DNA from: Victivallis vadensis
GTDB lineage: Bacteria; Verrucomicrobiota; Lentisphaeria; Victivallales; Victivallaceae
Assembly: GCA_040393525.1 (NCBI GenBank)
Contig: JBEBTY010000012.1
Coordinates: forward strand, 15,400 to 79,399
Reading direction: 5' to 3'
DNA length: 64,000 nt
Of this stretch, positions 1 through 64,000 are shown one piece after another (positions within the stretch are counted from its first letter, which is position 1; each line of letters opens with the position of its first letter). A model generated the notes under the pieces. It was not told the origin of the DNA. It made no database searches and was given only the letters and a program-made list of their open reading frames with translations. A program made the translations under genes and the position numbers.

Positions 1-1246
1 TCATTTCCGGCTCAAACCAGAGGCCGAACTTCAGGCCGAGTTTGTTGACTTCGGCAACCAGATTGGCGAGCCCGCCTTGGAGTTTCGATTCGTAAACGAA
101 CCAGTCGCCGAGGCTGGAATTGTCGGTGTCACGATGGCCGAACCAGCCGTCGTCGAGTACGAGCATCTCAATGCCGAGTTGTGCCGCGTCTTTGGCGATG
201 GCGAGCAGCTTGTCGGTGTCGAAATTAAAATAGGTTGCTTCCCAGTTGTTGACCAGAATCGGGCGCTTGCGGTCCTTCCAGTAACTGCGGATCAGGTGAT
301 CGCGGAAGACGTTGTGATACGTGCGGCTCATCTCTCCAAAACCGTTGGCGGAGTAAACCAGCAGCGCTTCGGGGGCGGAAAAGGATTCGCCGGGGGCGAG
401 TTTCCAGGTGAATGTCCGTTCGTTGATTCCGGTCTGGACACGCAGGTTGTTGAACTGGTCGAGTTCCACTTCCGTGGCGAAGTTCCCGCTGTAGAGCAAC
501 GCGAAGCCGTAGACGTCGCCGGATTCTTCCGTGGCGTGCGGATTCGCCAGCGCGACAAACGGATTCTGCTGGTGACTGGAGAGGCCGCGTACCGATTCGA
601 TCACTGTCCGGGTGTGGGACAGGCGGTTGCGCTCAATCGCGCGTTCACGTCCCCAGGCGCCGGGAAGACTGATCAGCTCAAAATTTCCATGCGGAAAGTC
701 GATCGAGGCGCTGGAAAGTTTTTCCAGCCGCACCGTTTCGAGCGAATGATTGATCGCCTTGACTGAACGGGCGATGGCGCTGTGCTTCTCAAATACGCTG
801 TAAGAAAGAAGATATTCCATATTGCCGGCTTCGTCGTAGAGCGAAATTTCCAACGTTTCGACTTCATCCTCTTTGCCGAAGGTGGCGGGCAGTCCGGCGA
901 TGGCCGGTTTCCCTTTGAAAATCCGGTGCGAACGGTATTTGAAGTCGGTGACGCAGTGACCGTTTTCCTGCCGGGCAATGGCGGAAGGGGCGCGATAATC
1001 GCCGACGCCGTTCGTTCCGAATTCCTGCTGGATCACGTCGCGTGACTCCAGAGCGGTGGTTCCCGGTGCGGAAGGCGAAAATGCCCGGTCGCCCGGCCGG
1101 TAAAGATAGGCAAGCGCATCGGAGCTGATGTAACCGCCGTAATGCAAATGGGCAAGATAACCGTTCGGCTCGATCAGGAAGGCGTAAGTGGAGTTCCCCG
1201 CATCGAGCTTGAAGATTTGGCTCTGCTTATTAAATGAAATCGGCAT
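1..1246 (-). CDS. Alpha-galactosidase, GH36 (partial; runs off the left edge)
   Basis: Missing from the ORF track and translated by hand from ATG at 1246: MPISFNKQSQIFKLDAGNSTYAF...RPILVNNWEATYFNFD...EMLVLDDGWFG...FGLWFEPEM. These are GH36 motifs. Confidence 0.92.
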   Translation of the reverse strand, partial: MPISFNKQSQIFKLDAGNSTYAFLIEPNGYLAHLHYGGYISSDALAYLYRPGDRAFSPSAPGTTALESRDVIQQEFGTNGVGDYRAPSAIARQENGHCVTDFKYRSHRIFKGKPAIAGLPATFGKEDEVETLEISLYDEAGNMEYLLSYSVFEKHSAIARSVKAINHSLETVRLEKLSSASIDFPHGNFELISLPGAWGRERAIERNRLSHTRTVIESVRGLSSHQQNPFVALANPHATEESGDVYGFALLYSGNFATEVELDQFNNLRVQTGINERTFTWKLAPGESFSAPEALLVYSANGFGEMSRTYHNVFRDHLIRSYWKDRKRPILVNNWEATYFNFDTDKLLAIAKDAAQLGIEMLVLDDGWFGHRDTDNSSLGDWFVYESKLQGGLANLVAEVNKLGLKFGLWFEPEM

Positions 1247-1407
1247 ATTGATTTTCCTGTAAATTTAGCTCAATGTTAAAAATAGTAATATATCCCTTCG
1301 GTATCGAGATTGCAACCTGAAAAAAATCCGTTCAAAAAAGTAGTCATGAAATCGACGTTCCGTCGTTTTTCTTTTCGGGATATGCTATATTATGGAAACG
1401 GAACAGT

Positions 1408-3093
1408 ATGTCATTTGAGCAGGAACGGAACGACAATATGAATCGCGACACGGTTTTGCAGCAGGCCATGGATTTCATGGAGAAGGAAACGCAATTTCAC
1501 CTCGGGTTTCTTCCGACCGAACAGTCGAATCCGTTGTCGCGGACACTGGAGGCGGATTTCAAGACCTCCGGCGCGCGCGGTGTCGCGACGCTTCAGCGGG
1601 TGGATCGCGAGGTGTTGCCGATGGCGGAACGGATGTTGAATTCCGAATCCTTCCAGCGCATGGTGGAGATTGGCGGAAGAACCGTGCGCGGCGGGGGGAA
1701 GATCGTCTGCTCCGGCTGCGGTGCTACCGGGCGCCTGAGTATTTTACTGGAGTGCATGTGGCGCAAGTATTGCACGGAGAACCCGGCTGCGGCGAAGTAT
1801 GCCGATTCGCTGGAGAGTATTATGACCGGCGGCGATTTTGCGCTGATTCGTTCCGTGGAATTTTTCGAGGATTACGCTGTTTTCGGCCGTCGCCAGGTAC
1901 GGGACGCTGGAATGGGGGAGGGCGATATGCTGATCGCCATCACCGAAGGCGGAGAAACCTCTTCCGTGCTCGGCACGGCGGAGGAGGCGCTGTCGTGCGG
2001 TGCGGCGGTGTTTCTGCTCTTCAACAATCCGGCGGAGTTACTGTGTGAGCATTTGGAGCGCTCCCGGTCGGTGATCCGCAATCCGAATTGCTGCGTGTTG
2101 GATCTCTCCTGCGGCCCCATGGCACTGGCCGGGTCGACCCGAATGCAGGCGACGACTTCGGAGCAACTGGTGGCGGGAGCGGCGTTGGAGTCGATTCTCC
2201 GTAATCTCTTCGATGAAGAGCATCCGTCCGTTGCGACGGAGTTCCATATGCTTCTCGATGCGATGGAACGTCCTGAAATCGTGAGCATGATTGCCGATTA
2301 CATCGAGTTTGAGGCCGCGGTTTACCGGAGCGGCGGAAAGATCACCTATTTTGCCGATGACTTTCTGTTGGATATCTTTACAGATACCACCGAGCGTTCC
2401 CCCACCTTTATGCTTCCGCCGTTCCGTCGCCGCGACGATCACAGCACGCCGGAGCCATGGGCGTTTGTCAAGAATCCCCGGTTCGACACTCCGGAAACGT
2501 GGCGGCGTGAGATGTGTCGCAATGTTCGCTGTCTGGAATGGACGGCCGACGATTATCGCGCGATGAATGCGCCGGAGAAGGTGATCTTGCAGCCTCCTGC
2601 GATTCGTGCCGCGGATCTGCTGGCCATTCCGGTTGGCAACGAAGACATGCCGGAGCGCTATGCTTCCGCATCGGACACCGCCGTTCTGGTTTCGTTCGGT
2701 CGCAACGAAGCGCTGGAACGTGCGTTTGAAGCCCGGTTCGCCGGGAAATTCCAGACCGTAAAACGGATCGATCTGGAACTCCTGCTTCCCTTCGTTCCGA
2801 AGAATTCCGTGTTGGAACTGATGCGGCACATGGCCATCAAGCTCTTCTGGAACACCGTTTCCACCGGGTGCATGACCCGCCTGGGACGGGTGACCGGGAA
2901 CTGGATGAGCTGGGTCAACGTCAGCAACAAAAAGTTGATGGATCGCGGAATCCGGCTGGTTTCTGAAATCGGCGGCGTGGACTACCGGACGGCCTGCATC
3001 GCTGTGTTTGAAGCGGTCGAAGCATTGAAAACACGCCCGGAGGATCGCCGCTCCCCCGTACAATATGCGTTGGAATCCTTGCGCAACCGGTGA
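1408..3093 (+). CDS. MurQ / glucokinase-regulatory-protein-like SIS-domain protein (561 aa)
   Basis: Motifs LPTEQSNP, GCGATGRLS, GSTRMQATT, NTVST and SNKKLMDRGIRLV match MurQ/GKRP. It is about twice the length of canonical MurQ. Confidence 0.7.
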   Translation: MSFEQERNDNMNRDTVLQQAMDFMEKETQFHLGFLPTEQSNPLSRTLEADFKTSGARGVATLQRVDREVLPMAERMLNSESFQRMVEIGGRTVRGGGKIVCSGCGATGRLSILLECMWRKYCTENPAAAKYADSLESIMTGGDFALIRSVEFFEDYAVFGRRQVRDAGMGEGDMLIAITEGGETSSVLGTAEEALSCGAAVFLLFNNPAELLCEHLERSRSVIRNPNCCVLDLSCGPMALAGSTRMQATTSEQLVAGAALESILRNLFDEEHPSVATEFHMLLDAMERPEIVSMIADYIEFEAAVYRSGGKITYFADDFLLDIFTDTTERSPTFMLPPFRRRDDHSTPEPWAFVKNPRFDTPETWRREMCRNVRCLEWTADDYRAMNAPEKVILQPPAIRAADLLAIPVGNEDMPERYASASDTAVLVSFGRNEALERAFEARFAGKFQTVKRIDLELLLPFVPKNSVLELMRHMAIKLFWNTVSTGCMTRLGRVTGNWMSWVNVSNKKLMDRGIRLVSEIGGVDYRTACIAVFEAVEALKTRPEDRRSPVQYALESLRNR

Positions 3094-3102
3094 AGAAGAC
3101 AG

Positions 3103-3142
3103 AAAAACGGGGAGTGACTTGTTGTCAACCCCCCGTTTTTTT
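3103..3142. terminator. Bidirectional intrinsic terminator
   Basis: AAAAACGGGG...CCCCGTTTTTTTT hairpin between convergent genes. Confidence 0.75.
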
Positions 3143-3154
3143 TGCGATCAGAGA

Positions 3155-3526
3155 TCAGATATCCACCGTCTTGCCGCCTTGCTTCTTCTCGATGCGGTAT
3201 TGCGTGTAGAATGGGTTCCCCCAGCCGACCAGCTTGCCGTCTTCAAATACGACCGGCATACACTCGTCTTCTGTGTTCAACCCATCCATCCAGACCGTCT
3301 GGGTGAAGTAGTACCAGACGTCGGGTGTGGCAAACGTGGCGCCTGCCAACGGCTGTCCCATTACTTCGAGCACTTCGTTCTTGGTCATTGCGACCCTGAG
3401 TTTTTTCGAGTTCTCGATGTTGTAGGCCGCTTCATTCCACGGCAGGAGCGTGCAACCGGCCGAAAGGCCGACCAACAGCGCCATCGCCGTGCCGAAAAAA
3501 AATCGACGGAAAACAGTCATATCCAC
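3155..3526 (-). CDS. DUF3192 / BamE-SmpA-like lipoprotein
   Basis: Lipobox LSAGC; motifs MTKNEVLEVMGQP and DGLNTEDECMPVVFEDGKLVGWG. Confidence 0.7.
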   Translation of the reverse strand: MDMTVFRRFFFGTAMALLVGLSAGCTLLPWNEAAYNIENSKKLRVAMTKNEVLEVMGQPLAGATFATPDVWYYFTQTVWMDGLNTEDECMPVVFEDGKLVGWGNPFYTQYRIEKKQGGKTVDI

Positions 3527-3538
3527 TCCGTGCCGCGC

Positions 3539-3700
3539 TTAATCCAGCGGTGAAAATTCGCTTTTGCCTGCTCCGCATTCCGGGCAGAGCCAATCTTCCG
3601 GAATATCTTCAAAGGCGGTTCCGGCCGCAACGCCATTGTCGGGGTCGCCAACGGCGGGATCATAGATATAACCGCAAACATCACATACATACTTTTTCAT
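3539..3700 (-). CDS. rub: Rubredoxin (53 aa, below the ORF-track cutoff)
   Basis: Hand translation [53 protein letters not shown]; two CxxCG motifs. Confidence 0.97.
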
Positions 3701-3729
3701 TTTTGCTCTCCTCTTTGTTCGGATTTGTT

Positions 3730-4941
3730 TTACTTGACCCGCTCCAGAAGGAGCTTGCCCAGTTTCTCGCCGACTTCCGACATGCGTTTCATGTCTTCCG
3801 CCGTAGGCATGTACTTTATCTGAAACAGTTCATTCGGCTGTTCCATCCCCATCGCTTCCAGTTCGGCGGCGATCTGTTTGGCGCCTTCGCCGCTCCAGCC
3901 GTAGGAGCCGAACGCGAAGCCGATTTTGTTTTTCGGGCGAAGCCCTTTTACATAGCAGATGGCGTCGGCCATCTGCGGAAACATCTGGTTATTCATCGTC
4001 GGTGCTCCGAACGCAACCAGGCCGCAGTCGATGATCTCGGTCATCACTTCGCTGCGATCGCTTACCGTGAGATCCAATACTTTGACTTCGACGCCGGTGG
4101 AGCGGATGCCGTCCATCAGCGCGTTTGCCAAGCGCTCCGTCGAATGCCACATGGTCGAATAAACGATTACCGCACGCGGTTTCGGCAACTGCTCGGAGCA
4201 TTCGCGATAGAGGTCGATGATCCATTTGATATCTTCCGGCCGCCGCCAAATCGGACCGTGGTCGGGGGCGACGATTTCGATATCGAGATTGAGATCGGGC
4301 AGGGAGGTCAACAGCTCTTTCACCTTCGGAGAAAGGTGATTGAGAATGTTGGCATAGTATTTACGCGCTTCATGATCCAGCACATACGGCGCATATTCCT
4401 CGCCGAAACGCTGGCTGCCCGCCAAGTGCATGCCGAACGCATCCTGCGAGAACAGGAGCTTCTCCGTATCGAGGTAAGTGAACATGCTGTCCGGCCAATG
4501 AAGCATCTTGGTTTCGACAAACGCAAGGTTGCTTTTTCCGGTACAGATCGACTCCCCGGTTTTGACTTCCGTGATGTCCAGTTCTGGATAATAGGCGGCC
4601 AGGGTTTTTTTGCCGAGCGGGGAGGCGAACACTTTTTCCGGTTTGAGCGCGGCGATGGTCGCCGGGAGCCCGCCGGAGTGATCCGGTTCCGCATGGTTTG
4701 AAACAATATAATCAACCTTGGTCAAATCGCCGATCACTGAACGGATGCGGGCAAAAAGCTCTTCGACGAACGGTCCTTTGACCGAGTCGATCAGCGTGAT
4801 TTTTTCATCGATAACCAGAAACGCGTTGTACGTGGAACCGCGTCCGGTCTCGTAACCGTGAAAGTTACGGATGTTCCAATCGATCGCACCGACCCAGTAG
4901 ACTTTGTCGGTGACTTTAACTGCCTTGTAATATTCTTCCAT
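3730..4941 (-). CDS. fprA: Flavodiiron protein (FprA family O2/NO reductase)
   Basis: Metallo-beta-lactamase motifs [27 protein letters not shown]; C-terminal flavodoxin ([18 protein letters not shown]). Confidence 0.93.
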
Positions 4942-4964
4942 AAGATTTACCCGGAAACGCTTTC

Positions 4965-4983
4965 TTATTACATGATGTAATAA
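4965..4983. promoter_or_regulatory. Perfect 9-1-9 palindrome, candidate Fur/PerR-family operator
   Basis: TTATTACAT-G-ATGTAATAA, 24-42 bp upstream of the fprA start. Confidence 0.55.
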
Positions 4984-5044
4984 ATATAACGCCGGAAACA
5001 GCCGTGTCCAGCTCTCTCCGGCGTTTCAGTTTGAAAAAATACGA

Positions 5045-5431
5045 TTATTTCTTCCAGAGGCCGTGCAAATTGCAGTATTCGCGAACCACAAGTCCTGGCT
5101 GGTTCGATACATAGAACGCAGCCTGCGGTTTATCGCCCGGCTTCAGGTAATAACGGTTGACATAGCTGCCGTTTTCGACTTCAATCCATTCGATGTAGTG
5201 TTTTTCCTCCATCGGGTGCTCGATTTCGCCGACTTTGACCAGAATGCCTTCATTCTGTACTTCAATAACAGGAACGTGCTTCTCGCGCGAAGCGTCGACT
5301 GTTCCTTCAATCAGAGCTGCCATCGGTGCGCCGCAATGAGCGGGGGCCTCCTGGGTCTTCCCGGCGTCGAGCGCCTGAATGACCATGCCGCATGCCGCAC
5401 ACTTCAGAAACTGCTTTTTTTCAACCTGCAT
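5045..5431 (-). CDS. dfx: Desulfoferrodoxin / superoxide reductase
   Basis: KCAACG...HCG N-terminal site and EKHVP, HPM, HYIEWI, EYCNLHGLWK. Start placed at MQVEKK (5431), behind GAGGAG. Confidence 0.93.
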   Translation of the reverse strand: MQVEKKQFLKCAACGMVIQALDAGKTQEAPAHCGAPMAALIEGTVDASREKHVPVIEVQNEGILVKVGEIEHPMEEKHYIEWIEVENGSYVNRYYLKPGDKPQAAFYVSNQPGLVVREYCNLHGLWKK

Positions 5432-5447
5432 TTTCTCCGTCTCCTCT

Positions 5448-5837
5448 TCATTGGTGTTGCTTGCACTGATCACACTTCCCGTTCAACTCAAGGTGGAACG
5501 AGTCGCACTTCAATTGCTCCATAATGGCATACATTTCACGATTTACTCCGGTAAAAACCGTCGACGCAAGATCAGTGACCGCGCCGCATTCAGTACATCG
5601 CATATGATGGTGTATGGAGAGGTCGCCGTCGAACCGCTTCTGCTTTCCCGCAATCTCCAATTTGCGGATGATGCCGACCAGAGACATTTGCTCGAGATTT
5701 CGATAAACGGTTCCAAGGCTGATATTCGGCATTTTAATGCGCAGCATAGCGTACAACTCGTCCGCGGTGGGATGAGATTTGACAGAACGAAGTTCCTTGA
5801 GGATCGCTTCCCGCTGTGCTGTGCGATTCATTTTCAT
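5448..5837 (-). CDS. Fur-family regulator, probably PerR
   Basis: HPTADELY, SLGTVYRNL, HHHMRCTECG, CDQC; first gene of the dfx/fprA/rub operon. The start is uncertain (5831/5837/5858). Confidence 0.9.
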   Translation of the reverse strand: MKMNRTAQREAILKELRSVKSHPTADELYAMLRIKMPNISLGTVYRNLEQMSLVGIIRKLEIAGKQKRFDGDLSIHHHMRCTECGAVTDLASTVFTGVNREMYAIMEQLKCDSFHLELNGKCDQCKQHQ

Positions 5838-5859
5838 AATATTGCATCCTCTGTTCACA

Positions 5860-5918
5860 ATTGAGAATCATTACTTCTTTTTCCATAATAATATATTATT
5901 GTTGTCAATGCGATACAA
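5860..5918 (-). promoter_or_regulatory. Promoter of the perR operon with Fur-box-like sequence
   Basis: Minus strand TTGTAT (5913-5918), 17 bp, TATATT (5890-5895); palindrome AATAATATATTATT at 5887-5900; GTAATGATTCTCAATTG just upstream of the gene resembles a Fur box. Confidence 0.45.
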
Positions 5919-6047
5919 GTTAGTTTTCATAAAAAAACGGCTTTTTCAGTTGAAACCTTCGGCAGCATCGCTATATTACTCTCGATATCTGGTAGAGTTA
6001 GTGAAAAATTAAGGAGTTGCGAAACTTTCAATCAGGAGGATGTTACG

Positions 6048-7409
6048 ATGATCAGCAAAGAAGAACTCATGCCGTTAGAGCAAGAACTCAATTCGCCGCA
6101 GCGTTCCGTCCGTAAAAACGCGCTGGCCGAAATCGCGGAACTCTGCCGCAGTCGGAAGATCCCGCTGGAGCCGGTCGGTATGCTGCACAACATGCACTGT
6201 CATACCTGTTATAGTTATAACGGCTATGGCTATGCTCCCTCTTTTATCGCTTATCTGGCGAAGAAATCCGGTTGGCTTGCCGCCGGAATCATTGACTTCG
6301 ACGTGCTTGACGCGGTGGGGGAGTTCCGGGAGAGCGCCGAAGAACTTGACATCAATTATTCCTGCGGCATCGAAACCCGTGTATTCATCCGGGAACTTGC
6401 CGATGCGGTGATCAACTCTCCCGGAGAGCCGGGGGTGGCTTATCACCTCGGACTTGGCTTCGATACGGATGAGATTCCGCCTTATGTTCGGGATTTTTCG
6501 CTTGACATGCGTTCTCAGGCTTCCGGGCGCATCCGGCAGATTATCGACCGGGTCAACGATGTGCTCGACCCGGTTCGGCTCGACTTTGATGCGGATGTCG
6601 CCACGCTGACCCCCGCCGGGAACGCCACTGAGCGCCATCTTTGCCGGGCGTATCGGGAGAAGGCGGAGCAACTCTTCCCGAAGCACGACGCGTTGGCGAA
6701 ATTCTGGGGCGAGAAACTTGAGATGAAAGCGGCGGACGCAGAGAAAATTGTCACTGATCCGGTGAAATTGGAGGCGAAGATCCGCTCCAAGACGATGAAG
6801 AAAGGCGGTGCGGGCTATATCGCTCCGACTGAGAAGACGTTTCCGCCGCTGGAGGAGTTCAATCAGTTTATTCTCGCCTGTGGCGCGATTCCGACCATTG
6901 CGTGGCTGAACGGATTGTCTGCCGGAGAGGCGGATGTCGATCAATTGCTGGATCTTCATATCCGGAAGGGCGCCGCTATGCTGAACATCATTCCGGACCG
7001 CAACTGTTTCCCGGACGATCCGCGCCGCACCGCTCGCCATGTGGCCGAACTGGATCGGGTCATTGCCGCGTGCATGGAGCGCGATCTCCCGGTGGTAATC
7101 GGTACGGAGATGAATGCTCCCGGACTCAAGCATGTCGACGACCTTGGCTGTGACGGGTTGCGCAAACATGCCGATACTTTTGTTGCCGGCGCGCGGATTT
7201 TGACCGGGCATACGCTGTTTGCAAAGTTGAATCGCGGATATTTAAGTGAGTGGGCTGAGCAGGAGCTTCCGGATCGGGCGGAGCGCAACCGCTTCTATGC
7301 CCGTCTCGGCGAGTGTTTGTCGCCATCCCGTTTCGAGACGATTTATGATTGGCCGGTCGATGTCGAAAAAGTGAAAAATATTCTGGACGGAATCGATCCG
7401 AATGCCTGA
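6048..7409 (+). CDS. PHP-domain metallo-phosphoesterase-like protein
   Basis: HNMHCHTCYSYNG, AGIIDFD and GIE PHP motifs; RBS CAGGAGG. Confidence 0.7.
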   Translation: MISKEELMPLEQELNSPQRSVRKNALAEIAELCRSRKIPLEPVGMLHNMHCHTCYSYNGYGYAPSFIAYLAKKSGWLAAGIIDFDVLDAVGEFRESAEELDINYSCGIETRVFIRELADAVINSPGEPGVAYHLGLGFDTDEIPPYVRDFSLDMRSQASGRIRQIIDRVNDVLDPVRLDFDADVATLTPAGNATERHLCRAYREKAEQLFPKHDALAKFWGEKLEMKAADAEKIVTDPVKLEAKIRSKTMKKGGAGYIAPTEKTFPPLEEFNQFILACGAIPTIAWLNGLSAGEADVDQLLDLHIRKGAAMLNIIPDRNCFPDDPRRTARHVAELDRVIAACMERDLPVVIGTEMNAPGLKHVDDLGCDGLRKHADTFVAGARILTGHTLFAKLNRGYLSEWAEQELPDRAERNRFYARLGECLSPSRFETIYDWPVDVEKVKNILDGIDPNA

Positions 7410-7430
7410 TTCCCGTAACTCGTTCATGGG

Positions 7431-7458
7431 CCGGAGGCTGTCCGCCTCCGGTTTTTTT
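7431..7458 (+). terminator. Intrinsic terminator
   Basis: CCGGAGGC-tgtcc-GCCTCCGG followed by a T7 tract. Confidence 0.8.
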
Positions 7459-7590
7459 ATGGGTTGACAGTTCTCGTTTTGTCAAGTTTTTTTTCCGCCT
7501 TTTTTTCTTGAAAAGATCCTGTTTTCGATTTGAATTATCGGAGTATGGCGGCTAAATTGATCTCTGTTGCGGCTCAAGCCAAAGAGGCGG

Positions 7591-7623
7591 GTTGTTAATA
7601 AGTTGTTGATAGGTTGTCAATGG
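7591..7623. repeat. Three tandem 11-bp degenerate repeats resembling DnaA boxes
   Basis: GTTGTTAATAA / GTTGTTGATAG / GTTGTCAATGG, about 190 bp upstream of dnaA. Confidence 0.45.
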
Positions 7624-7814
7624 TCCGGAGGGGAGAAATTCCGCTCAAAACCGGGAAAATCCTTCTTATGAAAGGGTTCCCCGCAAGAGAGGAATGGCAT
7701 CGTGTGTGATCGCTCTCCGGCACGTATTGAATTCATTTTAAAGGCAGTCGCGTCGATGAAGAAGGGGCTGCTTTCAAAATGGATTTGACGCAGTAAAACA
7801 GGTAGTGAAGTGTT

Positions 7815-9200
7815 ATGGATTCGCAAGTGAACAGCGTGGCAGAAATCTGGTCTGTCGCCGCAAACCGACTGAAGGAACAGAATAAACATCTGTATCGTCA
7901 GTGGTTTCGGAAAATTACGCCGCTTGCCGTAGAGGGTGAAGCTCTCCGGCTCGGCGTGTCCGACGACTTTTTTGCCAGCATTATTGAAGATCAGTACGAT
8001 GATCTCATGCTGGGGGCGCTTGTTGGAATCGATGGCGTGAATTACCGTTATGTTCTGGAAGCGGGGCATGAACCACTTCCTGCCGATGACAGCGCATCAG
8101 CGGCCAAGACGGTCAAGGCGGAGTCGGCGGAGAAGAAATCCGTTGCCCGTCGGGATGGCGCCGCCAAAAACTGCCTGGAAGAACACACGTTTGAAAATTT
8201 TGTAGTTGGCGCCGAAAACCGTTTCGGTTATGCCGCGGCGCGGGCCGTGGCGGAAGCGCCGGGCAAGGTTTACAACCCGCTGTTTCTTTACGGGGTAAGC
8301 GGAGTGGGTAAAACGCACTTGCTTCATGCGATCGCTTCCACGGTCTATCGCAACTCCGCCAAGGCGGTGGTGCGGACGACGACCTGTGATGAATTGCTGA
8401 ATGATTTTTACTACAATCTGCTGGATAAGAAAAATCTGACCGCGTTCCGTTCCAAACTGCGCGAAGTCGACGTTCTGCTGATCGACGACGTTCAGATGCT
8501 TTCCGGAAAAACGCAGATGCAAGTGGAATTTTTCAACGTATTCAACATGCTTTATAATCAGCACAAGCAAATCGTGCTGACTTCCGACCGGCAACCGTGC
8601 GAAATCGCCGATCTCGACAAGCGGCTGGAAACCCGCTTCGAGCAGGGGATGACCGCCGAAGTCTGCCCGCCGGAATATGAGGCGCGCCTTTCCATCCTGA
8701 AGATGATGCGCAGCGAAACGCTGGTTCATACTTCGCTGGATGATTCTCTGCTGGAATTCCTGGCGTCAAGTATTTCGTCGAATGTACGGAGATTGCGCGG
8801 CGCGTTTATTCGTCTTGCTTCCTACGCTTCGTTCAGCGGACGCGGGAAACTGGAGATCGAACATGCCGAGGAGTTGCTTCAGAGCCAGTTGGCACAGGAG
8901 AGTTCGGCGCGTGATATCTCGATTGAATCGATCCAGCGTACTGTGGCCGCTCATTTCGGTGTAACGCTCGAAGATATTCTGGGTGAAAAACGCAACCGGG
9001 GAATTGCCGAGCCGCGCATGATCGCCATGTTCCTCTGCCGTGAGTTGACGCCGAGCTCCTCCAACGAGGTCGGCAGTGCGTTCGGGCGCAACCATGCGAC
9101 CGTGCTGCATGCCGAAAAGCGCGTTCCATCCCTCAGTGAGGACAATGAAGGCATCCGGCGCGCGATCTCGCAGATTCGTCGTCAACTTCAACGCAGCTGA
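7815..9200 (+). CDS. dnaA: Chromosomal replication initiator DnaA
   Basis: YNPLFLYGVSGVGKTHLLHA, DVLLIDDVQ, TSDR, RLETRFEQG, SNVRRLRGA, and domain IV PRMIAMFLCRELT...GRNHATV. Confidence 0.96.
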   Translation: MDSQVNSVAEIWSVAANRLKEQNKHLYRQWFRKITPLAVEGEALRLGVSDDFFASIIEDQYDDLMLGALVGIDGVNYRYVLEAGHEPLPADDSASAAKTVKAESAEKKSVARRDGAAKNCLEEHTFENFVVGAENRFGYAAARAVAEAPGKVYNPLFLYGVSGVGKTHLLHAIASTVYRNSAKAVVRTTTCDELLNDFYYNLLDKKNLTAFRSKLREVDVLLIDDVQMLSGKTQMQVEFFNVFNMLYNQHKQIVLTSDRQPCEIADLDKRLETRFEQGMTAEVCPPEYEARLSILKMMRSETLVHTSLDDSLLEFLASSISSNVRRLRGAFIRLASYASFSGRGKLEIEHAEELLQSQLAQESSARDISIESIQRTVAAHFGVTLEDILGEKRNRGIAEPRMIAMFLCRELTPSSSNEVGSAFGRNHATVLHAEKRVPSLSEDNEGIRRAISQIRRQLQRS

Positions 9201-9237
9201 GCAATCTGATTCGATCTCTCTGAAATACAGCACTTGT

Positions 9238-9272
9238 ACCCGTAGTCGGAAACGACTGCGGGTGTTTTTTTT
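9238..9272 (+). terminator. dnaA intrinsic terminator
   Basis: ACCCGTAGTCG-gaaa-CGACTGCGGGT followed by a T tract. Confidence 0.8.
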
Positions 9273-9276
9273 GCAT

Positions 9277-9310
9277 AAAAAATCCCCGGAACCGCAAGAT
9301 TCCGGGGATC
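9277..9310 (-). terminator. Terminator of the convergent oxidoreductase operon
   Basis: AAAAAA-TCCCCGGAA...TTCCGGGGA hairpin. Confidence 0.7.
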
Positions 9311-9325
9311 GTCGCAATGGAGTCG

Positions 9326-10396
9326 TCAGAATTTGACCGGCGCACCGGTGCGATTTGATTCATAGATCGCGTCGAGAAGACGCATGACGATCACGCCTTC
9401 TTCGGGTTGAACCAAGAATGGCGTGTTGTCGCGTACCGCTTCTGCGAAGAGGTGGAACGCATTGCTCACCTCCGGCGAGGAGTGAAGGCGACAGTCGAAC
9501 TGCTTGCCGTCAATATCCTCGTAAAGCTCCGCATCCCAGGTGTAACCTTCGTTCAGGTTCTGCTGATAGAGGCCACCTTTGTTGCCGAGGAGGCGGGTGG
9601 ACATCTGCTCGTTCTCTTTGATGTTGGATGCCCAGGAGGCGTCGAGTTCCAATGTGGCGCCGTTCTTGAATTTAATCATCGCGCAGGCGAAGTCTTCCAC
9701 CGTGTAATCCAACCCCCGCTTGGCGGCCATTTCGCCGGCCAGCGCGCAGTAAGTGCTGCCCATGACCCAAGCCGGTTCCGGGTAACCCATCAGCCAGAGC
9801 GCGAGGTCGAGTCGATGTACTCCGAGGTCGATCAACGGGCCGCCGCCGGACTGTTTCTTGTCAAAGAACCAGCTTCCCGCGCCGCCGCCTTTGGTGTTGA
9901 AACTGTTTGCGGCCAACCCCGGAACTCCGCGTCGACGCAGCCAGACGCTACGCGCATAATAGATGTTGCCGAGTTTGCCTGCGTCGACCAGATCCTTCAT
10001 CGCCCGCGATTGCGGATTGAAGCGGTAGCTGAAGTCGATACCGAGCTTGCGATTGAGTTTTTTCGCCACATCGAGCATCTCCTGCGCCTCGGCGGTATTC
10101 ATCGCCATCGGTTTTTCGCAGAGGACGTTCGCTCCGGCCTCCAGCCCGGCGATGGTCAGATCTTTGTGCTGATCGTTCGGGACCGCAACGGAGAGGATGT
10201 CCAGCTTCTCATTGCGGATCATATCGATACCTTCCGCATAGATCTTCGGAAGGTTGAACTCCTTTTGCGCCGCTTCGCGCTTGGATTGAATACGATCTGC
10301 GATTGCGACGACTTCAACGTCGGGGTGAGTCACATATCCGGCGAGGTGGCTGCGCCCCATTCCGAGGCCGATTACGCCGACTTTCAACTTGGCCAT
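9326..10396 (-). CDS. Gfo/Idh/MocA oxidoreductase
   Basis: KVGVIGLGMG, VLCEKPMA, GGGPLIDLGVH. Confidence 0.92.
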   Translation of the reverse strand: MAKLKVGVIGLGMGRSHLAGYVTHPDVEVVAIADRIQSKREAAQKEFNLPKIYAEGIDMIRNEKLDILSVAVPNDQHKDLTIAGLEAGANVLCEKPMAMNTAEAQEMLDVAKKLNRKLGIDFSYRFNPQSRAMKDLVDAGKLGNIYYARSVWLRRRGVPGLAANSFNTKGGGAGSWFFDKKQSGGGPLIDLGVHRLDLALWLMGYPEPAWVMGSTYCALAGEMAAKRGLDYTVEDFACAMIKFKNGATLELDASWASNIKENEQMSTRLLGNKGGLYQQNLNEGYTWDAELYEDIDGKQFDCRLHSSPEVSNAFHLFAEAVRDNTPFLVQPEEGVIVMRLLDAIYESNRTGAPVKF

Positions 10397-10414
10397 AGTC
10401 CTGATACTCCTGAA

Positions 10415-11197
10415 TTACTTGTTGCTGCCGTCGGCGTTCTGGTTCACTCCCGCTTTCGGGGCGCCCGGATCGACCGAACGGATTTCATCGAGCGCCGCTG
10501 TCTTTGGCGCGCTCATTTCGCGGAAAAATGCCGGCTTCGCCCAGCGGACGGCATTGCCGATCACTTTGAGGACGTTGGCGTCGTAGTAGTTACGGTACGA
10601 TTCATGACCAGGCTGGAAATAGAATACACGCCCATATCCGCGTTCGAGCGTGAAACCGCTACGGAAGACGTTGCCGCCCTCGAACCAGGAGATGAAGATG
10701 ATTTCCGCTTCGCGGGGGATGTCGAATCGTTCGCCGTACATTTCTTCGTGTGCGAGTTCAAAATATTCGCCGATTCCCTCGGTGATGGGATGGCGCGGAG
10801 CGATGTTCCAGAGGCGGCTTTTTTCGCCGGCTTCACGCCATTTCAGCGAACCGGAGCATCCGGTGACCGCCTTGAAGATTTTCGAGAAGTGCCCGGAGTG
10901 CAGTACGATGAGCCCCATCCCTTCGATGACGCGTTTGTGCACTTTGGCGACGATGTCGTCACGCACTTCGGAGTGGGCGCAGTGTCCCCACCAGATCAGC
11001 ACGTCGGTGGACTGAATGACATCGTCGGTCAGTCCGTGTTCCGGCTCGTCAAGGGAGGCGAGGCGAATGTTGAGGTCGTCTGCGGTGATGCCCTTCGCGA
11101 TCGCGGCGTGAAGCCCGTCCGGATAGATGGCCTTGATGCCTTCATTCTGCTTTTCGTGACGGAATTCGTTCCAAATTGTGACATTGATCTTACTCAT
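10415..11197 (-). CDS. ThuA (trehalose-utilisation) domain protein
   Basis: [50 protein letters not shown]. Confidence 0.9.
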
Positions 11198-11370
11198 TGG
11201 ATTCCCCCTTTTTCTGTTAATCGTTTCAGGTTTCGTTATTAAGTTAGCCGATTTAAAGAGAAAAACAAGTGCTTTGGTGATTGCATTTTGTGATTTTGAA
11301 AAACCTTTTGTGAGTTTCGCTTGAAAAACGAATCAAAGCGGTTACCTTTCTTACGGAACAGGAGGGTGAA

Positions 11371-12240
11371 ATGAGTAATTGGGCAAAGGTTCGCAAGTGG
11401 CAGGTTCAATTTGAAGTGCATCGCCCGTTTGCGTCGCTGCCGGTTCCTGATCTCATCGTGGAGGAGGTTCAAACCGGTCCGGAATATCGATGTGACGGAA
11501 GATTGCGCGGCGATTCCGGCGGACAGTTATCCATCACGCTGGGCGGTCGCGGGGCGATCCGCATCGGGGAAACGGATTTCCCTTTGGCGCCGGGGAGGGC
11601 GTTTTTGCACAATCACGGTGATCCGGAGGTCTGCTATTATTATCCGGCGGACGGCCGTGGAGAGTGGAATTTTCTCTGGATGGCGTTTGACGGTGAATCT
11701 TCGGAGTCGCTGATTGCGGAAATCAACGGCAAGTACGGGTATCTTTTTGATGTTCCGCTGAATTCGCCGCTGGTGGCGAAACTGATGGCGTTTAAAAATT
11801 ACCGGAACGAGATTCAGGTGCTCTCCCCGTTGGAAGCGGGAACGTTGGCGCTGGAGGCGATCGGTATGCTTTGTTCGTCAAAAGAGAGTGCGTTGCGGGA
11901 GTCGCCGCGAAGCTCCCTGATTCGCGACGTCCAGATTGTCATCGCTTCCGAAACGGCCGAGCGATTGGATGTGGATTCTCTGGCGAAGCGATTCCGGATT
12001 TCCCGGGAACATCTTTCGCGCACCTTCCGGGAGCAAACCGGAAGTACGCTGCATGATTACATCACCCGTGTCCGGTTGCGGATGGCGATCGATTTGCTGT
12101 TGCAGACACGGTTGACCGCCAAGGAAATAGCGGCTCGTTGCGGATATGCTGAATATTCGGTTTTCTACCGAACGTTTCGCAAGCGGCTCGGCGCTTCGCC
12201 GGAAGTATTGCGGGAGAATGGATTTCGTCCTGATATCTAG
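11371..12240 (+). CDS. AraC-family transcriptional regulator
   Basis: N-terminal cupin; C-terminal SREHLSRTF...EIAARCGYAEYSVFYRTFRK. Confidence 0.9.
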   Translation: MSNWAKVRKWQVQFEVHRPFASLPVPDLIVEEVQTGPEYRCDGRLRGDSGGQLSITLGGRGAIRIGETDFPLAPGRAFLHNHGDPEVCYYYPADGRGEWNFLWMAFDGESSESLIAEINGKYGYLFDVPLNSPLVAKLMAFKNYRNEIQVLSPLEAGTLALEAIGMLCSSKESALRESPRSSLIRDVQIVIASETAERLDVDSLAKRFRISREHLSRTFREQTGSTLHDYITRVRLRMAIDLLLQTRLTAKEIAARCGYAEYSVFYRTFRKRLGASPEVLRENGFRPDI

Positions 12241-12551
12241 AGCCATTCCCGCAGGAGCATGAGAAGAGCGCAAAACATCAAGTTCAGCAGCAGAATGAGC
12301 CAGCCGAGGCGATTGATGCTTGCCGCCTTTTTGGGAAATCGGCGTCGCCAGCTGCAAGAGAGTACGGTTGCCAGTATGGAAACGGTCAAGCCGGCGAATG
12401 GGATCGGGAGCGTGATCCAGAAAAGCAGTTTCCAGCCGAAACCAAGTCGATCCCGATCCCGCGGCGGATGTGGAGCCGGTGGCTTGGGAGCGAAAGGATC
12501 GATGCGGTATTCATCCGCTTGATAGGTTTCTTTTGTACTCGATGGTTTCAT
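12237..12551 (-). CDS. Hypothetical two-TM membrane protein
   Basis: 104-aa ORF with two hydrophobic segments; its stop overlaps the AraC stop. Confidence 0.5.
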   Translation of the reverse strand: MKPSSTKETYQADEYRIDPFAPKPPAPHPPRDRDRLGFGWKLLFWITLPIPFAGLTVSILATVLSCSWRRRFPKKAASINRLGWLILLLNLMFCALLMLLREWL

Positions 12552-12597
12552 GTTTGTAGAATATAGAGCCGGGATGCAGAAAAAGCAACCGCAATAG

Positions 12598-12635
12598 AAA
12601 AAACCGTCCGACCCGGATTCGGGGCGGACGGTTTT
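12598..12635 (-). terminator. Intrinsic terminator
   Basis: AAAAAACCGTCCG...CGGACGGTTTT hairpin. Confidence 0.7.
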
Positions 12636-12649
12636 GGGGTGATTGACGA

Positions 12650-14353
12650 TCAGCGGACTTCAAAGCTGAAGACACGAATCGGAGCGTCGCTCCATCCTTC
12701 TTCGAGGACGAGGCGGATTTCGGAGCAGGATACCGGTTCCCAATTGAGAATCGCCAGGCGGCGATGATTGTCGGTAACCGTCGCAAGGATGCGGGTTTTG
12801 CCGTCGACCGTCGCTTCGATGCGGAAGTTCTTCGGGAGCTGCGCCGGCATCGGGCGGAGCGCGGTATGATCTTCCGTATTGAGCTGTTTCTTGAGATCGG
12901 CCAGATTGCTGTCGAAAACCAGACGTGCGCCGCTCACTTTCTCCAGAGTGGAAAACTGATAGGCTGTGCTGGAACCGGCGGCGAATTCGACCGCCTGCTT
13001 GCCGTCGTCCCAGTCGCGGTCGCGACCGTTGCGAAGAAGTTCGTGTTCGATTTTGCCCTTCAGAGCCAGCGGCGATACACGACGCGGAATGTTCGGCAGG
13101 AACTGATCCTGATCAAGCAGGGTCTGCTGGAGCTCATCCAAATGGCGCTCGTAGATTCCGCGCGGCAATTCGTTGTATCTGGTCGCCAGCGCGGCGGCGG
13201 TTCCGATTGCCTGACCGAGCATTGACGTTGTCCCCATGACACGGGTGGAACTCAGCGCCATGTGCGTGGTCGAGATGTTGCGCCCCGCGAAGAACAAGTT
13301 GTCGATGTTGGTCGAGTAGAGCGAACGGTAGGGAATGCCGAACGGCGAAGGAGCCGGGTGGAAAATCGTCGGCGCCCCCGGATAATAGATCGCTTCGGGG
13401 TGATGATCGTCCATCGTCCAGCCGCCAAAGGCGACGGTGTCTGCAAATTTGCCTTCGGCTTCGACTTCCTTCTGGCAGAGGATATGGTCGCCGACGTAAC
13501 GGATGTTTTCCCGCTTGCCGGGGAGGCTGCCGATCCAGTCCAATTCCCAGTTGTGGCCGCGGCCGTTGGGATGGTTTTTGATGTATTCCCAGCATCCGTA
13601 GGCGATTTTGTAGAGTTCGTCGCGAATCTCGTCGCCATTGGAGATGGTGTCCATCATACCGCCGAACTCCATCCACCAGAAGTTGTTGCCTTCCGGCTCA
13701 AAGTTGCGTTTCGGGAGTGTTTCCTCGGTGTAATGATAGGCCCATTCGGGGGCGCGGAACGGGATGTGGCGGTCGGTTTTGCGGAGTTGGATCAAAATGG
13801 AGTTGCCCATCGTCTTCGCATCCGCCGTTTCCGGCGCGTACGGTTCGTCAAATTCGGCGCGCGCCTCGCGGCCGGAGCGGAATTGGGCACCGGAGAGGCG
13901 GAGAATGCTGTCGCCCGAACAGTCGGCGAAGAGTTTGCCTTCTACTTTATAGCGGCAGTATTCCACCAGGTTCCAGCCGGTGACGGAGGTGATTTTACCG
14001 TTCGTGACTTCGACTTTCTCCACCGTGGTGTTGAGAAGGATGGTCAGGTTTTTCTCGTGCTTAGCGAAGCCGTACATGACATCATCCCAGATGGTATATT
14101 TCATCGTGGGGTTGTAATAGTAGTTGGCGAGCTGAAGTTCCTCCAGGAGGCCGGCTTCTTTGCGGTTATCGCCGTGAGCGCCGCAGATCCACATGCGGAT
14201 TTCGCTCGAGGCGTTGCCGCCGAACATGGGACGATCCTGAATGATGATGGTTTTCGCTCCGTTCCGCGCCGCGGCGACCGCCGCGCAGAGGCCCGCGATT
14301 CCGCCGCCGACCACGATGAAGTCAGCCGAAAGATTGCGTCGGGTGATGGTCAT
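12650..14353 (-). CDS. FAD-dependent oxidoreductase
   Basis: DFIVVGGGIAGLCAAVAAAR, GGNASSE, DCSGD, GGWTMDDHHP, FFAGRNIS, SSTRVMGT. Start placed at MTITRR. Confidence 0.88.
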   Translation of the reverse strand: MTITRRNLSADFIVVGGGIAGLCAAVAAARNGAKTIIIQDRPMFGGNASSEIRMWICGAHGDNRKEAGLLEELQLANYYYNPTMKYTIWDDVMYGFAKHEKNLTILLNTTVEKVEVTNGKITSVTGWNLVEYCRYKVEGKLFADCSGDSILRLSGAQFRSGREARAEFDEPYAPETADAKTMGNSILIQLRKTDRHIPFRAPEWAYHYTEETLPKRNFEPEGNNFWWMEFGGMMDTISNGDEIRDELYKIAYGCWEYIKNHPNGRGHNWELDWIGSLPGKRENIRYVGDHILCQKEVEAEGKFADTVAFGGWTMDDHHPEAIYYPGAPTIFHPAPSPFGIPYRSLYSTNIDNLFFAGRNISTTHMALSSTRVMGTTSMLGQAIGTAAALATRYNELPRGIYERHLDELQQTLLDQDQFLPNIPRRVSPLALKGKIEHELLRNGRDRDWDDGKQAVEFAAGSSTAYQFSTLEKVSGARLVFDSNLADLKKQLNTEDHTALRPMPAQLPKNFRIEATVDGKTRILATVTDNHRRLAILNWEPVSCSEIRLVLEEGWSDAPIRVFSFEVR

Positions 14354-14573
14354 AACGATTTCCTTTCCCAAGAGATTGCTCACATGCGAATTGCTTCTTA
14401 TTAGAGTATAGCGGATTTTATTTGGAAAGCAAGAATGGAATTTATAATTGCGGGATTAAAAGTTTTAAATATCACAATGTAAAAATTAAGGTGGAAGATC
14501 TCGATGTTACTTGTATTGTAAGAAAGCGGCGTTATTTTAGTTTTAAAGTCGCCTTCTCAAGTAACCGAGAGCT

Positions 14574-15302
14574 GTGATGAAGAATAAACTGTTGGAAAAA
14601 ACATTTCAGGTGCTGGAAACCGTCGCAGCGTCGCCGGAACCGGTATCGCTCAAGGAGCTGAATGAACGGCTCGATATCAACACCAGTACCCTTTCTCGGA
14701 TCGCTTCGGATCTGGTGGAGGCGGGGTATTTGATCAAGTCCGGCTACCGTCACTTTGAGCCGGCGCTCGGTTTGATCCGGATCGGACAGAACGCGGTGCA
14801 CAGCTCCCATCTGCCGCGCACAATCAATCCGCTGGTACGCCGCAGGGTTGAGGAGCTTGGTGTTGACGGTGCGTTTGCCGGAATCGAGCGGGGGCAGGTG
14901 GTATATCTGTATCGGAGCGATGCGTTCTCTTCGGAACGGAGCCTTGGGCTGCCGCATCGGGTTCCCCTTTATCGCTCGAACATCGCAATTGCGATTCTGG
15001 CGAAACGCCTGCCGCTGGAAGAGGCCAAAGCGTGTCTGCTCCACGATATCCGTGCGCGAAAGAGCGATGAGGCAGAACTGGACGAGATTGTTCCGCTTCT
15101 GGAGCATGTCGCCCGCAACGGCTATCTCTTCCGGCACGAGCAGCGGGGACGGTGGAACATCACGTTTCCGGTGGAATACAACGAAATGTTTTATGGGCTT
15201 GCCTTTTATGGCGATCGCGCTGGAGAGCGGAACTTCGACCGGTTGCTGTTCGAGTGCTCGCTTCTCGCCTCCCGCATCCACTCCGTACTGACGCTCCAGT
15301 AG
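14574..15302 (+). CDS. IclR-family transcriptional regulator
   Basis: LEKTFQVLETVA...STLSRIASDLVEAGYL HTH plus an IclR-like effector domain. Confidence 0.85.
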   Translation: MMKNKLLEKTFQVLETVAASPEPVSLKELNERLDINTSTLSRIASDLVEAGYLIKSGYRHFEPALGLIRIGQNAVHSSHLPRTINPLVRRRVEELGVDGAFAGIERGQVVYLYRSDAFSSERSLGLPHRVPLYRSNIAIAILAKRLPLEEAKACLLHDIRARKSDEAELDEIVPLLEHVARNGYLFRHEQRGRWNITFPVEYNEMFYGLAFYGDRAGERNFDRLLFECSLLASRIHSVLTLQ

Positions 15303-15342
15303 AGTGAGCTGTGCTTTTCTGAAAATTTCTTTCCGGATATGA

Positions 15343-15371
15343 TTGACAAAACGTTTTGATTGTGTCATAAT
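15343..15371 (+). promoter_or_regulatory. Sigma70 promoter with an internal LacI-type palindrome
   Basis: TTGACA-17-CATAAT; CAAAACGTTTTG palindrome at 15347-15358. Confidence 0.65.
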
Positions 15372-15434
15372 ATCATTTATATTACAGAGAAATTGACTTT
15401 CAACGAACAAAACGAACCAACAGGAAATGATCGA

Positions 15435-18400
15435 ATGACGAAATCAACTCTCCGGCTGCTTGGCGCGGCTCTCTGCTTTCTGCTGTTTTTGACGGGCTGG
15501 CTCAATGCCGCTCCGCTGATGGATTTCGGCACGCTGAAACCTACCGGAGTTTCGCTGCATACGCCGGAGAAGCGGAAGCAGTCCGCGGAAAGCGTAGTGC
15601 TGGACGGCTGGAATGCGCTTCAGGTCAACTGGGATTGTTCAAATTCCAATTATTTCGAGTTCAGTATTCATCGTGCGGCGCAGTTGCCGGACTTTCTGAC
15701 GGCGAAGATTCGCATTCAGGCTTATATTCCGGCAAACGTCAGCGCCAGAAATCTCAATCTCCGCCTGACGGATAAAGATGGTGAGATTTTTCAGTTCGGC
15801 AAGCCGCTTCCCACCGGGAAAACCGGGTGGCAGGAGCTTGTTTATGAAATCAATGCCCGGACTCCGAAAGCCGGTATCTGGGGCGCTGGCGACAAAGCTA
15901 ACAAGGCGATCGATCTCCCCGTGAGGCTCTCTGGTGTCGCCGCTGATTTCAACCGCAAAGAAGGCAGCGGGTTCCTCGCGTTCGGCGCTGTTGAATTTGA
16001 CGTTTTAACCTCGGATCTGCCGCTTCAACCGGCGTTGGAAACCGGCAGCCCGGTTCACGTCCTGACGCCGGAGTGGGAAGGGGATTTCGGTGTTGTCATC
16101 GATAACAATCGCGCGTTCCCGGTGCAGGGGGAGCTGAAGATCCGGGTGCGTGACGCATTCGGAACGCAAATGGAGTCGAACGTGCTGAAGGTTTCATTGG
16201 CAGCCGGAGAGCGGCATGTGTTCCCGATTGAGAAGCCGTCGCGTTTCGGTGTTTACTATGTGGAAACGGATTATCGGGAGAGCAATCCGGAAATCAAGCC
16301 GTTTGAAAAAGAGTTCCGTTTCAGCTACATGCAGCCTGCCGGGCCGACGCCCGGGATGGCGAAGGGGTTTCTTTTCGGCGTCTGCTCGCATCCCGGCGGT
16401 TCTCCAGTTGAAACCCAAAAACTTGAGGCGCTTGCCGCCGCGCTTTGCGGGATCAAGATCATGCGTACTGATATCTACTGGGAGCGCATTCAGCCGACTC
16501 CGGAGGATAAATGGAACTTCAGCCATTACGATACCGTCGTCAATACGTTCGGAGAACAGAACATCGAAGTGCAGGCGATCTATTGCTATGTGCCGCAATG
16601 GGCAAAGGCGAAAGATTGGAAGCCGTTTACCGATAAATTCAACGGAAAACCCCGCCCCGAGTATGAAGCATGGCGCAAATTTATTCAGAAGTGGGCCGAG
16701 CACTATCGCGGTAAGGTTCGTTATGTGGAAGTCTGGAACGAGCCGGATCATTTCGGTTTTGCCAACTTCTCCGTCGACGAATACATCGAGATGATGAAGA
16801 TCGCCTATAGCGAAACCAAGAAGATCGATTCGGATATGATTGTCCTCACCGGCGGTTACACCTGTTATCCGGCGGATTTTGGCAAGATTTCCTATACTCA
16901 TATGCCGCGGACGCTGGTAGAGGGCAAGGGGTATTACAATATTCATGCGTTCCATGGGCATGGAACGTTCCGCAACTACCGGAATCAGATCGAGAAATTG
17001 ATCAAATTGCGCGCCGAACTCGGCGTCACGGAGCCGTGGTACGCCAACGAAACCGCGATCTCCTCCATCCACATCGGCGAAATGGAGCAGGCGATTACAC
17101 TGTACCAGAAATTTCTGTACAGCTGGGCACGCGGCGCGATGGGGTACAACTGGTACGACCTCCGCAATGATGGATTCAACCCCAAAGAGAACGAGCATAA
17201 CTTCGGCTTGATTACCCGGGATTTTTATCCGAAGGCCGCCTACGGAGTTTACAATATGCTCGCGCGTCAATTCAGTGAGGGCGAGTATCTTTCGGACGCG
17301 AATTTCGGTTCTGCCATGACCGGTTATTTTTTCCGCAACGCCTCGGGCGACTTGCTGATTCCCCACTGGAGTGAAGTACAGAACAAGCGCCCGCGAACGG
17401 TGATGATTTCCGGCGTGACCGGCACCGTGACCCGTGTCGATCTTTTCGGAAACGAAGAAGTGCTGAAAAGCGAAAACGGCACTTTGGTGCTCGACGTCAA
17501 CACGGTTCCCGCTACGCTGCGGATCGCCGGGCAATCGGCGCTGCCGAAAATCGAGGGCGAATTCATTCGCCAGACGGAAGATTTCGTCTTCCGCCCCGGC
17601 CAGCGGAAGGAGTATCAACTTGAACTGATCAATCCGACCGCCAAGCGGATCACCTATCAACTCGCGTTCACGCTCCCGGAAGGGCTGAAACTTCGCAATG
17701 CTCCTGTCAAGGTGGTTGCCGACCCCGGGAAAACCACGAAGCTCGCGCTGACGTTCGACGTCGCCGACAACTTCCGTTCCTTCAGCGGTATGATGAAGGA
17801 GGTCAAACTGACGCTCACTGCCGGTGGACTTTGGACGGGAGAGATCAACTATCCTGTGCACAGCATCGCCGTTCTCGGCAGACAGTTGAGCGAACGTCCT
17901 GATTTCGTGCTGAACCTCGCATCACAGACTGCATTTCTGGCAACGAACGACCCGAGCAGCGCGCATCTTTTCTGGAAGGGGCCGGAAGACCTGAGCGCCG
18001 AAGTGCGCCTGGGATACGACAAAGAAAATCTGCTGGTGAAAATCGATGTGAAAGACGATATTCATCATCAACCGTATACTGGCGCCGCGGTCTGGATGGG
18101 GGACAACATCCAGATGGCGTTCAAGCTGCCGAAGCAGAATTCGATGTGGGAGATCGGGTTGACCCGCCTTGCCGACGGCAAGCCGGAAGTGTATCTCTGG
18201 ATCGCCCCCGAAAAGACTGACGCCAAGAAAGTGACCGAGTCGATCAAACTGGAAACCACGCGTAACGATAATTTGAAAGTCACCACATATTTTGTGCGAA
18301 TTCCGTTTCACGCAATCGGCTTGAATGAGAAGATCCGTCAGGAGGGCTTCCGGTTCAATCTACTGGTGAACGACAACGACGGGGAGATCCGGGAGACCTA

Positions 18401-18473
18401 TATCGCCATCGCGCCGGGAATCGGTGACAGCAAATCTCCGGAATTGTATCCGGTGGTTCTATTCGATAAATAG
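15435..18473 (+). CDS. Secreted clan GH-A glycoside hydrolase (GH39-like) with C-terminal CBM9-like domain
   Basis: Signal peptide MTKSTLRLLGAALCFLL; VEVWNEPD (acid/base), WYANETAI (nucleophile), YNWYDLRNDG; C-terminal DLSAEVRLGYDKENL...WMGDNIQMAF. Confidence 0.75.
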   Translation: MTKSTLRLLGAALCFLLFLTGWLNAAPLMDFGTLKPTGVSLHTPEKRKQSAESVVLDGWNALQVNWDCSNSNYFEFSIHRAAQLPDFLTAKIRIQAYIPANVSARNLNLRLTDKDGEIFQFGKPLPTGKTGWQELVYEINARTPKAGIWGAGDKANKAIDLPVRLSGVAADFNRKEGSGFLAFGAVEFDVLTSDLPLQPALETGSPVHVLTPEWEGDFGVVIDNNRAFPVQGELKIRVRDAFGTQMESNVLKVSLAAGERHVFPIEKPSRFGVYYVETDYRESNPEIKPFEKEFRFSYMQPAGPTPGMAKGFLFGVCSHPGGSPVETQKLEALAAALCGIKIMRTDIYWERIQPTPEDKWNFSHYDTVVNTFGEQNIEVQAIYCYVPQWAKAKDWKPFTDKFNGKPRPEYEAWRKFIQKWAEHYRGKVRYVEVWNEPDHFGFANFSVDEYIEMMKIAYSETKKIDSDMIVLTGGYTCYPADFGKISYTHMPRTLVEGKGYYNIHAFHGHGTFRNYRNQIEKLIKLRAELGVTEPWYANETAISSIHIGEMEQAITLYQKFLYSWARGAMGYNWYDLRNDGFNPKENEHNFGLITRDFYPKAAYGVYNMLARQFSEGEYLSDANFGSAMTGYFFRNASGDLLIPHWSEVQNKRPRTVMISGVTGTVTRVDLFGNEEVLKSENGTLVLDVNTVPATLRIAGQSALPKIEGEFIRQTEDFVFRPGQRKEYQLELINPTAKRITYQLAFTLPEGLKLRNAPVKVVADPGKTTKLALTFDVADNFRSFSGMMKEVKLTLTAGGLWTGEINYPVHSIAVLGRQLSERPDFVLNLASQTAFLATNDPSSAHLFWKGPEDLSAEVRLGYDKENLLVKIDVKDDIHHQPYTGAAVWMGDNIQMAFKLPKQNSMWEIGLTRLADGKPEVYLWIAPEKTDAKKVTESIKLETTRNDNLKVTTYFVRIPFHAIGLNEKIRQEGFRFNLLVNDNDGEIRETYIAIAPGIGDSKSPELYPVVLFDK

Positions 18474-18491
18474 TGCATCTCTACTCGTCTG

Positions 18492-18532
18492 GCGCGGGAG
18501 ACCGGGGAGAAACGGCTCCCGCGCATTTTTTT
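18492..18532 (+). terminator. Intrinsic terminator-like hairpin within the GH pair
   Basis: GCGCGGGAG...CTCCCGCGC followed by a T7 tract. Confidence 0.7.
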
Positions 18533-18576
18533 GTTATTCTAATCCATACTCATACTGAAATCAAAAGGAAACGTCG

Positions 18577-21500
18577 ATGAAAATTCTGTCTTCGTTGTTT
18601 GCCGCTGCGCTTCTTCTTCCGCTTTGCGGGCAGGAGTTGATGCCGGATGGTTCGTTTGAAAATTCCGCGGTGGGGAAAGCGCCGAAAGGCTGGTTCGTCG
18701 GGCGGGCGCAAGGGGCGCAAAGCGTGGTCGAGGTGGTCGGCGGCGGATTGGGAACGGAGGGGAAAAATGTTTTGAAAATCATTTCGACCTCTCCGGTTAA
18801 GGCACACCGTTTCAGTCATATCACCACTTCGTTGCCGCTTGTTCCGGGGGAACGTTACCGCTTGCAGTACAATGCGCGCGGGAAAAACGTCGGCGGGTAC
18901 CAGTGGAGCTTCGGGAAGTCGTGGAAAGAGCGGTTTCGCGCTACCACGGTTTCGGAAAAATTCGAGCCGTTCTCTTACGATTTTATCGCCAAGCCGGAAG
19001 AGTTTGAGAATGGGAAATATAAAATCCAGATCCTGATCGAAGACATCGCCGATGAACTCTGGATCGATGAGATCAGCATCCACTCTCTTGCACCGCAGGT
19101 GATTCCGGCGAGCGCGTTTCTGGCGGAAAAAATCTGGCCGGTCCAGGATCTCCCCGGTGGCGGTGGAATTGCGTTCAACGCCGTTGACGGCAACTATACC
19201 GGGGACGCCAAAGCAGCGCGCCTGAGCGGAAATTTCGCAATGGCGTTCGAGAAAGACGGTCTGGTTGTGACGGCGAAAATCAAGGATCCGGTCATTCGCG
19301 TCCGTCAACATGGCGCAATGTGGACGGGTGACTCGATCCAGCTTCGGATTGACCGTACCGGAAAACGGGGCGATTCTGCCGAACTCTCCGATCTGGAGAT
19401 CGGTTTCGCTCCGGATCAAGAGCGCGTCAATACCTGGTGTTGGCAGTTTGACCGAGCGCTCAAAGAAGAGGAATGCGTAGTCGAAGGCGGCCTGACAAAC
19501 GACGGGTATCAATTCCGGGCGCTGCTGAAGTGGAAACTGCTGGACACGATCGAAACCAACCCCGACCGGTTGTTCTCCTTCAACTTCATCGTGAACAACG
19601 ACGACGGCACGGATCGGCGGGTCTGGTTTCTCGCTCCCGGAATTCATACCCCGTCCAAAAGCAGTGTAGAGAATCTGCTGGCGTGGCACCAGACGGGAGA
19701 ATTGCAGATGCGCGTTGTTCCCGATGAACCGGCATTTTGGAAAAACGCCTCCGGTCGCGTGTTCCTGACCGGTCTGGAGAGTGCGGACAGCCAGACGGCG
19801 ACGCTGGTGTTGCGTGACGGCAAAGGGCAAAGCATTCGCTCCACGGAAACGCTTCCGGTGCTGAAAAAAGGGGATATTTGCCGGTTGATTTATCATCTGG
19901 ATGCCGGGGCATTGGATAACGGCTCCGTGACACTGGAGCTGATTTTGGCGGACGGTCGCAAGATGACGGGTGAACTTCTGAAACGCAACGTCGGCGTTGA
20001 GCTGAAGGCAGGTACGGAAGCTGCCCGCAAAGAGTATCAGGAACTTTCCACCAAGCGCGACGCGGTCGGAGAAGACTGGAAAAAATCGAATTATTTGAAT
20101 ACCGGATTCTATTTGATTGATCGTCACCTCGGATTTCTGGAGCGTGACCTGAATCGCAACTACGCCTCGAAGGAAGAGGAAGAGTATTATCAGCGAATCT
20201 GCGACGTCGAGTTGACCGGTGTGCGGGAGGCTCTACAGCGGATGCGGACACTGTTGGCTCAGGGCGAAAAGGGGAAGGCTGGATTTGCCGCGTGGCGTTA
20301 CATCAGCAGCCCGGCGAAGTGTCATAACGGTTTTTTTACTGCCACCGCGGCGAGCGAAAGCGGTTCGGAAACACGCCCGCTCTTCTTTGCCGGATTCGGT
20401 CATTTTCAGGATTTGGTGCGCGACATTCCGGTCATGAACCGGATCGGGGCGAATCTGATTCAAATCGAAATCGGTCCCTCCCGTTTCTTCAAAGCTCCAA
20501 GCCCGGGGCAGGGGGATCTGGAAAATATCGATTTGGATCGGTTCCGAAATTACATCGAGAAAGCGATGCAAAGTGCGCAACAGGAAAATGTTAAGATTAG
20601 CTTGCTGATTTCCCCGCATTATCCGTTTTCCCACTTTGTCAACAAAGACCGTGCAAACACACACGACACGAATGGCCGTTATGCTTTCTATCATCGCGGA
20701 AATCGCCCGATGCTCGAAGCGTATGTGAAGGGGTTGTTCGCCGAACTGGTGAAGAGTCCTTATAAAGACACGATCCAGAGCATCGTGCTCTCCAACGAGC
20801 CGAATATGAAGACCATGACCATGTCCACCTGCTTCCTGAAGCCGGAATTTGAAACGTATCTACAGGAGCGTTTCGGATCGCTGGAGAAGTATAACAGTTT
20901 GACCGGTAAGAATTATTCTTCGATTGACGATCTGCTTGCCGCGGGGGAGGGGGATCCGGTGGCGCGTTATGCGTTCCACAGTTTCAAGCGCGAATTTTTC
21001 GCCGAATGGCATAAGTGGTTCGGCGATCTGGTGCGTGCGGCGTGGCCCGGCATGCCGACTTCTTCCAAGGTGATGGCGCTGCATAACTACTTGCCGTCAA
21101 CTTACGGCGACGCGATCGATCTGGAGTTGTTCGGCGAGATTACGGAAATCAACGGGAACGACAACTTCAGTTACTACGACTCGGCACGCTGGGGATCCAA
21201 CTGGCCGCGGCTCACCATGTCCTGCGATGTTCAGTACACGCAACGCAAGAACGCCATCGCCAACACCGAGAACCATGTGATCCCGGATGGCACCAAGGGT
21301 GCGGTGATTCCGCAACATATCTATACTTCTACCATGCAGCAATTTCTGCACGGTACCGGCTCCATCGTCACCTGGGTCTGGGTGGATCTGGATTGGGCGG
21401 CGGAACAAAAAGCGCCGATCGACCTGAAAGGCGGCGTGTTCCGTCGCCCCTCCGCGATTCTGGCGCAGAGCGAGGCGCTGCTGGATGCAAACCGGATCGC

Positions 21501-22137
21501 GGCGGATCTCATTGCATTCAATGAGGCGCCGGAACAAGTCGGCATTCTCTATTCGCCGACCAACATCATCTACAACATCAACGAAGTCTCCGCTCCGACC
21601 GAGGAGCTGTATACGCTGTTGAATTTCGGCGGTCATAAAGTCGGTTTCTTGAGTGAACGCAAGGTCGCTGCCGGCGACTTCCGCGATTACAAGATTTTGT
21701 TCCTGCCGTCGGTGCTCAATCTTGACCGGAAAGCCTCGGAACGATTGGCCGACTTCGTCCGGCAGGGTGGAACCATCTACACCTGGAAAGGGGCTCCGGT
21801 GCGGGATGAGTTCAATCGCCCGCTGACGCCGGGCTTCCAGTACACGACATTGCCGGAGAATTTGACCGAAACGGAATTTTTCTTCGCATTGGAAAAAGTT
21901 CTCGCATCGGTTCCACGCAAAGCTCCGGCGAAGGTGCTCCACCACGCCGGAAATATCGGAGTCATCACCCGCGAAGCTACCGCTAACAGTACGACATGGC
22001 TCAATTTGACCAACTATAATCGGGAAGCGCGAACCGTCGAGTTGCCCTTTTCGGCGACGGAGCTGATTTCCGGGCGCGAGTTGCAGGGGAAAGTGGAACT
22101 TGCTCCGTTGGAAGTCATGTTCCTGAAATTGAAATAA
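18577..22137 (+). CDS. Secreted GH42-like beta-galactosidase with CBM4/9- and CBM9-like domains
   Basis: Signal peptide; GSFEN CBM start; WTGDSIQLRID; QIEIGP, IVLSNEP, NTENH; trimerisation-like C-terminus. Confidence 0.7.
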   Translation: MKILSSLFAAALLLPLCGQELMPDGSFENSAVGKAPKGWFVGRAQGAQSVVEVVGGGLGTEGKNVLKIISTSPVKAHRFSHITTSLPLVPGERYRLQYNARGKNVGGYQWSFGKSWKERFRATTVSEKFEPFSYDFIAKPEEFENGKYKIQILIEDIADELWIDEISIHSLAPQVIPASAFLAEKIWPVQDLPGGGGIAFNAVDGNYTGDAKAARLSGNFAMAFEKDGLVVTAKIKDPVIRVRQHGAMWTGDSIQLRIDRTGKRGDSAELSDLEIGFAPDQERVNTWCWQFDRALKEEECVVEGGLTNDGYQFRALLKWKLLDTIETNPDRLFSFNFIVNNDDGTDRRVWFLAPGIHTPSKSSVENLLAWHQTGELQMRVVPDEPAFWKNASGRVFLTGLESADSQTATLVLRDGKGQSIRSTETLPVLKKGDICRLIYHLDAGALDNGSVTLELILADGRKMTGELLKRNVGVELKAGTEAARKEYQELSTKRDAVGEDWKKSNYLNTGFYLIDRHLGFLERDLNRNYASKEEEEYYQRICDVELTGVREALQRMRTLLAQGEKGKAGFAAWRYISSPAKCHNGFFTATAASESGSETRPLFFAGFGHFQDLVRDIPVMNRIGANLIQIEIGPSRFFKAPSPGQGDLENIDLDRFRNYIEKAMQSAQQENVKISLLISPHYPFSHFVNKDRANTHDTNGRYAFYHRGNRPMLEAYVKGLFAELVKSPYKDTIQSIVLSNEPNMKTMTMSTCFLKPEFETYLQERFGSLEKYNSLTGKNYSSIDDLLAAGEGDPVARYAFHSFKREFFAEWHKWFGDLVRAAWPGMPTSSKVMALHNYLPSTYGDAIDLELFGEITEINGNDNFSYYDSARWGSNWPRLTMSCDVQYTQRKNAIANTENHVIPDGTKGAVIPQHIYTSTMQQFLHGTGSIVTWVWVDLDWAAEQKAPIDLKGGVFRRPSAILAQSEALLDANRIAADLIAFNEAPEQVGILYSPTNIIYNINEVSAPTEELYTLLNFGGHKVGFLSERKVAAGDFRDYKILFLPSVLNLDRKASERLADFVRQGGTIYTWKGAPVRDEFNRPLTPGFQYTTLPENLTETEFFFALEKVLASVPRKAPAKVLHHAGNIGVITREATANSTTWLNLTNYNREARTVELPFSATELISGRELQGKVELAPLEVMFLKLK

Positions 22138-22147
22138 CCACAAACAG

Positions 22148-22185
22148 AAAAGCGGCTTGCCCTGAAATGGACAAGCCGCTTTTTT
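22148..22185. terminator. Bidirectional terminator
   Basis: AAAAGCGGCTTG...CAAGCCGCTTTTTT. Confidence 0.85.
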
Positions 22186-22195
22186 AATGCTTAAT

Positions 22196-25100
22196 TCAGC
22201 GTGTCAAGTGCCACGCCATGACGCCGCCGGGGAAGGCGGCAGTATCCGCAAGAAATCGAAAGCCGTCCTTGTCCGATTCTCCTTTGACCTGACCCAGCGG
22301 GGAGCCGTCGCTGCGGAGCGCCGTCACATTGAATGGCCGGGTGGTATCCAGGGTGATTTCCGCCGTGCCGCGATAAAGCAGCAGCGGGAGTTTGCCCGGA
22401 TTTTTCAGCAATGTCATGGTTTCATTTTCAAACACCATGTCGCTGTTGGCAACATTGGTAAGCTGAATGATCAGTATGGAGTTGCTCTCGCGCAATGCCT
22501 TTCCGTCCAAAGAAATCGCGGCAATGCTCTGGAAGCAGCTTGCGTTTTTGACCTTGAGCGCGTCGGCCTGCAGATCGCCGGAACGGAGCGTCAACGATTC
22601 GCAGAGCGGCGTGGCGACGGAAAACGTTCCGTGATTGCCGTCCAGCTTCAGTTGCCCGGTTGCACTTTCCGCCACGCGCTTTTCATCCGCGTTTTGCCAG
22701 AGCGCAGCGATAGTCGGGTTCCCGGCCGCATCAAACTCTTCCGATTGCTGCGGGGTGAGGAGTGTCGGGTTCCCCGCAACTTGCCTGTCGGCCGGAGCGG
22801 AACTGATTCCGGCCACCAGCCCGAGGTTCTGGAAACGGTTCGGGAAGGTGCGCGGCTCGTTGCGATCGAACACATCGTTGCTCACCGTATAAACGAATTG
22901 TTCTTTGGCCGGAGCCACGTCGCCGCGCAGAAACATCGCCACCGCGATCCGATCCGAGAGTTGTGCCATCGGGTCGTTTACCGCATCGAATCCGTCGACG
23001 TTTTTGAGTTCATAGATGCCGTTGTTGTTATGACTCCAGGCGAAACGATAAAGTCCGTCCCAATCCTGTAATGCGGCGTAAGCGCCGATCAGAGGGCCGC
23101 CTTCCGCCCGGTACATGTTGGGGCTGCAGAAGTTGAACTCCGTCACGACAAAAGGTTTTCCGTGGATGCGTGTCGGCATCATCCCGCGCGGAACTTGCGC
23201 CATTCTGGCGATGGCGGAACCTTGGTTGTAGCTGTAAGGCAGCCGCCAGGCGTGTTCCGGAAAGCCGGGGTGATCGAAATATGCGTGATTATCCACCACA
23301 TCAAAACGGTCCCGCAGCAGTGTAAGCGGCGTATCATTGATAAAGTTCAAGCTGGTGATTGTCGCTTTGACCTTCAATTCGTTTTTCACGAAATCGATTT
23401 GTTCGGCCAGAACCTTCTCCTGCAACTCGTGCAGGAACTTCAGGAAAACCGGATTGGTGTTGGCCGCGGGGGAGTCGGGCAGTTGTTTCTCCGCCCGATA
23501 TTTTCGGAACGCCTGTTCATACAGCTTGACCGAGGTAGGCGAACCACTCCAGCTGGAGCTGAGCACTTCTTCGTTGATCAGATTCAGGCACCAGAGTGCG
23601 GGTTCTTCTCCCCAGGTGAGTCCGGTGTACGGGTTTTTGTGCGACATCCAACGCCGGGCGAACTCTTTCCAATTCTCCATCGCGTCGCGGCTGACTGGAA
23701 TCAGCATTTTCATCTGGCGTTGATTGTAGAAGTCACACTCCGCGATCCGATCTCCCGGCTTGAACACCCGGTTGGTATAAAGGTCGGTGGTGATGTAGAT
23801 GCCGGATTCCTTCATACGATAAACCAGATAGTCGAGCATATCGAGTTTCACCGGGTCGAAGGTCAGGCTGTCCGGGGTGTTCCGGTCGAGCAGATCGGTG
23901 TCGTGATGATGCAGGCGCACAGTATTGTAGCCGCTGCGGATGAAGTATTCGGCCATCTCGTCCACCGCTTCTTTGGAGAGATAATTGGCGGAGAAACAGA
24001 GGTTCGGTCCATAAAAGCGAATTCGTTTCTGTTGCGCGTTTTCAAAGGTCAATTTGCCGTTTTTACCCGGAATGATCCGGCCGTATTTTCCGGCGGGCGC
24101 ATCTTGCAGAAAGGAGAAATCAAGCGGACTGCCTTTGATGATTTTTCGGTTGAAGTCAAGTTTTTTCCAACGGGAATTTTCCTGAATGGTCAACTCTTTC
24201 CCCTGAAAAGTCCGGAACCGCACCGGCTGATCCGTCAGTGTTGCTCCGACAATCATCCACATCGCCTGTTCGGATGCGATTCGCAGCGTGAGTTGCACCG
24301 GACCGGGACGCTTCAGGGAGAAGCTGGAAGCGTAAAGCCCGATCCGGGCGTCCGGATTCTCTTCGCTCCAGGCGATGACCGCGTTGTCACCGCGGGTCGG
24401 ATTCCACCAGTTACCGCAATCTTTGCACGCCATCACCGGGAGCGTTTCCTGCGTGTTGTCCGGGTAGTGAGCGATGATTTCGCCCAGAACCATCCCGGCG
24501 GGGGGCGTCCAGGCGGAAGCGTGAAGCAAATTAACACTCTGAGCAGTATTATCGGGAGGCAGAAGCAACGTGGTGCTTTTCGGGAACTCTCCGCGCTCGC
24601 CACCGGCCAGAACCAATGCGGATCTGCCGTCATTCTTGGCCGGATCGGTGATGAGAAATTCGATGCTGTCCACCCTGCGAAGTTCCGGCGTGAATTTGCG
24701 CAGGTCGTTATGGGGACCCTGATCTGTCCATCCGCCCTTGCCGTCGCCCGCGACGTCGTCGACGAATCCCATGTTGGCTGCCTTATCCAGAGAAATCGGA
24801 GTGCCTTTTGTCGATTCGATGCGAAACGTCAGGCGGAGTTTTGCCTGCGAGATTTTTCCGCTTTCCGGTTGTGCGCCGAAGCGGATGGCGAAGGTGTCGT
24901 TGTTATATTGGCGATTGTCCTGAATCGTCAGCCGGCACGGTTCTTCCGGTGTGACGACAAGTATGCTTCCTCCAGCGAAGGGGATGCGTACTTCCCGCAC
25001 GGAGGGCGCCTGCATCAAAATCAATTTGTCTTGTTTGGCCGGAAGCACAATCTCCTTTCCGTCCACCTGCAACATCCACTCTTTTGCGGGAAGGAAGAAG

Positions 25101-26065
25101 GCACCGTGCAGTGCGTTCAGCGTGACCGGTGCGTCGAATGCGGCATCGAATCGCAATTGGAATGCGTTGTCCCTGTCAGCCATGATTTGTTCCGTCACCT
25201 TTGCCTGTTGCGCGTCCACAATCAGTTTGGCCGAGAGATCCAGCCCGTCCGACGTCAGGTTGGCGCGGATATCCTGCCAATCGCGATTGACGGCGGGGCG
25301 CCAACTGGCGGAATAGCTCTGTATCATGAAGCTGCCTTCTCCGAGCGTGAAGCTGCCGTTTTGTGCAATTTTCAGCTCTTTCGGCAAACTTCCGGCCGGT
25401 CGGGTCGCTGTTGTTTCTCCGGCGGGGGCGATTCGGAAATCGAGTTGCAATTTCGCTTCCGAAATCATCCCGTGCCCGGGATCGGCGGCGATGCGGACGG
25501 CAAAACTGTTACGCTTGAAATGGCGATCGTCCTGCACAGTCATCCGAAACGGTTCCGTCGAGGAGATGAGAAGCTCCTTGCCGTCCCCGGTCGGGAGAAC
25601 CAGTTGACGGACGTGAACGTTTTGATACGCAATTAACTCTTTGAATTCCGCCGGGAGCACAATCGCTTTTCCGTCCACGGTGATGTTGGTGAGCGCCGTC
25701 GGCATGGTCAATGCGGCATGCAGGCTGTTCGCCTGTGCCGGTTGCTTTTGCGCAAGCTGAAAATTCAGGGAAAACTCCTGTTCGCCTCGGGCGTTGAATT
25801 GTTCGGAAACGTTGGCCGTTATCCCATCCACGGAGAAGGCTCCGGTCAGGAGGAATTGATTTTCACTTTGCGTAACGTTCCGGTTTTCCCAACCCTGGTT
25901 GTCGGTGAACTTCCATTGGGCGGAGTAGTGCTGAATGGAGAAGTCGAGCTTTCCTGCTCGGAATGTCCCATTCGGCTTGAATTCGATTCCCGCGGGGAAC
26001 TGTGCCGCGGCGGGGAGGGCGGCGGCGACGCAGATTGCGCAAAAAATGAGGCGAATAGTTGACAT
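22196..26065 (-). CDS. Large secreted GH5-like hydrolase with duplicated N-terminal domains
   Basis: Start placed at MSTIRLIF (signal peptide); RFYGPNL, GYNTVRLHHHD, NPYTG...LINEE, VTEFN. Confidence 0.72.
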   Translation of the reverse strand: MSTIRLIFCAICVAAALPAAAQFPAGIEFKPNGTFRAGKLDFSIQHYSAQWKFTDNQGWENRNVTQSENQFLLTGAFSVDGITANVSEQFNARGEQEFSLNFQLAQKQPAQANSLHAALTMPTALTNITVDGKAIVLPAEFKELIAYQNVHVRQLVLPTGDGKELLISSTEPFRMTVQDDRHFKRNSFAVRIAADPGHGMISEAKLQLDFRIAPAGETTATRPAGSLPKELKIAQNGSFTLGEGSFMIQSYSASWRPAVNRDWQDIRANLTSDGLDLSAKLIVDAQQAKVTEQIMADRDNAFQLRFDAAFDAPVTLNALHGAFFLPAKEWMLQVDGKEIVLPAKQDKLILMQAPSVREVRIPFAGGSILVVTPEEPCRLTIQDNRQYNNDTFAIRFGAQPESGKISQAKLRLTFRIESTKGTPISLDKAANMGFVDDVAGDGKGGWTDQGPHNDLRKFTPELRRVDSIEFLITDPAKNDGRSALVLAGGERGEFPKSTTLLLPPDNTAQSVNLLHASAWTPPAGMVLGEIIAHYPDNTQETLPVMACKDCGNWWNPTRGDNAVIAWSEENPDARIGLYASSFSLKRPGPVQLTLRIASEQAMWMIVGATLTDQPVRFRTFQGKELTIQENSRWKKLDFNRKIIKGSPLDFSFLQDAPAGKYGRIIPGKNGKLTFENAQQKRIRFYGPNLCFSANYLSKEAVDEMAEYFIRSGYNTVRLHHHDTDLLDRNTPDSLTFDPVKLDMLDYLVYRMKESGIYITTDLYTNRVFKPGDRIAECDFYNQRQMKMLIPVSRDAMENWKEFARRWMSHKNPYTGLTWGEEPALWCLNLINEEVLSSSWSGSPTSVKLYEQAFRKYRAEKQLPDSPAANTNPVFLKFLHELQEKVLAEQIDFVKNELKVKATITSLNFINDTPLTLLRDRFDVVDNHAYFDHPGFPEHAWRLPYSYNQGSAIARMAQVPRGMMPTRIHGKPFVVTEFNFCSPNMYRAEGGPLIGAYAALQDWDGLYRFAWSHNNNGIYELKNVDGFDAVNDPMAQLSDRIAVAMFLRGDVAPAKEQFVYTVSNDVFDRNEPRTFPNRFQNLGLVAGISSAPADRQVAGNPTLLTPQQSEEFDAAGNPTIAALWQNADEKRVAESATGQLKLDGNHGTFSVATPLCESLTLRSGDLQADALKVKNASCFQSIAAISLDGKALRESNSILIIQLTNVANSDMVFENETMTLLKNPGKLPLLLYRGTAEITLDTTRPFNVTALRSDGSPLGQVKGESDKDGFRFLADTAAFPGGVMAWHLTR

Positions 26066-26084
26066 GGCGCGTCCTTTCCAAGGA

Positions 26085-26765
26085 TTAAAATGCGACGTCG
26101 AAGTTCCAGTTTGCGAATTTTTCCTTCCATTCCGTGCGGCTTGCCGCACTGACATGCCCGTCCAGCCAGCCGGTGTTGATGAAATTGGTGCTGTGAACCA
26201 GCCACGGAACTCCCGCCCAGGTTTTCGAGAACGGCCATATCTTGCAGTGATTGTTGTCGATATCCTGCCGCCGGGTGTCGGCGAGCGTGACGAAATCGGA
26301 TGGTTTCTTCACCTTGTGTATCACCAGATAAGAACTGTTGGCGACCCCAGTTTCCACAACCCAGCCGTTTCCGGAGGCTTTGCCCTCCTTGTAAGCTCCG
26401 TTATCCACCAGAAGTCCGCCGTAATTGAAACCGTAAGTATGTTCATTGTAGAGCTTTGCCAGATCAGTTCCGGTCGGAGCCGGGTTGGCTGACGGGCACA
26501 TGAAACTCTTCGGAGAATGTTCCGAGATCAGTCCGGCGTCTTTTAATACCGAGGAGTAGCTGGGGCCTTCTCCCATGATACATCCACCGTATGCGTCAGT
26601 ATAGAGTGTAATTGCGGTCATCATCTGTTTCAGGTTGCCGATACAGACGGTGCTGCGTGCTTTGCTCCGCGCCTGATTCAGCGCCGGAAGGAGCATGGCG
26701 GCCAAAATTGCGATGATGGCAATTACGACCAGGAGTTCAATCAGAGTGAATGATGTTCGTTTCAT
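26085..26765 (-). CDS. Prepilin-type N-terminal cleavage/methylation protein with H-X10-DG motif (DUF1559-like)
   Basis: [33 protein letters not shown]...CIGNLKQM; [14 protein letters not shown]. Confidence 0.9.
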
Positions 26766-26772
26766 ATTGCTA

Positions 26773-27591
26773 CTACCTTTCTGTTGGGAGTTCTTTTTGC
26801 TTGTCGAAATAACCGCTCGGGGTATCGAAGGTACAGCCTTCGGAGATCAGGAATTCAATGATTTCCCGGAACCCTGTCCAACGCGGAGTGTCTTTCTCCC
26901 AGCCCCATTGTTGCGGGTGTCCCTGCAAGGTGACGACGCGTTGTTTCTTGCCGTTTTTCTTCCACTGCTCCTTGAACTTCGCGAGGTCGGGAACAAAGAT
27001 GGGGTTCTCCAGATTGATCGGCCGATCGTAGATGAATTTTCCGCTTGTCGCCTCTAATTCGCGTGGGCCATAGAACCAGATTTCCAGCTCGGGGACTTCG
27101 CTCAGTGCCCGGGCGGTTCCCGCATTTACGCCGCTCCAGTGAGGGCCGAAGGCGCGAAACGGAAATCCGAGTTTAGCCATCGTCAGATCCTGGCATTTTC
27201 GCAGAATCGCTTTTTGCTCTTCGTAAGAGCCTTCAAATTCTGCCGCTTCCTGTGTGCCGTCCGGTAACTTGTCGCGACTGGAGCGGAAGCCGTGGCACCA
27301 GAATTCCACCTGTCCGCTTTCGTGCAGGCGTTTGATCCAATCGATGGTTGGCTGGTGGTCGATTTCAAATGTTTCGCAGTGGACGCCGAGGCTGTACTTG
27401 ATCTCTTTAGAAGAGAGGAATTCATGCAGAATCTGCCACGGATACCGAATCTCAGTCTTTCCTTTCAACCCTTTGGATGTGACATCATCCAGTTTCAGGA
27501 TAATCACTGGGCGGGATTCGTCCGCCGCCGCACGGTTTGGCAATGCGCCCGTCGTCAAGATCAGTGCGAAGATCAGAAAAAAATATTTCAT
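26773..27591 (-). CDS. Secreted polysaccharide-deacetylase-like protein (DUF2334-like)
   Basis: Signal peptide; IILKLDD, EFWCHG, FGPHW, LQGHP. Confidence 0.7.
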
Positions 27592-27592
27592 A

Positions 27593-28684
27593 TCAAGACG
27601 TCTCCCTAATCATCAATGTTGGCTGCAAGATTTTGATGGTATGACTGTTGCGTGGACGATTCTGACGACGCAGCAGAAGTTCGAGCGCATTGCGGATCTG
27701 TTCGGCAAACGGTTGGCGCACTGCGGTAATCGCCAATTTGGTGACTTTTTGCGCGATGGCGTAATCGTTGTACATCACCAGCGAAACATCTTCGGGAATT
27801 CTTCGCCCGGCAGCTCGGAGCGCGTTTACTGTGCCGATGGTGGCCCAATCTCCGTGGACGATCACGCCGTCGAATTCTTGCTTTTCACGGATGATCTGTG
27901 TGATGATTTCGGCAGAGTCCTCTTCTGCAAACGGGGTGATTTCATAATGTCGCCGCTCCATCGGGGAAGTCAGGGAGAACTCCTCCAAAGCCCGGTAGAA
28001 GCCGTTGAGTTTTTCCTGGTTTATCTTCTCCTGAAGGTTTCCGTGCAGAAAGATGAGGTTGCGGCGGCCGCGTTCCAACAGATGCCGGGTGGCCATGTAG
28101 ATGCCGCCGAAGTTATCGATGGCGATGCAAGAGATCTCCTGATCGTCTTCCGGCGTCTGCAGTGCAATGAAATTGCGCCGTTTCCCTTCCAGTACGGCGA
28201 TCTCTTCCGGCGTGAGCTGTTTGGCGAAGATCAGTCCATCGTAGTCGCTGAGAGCGATGTCCTGACGCTCGAAGGATTCCATGAAATTCCGGTCGCTCGG
28301 CCGGATGATGATGAAGTTTGCCGAAAAATCGAACATGTTTCCATGATGAAACAATCCCATCATCAAGCTGGTGAAGTAAGGGTCGACTTCACTGTAGTTA
28401 TCTGCATGCACCCCGGTGGCGACGATGGCGATGTTGCGCCGGCTGGAGAAGCGGATCTCTGCGCTGTTGACGAATGTTCCATTGCCGCGCACTCGGCGGA
28501 TCAGCTTCAAATCTTCCAACTGCCGCAGGCCGGCGCGAATGGTCACGCGGGAACAATTGTGCGCCCGGGCAAGCTCCATCTCGGTCGCCAGACGCGTTCC
28601 ATGTGGCAGATCGCCGCAGCGGATCGATTCGTAGATCGTCTGGAAAATGTGTTCGCTTTTCGTAAGATCGCGTTGCACTATCAT
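27593..28684 (-). CDS. GntR-HTH / LacI-type sugar-binding regulator
   Basis: LATEMELARAHNCSRVTIRAGL...VRGNGTFV; C-terminal GRRIPEDVSLVMYND, TAVRQP. Confidence 0.88.
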   Translation of the reverse strand: MIVQRDLTKSEHIFQTIYESIRCGDLPHGTRLATEMELARAHNCSRVTIRAGLRQLEDLKLIRRVRGNGTFVNSAEIRFSSRRNIAIVATGVHADNYSEVDPYFTSLMMGLFHHGNMFDFSANFIIIRPSDRNFMESFERQDIALSDYDGLIFAKQLTPEEIAVLEGKRRNFIALQTPEDDQEISCIAIDNFGGIYMATRHLLERGRRNLIFLHGNLQEKINQEKLNGFYRALEEFSLTSPMERRHYEITPFAEEDSAEIITQIIREKQEFDGVIVHGDWATIGTVNALRAAGRRIPEDVSLVMYNDYAIAQKVTKLAITAVRQPFAEQIRNALELLLRRQNRPRNSHTIKILQPTLMIRETS

Positions 28685-28817
28685 AATACTTTATCTCATC
28701 CGGTTGTTTCTTGTCTGGGTATAATTATGATTCATTTGTACGGCAAAAGCAATCATGCGAAAAGCGAAAAGAGTATATTTATACGTCATATGATACATGC
28801 GGAATACATATGAGCGT

Positions 28818-28854
28818 AAAAAAATCGACACCGGATATATAGCTCCGGTGTCGA
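28818..28854 (-). terminator. Intrinsic terminator
   Basis: A7, then TCGACACCGGA...TCCGGTGTCGA. Confidence 0.8.
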
Positions 28855-28868
28855 CGGGGTGATTGTTG

Positions 28869-30818
28869 TTACTTTTTCAGCCGTAGCCAAAGGTAACTGC
28901 GCTGATCCGGAAGCGTGCAGCGAATCTGACCGCTGACGACTTCCGAGGAACCGTTGCCTGTAAGAATTTCGATGTCGTATTCTTCGCAAGAGATGGGCAG
29001 CGAGTAGGTGTGGCTTGCGTCCGTATCAAGGTCGCGAAGCAGAAGCAGGTGGCAGACAGAACGGTCGTCGGACATGGTGAGAAATCCGGATGTCGTCGTT
29101 CCATCCGGGCAATCGCCGATCGGGAGGCAATCGCCGCCGTGTAGTTCCTCGCGATACTGCTTCCAGAGCGGAAGAATCCGCTTCAGTTCTTCCCGGCAGT
29201 GAGGGCTCAAAGAGCTGAGTTCACACCAGAGCAATGGCGAAGAAACCATAATGGAGGCAAAGATCCAATCCATCGGGTAGTGAACCGGTGCGAGCGGGTC
29301 GTTGCCGTATTTTTCCTGGTTTCGTTCCGGATTCAGGCACTCCATGCGGAGGTGCAACGGGGGAATCACCCACGCCAGGTTCCAGAGATTGGCGAAGGTG
29401 GCGAAGGGCCAGTAACGACGGAAGTCGGAGTAGCGGTTTTCGACAAAGATTGCGCCGAATTCCGGCATCCCGAAGTAGCCGGGGCGGATCTCCGCCGTGA
29501 CGTCGAAGTCGAAGGTGATTTCACCGTTGCTCTCCTCGAAGCAGGTGTTGAAGAACGCGTTCAGGTTCCGTTCTCCCGCGACCGTACGGGTTTTTACCCC
29601 GTCGACTTTGATCCATTTGACGCCGTATTCGCGATAAAGTTTCATCACATTGTCCACATCGCGCCGCCAGTGGGCGAAGTCGTCAGCGGAATCCGGCGAG
29701 AACCAGAGCCCGAGCCCGACATTGCGCTCTTTGGTCAGGCGGAGCAGGGGGGCGAAGCCGTTGGGAAAGCGGGTTTCGTGAACCCGCCAGAACTCTCCGG
29801 CGGCTCCGTAATACCCTTCCCACAATCCGCCGTCCGCTTGTTGTGCGGCGACGGAGTTCTTGGTGACGCCGCCCTGCCAGCCATCATCAATTTGGCAGGC
29901 GTCGATCCCGATTTCGGCGGCGGCGGCGATTTCGCCAAGCAGGAACGTTTCATTCAGCGCGCGATCCTGACTGCGGTCACCCCAGGTGTTGCTGAGGGCG
30001 ATGCCGTCGCGTCCGGGGACGTATTGCCGAAGCTGTCTCTGATAATGCTGAAGAGCTGAGGATATCCCATTTTTTCCGCCGGAGAATCCGATGACAGCAT
30101 AGGGGTAACGGCTGGCGGGGAACTGTACCCGCTCCCGATCCCAGGAGAAATCGACCGCCTCCGGTACCGGGCGCGAATCCGGCAACGGCGCGAGTTTCAG
30201 AAACACCAGCCCCGATTTGCTCAACGGGTCCTCCAACGCAAAAATCACGCCGCGTTTGCTGACTTTTTCCACAATATTGAGGCGGTATTCCATGACGTGC
30301 AATAGATTGTCGAATCCGTCCGTCTGGTCGATCAATTGAAATTCAATCAACCGCAAATGCGGGTGTGCGGGTACGAAGCATTCAAAGTCCACCTGCAGTT
30401 CCCGTTCCGTTGCCAGCAAATCGACTTCGCTACCGGTAGGAGCCTCGAAATCATCTGCTGATTCGCATGTTACGCCTTTCGATGATTCTCGAAAAATCGT
30501 GATTGCCGGGAGATCCGGCGTCACGGCAAAGCGATAATTTTCTCCGGCGGCGGAGAGTTCGGCATGAAGCGCCGTCACCCCCGGCACGCGCAACGGTGCG
30601 ACATGGCTTTTCCACGTCGCTTCCGGCACGTTTCCGGAAGGGAGCCGGGGTGATTGGATAAACTCCATTCCGTTCCACTGAAAGGAGATTGCGACAAGTC
30701 CCCTGGGCGTCAATTTCCATTTTCGAGTGATGCGGGTGTTGCCGATCGTAACAATGCCTTGCTCAAACGATGCGAAGCAACCTGGCAAGGAGGCGTTTTT
30801 TTGCATATTATTCCTCAA
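28869..30818 (-). CDS. GH36-like alpha-galactosidase
   Basis: SNTWGDR, QIDDGWQ, GLGLWFSP, WIKVDG. Confidence 0.75.
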   Translation of the reverse strand: MRNNMQKNASLPGCFASFEQGIVTIGNTRITRKWKLTPRGLVAISFQWNGMEFIQSPRLPSGNVPEATWKSHVAPLRVPGVTALHAELSAAGENYRFAVTPDLPAITIFRESSKGVTCESADDFEAPTGSEVDLLATERELQVDFECFVPAHPHLRLIEFQLIDQTDGFDNLLHVMEYRLNIVEKVSKRGVIFALEDPLSKSGLVFLKLAPLPDSRPVPEAVDFSWDRERVQFPASRYPYAVIGFSGGKNGISSALQHYQRQLRQYVPGRDGIALSNTWGDRSQDRALNETFLLGEIAAAAEIGIDACQIDDGWQGGVTKNSVAAQQADGGLWEGYYGAAGEFWRVHETRFPNGFAPLLRLTKERNVGLGLWFSPDSADDFAHWRRDVDNVMKLYREYGVKWIKVDGVKTRTVAGERNLNAFFNTCFEESNGEITFDFDVTAEIRPGYFGMPEFGAIFVENRYSDFRRYWPFATFANLWNLAWVIPPLHLRMECLNPERNQEKYGNDPLAPVHYPMDWIFASIMVSSPLLWCELSSLSPHCREELKRILPLWKQYREELHGGDCLPIGDCPDGTTTSGFLTMSDDRSVCHLLLLRDLDTDASHTYSLPISCEEYDIEILTGNGSSEVVSGQIRCTLPDQRSYLWLRLKK

Positions 30819-32079
30819 ACTTTCTCATATCGGCGGCGAATAGTTTTCGCTTGCCGTGGATCATACCGTTAAAAAACAGCAGTTGGTAATCGTTGCTCCA
30901 GGCCGGGTGAGGGTCGAGCCGGTAATCGGCGTCGATGCTCAGAGCCGGAGTGTAAATTTCAAGATACGTCAGCGCTCGTTCACTTTTGTCGGAGAGATCG
31001 AAAAATCGCAACGGGACAGAGCGGTCTGGACGTGTAAATTGTTCCGGGATATAGCAATCCGTAACCACGTAACGCCCATTCCGGTGAAGGGTCGGGTGGC
31101 CGCTGCCGACATACTCCCCCACCGGGGCGAGGTCGGAGCCGTCGAGTTGACACTTGCAGAAACGCATTCCTTGTTGGAAGATGTTCAGATTCATCGTCAA
31201 ATGACGCGAATCCGGCGTCCAGGTAGTGTGATGTCCACCCTTTGCCCATTGCTCTGCCGGCACTGTGTTGTAAAGCTCCGTCTTATCCGTTTTCATGGTG
31301 AAGATGTCGAACTTTAGCCGCATCTCGTAACGCATCGCATTAAACATCGAACCGTGATATGGGAAGTAGCGGAGAGAGAACATGATACGTGTTCCGTCCG
31401 GGCTCCATTTGGAGTGGAAACCGTAGACTTCGCTCTTCTCGTATTCTTTCCGGCGCTCCGTCGGGATCGCCCGCTCCACAACTTCTCTGGTGGAGATCAA
31501 CAGTTTACGCTCTCCCGACGCAATGTCGGTGACAAAGATTCCGTCGTGGTCGACCGGTCCGCGGTTGATCGGAACCAGATGATCCGGAATCACCACGCCA
31601 TAGCCGTTTTGCATTCGCCGGGTTGTGACGAGGTTTGACGAAACGGCGCTCCGGCCGTCCGGTGAAACATGGTAGACGGTGCCGTCGAGCTTGCGGCTCG
31701 TGCCGGTAATCGGATTAAAAACAACCGCATACGCACTCCAGTCGGAGGTATCCACGTCGTTGAAAATCAGCTCTTCATCCGAGCGACCCCAGTTCAGGTT
31801 GGCGCCGAGTTGAAGCTCCCAGCCGCGGGTTTCCGCAACCTCTTTCGTACAGCCGGTTTCGGTGTCGATCAACAGTACGGTTGCCGGTTCTCCGGGAAGG
31901 GGGGCGCGGTCGGTCACCGGAATTCGCAACGCCGCAACATATCGCCCTGAAGGGCTTAACGGCGAAGTATCGAAGAAACGATGGATGACTTCGCCGGGAT
32001 CATCCGGCGTCAGGCACCAGACCGGCACTTCCGTCGGGTAAAGCTCATAACGGGGGAAGCTGCGGTTAAAGCGTTCCAT
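30808..32079 (-). CDS. Beta-propeller protein (TolB / oligogalacturonate-lyase-like)
   Basis: HRFFDTSPLSPSGRY, QLGANLNWG, HSKWSPDG, GHHTTW, GHPT, DPHPAWS repeats. Confidence 0.6.
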   Translation of the reverse strand: MERFNRSFPRYELYPTEVPVWCLTPDDPGEVIHRFFDTSPLSPSGRYVAALRIPVTDRAPLPGEPATVLLIDTETGCTKEVAETRGWELQLGANLNWGRSDEELIFNDVDTSDWSAYAVVFNPITGTSRKLDGTVYHVSPDGRSAVSSNLVTTRRMQNGYGVVIPDHLVPINRGPVDHDGIFVTDIASGERKLLISTREVVERAIPTERRKEYEKSEVYGFHSKWSPDGTRIMFSLRYFPYHGSMFNAMRYEMRLKFDIFTMKTDKTELYNTVPAEQWAKGGHHTTWTPDSRHLTMNLNIFQQGMRFCKCQLDGSDLAPVGEYVGSGHPTLHRNGRYVVTDCYIPEQFTRPDRSVPLRFFDLSDKSERALTYLEIYTPALSIDADYRLDPHPAWSNDYQLLFFNGMIHGKRKLFAADMRKFEE

Positions 32080-33361
32080 TGTCCTGCCTCATGTGTTTGA
32101 CGTGATCGAGCAGAAATTCGTCAAATGCCTTGCGGGTGGCGGGGGATTCCCGGTGGGGAAACTCAATGTCGTTCTGGCAAAACTTGTTTTTGCTTCGCAA
32201 GTTGTTGAATGCCGCGTAAATAGAGCCTGCCGGGCAGGTTCCGTCGATAAAACCGACGCTGTAAAAACAATCGACCTCCGGGCGGACGCGCGCGGCGAAG
32301 TTCGCTGTGTCGAGATACGGCATCGATCGTTCCGCATTGGCGCTCTGGAAGCGTTTCGGTTGCGGCCACCCTGCTTCGTCGCTTGCCAGATTCGACATGG
32401 CCGGAACCGTGGCTGCAAGGCAGGTGACATCCGGATTCAGCGCGGCGCCGACCGTGGCGAGCCAGCCGCCTTGGCTGCCGCCGGAGGAAATCAGAATTTT
32501 GCCGTCCCACGCGGGCAGGGTTCGGCCGTATTCAAAGGTGCGCAACAGTCGTTGTACGATGCCGCGGAAGTAAACTTTTTCCGGGTTGTCCCAATCGCGT
32601 TTTCCGTAATCGCGCAACTCTCCTTCGCGGAGTTCGTTATAGAACGAGTCCGGCATTCCGGAGGGAAGGCCGTGCGCGTTGAACGCGATAATCAGCATAC
32701 CGTCGCCCATCAGCGCCCATTCCGGAGTGGGGCGGGTGGAGCCGACTCCGGCGCCCGGGAAGTTGATTCGCAACGGCAGGGATTTCGGCTGCGCGTTCTT
32801 CGGCATGGTGACGACGGCTCGAACCGGACGGCCGCCGGGGCAGGCCATCTCGACTTCAAATGCCTCCACTTGATCGGCAAATCGTGCGTCCACCGGGAGT
32901 GGGCGGGTGATTGGATTTGCGGGAACTTGAGCCAGTTCTGCTTTAGCGGTCGCCCAGAATTCATCAAAATCCTTCGGGTCAGGGGTTTCTGACTTTACCT
33001 GTTCCAGCGCGATCCCGGCACCTCCCCAGGCCGAGCCTTTTTTCCCATCCGCCATAAGATAGTCGACGATGCAGAAGATCATGCCCGGGCGCTCCGCTTT
33101 GGCGGTGATGGTGGCGGAGCCACCCTCGATTTTCCCGGAACCGGTCACGGGATTCGCGCCGTTCCCGGCCAGCCGGAAAGAATACTCCGCAGCTCCCGCT
33201 GGCAAATTGAGCCGGAAACGAACTTCTTCTCCGACCTGATAACGCGCATTTGTCCGTTCCGCGCGAACCGGAGGCGACGCGGTCATTTCCGCAGCGGCCG
33301 CGCTCAACAAAAGGCTCCCCAGGCATAGCAGCAGTACAAATATCCGGTGGTGAAGTTTCAT
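32066..33361 (-). CDS. Acetylxylan esterase / cephalosporin-C deacetylase (CE7-like), secreted
   Basis: FPGAGV, GGSQGG nucleophile elbow, GFIDGTCP, FPH; signal peptide. Confidence 0.85.
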   Translation of the reverse strand: MKLHHRIFVLLLCLGSLLLSAAAAEMTASPPVRAERTNARYQVGEEVRFRLNLPAGAAEYSFRLAGNGANPVTGSGKIEGGSATITAKAERPGMIFCIVDYLMADGKKGSAWGGAGIALEQVKSETPDPKDFDEFWATAKAELAQVPANPITRPLPVDARFADQVEAFEVEMACPGGRPVRAVVTMPKNAQPKSLPLRINFPGAGVGSTRPTPEWALMGDGMLIIAFNAHGLPSGMPDSFYNELREGELRDYGKRDWDNPEKVYFRGIVQRLLRTFEYGRTLPAWDGKILISSGGSQGGWLATVGAALNPDVTCLAATVPAMSNLASDEAGWPQPKRFQSANAERSMPYLDTANFAARVRPEVDCFYSVGFIDGTCPAGSIYAAFNNLRSKNKFCQNDIEFPHRESPATRKAFDEFLLDHVKHMRQDNGTL

Positions 33362-33372
33362 GTCGATCTCCT

Positions 33373-34470
33373 TTATTTGTTTGGGATGAGTGCTTGCCTG
33401 TGACTGGATATTGGGGCCGGGGCGGTGGATTCACGCAGAATCAACCGATTTTCAATCATGTGCCTGCCGGGAGATTGCGGTTTTCCCGCCAACTGGCTCA
33501 ACAAAATATCCAGTGCCCGTTCGATCCGGGTTTGGAGTTCGTTCGACAAGGTGGTCAGTGGCGGTGAAAAATGTCGCCCCAGTCCAAGGTTGTCGCCGCC
33601 AACTACACTGAAGTCATGCGGAATGCGGTAGCCCGCTTCGTTGATGGCGCGATAGACGCCGAGCGCGGGGTCTTCGCTGAATACGATAATGCCGGTGTAA
33701 TCCACCGGATGAGCCAGCTCCCGTTTCATCGCTTCATAGGTGGCGTCGACGGAATTATCTCCATGGGTGATGTTTGCGTTGACGATCGTCAGTTGCAATC
33801 CATGCTCTCGGCAGAAGTCCGAAACACCCTTTTTTCGTTGCTCCATCTGGACATGATACGGTTCGGAGATCAGAAAGGCGATGCTGCGATGCCCCAGCTC
33901 CATCAGGTGCCGTGCCGCGATCCGCCCGGAATGTTGATCGTCGCGAAGCACCTGATGAATCCGGCGGTCGTTTGCCGGAACATCCAGCAGGACGAACGGC
34001 AATTGAAAGCGATTCAGCGTTTCGGTATGCTCCTTCTCCATAAAGAGCACCGAGGTGGCCACCAGCAACGCATCGACTTTAAAGGCGGGGCGTTCGGTCA
34101 GGATTCCCTTGCGCCAACTGTACGAGAGCATGAGGGGGCGAAAGCGGTGGCGCTCCGCCGCCTGCTGAAACAGTTGAATCTCGTGATTATTCAAATTCGA
34201 CTGAAAATCGGAAACAGTCAGCCCGATCACCGGCAATGCGCCCGGCCGGTAGAGCATCGCCTGTTCGGTCACGATATGGCGGCGGCGGTCGTTGCGGATC
34301 AGTAATTTTTCTTTGAACAGCTGCTCCAGCGCTTGGGTCGCCGTCTGCTGGCTGACACCGTGTTCCGTCATGATGTTGCGGACGGAGAAGAACGGCGTTC
34401 CCGGCGTCATCGCAATCAGTTGTTCCTTCAGTGCTTCATACAGCTCTTCGTGCCGCGTGCGGCGTTCCAT
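33373..34470 (-). CDS. GntR-HTH / LacI-type regulator
   Basis: FSVRNIMTEHGVSQQTATQAL; GYRIPHDFSVVGGDN, PPLTT. Confidence 0.85.
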   Translation of the reverse strand: MERRTRHEELYEALKEQLIAMTPGTPFFSVRNIMTEHGVSQQTATQALEQLFKEKLLIRNDRRRHIVTEQAMLYRPGALPVIGLTVSDFQSNLNNHEIQLFQQAAERHRFRPLMLSYSWRKGILTERPAFKVDALLVATSVLFMEKEHTETLNRFQLPFVLLDVPANDRRIHQVLRDDQHSGRIAARHLMELGHRSIAFLISEPYHVQMEQRKKGVSDFCREHGLQLTIVNANITHGDNSVDATYEAMKRELAHPVDYTGIIVFSEDPALGVYRAINEAGYRIPHDFSVVGGDNLGLGRHFSPPLTTLSNELQTRIERALDILLSQLAGKPQSPGRHMIENRLILRESTAPAPISSHRQALIPNK

Positions 34471-34510
34471 GCCCGACCTCTTTGAGGGATTGCAATTGAA
34501 TGGCTTCGGG

Positions 34511-34626
34511 TACAGTATACTGTATCCTTACAGATTTGTCAACTGAAATCGCTTTGATGATCGAGTTTTTTCTTGTTTTTTACTTGTAGCATGGAATTTT
34601 AATTGAAAAAACTGTATGGATACAGT
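34511..34626. promoter_or_regulatory. Two palindromes built from the same TACAGT/ACTGTA half-site
   Basis: TACAGTATACTGTA (34511-34524) and ACTGTAT-GG-ATACAGT (34611-34626) in a divergent promoter region. Confidence 0.6.
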
Positions 34627-34677
34627 ACATTAACCGATGAATGTTTTTTTCTTGTTCTTATTGTTTGAGGAATTGTT

Positions 34678-36882
34678 ATGATTATTACTGAACCAAATGG
34701 ACGCAACTTTCATTTGCTCACCGAACGGACGCTGTACTCCATCGCGATCCGCGAAGACGGAAAACCGTTACATGTTTATTGGGGGCCGCGTCCGGCCGGG
34801 AGTGTTGTGCCGCCCGCCTTCCGCGAACGGTTGCGGCTCGACTCCAATTTTGCCAGTCAGGACGATCAAACGGAACATGCTGAGCTGGTTACCTATGGCG
34901 ATGTGGCAGTTCACGGAGTTTCACTCAAGGCGAATGTGTGCTGCTCGGATGGCTTTGCATTGCGTGACTGCCGCCTGCGTTTCCGTGAAGCGCAGGTGAC
35001 GGAGGATTCCGAGCCGGGATATGTCCCGACACATGGACAGGATGTTCGGAATCCGATCCGGCGGGAGACACTGAAACTGATTCTGGAAGATGAACTTAGC
35101 GGGTTGGTTGTGGTTCTCTGCTACCGGGTCGTTGTGGAACAGGATTTGGTGGAACGTTATCTGGAGCTGACCAATTCCGGCGACGGCACGGTTTCGTTTG
35201 ATATTCTGAAGTTTGGAACCGTCTGTTTCCCTGCCGGATGTACCGAGCTGACTTCATTGACCGGGCGCTGCTCCCGTGAATTCGAGCAAGAGCGACAGGT
35301 TTTGCGCACGGGCGACACCATGATCGGCAGTCACGGACTGATTGTCGGGCATGACACCAATCCGGCTTTTTTATTGAACCGCCCGGGGCAGGCGTGGGAA
35401 GAAAGCGGAACCGTTTATTTCGGTGCGCTCGCCTGGAGTGGAAACAGCGAACTGCATTGGGAGCGTCTCGGCTCCGACGAAATTTTTCTTCATGCCGGTT
35501 ATCACCCCTTCGATTTCGAGTTGACCCTTGCGCCGGGCGAGAGCCATTGCACTCCCGCGCTGATTCTCGGATGCTGCACAGACGGCTGGGGCGGCGCGAG
35601 CCGTCGGATGCACCGCCTGTTGCGCGATGAGCGCCAGCCGGTGCAAAAGGATCGTTCCTTTTTGCGTCCGGTACTTTATAATGGGTGGGAAGCGGCCTAT
35701 TTCGATATCCGCGAAGACGATCAGATGCTTCTTGCGGAAAAGGCCGCGGCCATTGGCATTGAACTCTTCTGTCTTGACGACGGCTGGTTCGGCTCCCGCC
35801 GCCACGACCGTGCGGGATTGGGGGATTGGTTCCCCGCGCCGGAACTTTTTCCGAACGGGCTGAAGCCGCTTGCGGATCATGTTCACAAGCTTGGCATGCA
35901 GTTCGGGCTGTGGGTCGAGCCGGAAATGGTCAACCTTGACTCCGATCTTTATCGTGCTCATCCTGATTGGGTGCTTCATGTTCCTGGCCGCCCCCGGCGC
36001 GAGAGCCGTTCGCAGCTGATCCTCGATTTTGGTCGCGACGAGGTTTGTGACTATATCGCCAATGCGTTGGATCAATTGGTGCGGGAGAACGATGTCGACT
36101 TTTTCAAGTGGGACATGAATCGCCGCCCCTCCGAAACCGGTTCTGTCGCCGGGCGCGCCATCTGGCAGCGGCATTCGGAACGGCTTTATGAGATCATCGA
36201 CAAGCTCCGCGCGGATCATCCACACTTGACCTTGCAAAGCTGTGCCTCCGGGGGGGGGCGGATCGACGCCGGAATCCTCGGGCGAATCGAACAGACGTGG
36301 GTCAGCGACAACACCGACGCACTCGACCGGATTCGGATTCAGGAAGGATTCAGCCTTTTCTATCCCGCTCGGGCGATGGAGTGCTGGGTGAGTGAATACG
36401 ACAATCCCCAGACCGGGCGAAAGTGGCCGCTGTCGATGCGCTTCGATGTTGCGATGCGCGGCAATCTCGGAATCGCGTCCAACTTGAACAAGCTGTCGGG
36501 CGAGGAACTGGCGGAACATTCCCTCTATATCCGTTTTTACAAAACCATCCGTCCGGTCGTTCAACTCGGTGACCTCTACCGACTGTTCCGGGTGGAGGAG
36601 AATGGCGCGAGCGTGGTTGAGTACGCGCTTCCGGATCGTTCCGAGGCGGTGGTCAGCGTGGCGCGCGCATGGATGCCGCTTTCGCGTTATCTGCCTCCCT
36701 GTCCGTTACGCGGATTGGATGACGCCGCCGAGTACGCAATTTTCAATCACTGTGGCGACGAGATTGACCGCCGCTCCGGTTTTGAATTGGTCACGCGTGG
36801 GATGGAGTTGAACTCATTTTACGAATCCCCGTGGCACACCAAATCGATTTTCACCGCGACCTACCATTTGAGGAAAGTATAA
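34678..36882 (+). CDS. Alpha-galactosidase, GH36
   Basis: PVLYNGWEAAYFD, LFCLDDGWFG, FGLWVEPEMV, FFKWDMNR, SCASGGGRID, WVSDNTD. Confidence 0.93.
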   Translation: MIITEPNGRNFHLLTERTLYSIAIREDGKPLHVYWGPRPAGSVVPPAFRERLRLDSNFASQDDQTEHAELVTYGDVAVHGVSLKANVCCSDGFALRDCRLRFREAQVTEDSEPGYVPTHGQDVRNPIRRETLKLILEDELSGLVVVLCYRVVVEQDLVERYLELTNSGDGTVSFDILKFGTVCFPAGCTELTSLTGRCSREFEQERQVLRTGDTMIGSHGLIVGHDTNPAFLLNRPGQAWEESGTVYFGALAWSGNSELHWERLGSDEIFLHAGYHPFDFELTLAPGESHCTPALILGCCTDGWGGASRRMHRLLRDERQPVQKDRSFLRPVLYNGWEAAYFDIREDDQMLLAEKAAAIGIELFCLDDGWFGSRRHDRAGLGDWFPAPELFPNGLKPLADHVHKLGMQFGLWVEPEMVNLDSDLYRAHPDWVLHVPGRPRRESRSQLILDFGRDEVCDYIANALDQLVRENDVDFFKWDMNRRPSETGSVAGRAIWQRHSERLYEIIDKLRADHPHLTLQSCASGGGRIDAGILGRIEQTWVSDNTDALDRIRIQEGFSLFYPARAMECWVSEYDNPQTGRKWPLSMRFDVAMRGNLGIASNLNKLSGEELAEHSLYIRFYKTIRPVVQLGDLYRLFRVEENGASVVEYALPDRSEAVVSVARAWMPLSRYLPPCPLRGLDDAAEYAIFNHCGDEIDRRSGFELVTRGMELNSFYESPWHTKSIFTATYHLRKV

Positions 36883-36883
36883 G

Positions 36884-38632
36884 ATGACGAAATCCACGTT
36901 TTATGAGATGATCGATTTCGCAATTACCCCGTTTTCACGCGCCGGGGCATGGATGTCGATTTCGCGTTTGGACGAGCGGCACGGAATTAGCATTCCGGGG
37001 CTTTATCTGCGAACCAACCGCGAGCTCTTCAGTTATGCGCCGCTCTTTCGTGTGGAACTTCTTCGTGGAATAGAGAGTGTTTCGTTCTCGGAGCGAATGG
37101 TTTCGGGGGCGCTTCGATTGGAGGTTGCCTCCGGAGAATTTGCGGAATTCACCTTTGACGATACCGGGTGCATCCGCTTTTTTTCTGCGACGCTTGGCTG
37201 CCGGTTGACTACCGGTCATGCCGAGAGCGGGATCTGCCTCGCGACTCCGGCGGGAGCGGGGCTTTGGCGTTTCGCCTGGCGCGGGCATTGCCGTTGTGAA
37301 AACAGTTTCTTTCATCTGGCGGCGCTTTCGGGTAACACTTCGTTTCGGCAAGAGTGGTGCGGTCGCGCGTCGCGGAACAACGATTGGAGCATCCTCCCGG
37401 AAAACGGTCGTGCGGAGTTTCGGCTGGAGGAGTCGACTCAAGAGCCGGTGGCCCCGGTTCTCCCCGCCTCGTTTGAAGCGTGCCGTGATTCATTTGCCCG
37501 GGAATTCGATTCGTTTGTCGACCGTTTCCCGCAGGGGACACCTTTTGATCGGGCGAGATTTCATGCGCTTTATCTGAATTGGTCGGCGCAAGTCGCTCCC
37601 GCCGGTCTGCTGAAACGTCGGTGTATGTTGGTGTCGAAGAACAAAATGAGCGGCATGTGGGCGTGGGATCATTGCTTCAACGCGCTTGCCATGGCGTCTT
37701 CACAACCGGAATTGGCATGGGATCAGTTTATGGCGATGTTTGACGCGCAGAACGAACAAGGCGGAATCCCCGACTTGCTGACTCCGACTGCGGCGATGCA
37801 CGTTTATACCAAGCCACCGGTGCATGGATGGATTTTCTCGCTGATGAGGAAGCGAAACAAAGCATTTTTCCGTCGTCGCGAAATCTCTGAACAGGCCTAC
37901 AACGCACTTTCCGGCTGGACGCGGTATTGGATGAACTTCCGCGATTACGCACGAACCGGGTTGCCGTGTTACTGTCACGGCAATGACTCGGGTTGGGATA
38001 ATTCCACGCTCTTTTTGAATCCGGTTCCTCTGGCGTCACCGGAATTGATCGCTTATCTGGTGTTGCAGATGGAGTTGCTCGCCGATGTGGCGAATGATCT
38101 TGGCCGTGCCCATGACGCACAGGCGTGGCGTGCGGAATCCACAGCACTTCTGGAGCGGATGATTGACCGGATGTGGGATGGAGAAATGTTTTGCGCCGTC
38201 ACTCCGGCCGGAGAACGGCTGTCGCAATCCGGCGACACGCTGCTGGTTCATTTGCCGTTGTTGCTCGGCAAGCGATTGCCGCAGGCGATCCGTGCCAAGA
38301 TGCGGGATGGCATGTTGCGTCCGGGGCGTTTCCGAACCGAATTCGGTCTGGCGTCCGAGAGCGTCACATCGGAATTCTATGAATCCGCCGGATACTGGCG
38401 CGGCCCGATCTGGGCTCCGTCCAACTTTATCGCCATCGCCGGATTGTTGGCGTCGGGAGAGAAAGACACAGCGGTGTCACTGATCACCGATTTTTGCGCT
38501 CTTTGCGCACGTCATGGATTTTACGAGAATTTCGACGCGCTCACCGGTTGCGGGAATGACGAGATAACACTTTCCTGGAGCGTCAGCGTTTTTTTGATGC
38601 TTTCAGAAAATTACGATTTCCTGATGAAATAA
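36884..38632 (+). CDS. GH63 / MGH1-like (alpha/alpha)6 glycoside hydrolase
   Basis: WAWDHCFNA, PPVHGW, NDSGWDNS, YWRGPIW, FYENFDALTG. Confidence 0.8.
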   Translation: MTKSTFYEMIDFAITPFSRAGAWMSISRLDERHGISIPGLYLRTNRELFSYAPLFRVELLRGIESVSFSERMVSGALRLEVASGEFAEFTFDDTGCIRFFSATLGCRLTTGHAESGICLATPAGAGLWRFAWRGHCRCENSFFHLAALSGNTSFRQEWCGRASRNNDWSILPENGRAEFRLEESTQEPVAPVLPASFEACRDSFAREFDSFVDRFPQGTPFDRARFHALYLNWSAQVAPAGLLKRRCMLVSKNKMSGMWAWDHCFNALAMASSQPELAWDQFMAMFDAQNEQGGIPDLLTPTAAMHVYTKPPVHGWIFSLMRKRNKAFFRRREISEQAYNALSGWTRYWMNFRDYARTGLPCYCHGNDSGWDNSTLFLNPVPLASPELIAYLVLQMELLADVANDLGRAHDAQAWRAESTALLERMIDRMWDGEMFCAVTPAGERLSQSGDTLLVHLPLLLGKRLPQAIRAKMRDGMLRPGRFRTEFGLASESVTSEFYESAGYWRGPIWAPSNFIAIAGLLASGEKDTAVSLITDFCALCARHGFYENFDALTGCGNDEITLSWSVSVFLMLSENYDFLMK

Positions 38633-38654
38633 GTCATCGTCGTTTTTACAGGGT

Positions 38655-38702
38655 AAAAAAAACTCCCGCTGCTCAGTTTCTGGTGAGCGCGGGAGTTTTT
38701 TG
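38655..38702. terminator. Bidirectional terminator
   Basis: A8-CTCCCGC...GCGGGAG-T7. Confidence 0.8.
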
Positions 38703-38713
38703 CGTCGGGAGCA

Positions 38714-38962
38714 TTACACCATCGTAACGCCGTTCGCATCTTCGGTGATCTTGATGATGTCGATGATCGCCCAGATCCAGACGGCAAGCGGAACGATGGC
38801 GGTCCAGCAGAAGACCACGGTCAGCACGAGCTGGATGACGCCTGCTTTGGTGCGCCCGGCATAGAAGTTGTGAATGCCGAGCTGGCCGAGGAAAATTGCC
38901 AACAGGATATAGATCAGACGAGTTTTGGGTTGGGTTGCCGGGGTGGTGGTTTCTTCAGACAT
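38714..38962 (-). CDS. TM2-domain membrane protein
   Basis: KTRLIYILLAIFLGQLGIHNFYAG. Confidence 0.88.
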   Translation of the reverse strand: MSEETTTPATQPKTRLIYILLAIFLGQLGIHNFYAGRTKAGVIQLVLTVVFCWTAIVPLAVWIWAIIDIIKITEDANGVTMV

Positions 38963-39337
38963 TTTTTTCTCCTTGTGTTTGATCGATTGTCGAAACCGGA
39001 GGGCTGATTTCTCTGCCTGATCCGATGTATTACGACGATTTTACTGCAAACGGCTTGCACAAGCCGATCGTGTCAATGTGGGAATTTGGTGGTGTTAATC
39101 TGGACGGGTAAAATGATGAACTCTATATTGCCCGTGAAAACCGGGGATTACTGCGAAAGGGAAGCCTTGTTCCGTGGATTTTTCAATCACTACGGAAAGA
39201 TCCTGGAGCGATTCCGGTTTTTAAACAGCATCCGAATTTTCTCCTTGGCGGATAAATACGGCTTGAAGGAATATAGCACTCTCAAAGATAATGTCAAATA
39301 AAAAACGGAAACATTAAGATTTATATGGGAATAGAGA

Positions 39338-39375
39338 TAAAAACCGGCATCGTTTTGTGCAGACGATGCCGGTTT
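39338..39375 (-). terminator. Terminator downstream of lpxL
   Basis: AAAAACCGGCATCG...CGATGCCGGTTT. Confidence 0.75.
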
Positions 39376-39397
39376 GAGGCGCGTTGATTTTAAGATG

Positions 39398-40360
39398 TTA
39401 TCGCTGTGAGGCGGGCTTCCAGTCTTTGTATTTTGCCGCCTGTCTGCGATTGATGTTCAGCCAGTGCCGGGGTGTCCAGAGCCACTGAACCGGATCCAGC
39501 ATAATCATCTTCTCCAGTGCGGTCACGGACATTTGAGTGATTACCTGAATGTCTTTCTGCTTATCGCCGGTCGGCGTATAGCGGATCGGTTCCGCAAGAA
39601 TGATCTCAAATTCAAAGTCGGTTCCCGGTTTACGGCGGGTGAGTTCCGGTTGGATCGGCAATCCGGTTTTGAGATGCAGCAGAGCTGGAGATGTATGAAC
39701 CCGGGCGGGCTGACCGAAGAATTCGCATTCGATGCCCTCGTTGCCGGCTGCATGTTGGTCGATCAGCATGGTGATGTTTCGCTTTTCGGCGGCGGCGCGG
39801 AGGATCGGGCGGATGCCTTCGGTTTTATCGATTAATTTATGAAGATCCCCGGCGCGGTGATCCAGAATCTTTTTCCCGATCAGTGGATTTTCAAATGAGC
39901 GCATAAATGAACTCATCGGGCGATTGGCTTGTTCCGAAACAGCGGTTCCCGCCACCTCCCAATTTCCGTAATGAGCGGTGACGATGATACACTGCTCCCA
40001 TTGACCGTCCTCATTGGTCCTGATGTTGCCGGAATGAATCCCTTCCGGGGTGAGGACGCTGATCTTCTCTTTAGAGTAAAGCTGATCCATCTTGACGATT
40101 TCCACAAAGAGTTTTGCGAATTCGAGATAACTTTTCAGCGCAAAACGACGAGCCTCGCGCAGGTCAGTGTAAAGACCGGCATGTATGACGTGTTGAATGG
40201 TTCGCCTTCTGTGGCGGATGTCCACCAGAAAGAGCAACCGGAAAAGAAATCCGGACAACGCATATCCCACACTCAACGGGAGTGCATGAAGGATGCCATA
40301 AAGGACGCAGAATGGAACATATTCCGCGTAGATTCGGAACGTACTTTTTTTCTTTGCCAT
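39398..40360 (-). CDS. lpxL: Lipid A / lysophospholipid acyltransferase (LpxL family)
   Basis: TAHYGNWE, MLIDQH, FFGQPA, PVQWLWTPRHW. Confidence 0.85.
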   Translation of the reverse strand: MAKKKSTFRIYAEYVPFCVLYGILHALPLSVGYALSGFLFRLLFLVDIRHRRRTIQHVIHAGLYTDLREARRFALKSYLEFAKLFVEIVKMDQLYSKEKISVLTPEGIHSGNIRTNEDGQWEQCIIVTAHYGNWEVAGTAVSEQANRPMSSFMRSFENPLIGKKILDHRAGDLHKLIDKTEGIRPILRAAAEKRNITMLIDQHAAGNEGIECEFFGQPARVHTSPALLHLKTGLPIQPELTRRKPGTDFEFEIILAEPIRYTPTGDKQKDIQVITQMSVTALEKMIMLDPVQWLWTPRHWLNINRRQAAKYKDWKPASQR

Positions 40361-40524
40361 CTTAAATCATATATTATCGGTTGATTTGTTTTGCGAAATC
40401 GGATATATTAGTAATATAGATCGATTTTCCGAATCATCCAGCCATTTTGACAGGTTTCTTCGGAAAAAACGCGCAATCTTCAGAAAATGCGCTTCTATAT
40501 TTGTAAAAAACAGGGAAATGCAGA

Positions 40525-40791
40525 ATGATTTACCACTATCAACCCGGCGGCGGCGTTTGCAGCCGTATGATCGAAATTGAAATCGATGATCAGAGCAAAC
40601 GGATCTCACATCTTGAATTCACCGGCGGCTGTCCAGGGAATCTCGCCGGCATCTCCAGCCTGGCGGTCGGTATGGAACCGGAAGAGCTGATTCGGCGGCT
40701 TCAGGGAATTCATTGCGGTGGGAAGTCTACGTCGTGCCCGGATCAGCTCTCCATTGCGCTGAAGCAGATTCTCTCCGGCTCAAACGCATAA
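40525..40791 (+). CDS. TSCPD-domain protein (TIGR03905-like)
   Basis: GVCSRMI, FTGGCPGNL, GIHCGGKSTSCPDQL. Confidence 0.88.
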   Translation: MIYHYQPGGGVCSRMIEIEIDDQSKRISHLEFTGGCPGNLAGISSLAVGMEPEELIRRLQGIHCGGKSTSCPDQLSIALKQILSGSNA

Positions 40792-40809
40792 ACAGTGAGC
40801 CAGCCGGCG

Positions 40810-42051
40810 TCAGGAATCCTGACGCTCTTCCACGCTTTCCCGGTAAAAGTCGGCGAGGCGATTGCTCATTGTCGCGTAGCTGTAACGGGCTGACGCTTCT
40901 CGACGGGCATTGGTGGTTAGCTTCTCTTTTAATCCGTAACGCGAAAGAGTGCGGTAGGCGTTCAGCAAACTGCCGAGATTGTCCGGCTCGAAGAGCAATC
41001 CATTTTCCCCGTCGCGCACAAGCTGCTTAAGCCCGCCGACAGCGGAGGCGATGACCGGGAGTCCCGCGCTCCACGCTTCCAGTGCGACGATGCCGAATGT
41101 TTCATCGCGCGATGGCAGGATAAAGAGATCCGCATCCTGATAGGCCGCGACCAGCCGCTCATCATTGGCTCCAAGCCCCGGGACGATCGTAACGCGGTCT
41201 TCGACTTGGAGCTCCTTGGAGAGTTCCACCAGCTCTTTGACATAGTACTCGGTGCGCGGCGGCCCGATCAGCAGGGCGTGAACATTTTCGTTTTGTTCCG
41301 TCAGTGCCGACACAAAGCGCACCAGCAGTTTCTGATTCTTTCGGTCGTCAATACGGGAAACGCAAAGCAACAGCGTCCGGTAAGGCGGGATATTGAATGC
41401 TTTGCGGACATCGGTTTTCACCGGTGTGGAAAAGCGCTCGAAGTCGACGCCGTTCGGCAGTCGGAGAATCCGCTTCGACGGCCAATGCTCGCGCAAATAA
41501 TCCGCCTCCGCCTCGCCGACACAGACCACGCCGTCAGCGTCGGAAATAAAGCGCCGCCGCCAGCCGTGCATCAGTTGAGCGATCCGACCATAGGCGAATG
41601 TATGCCGCAGTGGCCGCTCCATTTCCCGGCGTTCTTTCTCCGGAATCGCGATTGCGTCGTGATGAAAACTGACGATGTAAGGGATATTGCGCTTCCGCGC
41701 CGCCGCCCGCACCGCCAACCCGAGATAACCGCTGCTGTGCGCGTGAAGCAAATCATGATCCGCGGCCAGCAAATGGTGATAGAGCGGGATTGAAATCGGA
41801 TTTCCCCCGCGACGGTCGAGCCGTTGCCGGTCTTCCGGTGAAAGCGGCCAATAGGGGTAATAATAGGGGAAGCGGCGAATGAGAACCTTGTTGTGTTCCT
41901 CAATGTCCGCGGCGCCTTCGACGGCGGTGCTGAGAATCTCCGAATTGATGTTGTGGGAGTGCATGCCCAAGACGCTGTTCCACAGCGAATCTTCGGTGCC
42001 GCTCCATTCATTGAAAGCGAAGCGTCTCAGGATTTGAGCAGTTTTCAGCAT
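40810..42051 (-). CDS. Glycosyltransferase family 4
   Basis: Start placed at MLKTAQ, overlapping the upstream stop; PNGVD, VSRIDDRKNQ, ETFGIVALEAWSAGLPV. Confidence 0.9.
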   Translation of the reverse strand: MLKTAQILRRFAFNEWSGTEDSLWNSVLGMHSHNINSEILSTAVEGAADIEEHNKVLIRRFPYYYPYWPLSPEDRQRLDRRGGNPISIPLYHHLLAADHDLLHAHSSGYLGLAVRAAARKRNIPYIVSFHHDAIAIPEKERREMERPLRHTFAYGRIAQLMHGWRRRFISDADGVVCVGEAEADYLREHWPSKRILRLPNGVDFERFSTPVKTDVRKAFNIPPYRTLLLCVSRIDDRKNQKLLVRFVSALTEQNENVHALLIGPPRTEYYVKELVELSKELQVEDRVTIVPGLGANDERLVAAYQDADLFILPSRDETFGIVALEAWSAGLPVIASAVGGLKQLVRDGENGLLFEPDNLGSLLNAYRTLSRYGLKEKLTTNARREASARYSYATMSNRLADFYRESVEERQDS

Positions 42052-42881
42052 AGTTTCCCTTCGCTTCCCTGTGCGTCGTTGTTGCCTCGGTAATAGGCAT
42101 AATGTTGAATCAGCCGCCAGGGAATGATTTCCGGTATTGCGGAATAACGTCGTTCGCGCCGTATCGCGTAAAAGTCGTTTCGGGTATCGGTTCCGAATTT
42201 TTGCAGAAACGTGGAGAATGGGAACAACTCCCCGAATGCGATGGCGCGCCATTTGCCGAGCAGATAGTTCCAGTCCCACAAATTGTTCCAGGTCAAAGGC
42301 TGAGAATATTCCACTCGTGCGGGAGGGGTATAGGCGATAATTCGTCCGGCCGCCTCGAGTCGCTTGCTCCATTCCTCGGATACCGCGATCGGAAGGCCTG
42401 CGTGGAGTGGGAATTCGTCAAGCGTTTTCCGGCGGATGGCGGCGGCGGTAAGTGAAAATCTGGGCGAATCGCCGGAGAAGTTCCGCATCGTGTCGCGCCA
42501 GACGGCGAATGGCGCGTCGGGGCAGCTCTCCTGGCCGGCGAATACGGCGGAAACCGATTCGTCTTCCAGGGGTTTCAGCAGGTGTTTCAGATAGTCCGCG
42601 TCAAGCGGACAGGCGTCTGCATGGTTGAATACGACAATTTCGCCGCGACACTCCGGCAACACCCGGTTGAGCACTTCGCCGGGGTGGTGCGGGGTGGCGC
42701 TCTCCGGCATTCGGAATCGGCGCAGTTCCGGGTAATAGTCCAGAATGGCATTGGTGCGGTCGGAAGAGTTGTCGTCGCAGGAGAGGACTTCAAAGTCACG
42801 CCCGTTCTGCGCAAAAATTCCGGCCAATGTGCGGCCAACCCGCTTTTCATTGTTGCGGGAAGAAATCACGATGCTGATCAT
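42045..42881 (-). CDS. Glycosyltransferase family 2
   Basis: ISIVISSRN, DDNSSDRT, VFNHADA (variant DxD). Confidence 0.85.
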   Translation of the reverse strand: MISIVISSRNNEKRVGRTLAGIFAQNGRDFEVLSCDDNSSDRTNAILDYYPELRRFRMPESATPHHPGEVLNRVLPECRGEIVVFNHADACPLDADYLKHLLKPLEDESVSAVFAGQESCPDAPFAVWRDTMRNFSGDSPRFSLTAAAIRRKTLDEFPLHAGLPIAVSEEWSKRLEAAGRIIAYTPPARVEYSQPLTWNNLWDWNYLLGKWRAIAFGELFPFSTFLQKFGTDTRNDFYAIRRERRYSAIPEIIPWRLIQHYAYYRGNNDAQGSEGKLC

Positions 42882-43160
42882 AGACTTGCTGAACTCTTTC
42901 CGGCTTTATGCTGAATCCCGCCGATTTTATCTGGATACTATACATCCATGCGTCCGGTTTTTCAATGATCCGAAGTGAAAATGCGCACGGAGTGTACAAA
43001 AAAAGAAATAAAATAGAAGAAAAGATAGAATCTGTCATCATATGGGGTTGACAATTATCAGGAAAGGATTACTTTGTTTAATATCGGCGTTGTCGCGGAG
43101 TCGCATGGTGCGGTTCTGAAAAACGCCAAAGTTCAATCAACACAAAGGAGATTATTGAAC

Positions 43161-43400
43161 ATGGAAGCGAAGAAAGAAATTTTTGCGGACGGCATCGGAC
43201 AGATTCACTTTGCGGGCGGAATGGTGCGTTTCGACTTCGTTACGCTGCAGCCGAAAGAAGGCGAAAACCCGACCCCCGAAGTCATCCAGCGCGTTATCAT
43301 GCCGCCGCAGGGCTTTCTGAACACCTTCAGCTCGATGCAGCAGCTTATCGACAAGCTCGTCGAAGCCGGTGTGCTCCAGAAGAACGAAAACGACAAGTAA
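43161..43400 (+). CDS. Conserved-looking small hypothetical protein (79 aa)
   Basis: Strong RBS AAAGGAG; upstream TTGACA-16-TACTTT; sequence IFADGIGQIHFAGGMVRFDF...RVIMPPQGF. Confidence 0.75.
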   Translation: MEAKKEIFADGIGQIHFAGGMVRFDFVTLQPKEGENPTPEVIQRVIMPPQGFLNTFSSMQQLIDKLVEAGVLQKNENDK

Positions 43401-43428
43401 GCTGTTGTAAAATCAAGGATTGTTCCAG

Positions 43429-43731
43429 ATGAAATTTTCCGTAAACCAATTGTGGGAAAAGTTAGGCGTTCCGCTTCCGGAACTGTCTATCTCTCTGCCT
43501 GCGCCGGTTTACGCAAGACAGGAACTCCTTCTTAGTTTTACAGGCGAACTCAAAGCCATTCGTTTTCGGATTGTTCCGCATGTATACCCAACTCAGACAA
43601 TTACCGTTTGCGGGTTGTGCGGCAGTTCCAAACCGAATCGCGCCGATGCGCCGGAGTTGAGGCGGATTCCGCAGCGCCGTCGTTTCGATCGGGTCAATCT
43701 TTACGCTTGCAACTGCCGCCTGCGGCTATGA
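43429..43731 (+). CDS. Hypothetical 100-aa protein with CxxC...CxC
   Basis: AAGGA 9 nt before ATG; CGLCG and YACNC motifs; fills otherwise empty space. Confidence 0.35.
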   Translation: MKFSVNQLWEKLGVPLPELSISLPAPVYARQELLLSFTGELKAIRFRIVPHVYPTQTITVCGLCGSSKPNRADAPELRRIPQRRRFDRVNLYACNCRLRL

Positions 43732-44043
43732 GAAAACCCTGGAAATCGTGGTCGGCCTCCGGGCCGGACACGATCTCCGTTGTTTTCCTGCCGATTTCAG
43801 GGGAATGGCATAGCGAAAAGCGGTTCATTGTCGTATCGTGTCGAGCCGCGTTGGGAAAATTGAGTCAATTGCACAAGATGGCAATTGGCTCTTTTCTGTT
43901 TTCTGTACCGTGGTTCTGTAGAAAGACGTTTGGCAAAACAGTTTTTTTCACCGAATTTTACGCTTTTTTATCTGGAAAATCCGGTTGGATGGTGTATTGT
44001 TAAGAGACATGTAATTGTTTCCACGAGAAAGAACTTGACTGAT

Positions 44044-45333
44044 ATGATCGATCTTGCAGAAGACTCCCGCAAAAAAGTTGAACGCGCACTCCTTGTCGGC
44101 ATTCGCACTCCCGATGAAACCGGGGCCGAGGTGCATGAGCATCTCGATGAGCTTGCCGATTTGATTGAGAATCTTGATATCCTTCCACTGGAGCCGGTTG
44201 TTGTCAATCTGCATTCTCCGATGGCGCAGTATTGCGTCGGCACCGGCAAGGCGCAGGAAATTGCGCAACTGATGCAGGAGTGCGAGGCGGATTGTCTGGT
44301 GTTCGACAGCCCGCTCTCTCCTTCGCAACAGCGAAACTGGGAACGATTGACCAAAAGTTGCGTCATCGATCGGGAAGAGATCATTCTTGATATTTTCGGC
44401 GAACGCGCCTCGACCCGTGAAGCGGTTTTGCAGGTGGAGCTTGCCCGTACCCGTTATTCGTTGCCGAGATTGACCCGCGCCTGGACGCATCTTTCCCGTC
44501 AGCGTGGCGGAGCCACCGCCACTCGTGGAGAAGGTGAAACGCAGATCGAGGCCGATCGGCGGATGCTTCGCCGCCGTATCCGGCAGTTGGAAGAAGAGTT
44601 GAAGGTGGTTCGTAAACAGCGCGATACTCAGCGGAAATCGAGGCGGCGCAATCTGGTACCGCACGGAGCGATTGTCGGGTATACGAACGTCGGCAAGTCC
44701 TCGTTGTTGCGCCAGCTTTCCGGTTCCGAGATTTTGGTGAAAGATCAGTTGTTTGCCACGCTGGACCCGACGACAAGGCGAGTGTTGCTGGAGGATAACC
44801 TTGAACTTTTGCTGACCGATACGGTCGGCTTTGTCCGCAAACTGCCGCATGCGCTGGTGGAGGCGTTTAAATCGACGTTGGAAGAAGCGGTGTTGGCGGA
44901 TTTCCTGCTTCTGGTATTGGATATCGCCTCTCCGCAGTTGGATGCTCAGTGGGAGACGACGCTCTCGGTGCTGAAAGAACTCGGAGCGGATGAAAAAAAG
45001 ATTTTAGTCGTATTCAACAAACTGGATTTGATCGACCGCGAATCGGAAACGGTTCTTCTGGCGCGGCTGAACGGACTGTTCCCCGGGGCATTCTATGTTT
45101 CCACCCGAACGGGGGAGGGGATTGATGCGCTGAAGAAGCGGCTTACGGCGATTGCAGCGGAGAATTTTCAGCTTCTCCGGGTTAAACTTCCGCCGGAACG
45201 CCACGATCTTGCCGCGCTCGCCCATGCCAGTGGTCGTATTTTTGAAGAGAATTACAACGAGCAGGGCGAATTGGAGCTGGTGTTGACCATCGGCCCGGTG
45301 CATCGGCATAAATTTCTGGAGTATTCGATATGA
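44044..45333 (+). CDS. hflX: GTPase HflX
   Basis: IDREEIILDIF, QVELAR, RGEGETQIEADRR, VGYTNVGKSSL, LFATLDPT, DTVGF, NKLD. Confidence 0.96.
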   Translation: MIDLAEDSRKKVERALLVGIRTPDETGAEVHEHLDELADLIENLDILPLEPVVVNLHSPMAQYCVGTGKAQEIAQLMQECEADCLVFDSPLSPSQQRNWERLTKSCVIDREEIILDIFGERASTREAVLQVELARTRYSLPRLTRAWTHLSRQRGGATATRGEGETQIEADRRMLRRRIRQLEEELKVVRKQRDTQRKSRRRNLVPHGAIVGYTNVGKSSLLRQLSGSEILVKDQLFATLDPTTRRVLLEDNLELLLTDTVGFVRKLPHALVEAFKSTLEEAVLADFLLLVLDIASPQLDAQWETTLSVLKELGADEKKILVVFNKLDLIDRESETVLLARLNGLFPGAFYVSTRTGEGIDALKKRLTAIAAENFQLLRVKLPPERHDLAALAHASGRIFEENYNEQGELELVLTIGPVHRHKFLEYSI

Positions 45334-48233
45334 AACGCTGTTTCCTTTTCATCTGCCTGCTGGCTGTATTGCCGTTTCTTTCCGGTGCGGCGAAGAACGC
45401 CTGGGATATCTGGCGCGAAGGGTATGAAACCTACCAGAAGGGCGAAGCGGCCCGCGATCGCGGCGAATACTCCAAGGCGGCCGAGTTATTTCAAAAGTCC
45501 CTCGGCCTTTACCGCGAAATCCAGCGGCAGCGTCCGGATTGGGATCAGAGCATTATTCAGAAGCGGATCGCAGATAGTGAGCGAGAACTCAGCAGTGTCC
45601 GCCAGTTGCTGGGGATTGCCGACGTCCCCGTCGATGATGCGCCGAAGCCGACGCCTCAGGGGGCTGCGCCGGCCGGCGTCGATTTTGTGGATCAGGAGAG
45701 CCGAAAACGCGAGCTGGAGATCTACCGGAAGAAGATCGTCGATTTGACCGTGGAAAATGATCAGCTGCGCAAAGAGGCCGAACGCCTTAAGACCAACGAA
45801 GTCGATGCGCTGAAACTCCTGAAAGAGCAACGTGTTCTGCGCGAAAACCTCACTCTCCTTGAGCAGCAGAACCGGACGCTGGAAAAACAGTTGCAGGAGC
45901 CGGAAACCCGGGTAGAGGCGCTCCATAAGCAGATGGTGGAGGGGCAGCTTGCGTTTGACTTGCTCTCCAAGCGTTTTCAACTTGCCGAGGCCAGAGCGCA
46001 GAAGCTGGACGGTGAAATCACCGAGCTGAATCTGCAGAAAACCAAGGCCGAAACCGAACTGAAAACTTCCGCGACCGAAGTCACTCGTTTGAGTCGTGAA
46101 CTCGAAGAGTTGCGTAATTTCCGCGATGCCGCAGTCAAGCAACGTACCGCGCAGGAGGCCGCCGTGAAAGAGGCGGAGTTGAAGCTGAAGAACCTGACGA
46201 CGAAGCTGGCGACGCAGACCGAAGAAGTTGTGGTCTTGAATCGTCGTCTTGCCGCCGCAGCGGTTGCCGGGGGCGGAACAGATAAACTGAATGCGGAACT
46301 GTTGACGGAAAATGCAAAGTTCAAAGCCGAAGCCGCTGCCGCCCGGAAAGCGCTGGACGCCTCGGCGGAAGAGCTGCTGGCGTTGCAGAACAAGCACCGT
46401 GCCGCACAGCTTGAAGTGGTTCAGCAGAAAGAAGTTTTGCTGCGTATTGAAACACTCCGCCTCGCACTGGAAAAAGGAAACGCCACATTGACCAAAGAAT
46501 TGGAGCGCGAACGCGCCTCCGCCGAGCTGTCGAGCGTGGAGCTGAAGACGTTGCGTGAGCGTAACGCGAAGTTGGAAGAAGATATGAAGAGCTGGAGCGA
46601 ACGTTGCGCCCGGCTGGAGAAACAACTGAAGACGCAGAATACCGCCGCGACAGCAGGAATCGCCCAGAGTGAAGAGGAGAATCTGAAGCAGGCGAAAGAG
46701 CTGAAGTCACTGAAGGATCAGTTGAAAACGCAGGATGAAGAGCTGAAAGTTCTGACGACGCAAAGCGCTTCTCGTGGCAAAGCGTTGGAAGCCGCCAATG
46801 CGGAGCTGGCGCAAAGTCAGGCTGCGTTGCTTTTAGCCGAAGACAAGTTGAAAAAAACTCAGGAAACAGAAACCGGCCTGGCGGAAGCGCAGGCGCGTCT
46901 TGCCAAGTTGGAACCGGAGTTGGAGCGTTTTCGGAACGACGTTCCCGCCATGCGGAAAGAACTTGCCGCCGGTCAACAGGTGGCGGAGGAGTTGAAGGTT
47001 GCTCAAACCTCGCTGGACACCGCGAAAAAGCGTCTGGCGGAGTTGGAGAAACTTTCCAGCCGATTGGTGGAGGAGCAGAAAAACAACCAGGCGCTTTCTG
47101 AAAAGAACCGAGCGTTGGCGGAAACGTTGGCCAAATTGCAGGAGGATTCCGCTAAGCCGCGTCCGTCGGCGCCGCAGCCGACGGTTCCGGAGCCGCTTTT
47201 GCCGGGAGCCCCTGCGGACACTACTCCATTGACCGACCGGAAACCGGCGGATCTGATTGCCGCGGGGCGCAAAGAAGAGGCCGCAGAGCGCTGGGATGTG
47301 GCGATCTGGAACTACGATGCGGCATTGGCGCAGGAGCCGGAGAACAAGGAAGCCGCCATTCGGCTGGGAGCGCTGGTGCTTCGGCGCGGTGAATTCGCCC
47401 GTGCAGAAGTGCTTCTGTCCAAGGCTGCTCGGCGTAGTCCGAACGATGCGGTTCTTGCGGCATTGTACGCGGAAGCGTTGACTGGCCTTGACAAATACGG
47501 CAACGCCTTGTCGGTTTTGGAAAAGCCGTTGTCATTGAATCCGAACGATTTTCGCCTTCGCCTTGTTCAGGCGAAGGCATTGGCGGGCAGCGGTCGGAAA
47601 GATGCGGCAATGCAGGGGTTTCAAACCGCAGCGAAACTCAACCCGTCCGCTCCGGAGCCAAACCTTGAAATGGCTCGTCTGGTACTTGCGGACGGAAAGG
47701 AAAAAGAGGCAGCAGATTATTACCGTCAGGCTCGCGACCTGGGAGCCAAGCCGGATTCGGAGCTGGAACCGAAGCTGGGGAAACTACTGGCCGAACACCG
47801 GGAACTGGCGGAATTCATGTCCACTGCCGCTGCGGAAGCAGCGAGGAATGAAGACTGGACGAGTGCTTTGTGGTACTATCGGCAGCTGAATGAAATCGAT
47901 CGGGGCAACGCCCGGATTCCGCTCCGTATGGCCTATAGCCATATTCAGACGGAAAATTATGCGCAGGCGCTGGAAATTTTGACGCTGAATCCACCGTCGA
48001 CGGAAGGTGATATTTTACGGATCGTTACCTTCTTGAAACAGAACGACTTCGCTGCTGCTCGCGCTGCGGCGGAAGACGCACTGAAGCGCAACGGTGGCAA
48101 ACCGCTCGAATGGAGCGACGATTGGCCGGAATTGAAAGCTACTTTTGTCGAGCTGCGCAAAAACCCTGAGCTGAACCAGTCCGTTGCCGGAATGGAGTGC
48201 GAAAAGGTATTCGGGAAGCTGTTTTTGGAGTAA
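45330..48233 (+). CDS. Secreted TPR / long coiled-coil / TPR protein
   Basis: Signal peptide, N-terminal TPR, long heptad-rich region, Pro-rich linker, C-terminal TPRs; ATGA overlap with hflX. Confidence 0.8.
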   Translation: MKRCFLFICLLAVLPFLSGAAKNAWDIWREGYETYQKGEAARDRGEYSKAAELFQKSLGLYREIQRQRPDWDQSIIQKRIADSERELSSVRQLLGIADVPVDDAPKPTPQGAAPAGVDFVDQESRKRELEIYRKKIVDLTVENDQLRKEAERLKTNEVDALKLLKEQRVLRENLTLLEQQNRTLEKQLQEPETRVEALHKQMVEGQLAFDLLSKRFQLAEARAQKLDGEITELNLQKTKAETELKTSATEVTRLSRELEELRNFRDAAVKQRTAQEAAVKEAELKLKNLTTKLATQTEEVVVLNRRLAAAAVAGGGTDKLNAELLTENAKFKAEAAAARKALDASAEELLALQNKHRAAQLEVVQQKEVLLRIETLRLALEKGNATLTKELERERASAELSSVELKTLRERNAKLEEDMKSWSERCARLEKQLKTQNTAATAGIAQSEEENLKQAKELKSLKDQLKTQDEELKVLTTQSASRGKALEAANAELAQSQAALLLAEDKLKKTQETETGLAEAQARLAKLEPELERFRNDVPAMRKELAAGQQVAEELKVAQTSLDTAKKRLAELEKLSSRLVEEQKNNQALSEKNRALAETLAKLQEDSAKPRPSAPQPTVPEPLLPGAPADTTPLTDRKPADLIAAGRKEEAAERWDVAIWNYDAALAQEPENKEAAIRLGALVLRRGEFARAEVLLSKAARRSPNDAVLAALYAEALTGLDKYGNALSVLEKPLSLNPNDFRLRLVQAKALAGSGRKDAAMQGFQTAAKLNPSAPEPNLEMARLVLADGKEKEAADYYRQARDLGAKPDSELEPKLGKLLAEHRELAEFMSTAAAEAARNEDWTSALWYYRQLNEIDRGNARIPLRMAYSHIQTENYAQALEILTLNPPSTEGDILRIVTFLKQNDFAAARAAAEDALKRNGGKPLEWSDDWPELKATFVELRKNPELNQSVAGMECEKVFGKLFLE

Positions 48234-48301
48234 AAAAGCTGAAAAAACCATGAGGCGGATTTGCTTTTCTGTAAATCCGCGGTATAGTAATATTATCACG
48301 A

Positions 48302-48375
48302 GGCGTGGTAGCCAAGAGGTTAGGCAGCGGTCTGCAAAATCGTTTAGACCGGTTCGATTCCGGTCCACGCCTCCA
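48302..48375 (+). tRNA. tRNA-Cys (GCA)
   Basis: Acceptor stem GGCGTGG/CCACGCC, anticodon loop CTGCAAA, GGTTCGATTCC T-arm, U discriminator, encoded CCA; upstream TTGCTT-16-TATAGT. Confidence 0.96.
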
Positions 48376-48393
48376 TTTTTTTGCCCTGATTTT
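48359..48393 (+). repeat. attL core (tRNA-Cys 3' end plus 18 bp)
   Basis: TCCGGTCCACGCCTCCA-T7-GCCCTGATTTT, repeated at 56558-56593. Confidence 0.92.
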
Positions 48394-48445
48394 CGACTCT
48401 TCTCCCCTCAACTGCTTGCACATACATCAGGCGGCGCAATGCTTG

Positions 48446-48488
48446 TGAGGCACAAACTGTGACACAACTGTGACACAGGTGAGGCACA
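48446..48488 (+). repeat. Left arm-type repeat array, 4 x TGWGRCACA
   Basis: Units start at 48446, 48458, 48469 and 48480. Confidence 0.85.
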
Positions 48489-48509
48489 ATCGCACACGCC
48501 ACCGGAAAG

Positions 48510-50408
48510 GTGACTGTGAAGCAAGAAAACCATCTCTGGAACCGCAACGGCATCCTCTACTTCCGCATGAGGGTACCCGCTTCTCTGCGAAGACACATTC
48601 AAAGCAAAGAAATTCGCTGCTCATTGCGGGGAATGGACTTGCAAACTGCGGTAAGGAAAACTAAATTACTGGAGAGTGAACTGGCAAAGCTCTTCAAACA
48701 GGCATTAAACGGATTGGTGGACATGGCGATATTGCATCCTCTGGTGAGGCAGATTTGCAACAACTTCCTTTTCTTTGACGGGCAAAGCCAGCTTCGGCAA
48801 TTCCGAATGAGCTTTTCTCTACAGCAGTGTAATGATGTAGAGGAATGGGTCCGTTACTGGCTCAGGAATGAAATTACTCAGTCTCCCATCGCCCAGATGT
48901 TTGCCTTCTATGCCGCTCAACGCGGCGAGGCTGTCGATATCAATGACCCGAATAACGATGCCCTGATTCTGGACTTCTACAAGGCATACCTTGAAGTTCT
49001 GCGTATCCAGAAGGAACGAATGAACGGCAATTTGCGAAACGGTTATGATGATGCAACGCCGGAGGGACGGTTTTCACAGATTCTCTCCCCTGATGATACT
49101 TCTCCCGATTTATTGCAGGCCCCGGAATTTGATGTAAGAGAAATTCTTTCCATGTGTGCCGTCCCGGAAGAGAAAAAATGTCCTCCTACATGGGAGAATC
49201 TGCAACATCATTCCCGGAAATCGCCAAAAGAAGAAAAGCCCTCCATTTCGTCCTCTCTTCCGGTCGAAGCTCCTGTTCAAATCACTCCGTCTTCCGGTAT
49301 AACTCTGGTGGAAGCGGTACGGAAATATATCCGTGACAGACAGGTCAAAAAGAACTGGAGCGATAAATTGACCACCATGAAAACCGGATATCTCAACGTT
49401 CTATTGGAACACTTCGGGGCAGACAAAGATGTTGCTTTGATTTCCAATGAAGACATGCTGGACCTTTATGAAAACGTCCTCAAAAAATATCCGTGGAACA
49501 GAAATAAACTTTATCCGGGAAAAAGTCTTGCCGAAATCATGCCGTTATCCCCCAGATACATCGACGCGGGAACAGTGCAGAACTATATCGGGGCTATCAG
49601 TACATTTTTCAGATGGTGTCAAAAAACAGGCCGTTATATGATTGCGAATCCGGCGGATGGCTTTTGCGAGGGTAGGCAAGAACGGGATGATGAGCAGAGA
49701 CTGCCGTTTGCGACCAAGGAATTGCAAAGTATTTTTCAAGAAGTCGCAGCAATGCCGAATCGTCCTTATTTCAGTAGAAAAATGTATCCGGCCCGCTACT
49801 GGGTATCGCTCATTGCTCTGTTTCAGGGAATGCGGATAAATGAAATCTGTCAGCTCTTTCTGGACAACATTTTTTCAGTCAATGGAATTCCCTGCATTGA
49901 AATCACAGCCAATGAAGAACGTAAACAGAAAGTAAAAAACAAATACAGCCGCCGGATAATCCCGATTCATTCGACTCTACTGGAACTGGGTTTTCTGGAC
50001 TATCATGATTCGCTATGGAGCGCAGAAAACAGATTGAATGACCAGCTTTTCCCCATGCTGACAGCCAGTGACGAGGGCTATAGCAGGAAGATGAACTCAT
50101 TTAACGATGTCATCCATAAACTGATTCCAGACGAAAAAAGAAAAACCTTTCATAGCTTTCGGCATAATTTTGACACGGTATTGATGAATCTCCCGGATGC
50201 GAACCCATTCCTGATTGCCTGTCTGGACGGGCATGAACGGACAGGAACGCTTGCCGGGCGCTATGCCAAAGGTCGGATTCCTGATATGCAAGGCATGCTT
50301 GAAAGGCTTGTGTACGATTTTGATATCTTCGAGTGTTTGGGCAAAACTCCGCTTGACGACAAAATCATTGCTACGCATATAGCCCGGCTTCCTGCCAGAG
50401 AGTTCTAA
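48510..50408 (+). CDS. int: Tyrosine recombinase/integrase with DUF6538-like N-terminus
   Basis: LWNRNGILYFRMRVPASLR...EIRCSL; catalytic GMRINEICQL, KNKYSRRIIPIH, HSFRH, LDGH, RY all present. Confidence 0.93.
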   Translation: MTVKQENHLWNRNGILYFRMRVPASLRRHIQSKEIRCSLRGMDLQTAVRKTKLLESELAKLFKQALNGLVDMAILHPLVRQICNNFLFFDGQSQLRQFRMSFSLQQCNDVEEWVRYWLRNEITQSPIAQMFAFYAAQRGEAVDINDPNNDALILDFYKAYLEVLRIQKERMNGNLRNGYDDATPEGRFSQILSPDDTSPDLLQAPEFDVREILSMCAVPEEKKCPPTWENLQHHSRKSPKEEKPSISSSLPVEAPVQITPSSGITLVEAVRKYIRDRQVKKNWSDKLTTMKTGYLNVLLEHFGADKDVALISNEDMLDLYENVLKKYPWNRNKLYPGKSLAEIMPLSPRYIDAGTVQNYIGAISTFFRWCQKTGRYMIANPADGFCEGRQERDDEQRLPFATKELQSIFQEVAAMPNRPYFSRKMYPARYWVSLIALFQGMRINEICQLFLDNIFSVNGIPCIEITANEERKQKVKNKYSRRIIPIHSTLLELGFLDYHDSLWSAENRLNDQLFPMLTASDEGYSRKMNSFNDVIHKLIPDEKRKTFHSFRHNFDTVLMNLPDANPFLIACLDGHERTGTLAGRYAKGRIPDMQGMLERLVYDFDIFECLGKTPLDDKIIATHIARLPAREF

Positions 50409-50665
50409 TAAACTATAATTTCCCCGATTCAACCGGGCCGGGGAATTTATTGAAAAATCTTCATTTGATAAAATCAAAGAAGCGATTATATTAATTCTCG
50501 AGTTAGCGGCATTGAATGTCGATGCCGTAAAATTAGTTGCAGAATAAAGAAGTGACAGGCGATGTTTCATCGCCGCTACAGTTCTCAGAACTCCACAGGG
50601 AAACCTGATTTTCTCTTTATTCTCTTAGCCTAGGCACATTGTGCCTTCATGCAAGGAGAATGAAA

Positions 50666-50926
50666 ATGAGAGAAAACCAAACCTCTCCCGCCCCGAACCC
50701 GCAATCATTGACCGACCGGCAATTGATGATGGAATTGCTTTCCATGATTCCGGCAGACCGGCTTGAGAAGCTGAAGCTGGTGGAACTCAGAGCGGACAAA
50801 AAATTCCGGCGCACGATTCAGGTTCGAATCAAAGTGTTGAGCAAAGAATCTGACTTGGACCCGCTCCGGAAAAAAGTTCAGATGTGTAACGCCCGTTTTG
50901 CGGCTCATGAAATTTACTTCAGCTAG
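50666..50926 (+). CDS. Small hypothetical protein, antisense to the GHKL gene tail
   Basis: AAGGAG 7 nt before ATG at 50666; 86 aa; composition more GC-rich than the GHKL body. Confidence 0.4.
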   Translation: MRENQTSPAPNPQSLTDRQLMMELLSMIPADRLEKLKLVELRADKKFRRTIQVRIKVLSKESDLDPLRKKVQMCNARFAAHEIYFS

Positions 50927-52912
50927 ATATTTATCCAGAAGGTTATTTTTTTGTTCTTCTTGAATTTTTATCTCAAGCCCTCGTTTTTGTTCTGTCAATT
51001 TGAAACGAGCTTCTCGAATAATACGGTTCCATGTTCGACAGTAGACGCGATAATTACCGTGTAGATAATCCTGCAAAATTTGCTCTTGAGGGTTATCTCC
51101 TTGATAGAGAGCTTCCATATCGGCTGTAATATCTGAAGAAACCAGCCAATATTCCCATTTATTATTTTCGGATATTTCCACTCCAGTAGTTTTTGCAATA
51201 CCGCGATAAATATCCATTGCCTGTTTTTGCAAACTTACTCCTATCGGCACATTAGGAGCCTTAAGCTCGACGATTAAATTAAAATTCCGCTTCCCTATGG
51301 AATCGGGAATCGTTTTCCACATATATAGGTCAGGAATTTTTTTGAGGTATGAGTCTACTTTTTTAGCATCTTTCTCTATGCCCTTCTCTATTTCTTCTAT
51401 TTCCGAAACAGACAATTCTTGAATCTTCAAATTGCTCTTTAACACATTTGTCAGACTTTGGTCACTATTGCTCAGGTTGTAATCAAATTTATCGCCAAAA
51501 ATCCAAGTCTCCTGCTCAACAATCTTATGTAATTGAGTTCGCTCTTTGAGTTTTTTCTTGTAAAAATCCTTATGGACCAATGAATCCAATACATCAAGGA
51601 ACGTTTCTCGTCGTAAAATTTCGTTATAATGTTGTATCAACGCAGGAAGAGGAGTGCTCTTACAGATATTTTGAAAGTCTGTTGCCTCTTCGGGAGACAG
51701 TTCCAAGACTTCGCTGAGATTGTCGGCTATAGAAGCATCTTTCTCAATGAATTTTCTGAGTAACTTGAATAGTAAAATCAATGAGCTTTTTTTACTGCTT
51801 AAAACCCTTTCCTCGTGTTCAAGAATGGAGAACGCGCATAAATCAAACAAGTTCCGCTCTGCGGCTTCAACTTCATTTTTCGGCTCAACTGCAAAAGGAT
51901 AATATTCTGCTTCTGAAAATATTTTGAATCGCTCCTTAGAACGCTTTTTCCGCATTTCATATAGAAAGTGTAACAGTCTCTCCCGATAAGCTTTTTTAAT
52001 AGGAGTTGCGGCATCCATAAAATCTGAGGAATATTCATCATATGCAGAGAAAAAATCAGAAAGTAAAAATACAGTATGATATGGCAAGGAATCAGCAGCA
52101 TTTACGCCAGAAGCAAAGGCTCCTTTATAATTAAAGCTTTTATCAAACAGAAATGTATGCTTATGTCTTTTGAAGTTATAAGCAGGTTTCCAGACAATGA
52201 AATGATAGTCAAAGATATATTCTGTCTCATTAAAATTCAGTACGAATTTCCCTTTGTTTTCACCGTCAATGAAATCGTCAGGATTTAAAGCACTTCCGTT
52301 AATATTTAATGTAAAATCAGGGTCACTCTTAATGTAGAGGCCAACTAACTCGGCGAGCCGGAAAGCAAATCTATCAGAATTTTTTAACTTCTGGGCATTA
52401 AGAGAAATATTGCTGATGGTAACTTCTGTGCCTGTCGAATTTCTTTTTGACTCAACTTCATCTCCCCAAGGAAATGATTCCGGTTCTGAAAAGCAGGATT
52501 CAATGGAGTATTCGTATAATTTCCCATCGCTATTTTTATAGCATGTACTCCATTTTATATCAGTTCCCAATGAAAGGTATTTGAAGCGTCCAATTCCTTG
52601 GCGTCCTTGGTAAGGCCGCCCATCGGGACGCTTTTTGTCTTTTTTCCACGACTTATTATATTGCTTAAAATACTCTTCTACATGTGCAAAAGGTATTCCC
52701 GTCCCATTATCTTTTATGACTATTGACGATATTTCGTGAACTGAAAAATCGCCATTATCCAATCCACATTTTTCGTATTCAAAGTTAATATCTACTCGTG
52801 TTGCCGAGGAATCGATGGAATTGAAGATGATTTGGGCTAATGCATCATAAACATCACAGGTTGCGTGCTTTTGCAATGCTTCCTTTGTTATTTCTACCTT
52901 GATAGGTTTCAT
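50705..52912 (-). CDS. GHKL (HSP90/MORC-like) ATPase fused to a PD-(D/E)xK-like nuclease
   Basis: DALAQIIFNSIDS, DNGTGI, GRQGIGRF; C-terminal ETWIFG, IPDLYM...LIVELKAP. ATG at 52912 follows GGAG, 1 bp after the res stop. Markedly AT-rich. Confidence 0.8.
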   Translation of the reverse strand: MKPIKVEITKEALQKHATCDVYDALAQIIFNSIDSSATRVDINFEYEKCGLDNGDFSVHEISSIVIKDNGTGIPFAHVEEYFKQYNKSWKKDKKRPDGRPYQGRQGIGRFKYLSLGTDIKWSTCYKNSDGKLYEYSIESCFSEPESFPWGDEVESKRNSTGTEVTISNISLNAQKLKNSDRFAFRLAELVGLYIKSDPDFTLNINGSALNPDDFIDGENKGKFVLNFNETEYIFDYHFIVWKPAYNFKRHKHTFLFDKSFNYKGAFASGVNAADSLPYHTVFLLSDFFSAYDEYSSDFMDAATPIKKAYRERLLHFLYEMRKKRSKERFKIFSEAEYYPFAVEPKNEVEAAERNLFDLCAFSILEHEERVLSSKKSSLILLFKLLRKFIEKDASIADNLSEVLELSPEEATDFQNICKSTPLPALIQHYNEILRRETFLDVLDSLVHKDFYKKKLKERTQLHKIVEQETWIFGDKFDYNLSNSDQSLTNVLKSNLKIQELSVSEIEEIEKGIEKDAKKVDSYLKKIPDLYMWKTIPDSIGKRNFNLIVELKAPNVPIGVSLQKQAMDIYRGIAKTTGVEISENNKWEYWLVSSDITADMEALYQGDNPQEQILQDYLHGNYRVYCRTWNRIIREARFKLTEQKRGLEIKIQEEQKNNLLDKYLAEVNFMSRKTGVTHLNFFPERVQVRFFAQHFDSNLNRAPEFFVRSEFHQLQLLKPVCRNHGKQFHHQLPVGQ

Positions 52913-52913
52913 T

Positions 52914-55118
52914 TTATTCTCCAATAACGCTTTTTAGCAAATTAAAACATGGACCATTTGTCATCACAAATAAGCATCGCCCATTGCTGTTCTTTGCCCA
53001 AAATTCACCGACGATTCGCTTTTCTTTGGAGTCGTCGTTGCTGTAGCGGTCTGCACCTTTATATTCAATAACCAATATACGGCCATCTTTGAGTTTTGCC
53101 ACAAAGTCAGGATAGAATTTGCGGTTGTGCAACTGAAGAAAAAAGGAGTCGTGTTCGCGTTGGTCGAGGTTGCGGACCCAGTATTCGACTTCCGGCATCT
53201 GGTCGATGAAGATGGCACATTGCTCCTCTTCGCCGCCGTCCTTTCCGTCGAAACTCCCGACTATCGGGTAATAGTGTTTCTTGAATTTATAAGAGCCTTG
53301 ATATTGGCTGTTGACCGGATAGTCAGACGGATATTGGAAGCAGCGTTCGGGAGTCACAATCGCCTTGAATTCGCCCTCCGGCAACAGTAGTTGCTGAAAT
53401 GCGGCTTTTCGCGCCAGTTGGCGTGCGAAATTGATTTTATCTTCAATTGCCGTCTTCAACTTGTATTTATCCACCACCATTTGCGCCAACGGAATATTTC
53501 GGTTGGTTTGCATATCCAGAATCAGTCTGGTTAGAAATGCGGTCATCTCCTGTGCGGTAATGTCACGGTACTGGATACGTTTACCCAGCCAATAAACGAG
53601 GTCGGAAACTTCCCAGTTATGTGCGGCATTTACATCCCAATACGCGCTGTCCTGCTGAACCCGTTCAACGAACTCCAAGACGATTTTGCCGTTTTCCGCG
53701 TCGATAGTACCGCGTTGGATTTCATCGATGCTCGGGCTGTATTCACTAGCGCTGAAGATTGCAGGGAGATTGCTCAAGCTCCAATCGCATTCCTCCAGAA
53801 TGTCTTCGCAGGACTCAAACAACTCCCCCTGTTGAAACGAAAGGAGCGGCACGGAGAATTCAAGTCGTCTTTCCGCCGGTGACGGGTTGGGAATGTGGAT
53901 ATGGTTGCTTTGCAGAAACGCCTTTTCGATATTGGCGGCATCTTTGGGGCAATGGCGCTTCAGTATTTCCCGGTCTTTCACGGTCATCGGCTCGTGGAAT
54001 ATCAGGGCTCCGTCATAGGGATTGAATTCCGGTTTGCTTTCCAGAAGTTCGCCCTCAGCGAGATATGGAATCTCCGAACGGTCGGTCAGCATCAGAACCA
54101 CTTCAGTATCGGGAAGCCCGCCCGTCGGGTATTGGCCCGCAAACAAATCGTCGCTGTCATCATAGGTCGGAACCTGCTGAATCAACCGTTCCACTTCTTG
54201 CCGGTCAAAGCCATTCTGCGTGAGAGCATCTTTGAGGTTCTGTGCTATCTCGTTGAAGGAAGCTGTGGCGAATGCGTAAGACTGATTGAGTTCCGGGAAA
54301 ATTTTGCGTTTGGCTCTGGGCATACGTAGAATTCGCCCGAGAATCTGTTCCACCTGAATTTTGGAATGACTTTCGACAATGGAACACAAGACGTAGGCAA
54401 AAGAACAGTCCCATCCCTCTTTCAACTTCTGCTGGGTGATAATATAGCGGACCGGGCAGTCGCCCTTGAACAAATCCAGCTTGTTGATTTCGTCGATGGG
54501 GCCGGTTGCGATTTTCACCTCGTCTTCATTTAGCCGGAAGTCTTCAACCAGAACTACCTTCAGGCGTTCCGCATGAAGGGTATCGACCAGCTCGCTTTTC
54601 CTCTCCGCCTGAAGCAGCACAATCGGACGGATATATTCGCCGGTTTTCTGCTGTTCTAGCATCGCCAGTCGTTCCAATTGATTGCGCCGATTGATAGCGT
54701 CCTGCAAGAGCTCACGCCAATCAGGACGGCCTTCCACCACAATTGGGAGCTTAATCATCTCTTCGGCTTTCAACTCCTGCGCCGACACACTATAAAGAAT
54801 GTTCGAAGGATTGACTTGTACATCCGGCGTGGCGGTAAATTCCATGATGCAACTGGGGCTGAAGTTCGCCAAGGTGTCGAAGGTGAGGCGGGTTCTGGCG
54901 TTGTGCGCCTCATCAACAATGACGATGGGACGCCGCATAGCAATCACGTTAGCCAGCGACTCCACCGGTTTGCCGGTATTGGGATTCAGTTCCAACTGGC
55001 CGGGCCACGCTTGAGCAGAAGAATCGAAAAAACTCATCAACGAACCATCCTGCTTATAAACCCGCAATCCGGTCGTATCGTCCCGCTTGAAGCTCTGCAT
55101 GGTCGAAACAATCACGAT
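52914..55118 (-). pseudogene. res: Type III restriction endonuclease Res subunit, 5'-truncated
   Basis: IVDEAHNA, EFTATP, QKLKEGWDC, QILGRILR, YPDFVAKLKDGRILVIEYKG. No Walker A; in-frame stop at 55131-55133 upstream; no RBS and no mod gene. Confidence 0.82.
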
Positions 55119-56150
55119 AAATCCAGAGCTTTAGCGGCATTGCTGACTCCGGCTCTGGTCGCTGGCGGGATTTTGAATGCAAGGTCTCCGATGATGTTGC
55201 TGGAAGCGGATAAAAGCCAGTCGGGAAAAGGTTTCTTTTCCAAAATTCTTGGAGCCATTTACAATGAGACGCCGGTAACGGTAGCTCAGCGTGAACGCGG
55301 TACCGGAGGATTGGATGAGAACTTTGATGCGGCGGTTTGCAGTGGTCGTCAGATTATCGTGCTGGACAACCTGCGCGGTAAGCTGAACAGCCCGCAAATC
55401 GAAGCCTTTCTGACCTCGGAACGACATATGGCCAGAATGCCTTACTCTCCTCAGGTTGAAGTGGAGCCCGGACGTTATTTCATCATGGCGACCTCGAATA
55501 ACTTCGAGTTGACGGTTGACATGGCGAATCGGGCCTGCATCATCCGCATTTTCAAGCAATCGAAGAATTATCAGTTCCAATCTTTCCCCGAAGGAGATAT
55601 CCTTGAGCATATCAAGGCAAATCAACCTCGCTATCTGGGGGCGGTTTTCGCCGTCATCCGGGAATGGGTCAGATTGGAAAGCCAGAGAATGCCCCGTGCC
55701 GCGCACGATTTTCGTGATTGGTGCCGGGCGCTCGATTGGATGGTCCAGAATATCCTCCATGGCGCTCCTTTAATGGATGGGCATCGGGAGATTCAGATGG
55801 TAACGGTGCATCCTGAAGTCAATTGGCTGAAGGGGCTCTGTAATATTATCCGTGACCTCAATGAACTGGATAGTCCGATGACGGCTCTCGACCTTGCGGA
55901 GCGTTGTGAACTGGCCGAAGTGGAGCTTCCCGGAGCGCAGGGAGCTCTGTGGCAGGATTTGGACGAACGGGGACATACGCAAGTCTGTTCGCAAATCGGA
56001 AGGCGTCTCGCGAATCTGTATAAGAAGCTGGGAGACGACCGCGAGGTTTGCATCGGCAACTTCTCGGTCACACGGGAAAACCGAAGGATGACCTATGCCT
56101 CCGGTAAATCCGAGAATGCCATGTGCTACCGGTTTAATCCCGTAGCATAA
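55116..56150 (+). pseudogene. Primase-associated P-loop NTPase/helicase domain, 5'-truncated
   Basis: EADKSQSGKG (Walker A-like), VLDNLRG (Walker B-like), ATSNN, DMANRACII. The first ~145 aa of the tracked ORF (54678..) are only the antisense of res. Confidence 0.65.
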
Positions 56151-56194
56151 TCTCTCCAGCCGTTGCCTGATTGATTCCGATTGACGTCAGCCCG

Positions 56195-56222
56195 GCCCTC
56201 TTCGGAGGGCTTTTTCTTTTTA
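56195..56222 (+). terminator. Intrinsic terminator with UUCG loop
   Basis: GCCCTC-TTCG-GAGGGC followed by TTTTTCTTTT. Confidence 0.8.
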
Positions 56223-56374
56223 TAGCAAACAATAGAGCTCACTCTAATGCAAGTCCGCAGAGATTACGCTCCCGCCTTGGAAGCGCAAGAGCTCTTCAGC
56301 ATTTATAGATAAGTTTTGGCACTTTTACATATAAATAGGTAATGGAGCAGAGCAGTAATTTCCATTGAAATAAT

Positions 56375-56402
56375 TTGACATGAACCGATTGTATGCTATT
56401 TT
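56375..56402 (+). promoter_or_regulatory. Outward-facing sigma70-like promoter near attR
   Basis: TTGACA-16-TATTTT with an extended TG. Confidence 0.4.
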
Positions 56403-56425
56403 ATAAATTAATGGAGGCGTTGCGC

Positions 56426-56460
56426 TGAGGCACAAAGTGTGACACAACTGTGACACAGGT
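56426..56460 (+). repeat. Right arm-type repeat array, 3 x TGWGRCACA
   Basis: 34 of 35 bp identical to 48446-48480, same orientation. Confidence 0.85.
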
Positions 56461-56557
56461 TTTGTTGCCAAAGTGTTTGTTTTGAATAGAATTAACTTTG
56501 CAAACAGTTGATTTGCAAGAGTTGACAAGGAAAAAAATTTGGAAGGTTCAAAACGTC

Positions 56558-56593
56558 TCCGGTCCACGCCTCCATTTTTTTTGCCCTGATTTT
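56558..56593 (+). repeat. attR core
   Basis: TCCGGTCCACGCCTCCA-T8-GCCCTGATTTT; one more T than attL. Confidence 0.92.
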
Positions 56594-56619
56594 GCTCCCT
56601 TTTTCTATCTTCTACAGGT

Positions 56620-57531
56620 TTATTCTATTTCGGTGGATTGCAAGTGCCGGGGTGGGTAACCGAAAAATTTCTTGAATTCCGTCGAAAAATTATGCTGGTT
56701 ATCATAGCCGACTTTGGCGGCGACTTCTTTAACCAACAGCCCTCCTTGGCGCAACATCGCGTCGGCTTGGCGCATTCGCAACAAGGTTAAATAGTGATGA
56801 GGCGTCACATCTAAATACTCTCGGAACAAGCGGTTCAGCCTGGACTCACTGATTCCGGCTCCAGTGGCGATGTCGGAGATCAGCAGCTTTTGCGAATAGC
56901 TGCGTCCGATGATTTCCAAAGCGGCGGCCAACGGCGCAGGTTGGTGTTGTTCGGATTCCGGCGACACGAGATATTGGATGATTTCAAAGCAGAGATTGGA
57001 TACCTGGCGACGGGCGATGGGAGCAAATGTCTCTTGCAGCGCGTTGCCCAGATGTGAAAACAACCCGGTGAGAAGATCAAGCGCCTTCAAGCTGATGAAT
57101 GTTCCTTGAGCGAGTTTACTGGATTCCAGAATCCCCGCCAGAGCGTATCCTTCTATCTGAATCCCGATTTTATTGCAACGTAGCGGCGTTGTGAGTTCAT
57201 GATCGATTCCCGGAGGTAGGAGCATTACATCGCCTGCCTCCATGATCCGGTATTCGGAGCCGCACCGAACCCATTGCTCACCGGAGCAGATCACTCCGAT
57301 ACTCAGGAAAAGAGGGTTCTCCCGATGCAGATAGTACCCTTTCCAGCTGCGGCTGTGGCAGAGTAGGCGGCAAGAGAGCATCATGTCGTTTCTGGCATCC
57401 GCCGGGACTTGGTATTGGCGGCAGTATTCATTTCGGACAATGCCGAGGCGATAGCCGTTTCCCTGTTCCTCCGTCGGCAGAGAAGAAAGACGCTGAAAGA
57501 GTTGTTGTGAAGATTCATCTAAATATTTCAT
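56620..57531 (-). CDS. AraC-family transcriptional regulator
   Basis: Cupin domain plus SESRLNRLFR...KEVAAKVGYDNQHNFSTEFKK. Start placed at MKYLDE. Confidence 0.9.
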   Translation of the reverse strand: MKYLDESSQQLFQRLSSLPTEEQGNGYRLGIVRNEYCRQYQVPADARNDMMLSCRLLCHSRSWKGYYLHRENPLFLSIGVICSGEQWVRCGSEYRIMEAGDVMLLPPGIDHELTTPLRCNKIGIQIEGYALAGILESSKLAQGTFISLKALDLLTGLFSHLGNALQETFAPIARRQVSNLCFEIIQYLVSPESEQHQPAPLAAALEIIGRSYSQKLLISDIATGAGISESRLNRLFREYLDVTPHHYLTLLRMRQADAMLRQGGLLVKEVAAKVGYDNQHNFSTEFKKFFGYPPRHLQSTEIE

Positions 57532-57589
57532 TTGACAGGATTCCAAACATTTTCATTGCTTTTCTATACATATTATAGCATTGGAAGTG

Positions 57590-57618
57590 TTGTTTTCCAA
57601 ATCAATAAATACTATAAT
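57590..57618 (+). promoter_or_regulatory. Sigma70 promoter of the pilin-like gene
   Basis: TTGTTT-17-TATAAT. Confidence 0.5.
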
Positions 57619-57674
57619 TAAAGTAGTTCCAAACGAAATCACTCTCTCAAGAACAACGAAAAGAGGCGGTAGGC

Positions 57675-58355
57675 ATGAAGAAGAAGTTTACGTTGATTGA
57701 ATTGTTGGTGGTAATCGCAATCATTGCGATTCTTGCCGGGATGTTGCTTCCCGCACTGAATCAGGCACGGTCGCGAGCCAGTGCTATTTCGTGTGTCAAC
57801 AATATCAAGCAGCTCTCTACGATGACACGGATGTATCTGGATGACAACAACGATATGATGTTCTTCTACGGAAACAACAAGACATGGGCAATGGTTTTGG
57901 CGAATAAGGAAGGCGGTGGCGCATTGACCAGCAATGATAAGATTTATTCTTGTCCGACATTGCCGGGGCCGAATCCGAATGACATCAATTTTTACACCTA
58001 CGGACTTGCCAATCCTGCGCCTGCCGCCAAGTTGTTGCCGAGCCGGTATTATTCTTTGAGCGGAGCTTATACAGGGTTGAATCTCAAGGGAGTCCAGAAT
58101 GCTTCATCGCTTCCGTTAATCGGTGATGCAGGACGGAATCTGAATGAAAATGCCGGATGGAACTTCAAGAACATTGCCGGCGACAATGCCTTTGCGCTTA
58201 CTCACGGCAAACAGGGAAGCCTTGGATTTGCCGATGGTCATGCGGCGCTTTCCACCGAACACGATCTTCGTGATGCCTTGGTAAAAACCTGGGACGATGA
58301 TACATTGCAAGTGTATTATCTGATCCCCGGTTCGGCAGCTCGTCTGGTGCAGTAA
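57675..58355 (+). CDS. Prepilin-type N-terminal cleavage/methylation protein with H-X9-DG motif
   Basis: [32 protein letters not shown]...CVNNIKQL; [13 protein letters not shown]. Confidence 0.92.
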
Positions 58356-58361
58356 GAAGGG

Positions 58362-59417
58362 TTACTGGTCGGCGTTCCTCCAGGCGGTGTCGCAGGGAGG
58401 AACCGTTCCGCCGGGCGGAGCGGTTACGGTGTAATACTCTTCCGGAACCGGAGTGTTGGAGCGTGATTCGGTGTGTCCGTCGTTGTACAGCAGATTGACG
58501 ATCTTGAAGTTGTGCGGCATGAGAAGGCCGGAGGCGTAGACGCAGGCGAAGTCCATCAGAAGGGCCTTGCCCTGATTCTGCGGCGAGGATTTCAACGGCC
58601 GGAACTCGGCTTCGGTTTCCCGGTAGAGATAAGCGGTTTGCACCACCGTTCCATTTTTTTTCCAATTATCCCGCACGTAACCGGGGGTGCGGTCGGAGTT
58701 GGACGGGCAGCCGAGAATTTCCGGCGGAACCTGGTATAACACCGGCAATTTGCCCAGAGCATAGGGAACGCCTCCGTACATCCGGGCGATGGGAATGCTG
58801 GAGCCCCAGTAGCTTCCGTCCGTATCCGGAATCATCCCCGCATGATCCGTCGTATAGAATTCCAGTGCCGTTCCCAGCTGTTTCAGATTGTTTGTGCAGG
58901 TTGTCCGGGAGGCGCGTTCCCGTGCCTCTCCCAATGCCGGGAGCAGCATGCCAGCCAGAATCAGCACGATGGCGATCACTACCAGAAGTTCCACCAGCGT
59001 AAATCCGCGCTTCTGCAATCCGCGTCGCCATAATTGCACCAGATGCGCCGTTACCGCGCTTCCCACTCCGGCCAGCAGGATCGCGAGCCAGAGTTCCCAT
59101 AGAATTACGGCGGAAAGCGCGAGCATTGCCCAGAGGAAACACAAGCTACGCGCCAAGACTTTGCCCGATATTCCACCTTTTTGCTGATACGCGTCGATAT
59201 ACTCGCGGAACATGCGGGAACGACGGATCTGCGCCTGAATCTTCGGCTCTCCTGCAAAGCAGGCCATTGCCAACAGGACAAATGGAGTCGTCGGCAGAAT
59301 CGGCAGAAAAATACCGATTCCACCGACCAGCAGCAGTGCGCAACCGGCGGCGAAGCGCAGTTGGCGCCCGATGCTTCTGCGTTTTGTCACGCGAATGGTT
59401 TGAACCAGACGGGTCAT
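58362..59417 (-). CDS. DUF454/YbaN membrane domain fused to a prepilin / H-X10-DG domain
   Basis: N-terminal [20 protein letters not shown] (DUF454); from residue 139 [24 protein letters not shown]...CTNNLKQLG; [14 protein letters not shown]. Confidence 0.8.
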
Positions 59418-59428
59418 GCAGTGATCCT

Positions 59429-60955
59429 TTAATGACCTGTCGGCATGGTTTTCTCAATCAGTTCTTCATGATCGAGTTTGGCAAGTTTCTTCACCCGATC
59501 GAAGTTGAGCCCCATTGCTTTGGTGATGCGTTCGCCATATTCGCTGTCCGCCCAGTAGCAATGCACCGCATGGCGGTATTTAATGTTGTCGGTTACCGAG
59601 GCGATGTTGCGCGCTGTATTTTCGATCAAAAGCTGTCGCTTCTCTTCGTTCATCAGGCGGTAAAGATTGCCGCCGGCGCGGAAATTGTCATCGGTCGGAT
59701 CATCTTTGGGGTCGTAGGCGTAAGCGGCGCCTTCCAGATCCAACGGCGGTTCCATCACTTCCGGCTGTGCCGTCCAGCAATCGTAGCTGTTGGGAGTGTA
59801 GGCGGGGGCGCGGCCATAATTACCGTCCACACGCATCGCTCCGTCGCGATGGGAGTCGCTGACCTTGGCGTTCTTCGCCTGATTGACCGGAATCTGGGTA
59901 TGGTTGATTCCGAGGCGGTAGCGTTGGGCGTCGCCGTACGCAAACAGGCGTCCCTGCAGGAAGCGATCCGGCGAGAACCCGATTCCGGGAACCACATGCG
60001 CCGGAGAGAATGCGGCTTGTTCCACTTCGGCAAAATAGTTTTCCGGCCAGCGGTTCAGCTCGATTTCACCGATTTCAATCAGCGGGAACTCCTTTTGTGA
60101 CCAGATTTTGGTGATGTCGAACGGGTTCTCGTAATGCTTTGCCGCTTTTTTCGTGGTCATGACTTGGATGTACAGTGTCCATTTCGGGAAGTCGCCGCGC
60201 TCGATGGCATCGAACAGGTCGTGGCCGTGGCTCTCTCGATCCTTGCCGCAGAGTTCTTCGGCTTCCTGATCGGTCAGGTTCTTGATCCCCTGCTGGGTGC
60301 GGAGATGAAATTTACACCAGACACGCTCATTCTTGGCGTTGAGCAAGCTGAAGGTGTGTGACCCGTAAGTGTGCATATTCCGAAACGAGGCGGGAATGCC
60401 GCGATCGGACATGACGATCGTCCGTTGATGGAAAGACTCAGGCAACAACGTCCAGAAGTCCCAGTTATTCTGTGCCGAACGCATCCCGGTATAGGGATCG
60501 CGTTTGACGGCGCGGTTCAGGCCCGGAAAGTTGTGTGCGTCGCGAATGAAGAAGGTCGGAGTGTTGTTGCCGACAAGATCCCAATTACCTTCCTCGGTGT
60601 AGAATTTCCAGGCGGCTCCCCGGATATCGCGTTCCGCGTCGGCGGCTCCCCGCTCTCCGGCGACGGTGGAGAAACGGACGAAAAGCTCCGTTTCCTTCCC
60701 GATCTTCGAGAATAGCTTGGCCTTGCTGTATTTGGTGATGTCTTTGGTGACGGTGAATTTGCCGTAGGCGCCCCAGCCTTTGGCGTGCATGCGGCGCTCC
60801 GGAATGACCTCTCGGTTGAAGTGCGCGTGCTTTTCGAGCAACCAGACGTCCTGAAGCAACGCGGGGCCACGCGGCCCCGCAGTCATGGTATTCTCATTAT
60901 CCGGAATCGGAGCACCGACCTCATTGGTCAGTTTTGATAAATTTTTCTTCTTCAT
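59429..60955 (-). CDS. katA: Monofunctional heme catalase (small subunit)
   Basis: [46 protein letters not shown]. Start placed at MKKKNL, behind AGAGGAG. Confidence 0.96.
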
Positions 60956-61265
60956 TTTGTTTCTCCTCTCTTGGTTTTTCGACTCCATGGGACGGGCCGG
61001 GGGGAAACCATCCCTTTTTTACGCGGGTACGTTGCTCGAAGACTTCGAGAATGCTCCAAAAACAGGTGAATGCGGTTACGCCAAGCAGCGAAGACAGGAT
61101 GAAATTACCGCAGAACAAAGAAGATACGGTCAAAATAATGCCGAGAAGAAGAAAGGCGATCCACAGTTTTACACCGAAATAATATTCGCCCTTAATGATG
61201 ATGGGGTGAAATAATCCGATGATCAGAAAACAAAAAAAGCCGACAACAATTCCGGTCCAATTCAT
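60921..61265 (-). CDS. DUF4491-family membrane protein
   Basis: MNWTG...[19 protein letters not shown]...[20 protein letters not shown]; RBS GGAGGAG; overlaps the catalase start by 35 bp. Confidence 0.8.
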
Positions 61266-61348
61266 ACTTCTCCTCCTTTGGGGTGCGAGCCGCAATCGGG
61301 GAGATCGAGCCACGCTTCAGGGGGTCTCTCTTCTTCATTGTAATAAGC

Positions 61349-61415
61349 ATAGTTCCTGAAAAGTGAAAAAGCAAATCGTTTTCGGAAAAGTTTTACAAAA
61401 ACAAACAGGAACTAT
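61349..61415. repeat. 10-bp perfect inverted repeat bracketing a promoter
   Basis: ATAGTTCCTG (61349-61358) and CAGGAACTAT (61406-61415); minus-strand TTGCTT-17-TATGCT. Confidence 0.6.
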
Positions 61416-61660
61416 ATTTTTGTCGAAGAGGGGAGGTCGTTTTTACCAATGCTTTTTCGCATCAAAATGCAGGGTTGCGATCCGACGCCGCGTGGAAGTA
61501 AAAAACAAAGCGCCCGTCGACTTCCACCCGATATCCGGGTGAAAGCGGGACGAGCGCCGGAAAATCGCCGTTCCGGAAAGCGAGAGTTGCGAAGTCGGTC
61601 CGGTCAAAAATTCCAGTCTGTGCTTCCCGCTCTCAAACTTTCCGTTCAGCGTCGTCGAAT

Positions 61661-62824
61661 TTAGAAGGAGTTGCCCATGTTGACGACGGCCGCTTTGACT
61701 TCCTTCTTCTGATATCTCGAGCCTTTGACGAGTTCGTCGAGCATCGCGTCGAATTTTGCGGTGTCCATCGGGATGGTGACTTCTTCCTTCTTCAGCCCCG
61801 AGTAGAGCATCGCATTGCCGAATTCGACCGAACGGATTCCCTCTTCGCCGCGAGCGACGAGCTCCGCTTTCGGATCGAGAATGGCGTTGACAAAGGCTGC
61901 GATCACATCCTGATGCTCGTGGCCGGTGTCTTTGCGGGTCGGGATGACCACGTCCCAGGTGTCCATGCTCGGAAACGCTTCGGGGGTGGTGCGGCAGAAT
62001 TCGTTGACGTCCACTTCGGTGCGCTTGAATTTGATCACACCGTCTTCAAAGCTCATGCGGCCGCGGGTGCCGGAGATTTCCAGACGGTTGGTCCCGGGGA
62101 ATTCGCCGGTCGAGGTGATGAAATTGCCGGTCGAACCATCCGCGAATTCGCAGTAGGTGTTGACATCGTCTTCCACTTCAATATCGTGGTATTTGCCGAT
62201 CGAAGTCGTGCTGCGGATTTTGACCGGAAGGCCAAAAAACCACTGAAAAAGGTCGAGGTGGTGCGGGCACTGGTTGAGCAGTACGCCGCCGCCTTCGCCC
62301 GCCCAGGTGGCGCGCCAGGAGCCGCTGTCGTAGTAGGTCTGCGAACGGAACCAGTCCGTCACCGTCCAGTTGACGCGGACGATTTTGCCGAATTCGCCGT
62401 TTTCGATCAGTTTTTTAATTTTCTTATGTGCTTCGCGTGTGCGCTGGTTGAACATCAGCGCGAAGCGAAGATCCGGGTGTTTCGCGTGTGCGTCGATCAT
62501 CTGCTGGGCGAGGGATTTGGTAACCGCCACCGGTTTTTCACAGAGAACATGAAGACCCTTTTCAAACGCCGCGATGGTGATCGGGGTGTGATCGTAGTGC
62601 GGAACCGAAACGATGACCGCGTCCACCGCGCCGGAGTTGAACAACTCTTCCGTCGAATAGAACACCTTGCAGCCTTCCGGGGCAAGTTTGAGCTTCTCGT
62701 CAGCGCGCTCTTTGTTGGAGTCGCAGATTGCAGCCAACTCCGCCTGCGGAATGTCTTTGATGCTGTGAATATGGCCCGTGCCCATGTTGCCGACGCCGAT
62801 GATGCCGATTCTGACCTTGTCCAT
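61661..62824 (-). CDS. Gfo/Idh/MocA oxidoreductase
   Basis: VRIGIIGVGNMG, HVLCEKP, GGGVLLNQCPHHLD. Start placed at MDKVRI. Confidence 0.92.
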   Translation of the reverse strand: MDKVRIGIIGVGNMGTGHIHSIKDIPQAELAAICDSNKERADEKLKLAPEGCKVFYSTEELFNSGAVDAVIVSVPHYDHTPITIAAFEKGLHVLCEKPVAVTKSLAQQMIDAHAKHPDLRFALMFNQRTREAHKKIKKLIENGEFGKIVRVNWTVTDWFRSQTYYDSGSWRATWAGEGGGVLLNQCPHHLDLFQWFFGLPVKIRSTTSIGKYHDIEVEDDVNTYCEFADGSTGNFITSTGEFPGTNRLEISGTRGRMSFEDGVIKFKRTEVDVNEFCRTTPEAFPSMDTWDVVIPTRKDTGHEHQDVIAAFVNAILDPKAELVARGEEGIRSVEFGNAMLYSGLKKEEVTIPMDTAKFDAMLDELVKGSRYQKKEVKAAVVNMGNSF

Positions 62825-62975
62825 CTGTGAACCTCCGGTTTTTGACTTTGTTAAATGAGTTAACAATATATAAAATACAGCTTTGATCGCACGAATGCAA
62901 GGGATTTTATTCGATTTTTTCAATGCGGCGTGCTATATTAACGGGAATTCTACTTATGGAAAGGATCGAATACCC

Positions 62976-63956
62976 GTGTGGAATCCGATTATCGTAAACG
63001 CCTCCAAGGTGTTGAACGGAGAAGTTCTCACCCGTGCGGAGGCGCTTGAAATAGCAGAGCAAATCAATGGCGACGATCTGTTGGATCTGATTTCTCTGGC
63101 CAATAAGGTGCGGAAAAAATTCGCGCCCGACATCGTTCCCTGTTCGATTCTGAATGCGAAATCCGGCGTCTGTGCTCAGAATTGCCGCTTTTGCGCCCAG
63201 AGCAAATATCATGACACGGGAATTGAAACATATGAATTACTCCCGGCGGAAGAGGTGCTGGTTTCCGCGCGTGCCGCGTATGCGAACGGCGTCCGCGCTT
63301 TCGGTTATGTCACCAGCGGTTACGGCTACAAAATCGTCACGCCGGAATTTCAGCAGATTCTCGATACGCTTGAATTGCTGCATAACGAATTGCCGGAGTT
63401 GAAGATATGCGTCTCCATCGGCATCCTTTCGCGCGAAACCGCGAAATTGCTCGCCGAGCATCACGCATGGCGATATAATATGAATCTGCAAACCAGCCCG
63501 AAACGTTACGCCGAACTGATTGCCGATACGCATACCATTGAAGACAAGATCGCGACGATTCGTTTTCTTCAGGAGTTCGGCGTCACCAACTGCACCGGAG
63601 GAATCTTTGGTCTGGGGGAAACGTGGGAGGATCGGGTGGATATGGCGCTGGCGATCCGCGAACTCGATGTGGACGGCATTCCGCTCAATATTCTGTTGCC
63701 GATCCAGGGCACTCCATTGGAGGGAAGGCCGGTGATGACGGCGGCGGAAGCGTCCAAGGCGTTTGCGCTGTTCCGGTTGCTCAATCCGACGAAGATGATT
63801 AAATTCGCCGCCGGGCGCGAGACGACGATGAAGGATTTTCAGGGGCTGTTGATGCTCTCCGGTCTTAACAGCATGATTACCGGCGGATATTTAACCACCC
63901 GCGGGCGCAGCGTGGAAGACGATGTGAAATTCATCGAACAACTGAACGGATTTTGA
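62976..63956 (+). CDS. bioB: Biotin synthase (radical SAM)
   Basis: NAKSGVCAQNCRFCAQS, YNMNLQTS, NCTGGIFGLGETWEDR, FAAGRE, GGYLTTRG. GTG start behind AAAGGA. Confidence 0.92.
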   Translation: MWNPIIVNASKVLNGEVLTRAEALEIAEQINGDDLLDLISLANKVRKKFAPDIVPCSILNAKSGVCAQNCRFCAQSKYHDTGIETYELLPAEEVLVSARAAYANGVRAFGYVTSGYGYKIVTPEFQQILDTLELLHNELPELKICVSIGILSRETAKLLAEHHAWRYNMNLQTSPKRYAELIADTHTIEDKIATIRFLQEFGVTNCTGGIFGLGETWEDRVDMALAIRELDVDGIPLNILLPIQGTPLEGRPVMTAAEASKAFALFRLLNPTKMIKFAAGRETTMKDFQGLLMLSGLNSMITGGYLTTRGRSVEDDVKFIEQLNGF

Positions 63957-63960
63957 CACG

Positions 63961-64000
63961 ATGGGACTTCGAGAAGAATTGACCGCCGATGTGGCGGCGT
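63961..64000 (+). CDS. Start of the next gene (MGLREELTADVAA...), product undetermined
   Basis: ATG 4 bp after the bioB stop; frame open to the window edge. Confidence 0.5.
   Translation, partial: MGLREELTADVAA

Follow-up and report, generated by a model that had tools for sequence, protein, structure and literature searches.

A tRNA-Cys island in Victivallis vadensis, probably a decaying and mosaic member of a family of integrative islands

Cryptic or degraded islands linked to tRNA genes are a known general class, in which int and the att sites are kept and interior genes are lost. P4-like satellites and PICI are laid out as int, alpA, a primase or replicase and cargo, and type III restriction-modification systems of the EcoP15I kind pair a Mod with a Res subunit. 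GHKL ATPases of the paraMORC3 type belong to restriction-modification operons, and stand-alone paraMORC3 genes exist as well (Iyer, Abhiman and Aravind 2008, PMC2292703). A locus in the window (the whole 64-kb stretch of DNA that was analysed) was compared with these systems and with tyrosine integrases of the lambda, P4 and Tn916 type. We consider it probable that the locus belongs to a family of integrative islands that target tRNA genes in Lentisphaerota (Victivallales-like bacteria), and that it is a mosaic copy in decay.

The island, in a gut bacterium, is an insert of ~8.2 kb, AT-richer than its surroundings, next to a tRNA-Cys gene and between direct repeats of 35 and 36 nt. The tRNA-Cys (GCA) gene (48302-48375, + strand) was called as complete by ARAGORN and matched the Rfam tRNA family with 58.3 bits; in an Rfam search of 47500-57500 at relaxed E-value, the tRNA alone was matched. 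The attL core (48359-48393, + strand, direct repeats D7/D15) reads TCCGGTCCACGCCTCCA-T7-GCCCTGATTTT, and its left part is the last 17 nt of the tRNA gene. The attR core (56558-56593, + strand) has a run of T8 instead of T7. The 24-nt att core occurred in exactly two copies in the window, against none expected from shuffles. The tRNA 3′ end is thus repeated directly at both island boundaries, with int adjoining the tRNA. GC content fell from ~0.55–0.60 in the flanks to 0.34–0.38 at 51000-53000. A preliminary description had proposed a discrete tRNA-Cys integrative island with an att duplication of 35/36 bp differing by one T and with AT-rich cargo, and the tRNA call, the bracketing repeats, the two T runs and the GC profile bear it out on each of these points. 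Five ORFs fill the whole element. Antisense ORFs at 50097-50570 (157 aa) and 55131-55760 (209 aa) were rejected as spurious because they lacked family matches and overlapped real genes.

The tyrosine integrase gene (48510-50408, + strand) is full length and encodes 632 aa, with an N-terminal DUF6538 and a Phage_integrase domain (Pfam, PHROG); Phage_integrase (PF00589) scored 32.2 bits in Pfam, where the cut-off is 27.1. R442, K476, H548, R551 and Y585 were invariant in the 12-member family alignment (A1) and H575 was at least 90% conserved, and all six are present in the window copy, as the preliminary description had stated for the catalytic residues. The AlphaFold model (pLDDT 75) showed a two-domain core-binding and catalytic fold, and Foldseek matched its catalytic part to Brujita, Tn1549 and lambda Int and to XerH (E 5e-7 to 1e-5). 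A PDB sequence search with Int and with the VapE-like ATPase of the island gave nothing significant. The long linker was poorly predicted at residues 173–258, and the N-terminus (residues 9–66) was predicted as three strands and a helix, a module that we take to resemble arm-binding domains. Against a 92% identical relative, dN/dS was 0.07; the integrase looks intact and is under purifying selection. It shares with lambda/P4/Tn916-type enzymes the R-K-H-R-H-Y set, the fold, the use of a duplicated tRNA 3′ end as core and repeated, putatively arm-type motifs inside both ends. In contrast to them, it is far longer, begins with DUF6538 (no mention of which was found in the literature searched), carries a helical or disordered insert of ~200 aa and lacks an Xis/AlpA partner in the window copy; its family is also small (12 matches in 5.8 billion proteins, homologs of 567–654 aa).

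Arrays of 11-bp repeats lie inside both island ends and, from their repeat architecture, are likely arm-type integrase sites. The left array, on the int side of the core (48445-48489, + strand), consists of four ~11-bp units in the order GTGAGGCACAA, CTGTGACACAA, CTGTGACACAG and GTGAGGCACAA, and the right array, on the far arm (56425-56458, + strand), of three, CTGAGGCACAA, GTGTGACACAA and CTGTGACACAG. Both belong to repeat D2, the right-end copy of which is identical to 48446-48480 at 34 of 35 positions. The motif CTGTGACACA was matched six times (1.8 expected), with every match at one of the two island ends. In L022 and L004, int is likewise preceded by equivalent arrays, of the same type and in the same position.

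After int lies a small conserved gene of 88 aa (50660-50926, + strand), where relatives have an HTH_17 gene. It had no Pfam or PHROG match, and its single-sequence structure model was poor (pLDDT 59); dN/dS against L022 was 0.17 in its own frame and 0.86 in the antisense frame. An HTH_17 (Xis/AlpA-like) gene adjoins int in three relatives (L004, L008 and L009), and none was found in the window by Pfam or tblastn. Because of this absence, the "intact recombination machinery" of the preliminary description was overstated, although Int is in place together with the att cores and arm arrays of the two ends. The small gene could itself be an unrecognised directionality factor, and the island would then be less dead.

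The 3′ end of this gene crosses the first of two junctions, J1 (50907/50908), at which the backbone ends and which was located by blastn against L022 and by the loose ends of contigs. Identity with L022 was 92.4% up to exactly 50907, where the homology stops. Contigs of X8 are identical to the window from 50908 on and have other sequence to the left of it. Five codons at J1 replace the last nine native codons of the small gene. Beyond the point corresponding to J1, L022 continues with a 492-aa backbone protein of the phrog_4756 type, 42% identical to a 482-aa protein of L004; this protein type is present in both relatives and absent from the window.

On the other side of J1, the gene at 50705-52924 (− strand) encodes a GHKL ATPase (HATPase_c_3, 51 bits) with a C-terminal PD-ExK motif. 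Only ~50908-52912 is native; the last 67 codons (50705-50907) are a read-through antisense to the small gene, in the frame with dN/dS 0.86. Homologs have 650–690 aa and aligned to query residues 5–673, which corresponds to a native length of ~671 aa; the last conserved position is L662, and J1 falls after residue 671–672. Among 46 sequences, N35, D72, G74, G76 and G107–G112 were conserved, and the candidate nuclease motif D532, E553 and K555 was 100% conserved. As in paraMORC3 proteins (PMC2292703), a GHKL domain at the N-terminus is combined with a conserved C-terminal D...ExK motif, and the gene shares an operon with one for a type III-like SF2 helicase-nuclease; we call the protein paraMORC3-like, as a putative assignment. 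In contrast to paraMORC3, the subclade has Gln where GHKL motif I usually has the catalytic Glu, and the window copy bears the foreign 67-aa tail. The gene starts 1 nt past the stop of the truncated res gene and so was co-transcribed with it. A 64% identical homolog adjoins an HNH-type gene, not Res, and the 829-aa gene located after res-mod in relative L013 showed no homology to the GHKL protein. The GHKL-nuclease may still be made, with its foreign tail and with the 5′ region of the operon lost. It could even be a working stand-alone defence gene, which would also make the island less dead.

The partner gene, res (52914-55115, − strand), encodes a type III restriction Res subunit truncated at its 5′ end. 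It was 82% identical to P0014 (883 aa) from residue 149 onward, and lacks residues 1–148, including the segment that holds Walker A (PTGGGKT, residues 64–70 of P0014). PADLOC recognised it as REase_III with 354 bits over profile positions 210–875 of 898, with 1–209 unmatched; this was the only PADLOC hit among all island proteins. The fragment retains the DEAH box and the helicase motifs that come after it, as well as the C-terminal PD-ExK region, as in EcoP15I-like systems. Helicase motif I and Mod are both missing, and the locus therefore cannot be a functioning system of that type. No Mod gene or remnant was found in the window by tblastn with the methyltransferase of L013, nor did profile searches find a methyltransferase domain in any island ORF. 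In L013, the closest intact relative, res is followed by a 381-aa methyltransferase, whereas in the window the truncated res leads directly into the GHKL gene. From the loss of Walker A together with the lack of Mod, we infer that type III restriction is no longer functional here. What the preliminary description called defence-type cargo is mostly wreckage, with only the GHKL protein near-complete.

Facing res, the last gene of the island (55116-56150, + strand) is the C-terminal 344 codons of a VapE/DUF5906-like P-loop ATPase (PHROG; also called as a gene in L001). Its homologs have ~540 aa (P0133–P0137, 538–564 aa, 69–94% identical), and it lacks ~196 N-terminal residues; the longest ORF that begins with ATG spans 55194-56150. 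The sequence of the fragment contains Walker A (SQSGKG) and Walker B (IIVLDN). Scores remained below the cut-offs for DUF5906 (24–25 bits against 27.6) and VapE (15–18 bits against 25), and the match to phrog_10537 (E 1e-10) carries a weak PHROG link to "DNA polymerase/primase". Full-length relatives have no recognisable primase domain, the remnant had no homology to the 482-aa protein of L004 or to the Prim-Pol of L008, and a scan of IMG/VR with the full-length ATPase returned no match. The "primase-associated remnant" of the preliminary description is thus real as a remnant, while its primase link comes down to sub-threshold or weak matches. The gene is followed by an intrinsic terminator-like hairpin (56194-56221, + strand), at which homology to L015 ends; RNA contigs stop at about 56195. 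With the ATPase truncated and the 492-aa backbone gene missing, replication-type genes have been lost, and the term "replication-defective" was reasonable; we infer that the replication/helicase function of the island is dead.

The two truncated genes meet head-to-head at the second junction, J2 (55115/55116), with microhomology of at most 1–2 nt. The stretch homologous to L013 extends to 55116, and that homologous to L015 begins at 55115. Past J2, a contig of X8 reads SPSDVDNCTC, matching P0014 residues 139–148 (SPGDVDNCTC) at nine of ten positions, and contigs of X12, X13, X14 and X18 read VADFHYQSEG, the sequence of P0134 just before the breakpoint. These contigs came from sludge DNA, the DNA metagenome X13 and both whole-organism and digester RNA runs, and they are identical to the window over their matching parts and continue into the 5′ portions that res and the ATPase gene have lost. 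Since identical contigs read on into the missing parts, the losses are very recent. Beyond int and the small gene, the island is a patchwork joined at J1 and J2, both of them non-homologous. The history may have involved two deletions in a larger parent or a single replacement by a foreign fragment of 4.2 kb; either would fit.

Mis-joining of unrelated fragments at shared repeats during assembly, a chimera that the preliminary description had named as a possible refutation, is a known risk where, as here, each module is also found separately, and identical over the matching contig parts, in other metagenomes. Yet J1 and J2 do not lie at repeats, and runs of two studies independently yielded the same 12.9-kb stretch, J1 and J2 included, in contigs of 14.8, 24.9 and 55.1 kb; the contigs of 14.8–55 kb with the island had an even depth of 10–39x. 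Because the junctions recur in independent assemblies, the island is not a chimera, an explanation to which we give almost no weight. L001, L002 and L012 had been considered as variant copies on account of differing gene calls, and were found to be 100% identical to the window.

Among the relatives, integration was seen at tRNA-Cys (L004, L022) and tRNA-Met (L008, L009). L004, L008 and L009 combine int, HTH_17, a replication-type gene (Prim-Pol in L008) and variable defence-like cargo, a layout shared with P4-like satellites and PICI; cargo of the integrase-family relatives includes reverse transcriptase, HepT/MNT, kinases, T5orf172 and AIPR. The window copy retains int and the fragment of a VapE/DUF5906-type ATPase and differs from those systems in lacking alpA and an intact replicase. 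Genes for capsid redirection, packaging or helper interference were found neither in the window nor in the relatives examined, the five island ORFs had no Pfam or PHROG match to helper-exploitation genes (capsid size redirection, small terminase), and profile searches detected no relaxase domain in any of them. Relatives were not found in viral collections, and by megablast the island as a whole matched nothing in collections of plasmids and phages. Mobility of the family was visible in a ~96% allele of the int end: in X13 the host flank next to it is identical to that of the window, whereas in the pig-gut run X24 the flank upstream of the tRNA differs. All five insect-metagenome runs had the identical occupied site. 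No attB or attP excision joints were present in the assembled contigs of any run, those of X1, X2, X5 and X6 included, and no contig skips the island. The search for empty sites in related genomes that the preliminary description had proposed yielded no same-species empty site: the genome-contig scan by the TPR neighbour returned only a 52% Victivallis MAG without tRNA-Cys there, and the metagenome scan by the att core returned 20 loci, none of the same species without the island. In related species (L028, L039 and a contig of X10), tRNA-Cys is followed by TTTTTTTGCCCTGATT and then by other sequence.

The island arose when a DUF6538-type tyrosine integrase inserted an element into the tRNA-Cys 3′ end, regenerating the tRNA and leaving a 35/36-nt core at each end, with the 11-bp arrays inside both. 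Two non-homologous joins then removed most of the interior: that at 50907/50908 the backbone gene set after the small gene, including the 492-aa phrog_4756-type protein, and that at 55115/55116 the 5′ ends of the divergent Res and VapE-like ATPase genes and whatever lay between them. The element is probably still recombinable by its own Int, judging from the integrase and its predicted sites, and we would put the chances that excision is detectable at about even. Spread would depend on other elements, since the island lacks genes for replication or transfer and a recognisable directionality factor.

With its "defence" and "replication" genes reduced to broken fragments, we take the locus to be a genomic island in ordinary decay rather than a functioning defence satellite. 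One alternative, an active satellite or integrative mobilisable element of compact build that can still excise and supplies its host with a working defence system, would be in keeping with the intact Int, att cores and arm repeats, the obvious defence-type cargo of the integrase relatives and a GHKL-nuclease ORF open through its native length. We regard it as very improbable, given a Res without residues 1–148, Walker A and Mod, an ATPase without its N-terminal ~196 aa, the absence of an HTH_17 or Xis-type gene, five ORFs that fill the island with no gene for a relaxase, packaging or capsid redirection among them, and a PADLOC result limited to the Res fragment. A minimal island that pays its way through the GHKL-nuclease as sole real cargo, acting alone as a defence or toxin gene, is less far-fetched, though still rather unlikely. 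The protein is complete to within a few residues of the family core, N35, DxGxG and D532/E553/K555 are all present, stand-alone paraMORC3 genes have been described (PMC2292703), and the homolog beside an HNH-type gene does without Res; against this stand its co-transcription with res, the deletion of the operon's upstream region at J2, the 67-aa non-native tail and the Gln in place of the catalytic Glu.

The island could instead be a fixed fossil, immobile since its directionality factor and accessory functions were lost with the interior and with an int ORF that has not yet degraded, a possibility we hold somewhat below even and slightly above the GHKL-cargo explanation. The missing HTH_17 gene of the family, the identical occupied site in all five insect-metagenome runs and the lack of contigs skipping the island point this way. 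The conserved small gene still beside int and the two intact arm arrays point the other way, as does the strong purifying selection on Int, although the latter reflects lineage history and not the period after truncation; assembled contigs would, moreover, miss rare excision events. A decaying, mosaic island remains our preferred reading. Like cryptic tRNA-linked islands, it keeps Int and both att sites alongside truncated interior genes and an atypical composition. It differs from them in that the missing 5′ parts of res and the ATPase gene are visible in public contigs identical up to J2, and in that a relative of 92.4% identity diverges exactly at J1.

The value of these results is mainly that of a correction: a scan for "integrase + Res + GHKL + primase-like gene at a tRNA" would over-call this locus as a defence island, since only one of its three cargo genes is near-complete. 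The contigs with the missing 5′ parts and the divergence of L022 at J1 show the whittling of an island by non-homologous deletions. The res-GHKL and ATPase modules were identical over matching contigs from sludge, pig-gut, digester and insect samples. More speculatively, and in our view improbably, DUF6538 integrases with 11-bp arrays may define an undescribed family of tRNA-Cys/tRNA-Met islands of Lentisphaerota that serve as platforms for defence-gene exchange, with modules being shuffled now, the window copy a still-moving skeleton of int and att, and the 88-aa gene a new directionality factor. The locus documents a small, uncharacterised family of DUF6538-type integrases (567–654 aa) with clear targeting of tRNA-Cys and tRNA-Met and readable arm-site arrays, in a phylum, Lentisphaerota, with almost no mobile-element biology on record.

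Two non-homologous joins, J1 (50907/50908) and J2 (55115/55116), make a patchwork of the interior of the ~8.2-kb island at tRNA-Cys (48359–56593), which is bounded by att sites and carries a credible integrase gene. ARAGORN and Rfam identified a single complete tRNA-Cys(GCA) at 48302–48375. The attL core (48359–48393) consists of the final 17 nt of this tRNA and 18 nt beyond, TCCGGTCCACGCCTCCA-T7-GCCCTGATTTT, and is repeated with one extra T as the attR core (56558–56593). The 24-nt core was found at these two places only, and 100 shuffles of the window produced no copy. The GC content was 0.55–0.60 in the flanks, 0.44–0.50 in the integrase gene int, and 0.34–0.38 between 51000 and 53000. Ordinary host genes flank the island: the left one encodes a 967-aa TPR protein (best genome match an uncultured Victivallis MAG, 52% identity), and the right one an AraC-family regulator. 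The TPR match points to a Victivallales-like host within the Lentisphaerota. Together with the domain results, these data confirmed the att duplication at tRNA-Cys, the integrase, and the AT-richer insert reported in the preliminary description.

The predicted attB joint restores the full tRNA 3′ end, ...GGTTCGATTCCGGTCCACGCCTCCA-T7/8-GCCCTGATTTT, followed by GCTCCCTTTTTCTATC, and the predicted attP joint reads ...AAAACGTCTCCGGTCCACGCCTCCA-T7/8-GCCCTGATTTT, followed by CGACTCTTCTCC. The T-run (48376–48382 vs. 56575–56582) is length-polymorphic, with T7 in the window attL and T8 in a ~96% allele in three sequencing runs (X13, X24, and X26). The one-base difference between attL and attR thus reflects homopolymer slippage and does not mark a crossover point. 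Among the assembled contigs, in which rare variants are lost, neither joint was seen, nor would it be expected. Scans of genomes and metagenomes found no same-species locus with the site empty. In related species, tRNA-Cys is followed by TTTTTTTGCCCTGATT and then by unrelated sequence. This arrangement supports a native-site core that reaches beyond the tRNA. In one JGI metagenome contig (Ga0209373_10045781; L024:316–1238), exact 40-nt copies of the tRNA-Cys 3′ end with its T-run lie on either side of only 857 bp, in a species whose TPR neighbor is 59% identical to that of the window; this segment looks like an even more reduced element remnant at the same site. Outside the island, ~90 nt at 57675–57766, the 5′ end of a 226-aa ORF, showed raised word depth and matched several unrelated contigs from runs X1, X2, and X5. 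The probable explanation is an N-terminal signal (prepilin-type N-methylation motif) that recurs in many genes of the genome.

The int ORF (48510–50408) encodes 632 aa, with DUF6538 at residues 8–64 and Phage_integrase at 432–586. Only 12 relatives were found; all but one (467 aa) are 567–654 aa long, and the two-domain arrangement is shared by nearly all of them. R442, K476, H548, R551, and Y585 were invariant in the alignment, and H575 nearly so. In the AlphaFold model (mean pLDDT 75), the C-terminal ~360 residues matched the Brujita, Tn1549, and lambda integrases and XerH; the N-terminus was predicted as three strands and a helix, and residues 173–258 as disordered. The dN/dS was 0.07 against the 92%-identical copy in L022.

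We also identified a second repeat inside the island ends, absent from the preliminary description (48446–48480 vs. 56426–56460; 34/35 identical). It falls within arrays of the 11-bp unit nTGnGnCACAA, four units on the left (48445–48489) and three on the right (56425–56458), and every match to CTGTGACACA in the window lies in these two arrays. Equivalent arrays are located between the core and int in L022 and in the 60%-identical relative L004, and the relatives at tRNA-Met show motifs of their own, likewise repeated, in this position. This architecture points to the arrays as putative arm-type Int sites. Two sigma-70-like promoter matches, by consensus only, lie in the AT-rich arm facing attR (56375–56402 and 56465–56492, + strand); on a circularized element, transcription from them would cross attP into int.

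The int relatives adjoin either tRNA-Cys (L004 and L022) or tRNA-Met (L008 and L009). Three of them (L004, L008, and L009) carry, alongside int, an HTH_17 gene of the Xis/AlpA type and a replication-type gene; their defence-like cargo varies and includes a reverse transcriptase, a DEAD helicase, T5orf172, HepT/MNT, SNase, and kinases with an ECF sigma factor. Neither Pfam nor tblastn found HTH_17 in the window, and with this family gene missing, the recombination machinery cannot be called intact, as had been proposed. Directly after int is a small gene of 88 aa (50660–50926), which is kept in L022, where dN/dS is 0.17 for its own frame and 0.86 for the antisense frame. Profile searches gave it no family match and its structure model was unreliable; it is a candidate, nothing more, for a regulator or directionality factor.

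L022 aligned with the window at 92.4% identity from 48349 to exactly 50907. Past J1, it encodes a 492-aa protein (phrog_4756), an SNase-like lipoprotein, and a 427-aa protein, none of which has a gene in the window; the 492-aa protein is 42% identical to a 482-aa protein of L004. From 50908 rightwards, the window matched short contigs from sludge run X8 at 100%, and these contigs differ from it to the left of 50908. The 492-aa (L022, reverse strand, 2537–4015) and 482-aa (L004:13125–14573) proteins represent a conserved backbone protein without a Pfam domain, with motifs ELDFDSFH and PVHDSAIV that may resemble motifs A and C of family A polymerases.

At J2, two genes are each missing their 5′ part. 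On the minus strand, res′ (52914–55115) encodes a 5′-truncated type III Res subunit that matched PADLOC REase_III (354 bits) over profile positions 210–875 of 898 only. Its alignment with an 883-aa homolog (82% identity) begins only at homolog residue 149 and runs to the C-terminus, so the Walker A motif (PTGGGKT, homolog residues 64–70) is lacking. On the plus strand, an ATPase fragment (55116–56150) comprises the final 344 residues of a protein whose closest relatives are 538–564 aa long (69–94% identity). DNA homology between the window and L015 begins at 55115 and stops at the terminator, 56220. An X8 contig continues past 55115 and encodes SPSDVDNCTC, 9/10 residues matching homolog residues 139–148 (SPGDVDNCTC). 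Upstream of 55115, contigs with 100% identity over ≤1081 nt encode VADFHYQSEG, as the full-length ATPase does; they derive from a DNA metagenome, a digester metatranscriptome, and two whole-organism RNA runs. The absent 5′ parts of both genes therefore exist elsewhere, attached to sequence identical to the window, and J2 is a recent head-to-head fusion with microhomology of ≤1–2 nt.

The ATPase fragment has Walker A and B motifs, sub-threshold DUF5906 and VapE-like matches, and a match to a PHROG of unannotated function (E 1e-10). No recognizable primase domain was found in its full-length relatives. The description of the island as replication-defective is reasonable: it has no replication capacity and the ATPase is a stump. 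In other elements, the full-length ATPase gene lies just downstream of a divergent, variable defence-type cassette, which looks like the cargo hotspot of a larger element that also has a resolvase and an Amidoligase_2 gene. At the loci concerned (L015:121–6088, L017:6134–11274, and L042:5239–11629), the cassettes encode a 1282-aa protein; AIPR; and a methyltransferase with a kinase/ORC-CDC6-like protein. These divergent cassettes make plausible, without proving it, a parent in which res and the GHKL gene lay divergently upstream of the ATPase gene, and hence a J2 formed by simple deletion; in an alternative replacement model, res and the GHKL gene would have come from elsewhere.

The GHKL-nuclease ORF (50705–52924, − strand) has an N-terminal HATPase_c_3 domain. 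Its native start (M5) lies 1 nt past the res′ stop, indicating that res and the GHKL gene formed an operon. An exhaustive search returned 1254 relatives, typically 650–690 aa, the best of which (671 aa, 64% identity) aligned to query residues 5–673. Across 46 sequences, the GHKL motifs were conserved, as was D532...E553-x-K555 in the C-terminal part. This combination fits the paraMORC3 pattern of Iyer et al. 2008 (PMC2292703), where a linkage of GHKL ATPases to type III-like helicase-nucleases is also described. After residue 671–672, its ORF runs on for 67 more codons, antisense of the 88-aa gene. Motif I (52822–52834, residues 31–35) reads QxxxN vs. ExxxN in most members, a substitution carried by the closest subclade (the window protein, P0253, P0254, and P0256–P0258); judged from sequence, it suggests that this branch may bind ATP with slow or no hydrolysis. 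The closest intact relative has res followed by a 381-aa N6/N4 methyltransferase, and no methyltransferase or remnant was present in the window. With Res dead and its Mod partner absent, the proposed defence-type cargo is not sustained; the tail-swapped GHKL-nuclease is the only cargo product that might still work.

The exact island sequence was found in five insect or insect-gut metagenome runs of two studies (e.g., SRR23622343 and SRR26434396). An identical 12.9 kb including J1 and J2 was assembled independently in both studies (contigs of 14.8, 24.9, and 55.1 kb; even depth, 10–39×), which rules out an assembly chimera. The ~96% allele of the tRNA-attL-int end occurred in the DNA metagenome X13, where the host portion of the contig (48186–48358) is identical to the window, and in the pig gut run X24 with different sequence upstream of the tRNA. 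Near-identical int words were detected in wastewater, digester, and pig and chicken gut metagenomes outside the runs returned for the right flank. These differing backgrounds indicate that the integrase family has moved between them, which has no direct bearing on the truncated copy in the window. Half of the earlier interpretation stands: the integrase and att sites of this integrative island are credible, and the island is a new, degraded representative of an already known type of element, of low general interest.

Follow-up and report, generated by a model that had tools for sequence, protein, structure and literature searches.

Two arrays of a 9-bp unit, TGWGRCACA, one inside each end of an integrative island, are best explained as the arm-type sites of the island's own tyrosine integrase (Int), read by its N-terminal DUF6538 domain. 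We give this reading, which is based on sequence comparison, a probability of about 80%. The units are found in the same layout on both arms of the attP junction, they are conserved while the spacers between them drift, and similar arrays recur beside homologous integrases from several phyla.

The island and its repeat arrays

The island is integrated in the 3′ end of a tRNA-Cys gene and spans 8.2 kb (48359–56593) of the window, by which we mean the whole 64-kb stretch of DNA analysed (Table 1). The att repeats that bound it take in the 3′ 17 nt of the tRNA gene, and the sole difference between the attL and attR copies is the length of a T run (T7 versus T8). Next to int lies p90, a small conserved gene with no match in Pfam, PHROG or NCBIfam. 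The primase/helicase-like ORF of the cargo is probably truncated; its match is limited to residues 141–357, and its upstream portion overlaps the Res gene.

Table 1. Features of the island, its ends and its target (window coordinates)
Feature	Position	Strand	Remarks
tRNA-Cys (GCA)	48302–48375	+	integration target; ARAGORN
attL core repeat, TCCGGTCCACGCCTCCA-T7-GCCCTGATTTT	48359–48393	.	35 bp; direct repeat of 56558–56593
Left (P′, int-proximal) array	48446–48488	+	four 9-bp units: TGAGGCACA at 48446 and 48480, TGTGACACA at 48458 and 48469
tRNA 3′-end copy CACGCCACCG	48495–48504	+	direct, imperfect (8/10); between array and int
Integrase gene int	48516–50408	+	ORF opens at GTG 48510; likely start GTG 48516
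DUF6538 coding part of int	~48531–48701	+	
Catalytic-domain coding part of int	~49803–50267	+	
p90	50639–50926	+	adjoins int; 90% identity to 90-aa gene of L004
HATPase_c_3 protein	50705–52924	−	cargo
Variable cargo	50908–56304	.	other cargo in relatives L090, L096, L004
Type III Res-like helicase/nuclease	52914–55115	−	cargo
Primase/helicase-like ORF	ends 56150	+	cargo; probably truncated
Terminator	56194–56211		cargo region
Conserved right (P) arm module	56305–56557	.	94% identity with L106 and L090
Promoter-like site TTGACA-16-TATTTT with TG	56375–56402	+	towards attR; consensus scan only
tRNA 3′-end copy AACGCCTCCA	56412–56421	−	inverted (9/10); immediately outside right array
Right (P) array	56426–56457	+	three 9-bp units: TGAGGCACA at 56426, TGTGACACA at 56438 and 56449
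Promoter-like site TTGCCA-16-TAGAAT	56465–56492	+	just downstream of right array; consensus scan only
IHF-type consensus WATCAANNNNTTR	56501–56513	−	between right array and core
attR core repeat, T8 variant	56558–56593	.	36 bp; direct repeat of 48359–48393

Exact matches to TGWGRCACA number seven in the window against 1.09 expected, a count reached in 0 of 100 shuffles. All seven are on the + strand and fall inside the two arrays, with unit spacings of 12/11/11 bp in the left array and 12/11 bp in the right. This exact-match scan bears out the initial annotation of the DNA, which had described four left and three right units spaced 11–12 bp apart. Its further report, that 35-bp blocks at the two island ends match at 34/35 positions in direct orientation, also holds (48446–48480 and 56426–56460), as do the distances of ~52 and 97 bp that it gave between arrays and att cores: the left array is 52 bp inside the attL core, and on the right, 97 bp separate the 35-bp block from the core, and 100 bp the last unit from it.

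The left array was also said to end 21 bp before the start of int. This distance is more likely to be 27 bp, since GTG 48516 is the likely start codon. The second GTG appears the better candidate than the first because GGAAAGG at 48503–48509 sits 6 nt upstream of it, because a homologue that is 60% identical (L001) has no start codon where the first GTG lies, and because a protein with 93% identity (P0001) begins MKQENH.

The attP junction and close relatives

Excision had been predicted to place the arrays on both sides of attP, and the predicted junction is seen in a metagenome contig, L106, which carries no tRNA. Over 596 bp the contig is 94.8% identical to the expected attP (window 56300–56593 joined to 48394–48700), with the order right array, core, left array and int. 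Sites distinct from the core are thus present on both attP arms, as they are for lambda Int. In relatives with different cargo, the conserved modules are 48359–50907 and 56305–56593 only. The end of the left module at 50907 comes from alignment with L096, and p90 forms its last part. The cargo beside the right module is unrelated in L106 and L090.

An end-to-end identity of 34/35 could reflect a recent duplication, in which case the repeats would be functionless and the right copy a leftover of end-duplication or gene conversion. We regard this as highly improbable. When the window, L106, L096 and L004 are compared, 0 of 36 unit positions and 4 of 7 spacer positions are variable (p = 2.8 × 10−4), which supports selection on the 9-bp units with drift in the spacers. 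The layout is also repeated in independent elements with unrelated units, and CAC-type repeats are very strongly enriched family-wide (see below).

The 20-mer TGTGACACAACTGTGACACA was scanned in metagenome contigs and gave 19 matches, 4 of which belong to the island family. In nine other contigs that were inspected, including all the longer ones, no integrase was found near the match and there were mostly few long ORFs, so that TGTGACACAACTGTGACACA alone is not diagnostic. The viral contigs gave no match to this 20-mer.

Recurrence across the DUF6538 integrase family

The initial annotation set a further check, namely whether similar arrays flank the integrases homologous to Int, and the answer is a clear yes. 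A strict detector (at least three units, each with at most one mismatch to the first) misses the mixed-unit array of the window, and a pair test was used instead, in which a CAC-containing 8-mer had to be directly repeated at 10–14 bp spacing no more than 110 bp upstream of a DUF6538 start. It was positive at 36/60 DUF6538 loci, which are not phylogenetically independent of one another, compared with 0.66% of 8724 background windows and 5/828 (0.6%) regions upstream of other genes. CAC-type repeats are therefore about 100 times commoner upstream of DUF6538 integrase genes than before other genes. Across the family the unit consensus is TG-N3-CAC-A, in its longer form TG-N3-CAC-A-A, and the units lie 5–30 bp from the int start.

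The layout with arrays on both arms was found in at least seven further elements with clear attL and attR, from several phyla (L006, L021, L071, L060, L083, L087 and L051). Each has its own unit, and both units and tRNA targets differ from those of the window island; L006, for example, has the unit TTGCCAC and is integrated at tRNA-Met. The right arrays of these elements lie 50–120 bp inside attR, in direct orientation. In L061 and L058, which are distant elements, the units of one arm differ from those of the other.

These comparisons bear on what binds the arrays. Excisionases bind direct repeats in att arms, in close relatives as in the window, int is followed by a small conserved gene, and HTH_17 (Xis/AlpA-type) genes lie near int in more distant ones, all of which would suit arrays bound by an excisionase or another small island protein, such as p90, rather than by Int. 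We consider this improbable, as the accessory genes vary among elements with CAC arrays: the small islands L083, L021 and L061 have neither p90 nor HTH_17 and share no accessory Pfam domain, and no HTH_17 or other shared accessory domain that might denote an RDF was found in the window and the small array islands. The only gene common to the array-bearing elements is int. Moreover, both arms have the same unit, and from phylum to phylum the unit consensus goes with the integrase family. In L070, the only coding content between the two repeat copies is Int plus a fragment from the Int N terminus.

The resemblance of short, phased direct repeats to iterons raises another alternative, a replication origin for the island's primase/helicase-like gene. 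Prim-Pol or 480-aa proteins are indeed encoded near int in relatives, and the window has its own primase/helicase-like ORF, which ends at 56150. This gene is apparently truncated, though, and the arrays lie at both ends beside att instead of beside it. Small elements without any replication gene have arrays too. The pattern expected of iterons, an intact initiator adjoining and no copies at the att arms, is not what was found, and we attach hardly any credence to this alternative.

The integrase and its N-terminal domain

Int is a tyrosine recombinase. Residues 432–586 match Phage_integrase (PF00589) with 32.2 bits against a cut-off of 27.1, and of the catalytic set R-K-H-R-H/W-Y, R442, K476, H548, R551 and Y585 are invariant among 12 homologues and H575 nearly so. 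A Foldseek search with the full Int model recovered the Brujita, Tn1549 and lambda integrases (E = 5 × 10−7 to 1 × 10−4), in matches that cover the core-binding (CB) and catalytic (CAT) domains alone. Searched with tblastn against phage and plasmid records, Int matched only integrases that are unannotated or carry generic names, with no characterised protein among them.

The N-terminal domain had been annotated as DUF6538-type, and residues 8–64 do match Pfam DUF6538 (PF20172) above its cut-off (E = 7 × 10−14; 51.6 bits versus 27); residues 1–99 alone score 55.9 bits. Between this domain and the core-binding domain is an insert of 200 residues that is partly disordered. In an AlphaFold model of residues 1–99 (pLDDT 83.6), strands at 9–12, 15–21 and 34–38 are followed by a helix at 44–66. 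Three strands and a helix are the canonical topology of arm-binding domains (PMC8138268), which the modelled DUF6538 domain fits. A Foldseek search of the N-terminal model against PDB and BFVD gave no match with E ≤ 0.001, small domains being hard for such tools. The N-terminal profile had only weak matches to lambda Int among PDB sequences (E = 0.15–0.9), and these fall in the core-binding region, not in the arm-binding domain.

When domain residues were compared with unit bases by mutual information, without phylogenetic control, a few high z-scores resulted, and these are not counted as evidence. In the mosaic element L010, the arrays and the N-terminal coding region were inherited together; as the two are adjacent, linkage alone could account for this. 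A literature search on DUF6538 (PF20172, IPR046668) and on the archetypal unit returned nothing relevant.

Proposed mechanism

The arm-site reading leads to the following scheme. After excision, the attP core would have three units ~100 bp away on one side, possibly with a bend site in the intervening DNA, and four units 52 bp away on the other; all would point in one direction, with about a helical turn from one to the next. An Int monomer is predicted to grip one arm unit through its N-terminal DUF6538 domain, while its core-binding and catalytic domains would hold a core half-site. By bridging arm and core, Int would fold attP into the recombination complex. A candidate for the bend site is the IHF-type consensus between the right array and the core, which has only 3 matches in the 64 kb.

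Int bound at the int-proximal array, ~27 bp before the start codon, should also limit int expression. The position of the arrays right against the int start makes such autoregulation plausible, and a parallel exists in IntS of KplE1, which represses its own promoter via P′ arm sites; self-repression is also predicted for the majority of tRNA-linked int genes oriented in this way (PMC2951348). No sigma-70-like site was found in 48250–48650 in the integrated state, so this step is proposed without a located promoter, and the promoters of the phylum may differ from the consensus used. In the circular form, the promoter-like site at 56375–56402, a stretch conserved in L106 and L090, would read towards int.

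The nearness of the units to int across the family, together with the promoter-like sites that flank the right array, would fit an operator for int transcription only, bound by Int or a host factor and with no part in the recombination complex. The chance of this is slim. In the integrated island the second array is at the far end, 8 kb away from int, and at least eight elements have a far-end array whose distance from the core is similar. Such a placement is better suited to an attP arm than to a promoter operator. The operator and arm-site roles are not mutually exclusive.

Relation to known systems

The arrangement itself is already known, and the lambda and KplE1 paradigms are extended rather than changed. 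As with lambda Int and its P and P′ sites, the tyrosine recombinase of the island bears an additional small domain at its N terminus, made up of three strands and a helix; both arms of attP have short non-core repeats spaced by about one turn, and a bend site possibly lies between arm and core. Unlike in lambda Int, the N-terminal domain is DUF6538, for which neither sequence nor Foldseek comparison detected a resemblance to any solved arm-binding domain, the insert precedes the core-binding domain, and the units face the same way on both arms. In KplE1 IntS and related tRNA-linked integrases, attL overlaps the int promoter (PMC2951348). The island resembles KplE1 in that tRNA and int are co-oriented with the P′ arm between them (tRNA-Cys +, int + from 48516) and in that the arm sites are near the int start, where negative autoregulation would be expected by analogy (PMC2951348). 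It differs from KplE1 in its integrase family and unit sequence, and no int promoter was found for it. The P4/SXT-type integrases with DUF4102 (Arm-DNA-bind_3) are likewise genomic-island integrases at tRNA genes. DUF4102 was later recognised as an arm-binding domain, one with an extra strand and helix (PMC8138268). The island domain belongs to a different Pfam family.

DUF6538, which is not mentioned in the literature searched, heads at least 4600 protein clusters at 50% identity and would gain a probable function, arm-site binding. The accompanying DNA signature consists of 2–5 direct TG-N3-CAC-A units at 11–13 bp spacing directly upstream of int, and of units again 50–120 bp inside the other island end. 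It can help to delimit islands with DUF6538 integrases, many of which carry defence genes. Natural integrase pairs with different units, such as the window Int and the TCCCACA-type Ints of L007 and L015, are suited to specificity swaps.

Other sites in the arms

A difference from lambda within the island's clade is that copies of the tRNA 3′ end adjoin the arrays. In the Lentisphaerota clade, arrays have such copies beside them, which in some members form an inverted pair with one copy on either side. The direct copy CACGCCACCG is possibly a core-type half-site; it has exact equivalents of 10–11 nt in L006, L007, L011, L013 and L016. The inverted copy AACGCCTCCA has its equivalent in L006 at ~21279–21290. 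The copies are significant across the clade only, and in the window alone they are not.

A broader reading, that arrays, core-like half-site and DUF6538 form a portable module that goes beyond lambda-style accessory sites, is doubtful. If it were true, one bivalent Int could clamp an arm unit and a pseudo-core, giving a self-contained operator or architectural element, and a stand-alone DUF6538 protein could be an Int-derived regulator or directionality factor.

In Alphaproteobacteria, the core, arm, array and first int codons are duplicated as a perfect inverted repeat. A symmetric-attP model for these repeats was rejected because the right flank is not a displaced tRNA end. In at least one case, a stand-alone DUF6538 protein is the predicted product of the duplication.

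Repeat arrays at both island ends

Seven matches to the motif TGWGRCACA are present in the 64-kb window where 1.09 would be expected, and 0 of 100 shuffles gave as many. All seven matches are on the + strand and are confined to two arrays sharing a 35-bp block (34/35 identical). A 35/36-bp direct repeat, the att core, encloses both arrays and delimits an 8.2-kb segment; its copies differ solely in a run of seven or eight T residues, and the left one forms the 3′ end of tRNA-Cys. The initial annotation had described these arrays, and its counts, positions and 34/35 block were all reproduced. The left (P′) array is indeed close to the start of int, but ends 27 bp before it rather than 21 bp, as translation probably begins at the second GTG.

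Positions of features in the window and in compared loci (L numbers) carrying related integrases or island parts
Feature	Sequence	Position	Strand	Remark
tRNA-Cys	window	48302-48375
Left att copy	window	48359-48393
Right att copy	window	56558-56593
Left array units	window	48446, 48458, 48469, 48480	+	TGWGRCACA match
Right array units	window	56426, 56438, 56449	+	TGWGRCACA match
Shared 35-bp block	window	48446-48480, 56426-56460
int ORF	window	48510-50408		likely start 48516
DUF6538	Int	residues 8-64		Pfam match
Phage_integrase	Int	residues 432-586		Pfam match
Insert	window	48708-49283		Int residues ~66-258
Left conserved module	window	48359-50907		core, P′ arm, int, 90-aa gene (p90)
Right conserved module	window	56305-56593		P arm, core
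Cargo	window	50705-56150
IHF-type consensus WATCAANNNNTTR	window	56501-56513	−	one of three in 64 kb; between right array and core
Sigma-70-like promoter-like site	window	56375-56402	+	beside right array, pointing out of island across attR
Sigma-70-like promoter-like site	window	56465-56492	+	opposite side of right array, pointing across attR
tRNA-end copies	window	56412-56421	−
tRNA-end copies	window	48495-48504	+
tRNA-end copies	L006	~21279-21290, 9975-9985
tRNA-end copies	L007	~9920, 9978
Arm units	L061	6639-6662, 9334-9366
Both unit types	L058	4866-5160
Inverted duplication	L070	9448-11481
Inverted duplication	L064	9532-11837
Inverted duplication	L079	9573-12450
Inverted duplication	L088	9515-12348
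Inverted duplication	L073	9791-14421
Inverted duplication	L041	9694-14586

The integrase and its N-terminal domain

The int ORF encodes a 632-aa tyrosine recombinase with intact catalytic residues. Its relatives are rare (only 12 clusters among 5.8 billion proteins at E ≤ 1e-5) and place the organism in the Lentisphaerota (Victivallaceae-like). DUF6538 heads at least 4,612 protein clusters; a literature search found no literature on this domain. For residues 1-99, AlphaFold gives a confident model (pLDDT 83.6) with three strands, in which arginine and lysine are frequent, and after them a long helix; this is the canonical topology of arm-binding domains (PMC8138268). The model thus places the domain in the arm-binding fold class by topology only, as structure and profile comparisons could not demonstrate homology to any solved arm-binding domain. 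An insert of about 200 residues, consisting of helices and then an 85-residue low-confidence stretch (173-258), separates the N-terminal and core-binding domains and makes these integrases unusually long (600-650 aa).

Arrays in related elements

If the arrays are arm sites read by the DUF6538 domain, as initially proposed, homologous integrases might be flanked by similar arrays. Arrays on both arms were found in L006 and in six further elements, and a unit pair upstream of int in 36 of 60 family loci. L006, an 11.6-kb island at tRNA-Met in a Victivallis vadensis MAG with a 41% identical Int, has TTGCCAC units at 11-bp spacing immediately before int and a second copy of the array, 26/27 identical, 78 bp inside attR. 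Units on both arms, in direct orientation and with 50-120 bp between right array and core, also occur in L021 (tRNA-Ser), L071 (tRNA-Leu), L060 (Marinomonas), L083 (Micavibrio), L087 (Rifleibacterium) and L051; iterons of a replication origin are an unlikely reading of repeats so placed. In other close relatives just the int-proximal array is visible, since the contig stops or the island extends past the 10 kb of flank covered. This array has five TGNNNCACA units in L001, four GGGCACA units in L019, and TCCCACA units, three plus one inverted, in the group L007, L010, L013, L015 and L016. In the distant Riflebacteria elements the unit differs between arms: L061 has two TTCTCCAT units beside int and three TGCTACG units on the opposite arm, and L058 carries both types on one contig in attP-like order.

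The 60 non-redundant loci encode a DUF6538-type N-terminus and come from Lentisphaerota, Alpha- and Gammaproteobacteria, Geobacteraceae, Riflebacteria and other groups. A pair of CAC-containing 8-mers (at most one mismatch, spacing 10-14 bp) was present in the 110 bp preceding the DUF6538 start in 36/60 loci, compared with 0.66% of 8724 background windows from the same loci and 5/828 (0.6%) regions preceding other genes that encode 200 aa or more. The significance of this enrichment (binomial p ~1e-62, Fisher p ~1e-42) is overstated, since the loci are related to one another. Units are common to related integrases; anchored on CAC, their consensus is TG-N3-CAC-A-A, most commonly TGGTACACAA, which gives a usable consensus for DUF6538-integrase sites. 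In all 44 loci with a same-strand neighbouring tRNA, the locus is just downstream of that tRNA, and eleven tRNA species are targeted.

Int is the sole gene common to the array-bearing elements. Its neighbours vary: the window has p90, some relatives carry HTH_17 genes, and neither occurs in the small islands L083, L021 and L061, so that the arrays are unlikely to be sites for an excisionase or p90. L010 is a mosaic: its N-terminus and linker are 97-100% identical to those of tRNA-Tyr-targeting elements (L013, L016), with which it also shares arrays, while L015 is its match in the core-binding and catalytic domains (96-98%) and in the tRNA-Met target. This mosaic fits a modular picture; plain linkage could also account for it. 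L010 retains the Tyr-type pseudo-cores.

The attP junction and conservation of the units

Four metagenome contigs of the window's island family were retrieved with a 20-mer taken from the array. Of these, L096 represents an attL-type junction that includes tRNA-Cys, and L090 an attR-type junction whose cargo is unrelated to the window's. L106, a 1028-bp contig read as its whole reverse complement, comes from a 94%-identical element and is arranged as attP. It lacks the tRNA and is colinear with the predicted excised-circle junction over 596 bp at 94.8%, in the order right arm (three units), core, left arm (four units), int. The predicted placing of arrays on both sides of attP by excision is thus borne out: whether a circular form or a tandem junction, L106 is a recombination product at the core. 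Arrays in this position are unlikely to be just an operator that takes no part in recombination.

Across the window, L106, L096 and L004, 0/36 unit positions of the left array vary, compared with 4/7 spacer positions (p = 2.8e-4 if the four substitutions fell randomly), and right-arm changes likewise fall outside units. This pattern indicates selection on the units; leftovers of a duplication are an unlikely account of arrays with invariant units.

Proposed mechanism

In this proposal attP would be folded by Int monomers that connect arm units with core half-sites, and the ~11-bp phasing would align the N-domains along one DNA face. The IHF-type match may mark a bend. Autoregulation of int at the P′ array is expected from the position of the array and by analogy with KplE1 IntS (PMC2951348). 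A scan found no sigma-70-like promoter upstream of int in the integrated state; hypothetically, both promoter-like sites at the right array would read towards int in the circle. Functionally, the proposed arrangement resembles lambda-type arm sites and KplE1-type autoregulated int genes; the novelty is the family, not the arrangement.

Core-like copies, inverted duplications and cargo

Short sequences that repeat the final 9-11 nt of the target tRNA and resemble core-type half-sites lie beside arm arrays in the window, L006, L007, L011, L013, L015 and L016, and in several Lentisphaerota relatives form an inverted pair around the int-proximal array. They occur in 8/44 loci, compared with 0.3% in controls, and are not significant within the window alone. 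With such copies, a single bivalent Int might hold arm and pseudo-core together. These copies and the inverted duplications are the subject of the most novel possible reading.

In alphaproteobacterial relatives, a block of tRNA 3′ end, arm, unit pairs and 0-77 int codons is present twice, as an inverted repeat of 166-373 bp (copies 99-100% identical) enclosing int. Its outer edge is the last T-loop base, and its right flank is not the displaced tRNA end. The right copy in L070 encodes a stand-alone DUF6538 protein of 97 aa.

Relatives at 91-94% DNA identity have just the two conserved modules in common with the window, and their cargo differs. The window's cargo resembles a defence module without an obvious methylase and has three main parts: an HATPase_c_3 protein with weak BbrUII/HgiDII-family similarity, the adjoining type III Res-like protein, and a primase/helicase-like ORF. 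The latter, followed by a terminator, is probably truncated; it lies on the + strand, overlaps the Res gene and has seemingly lost its N-terminal part. The HATPase ORF overlaps the conserved p90 gene by ~200 bp in antisense orientation.
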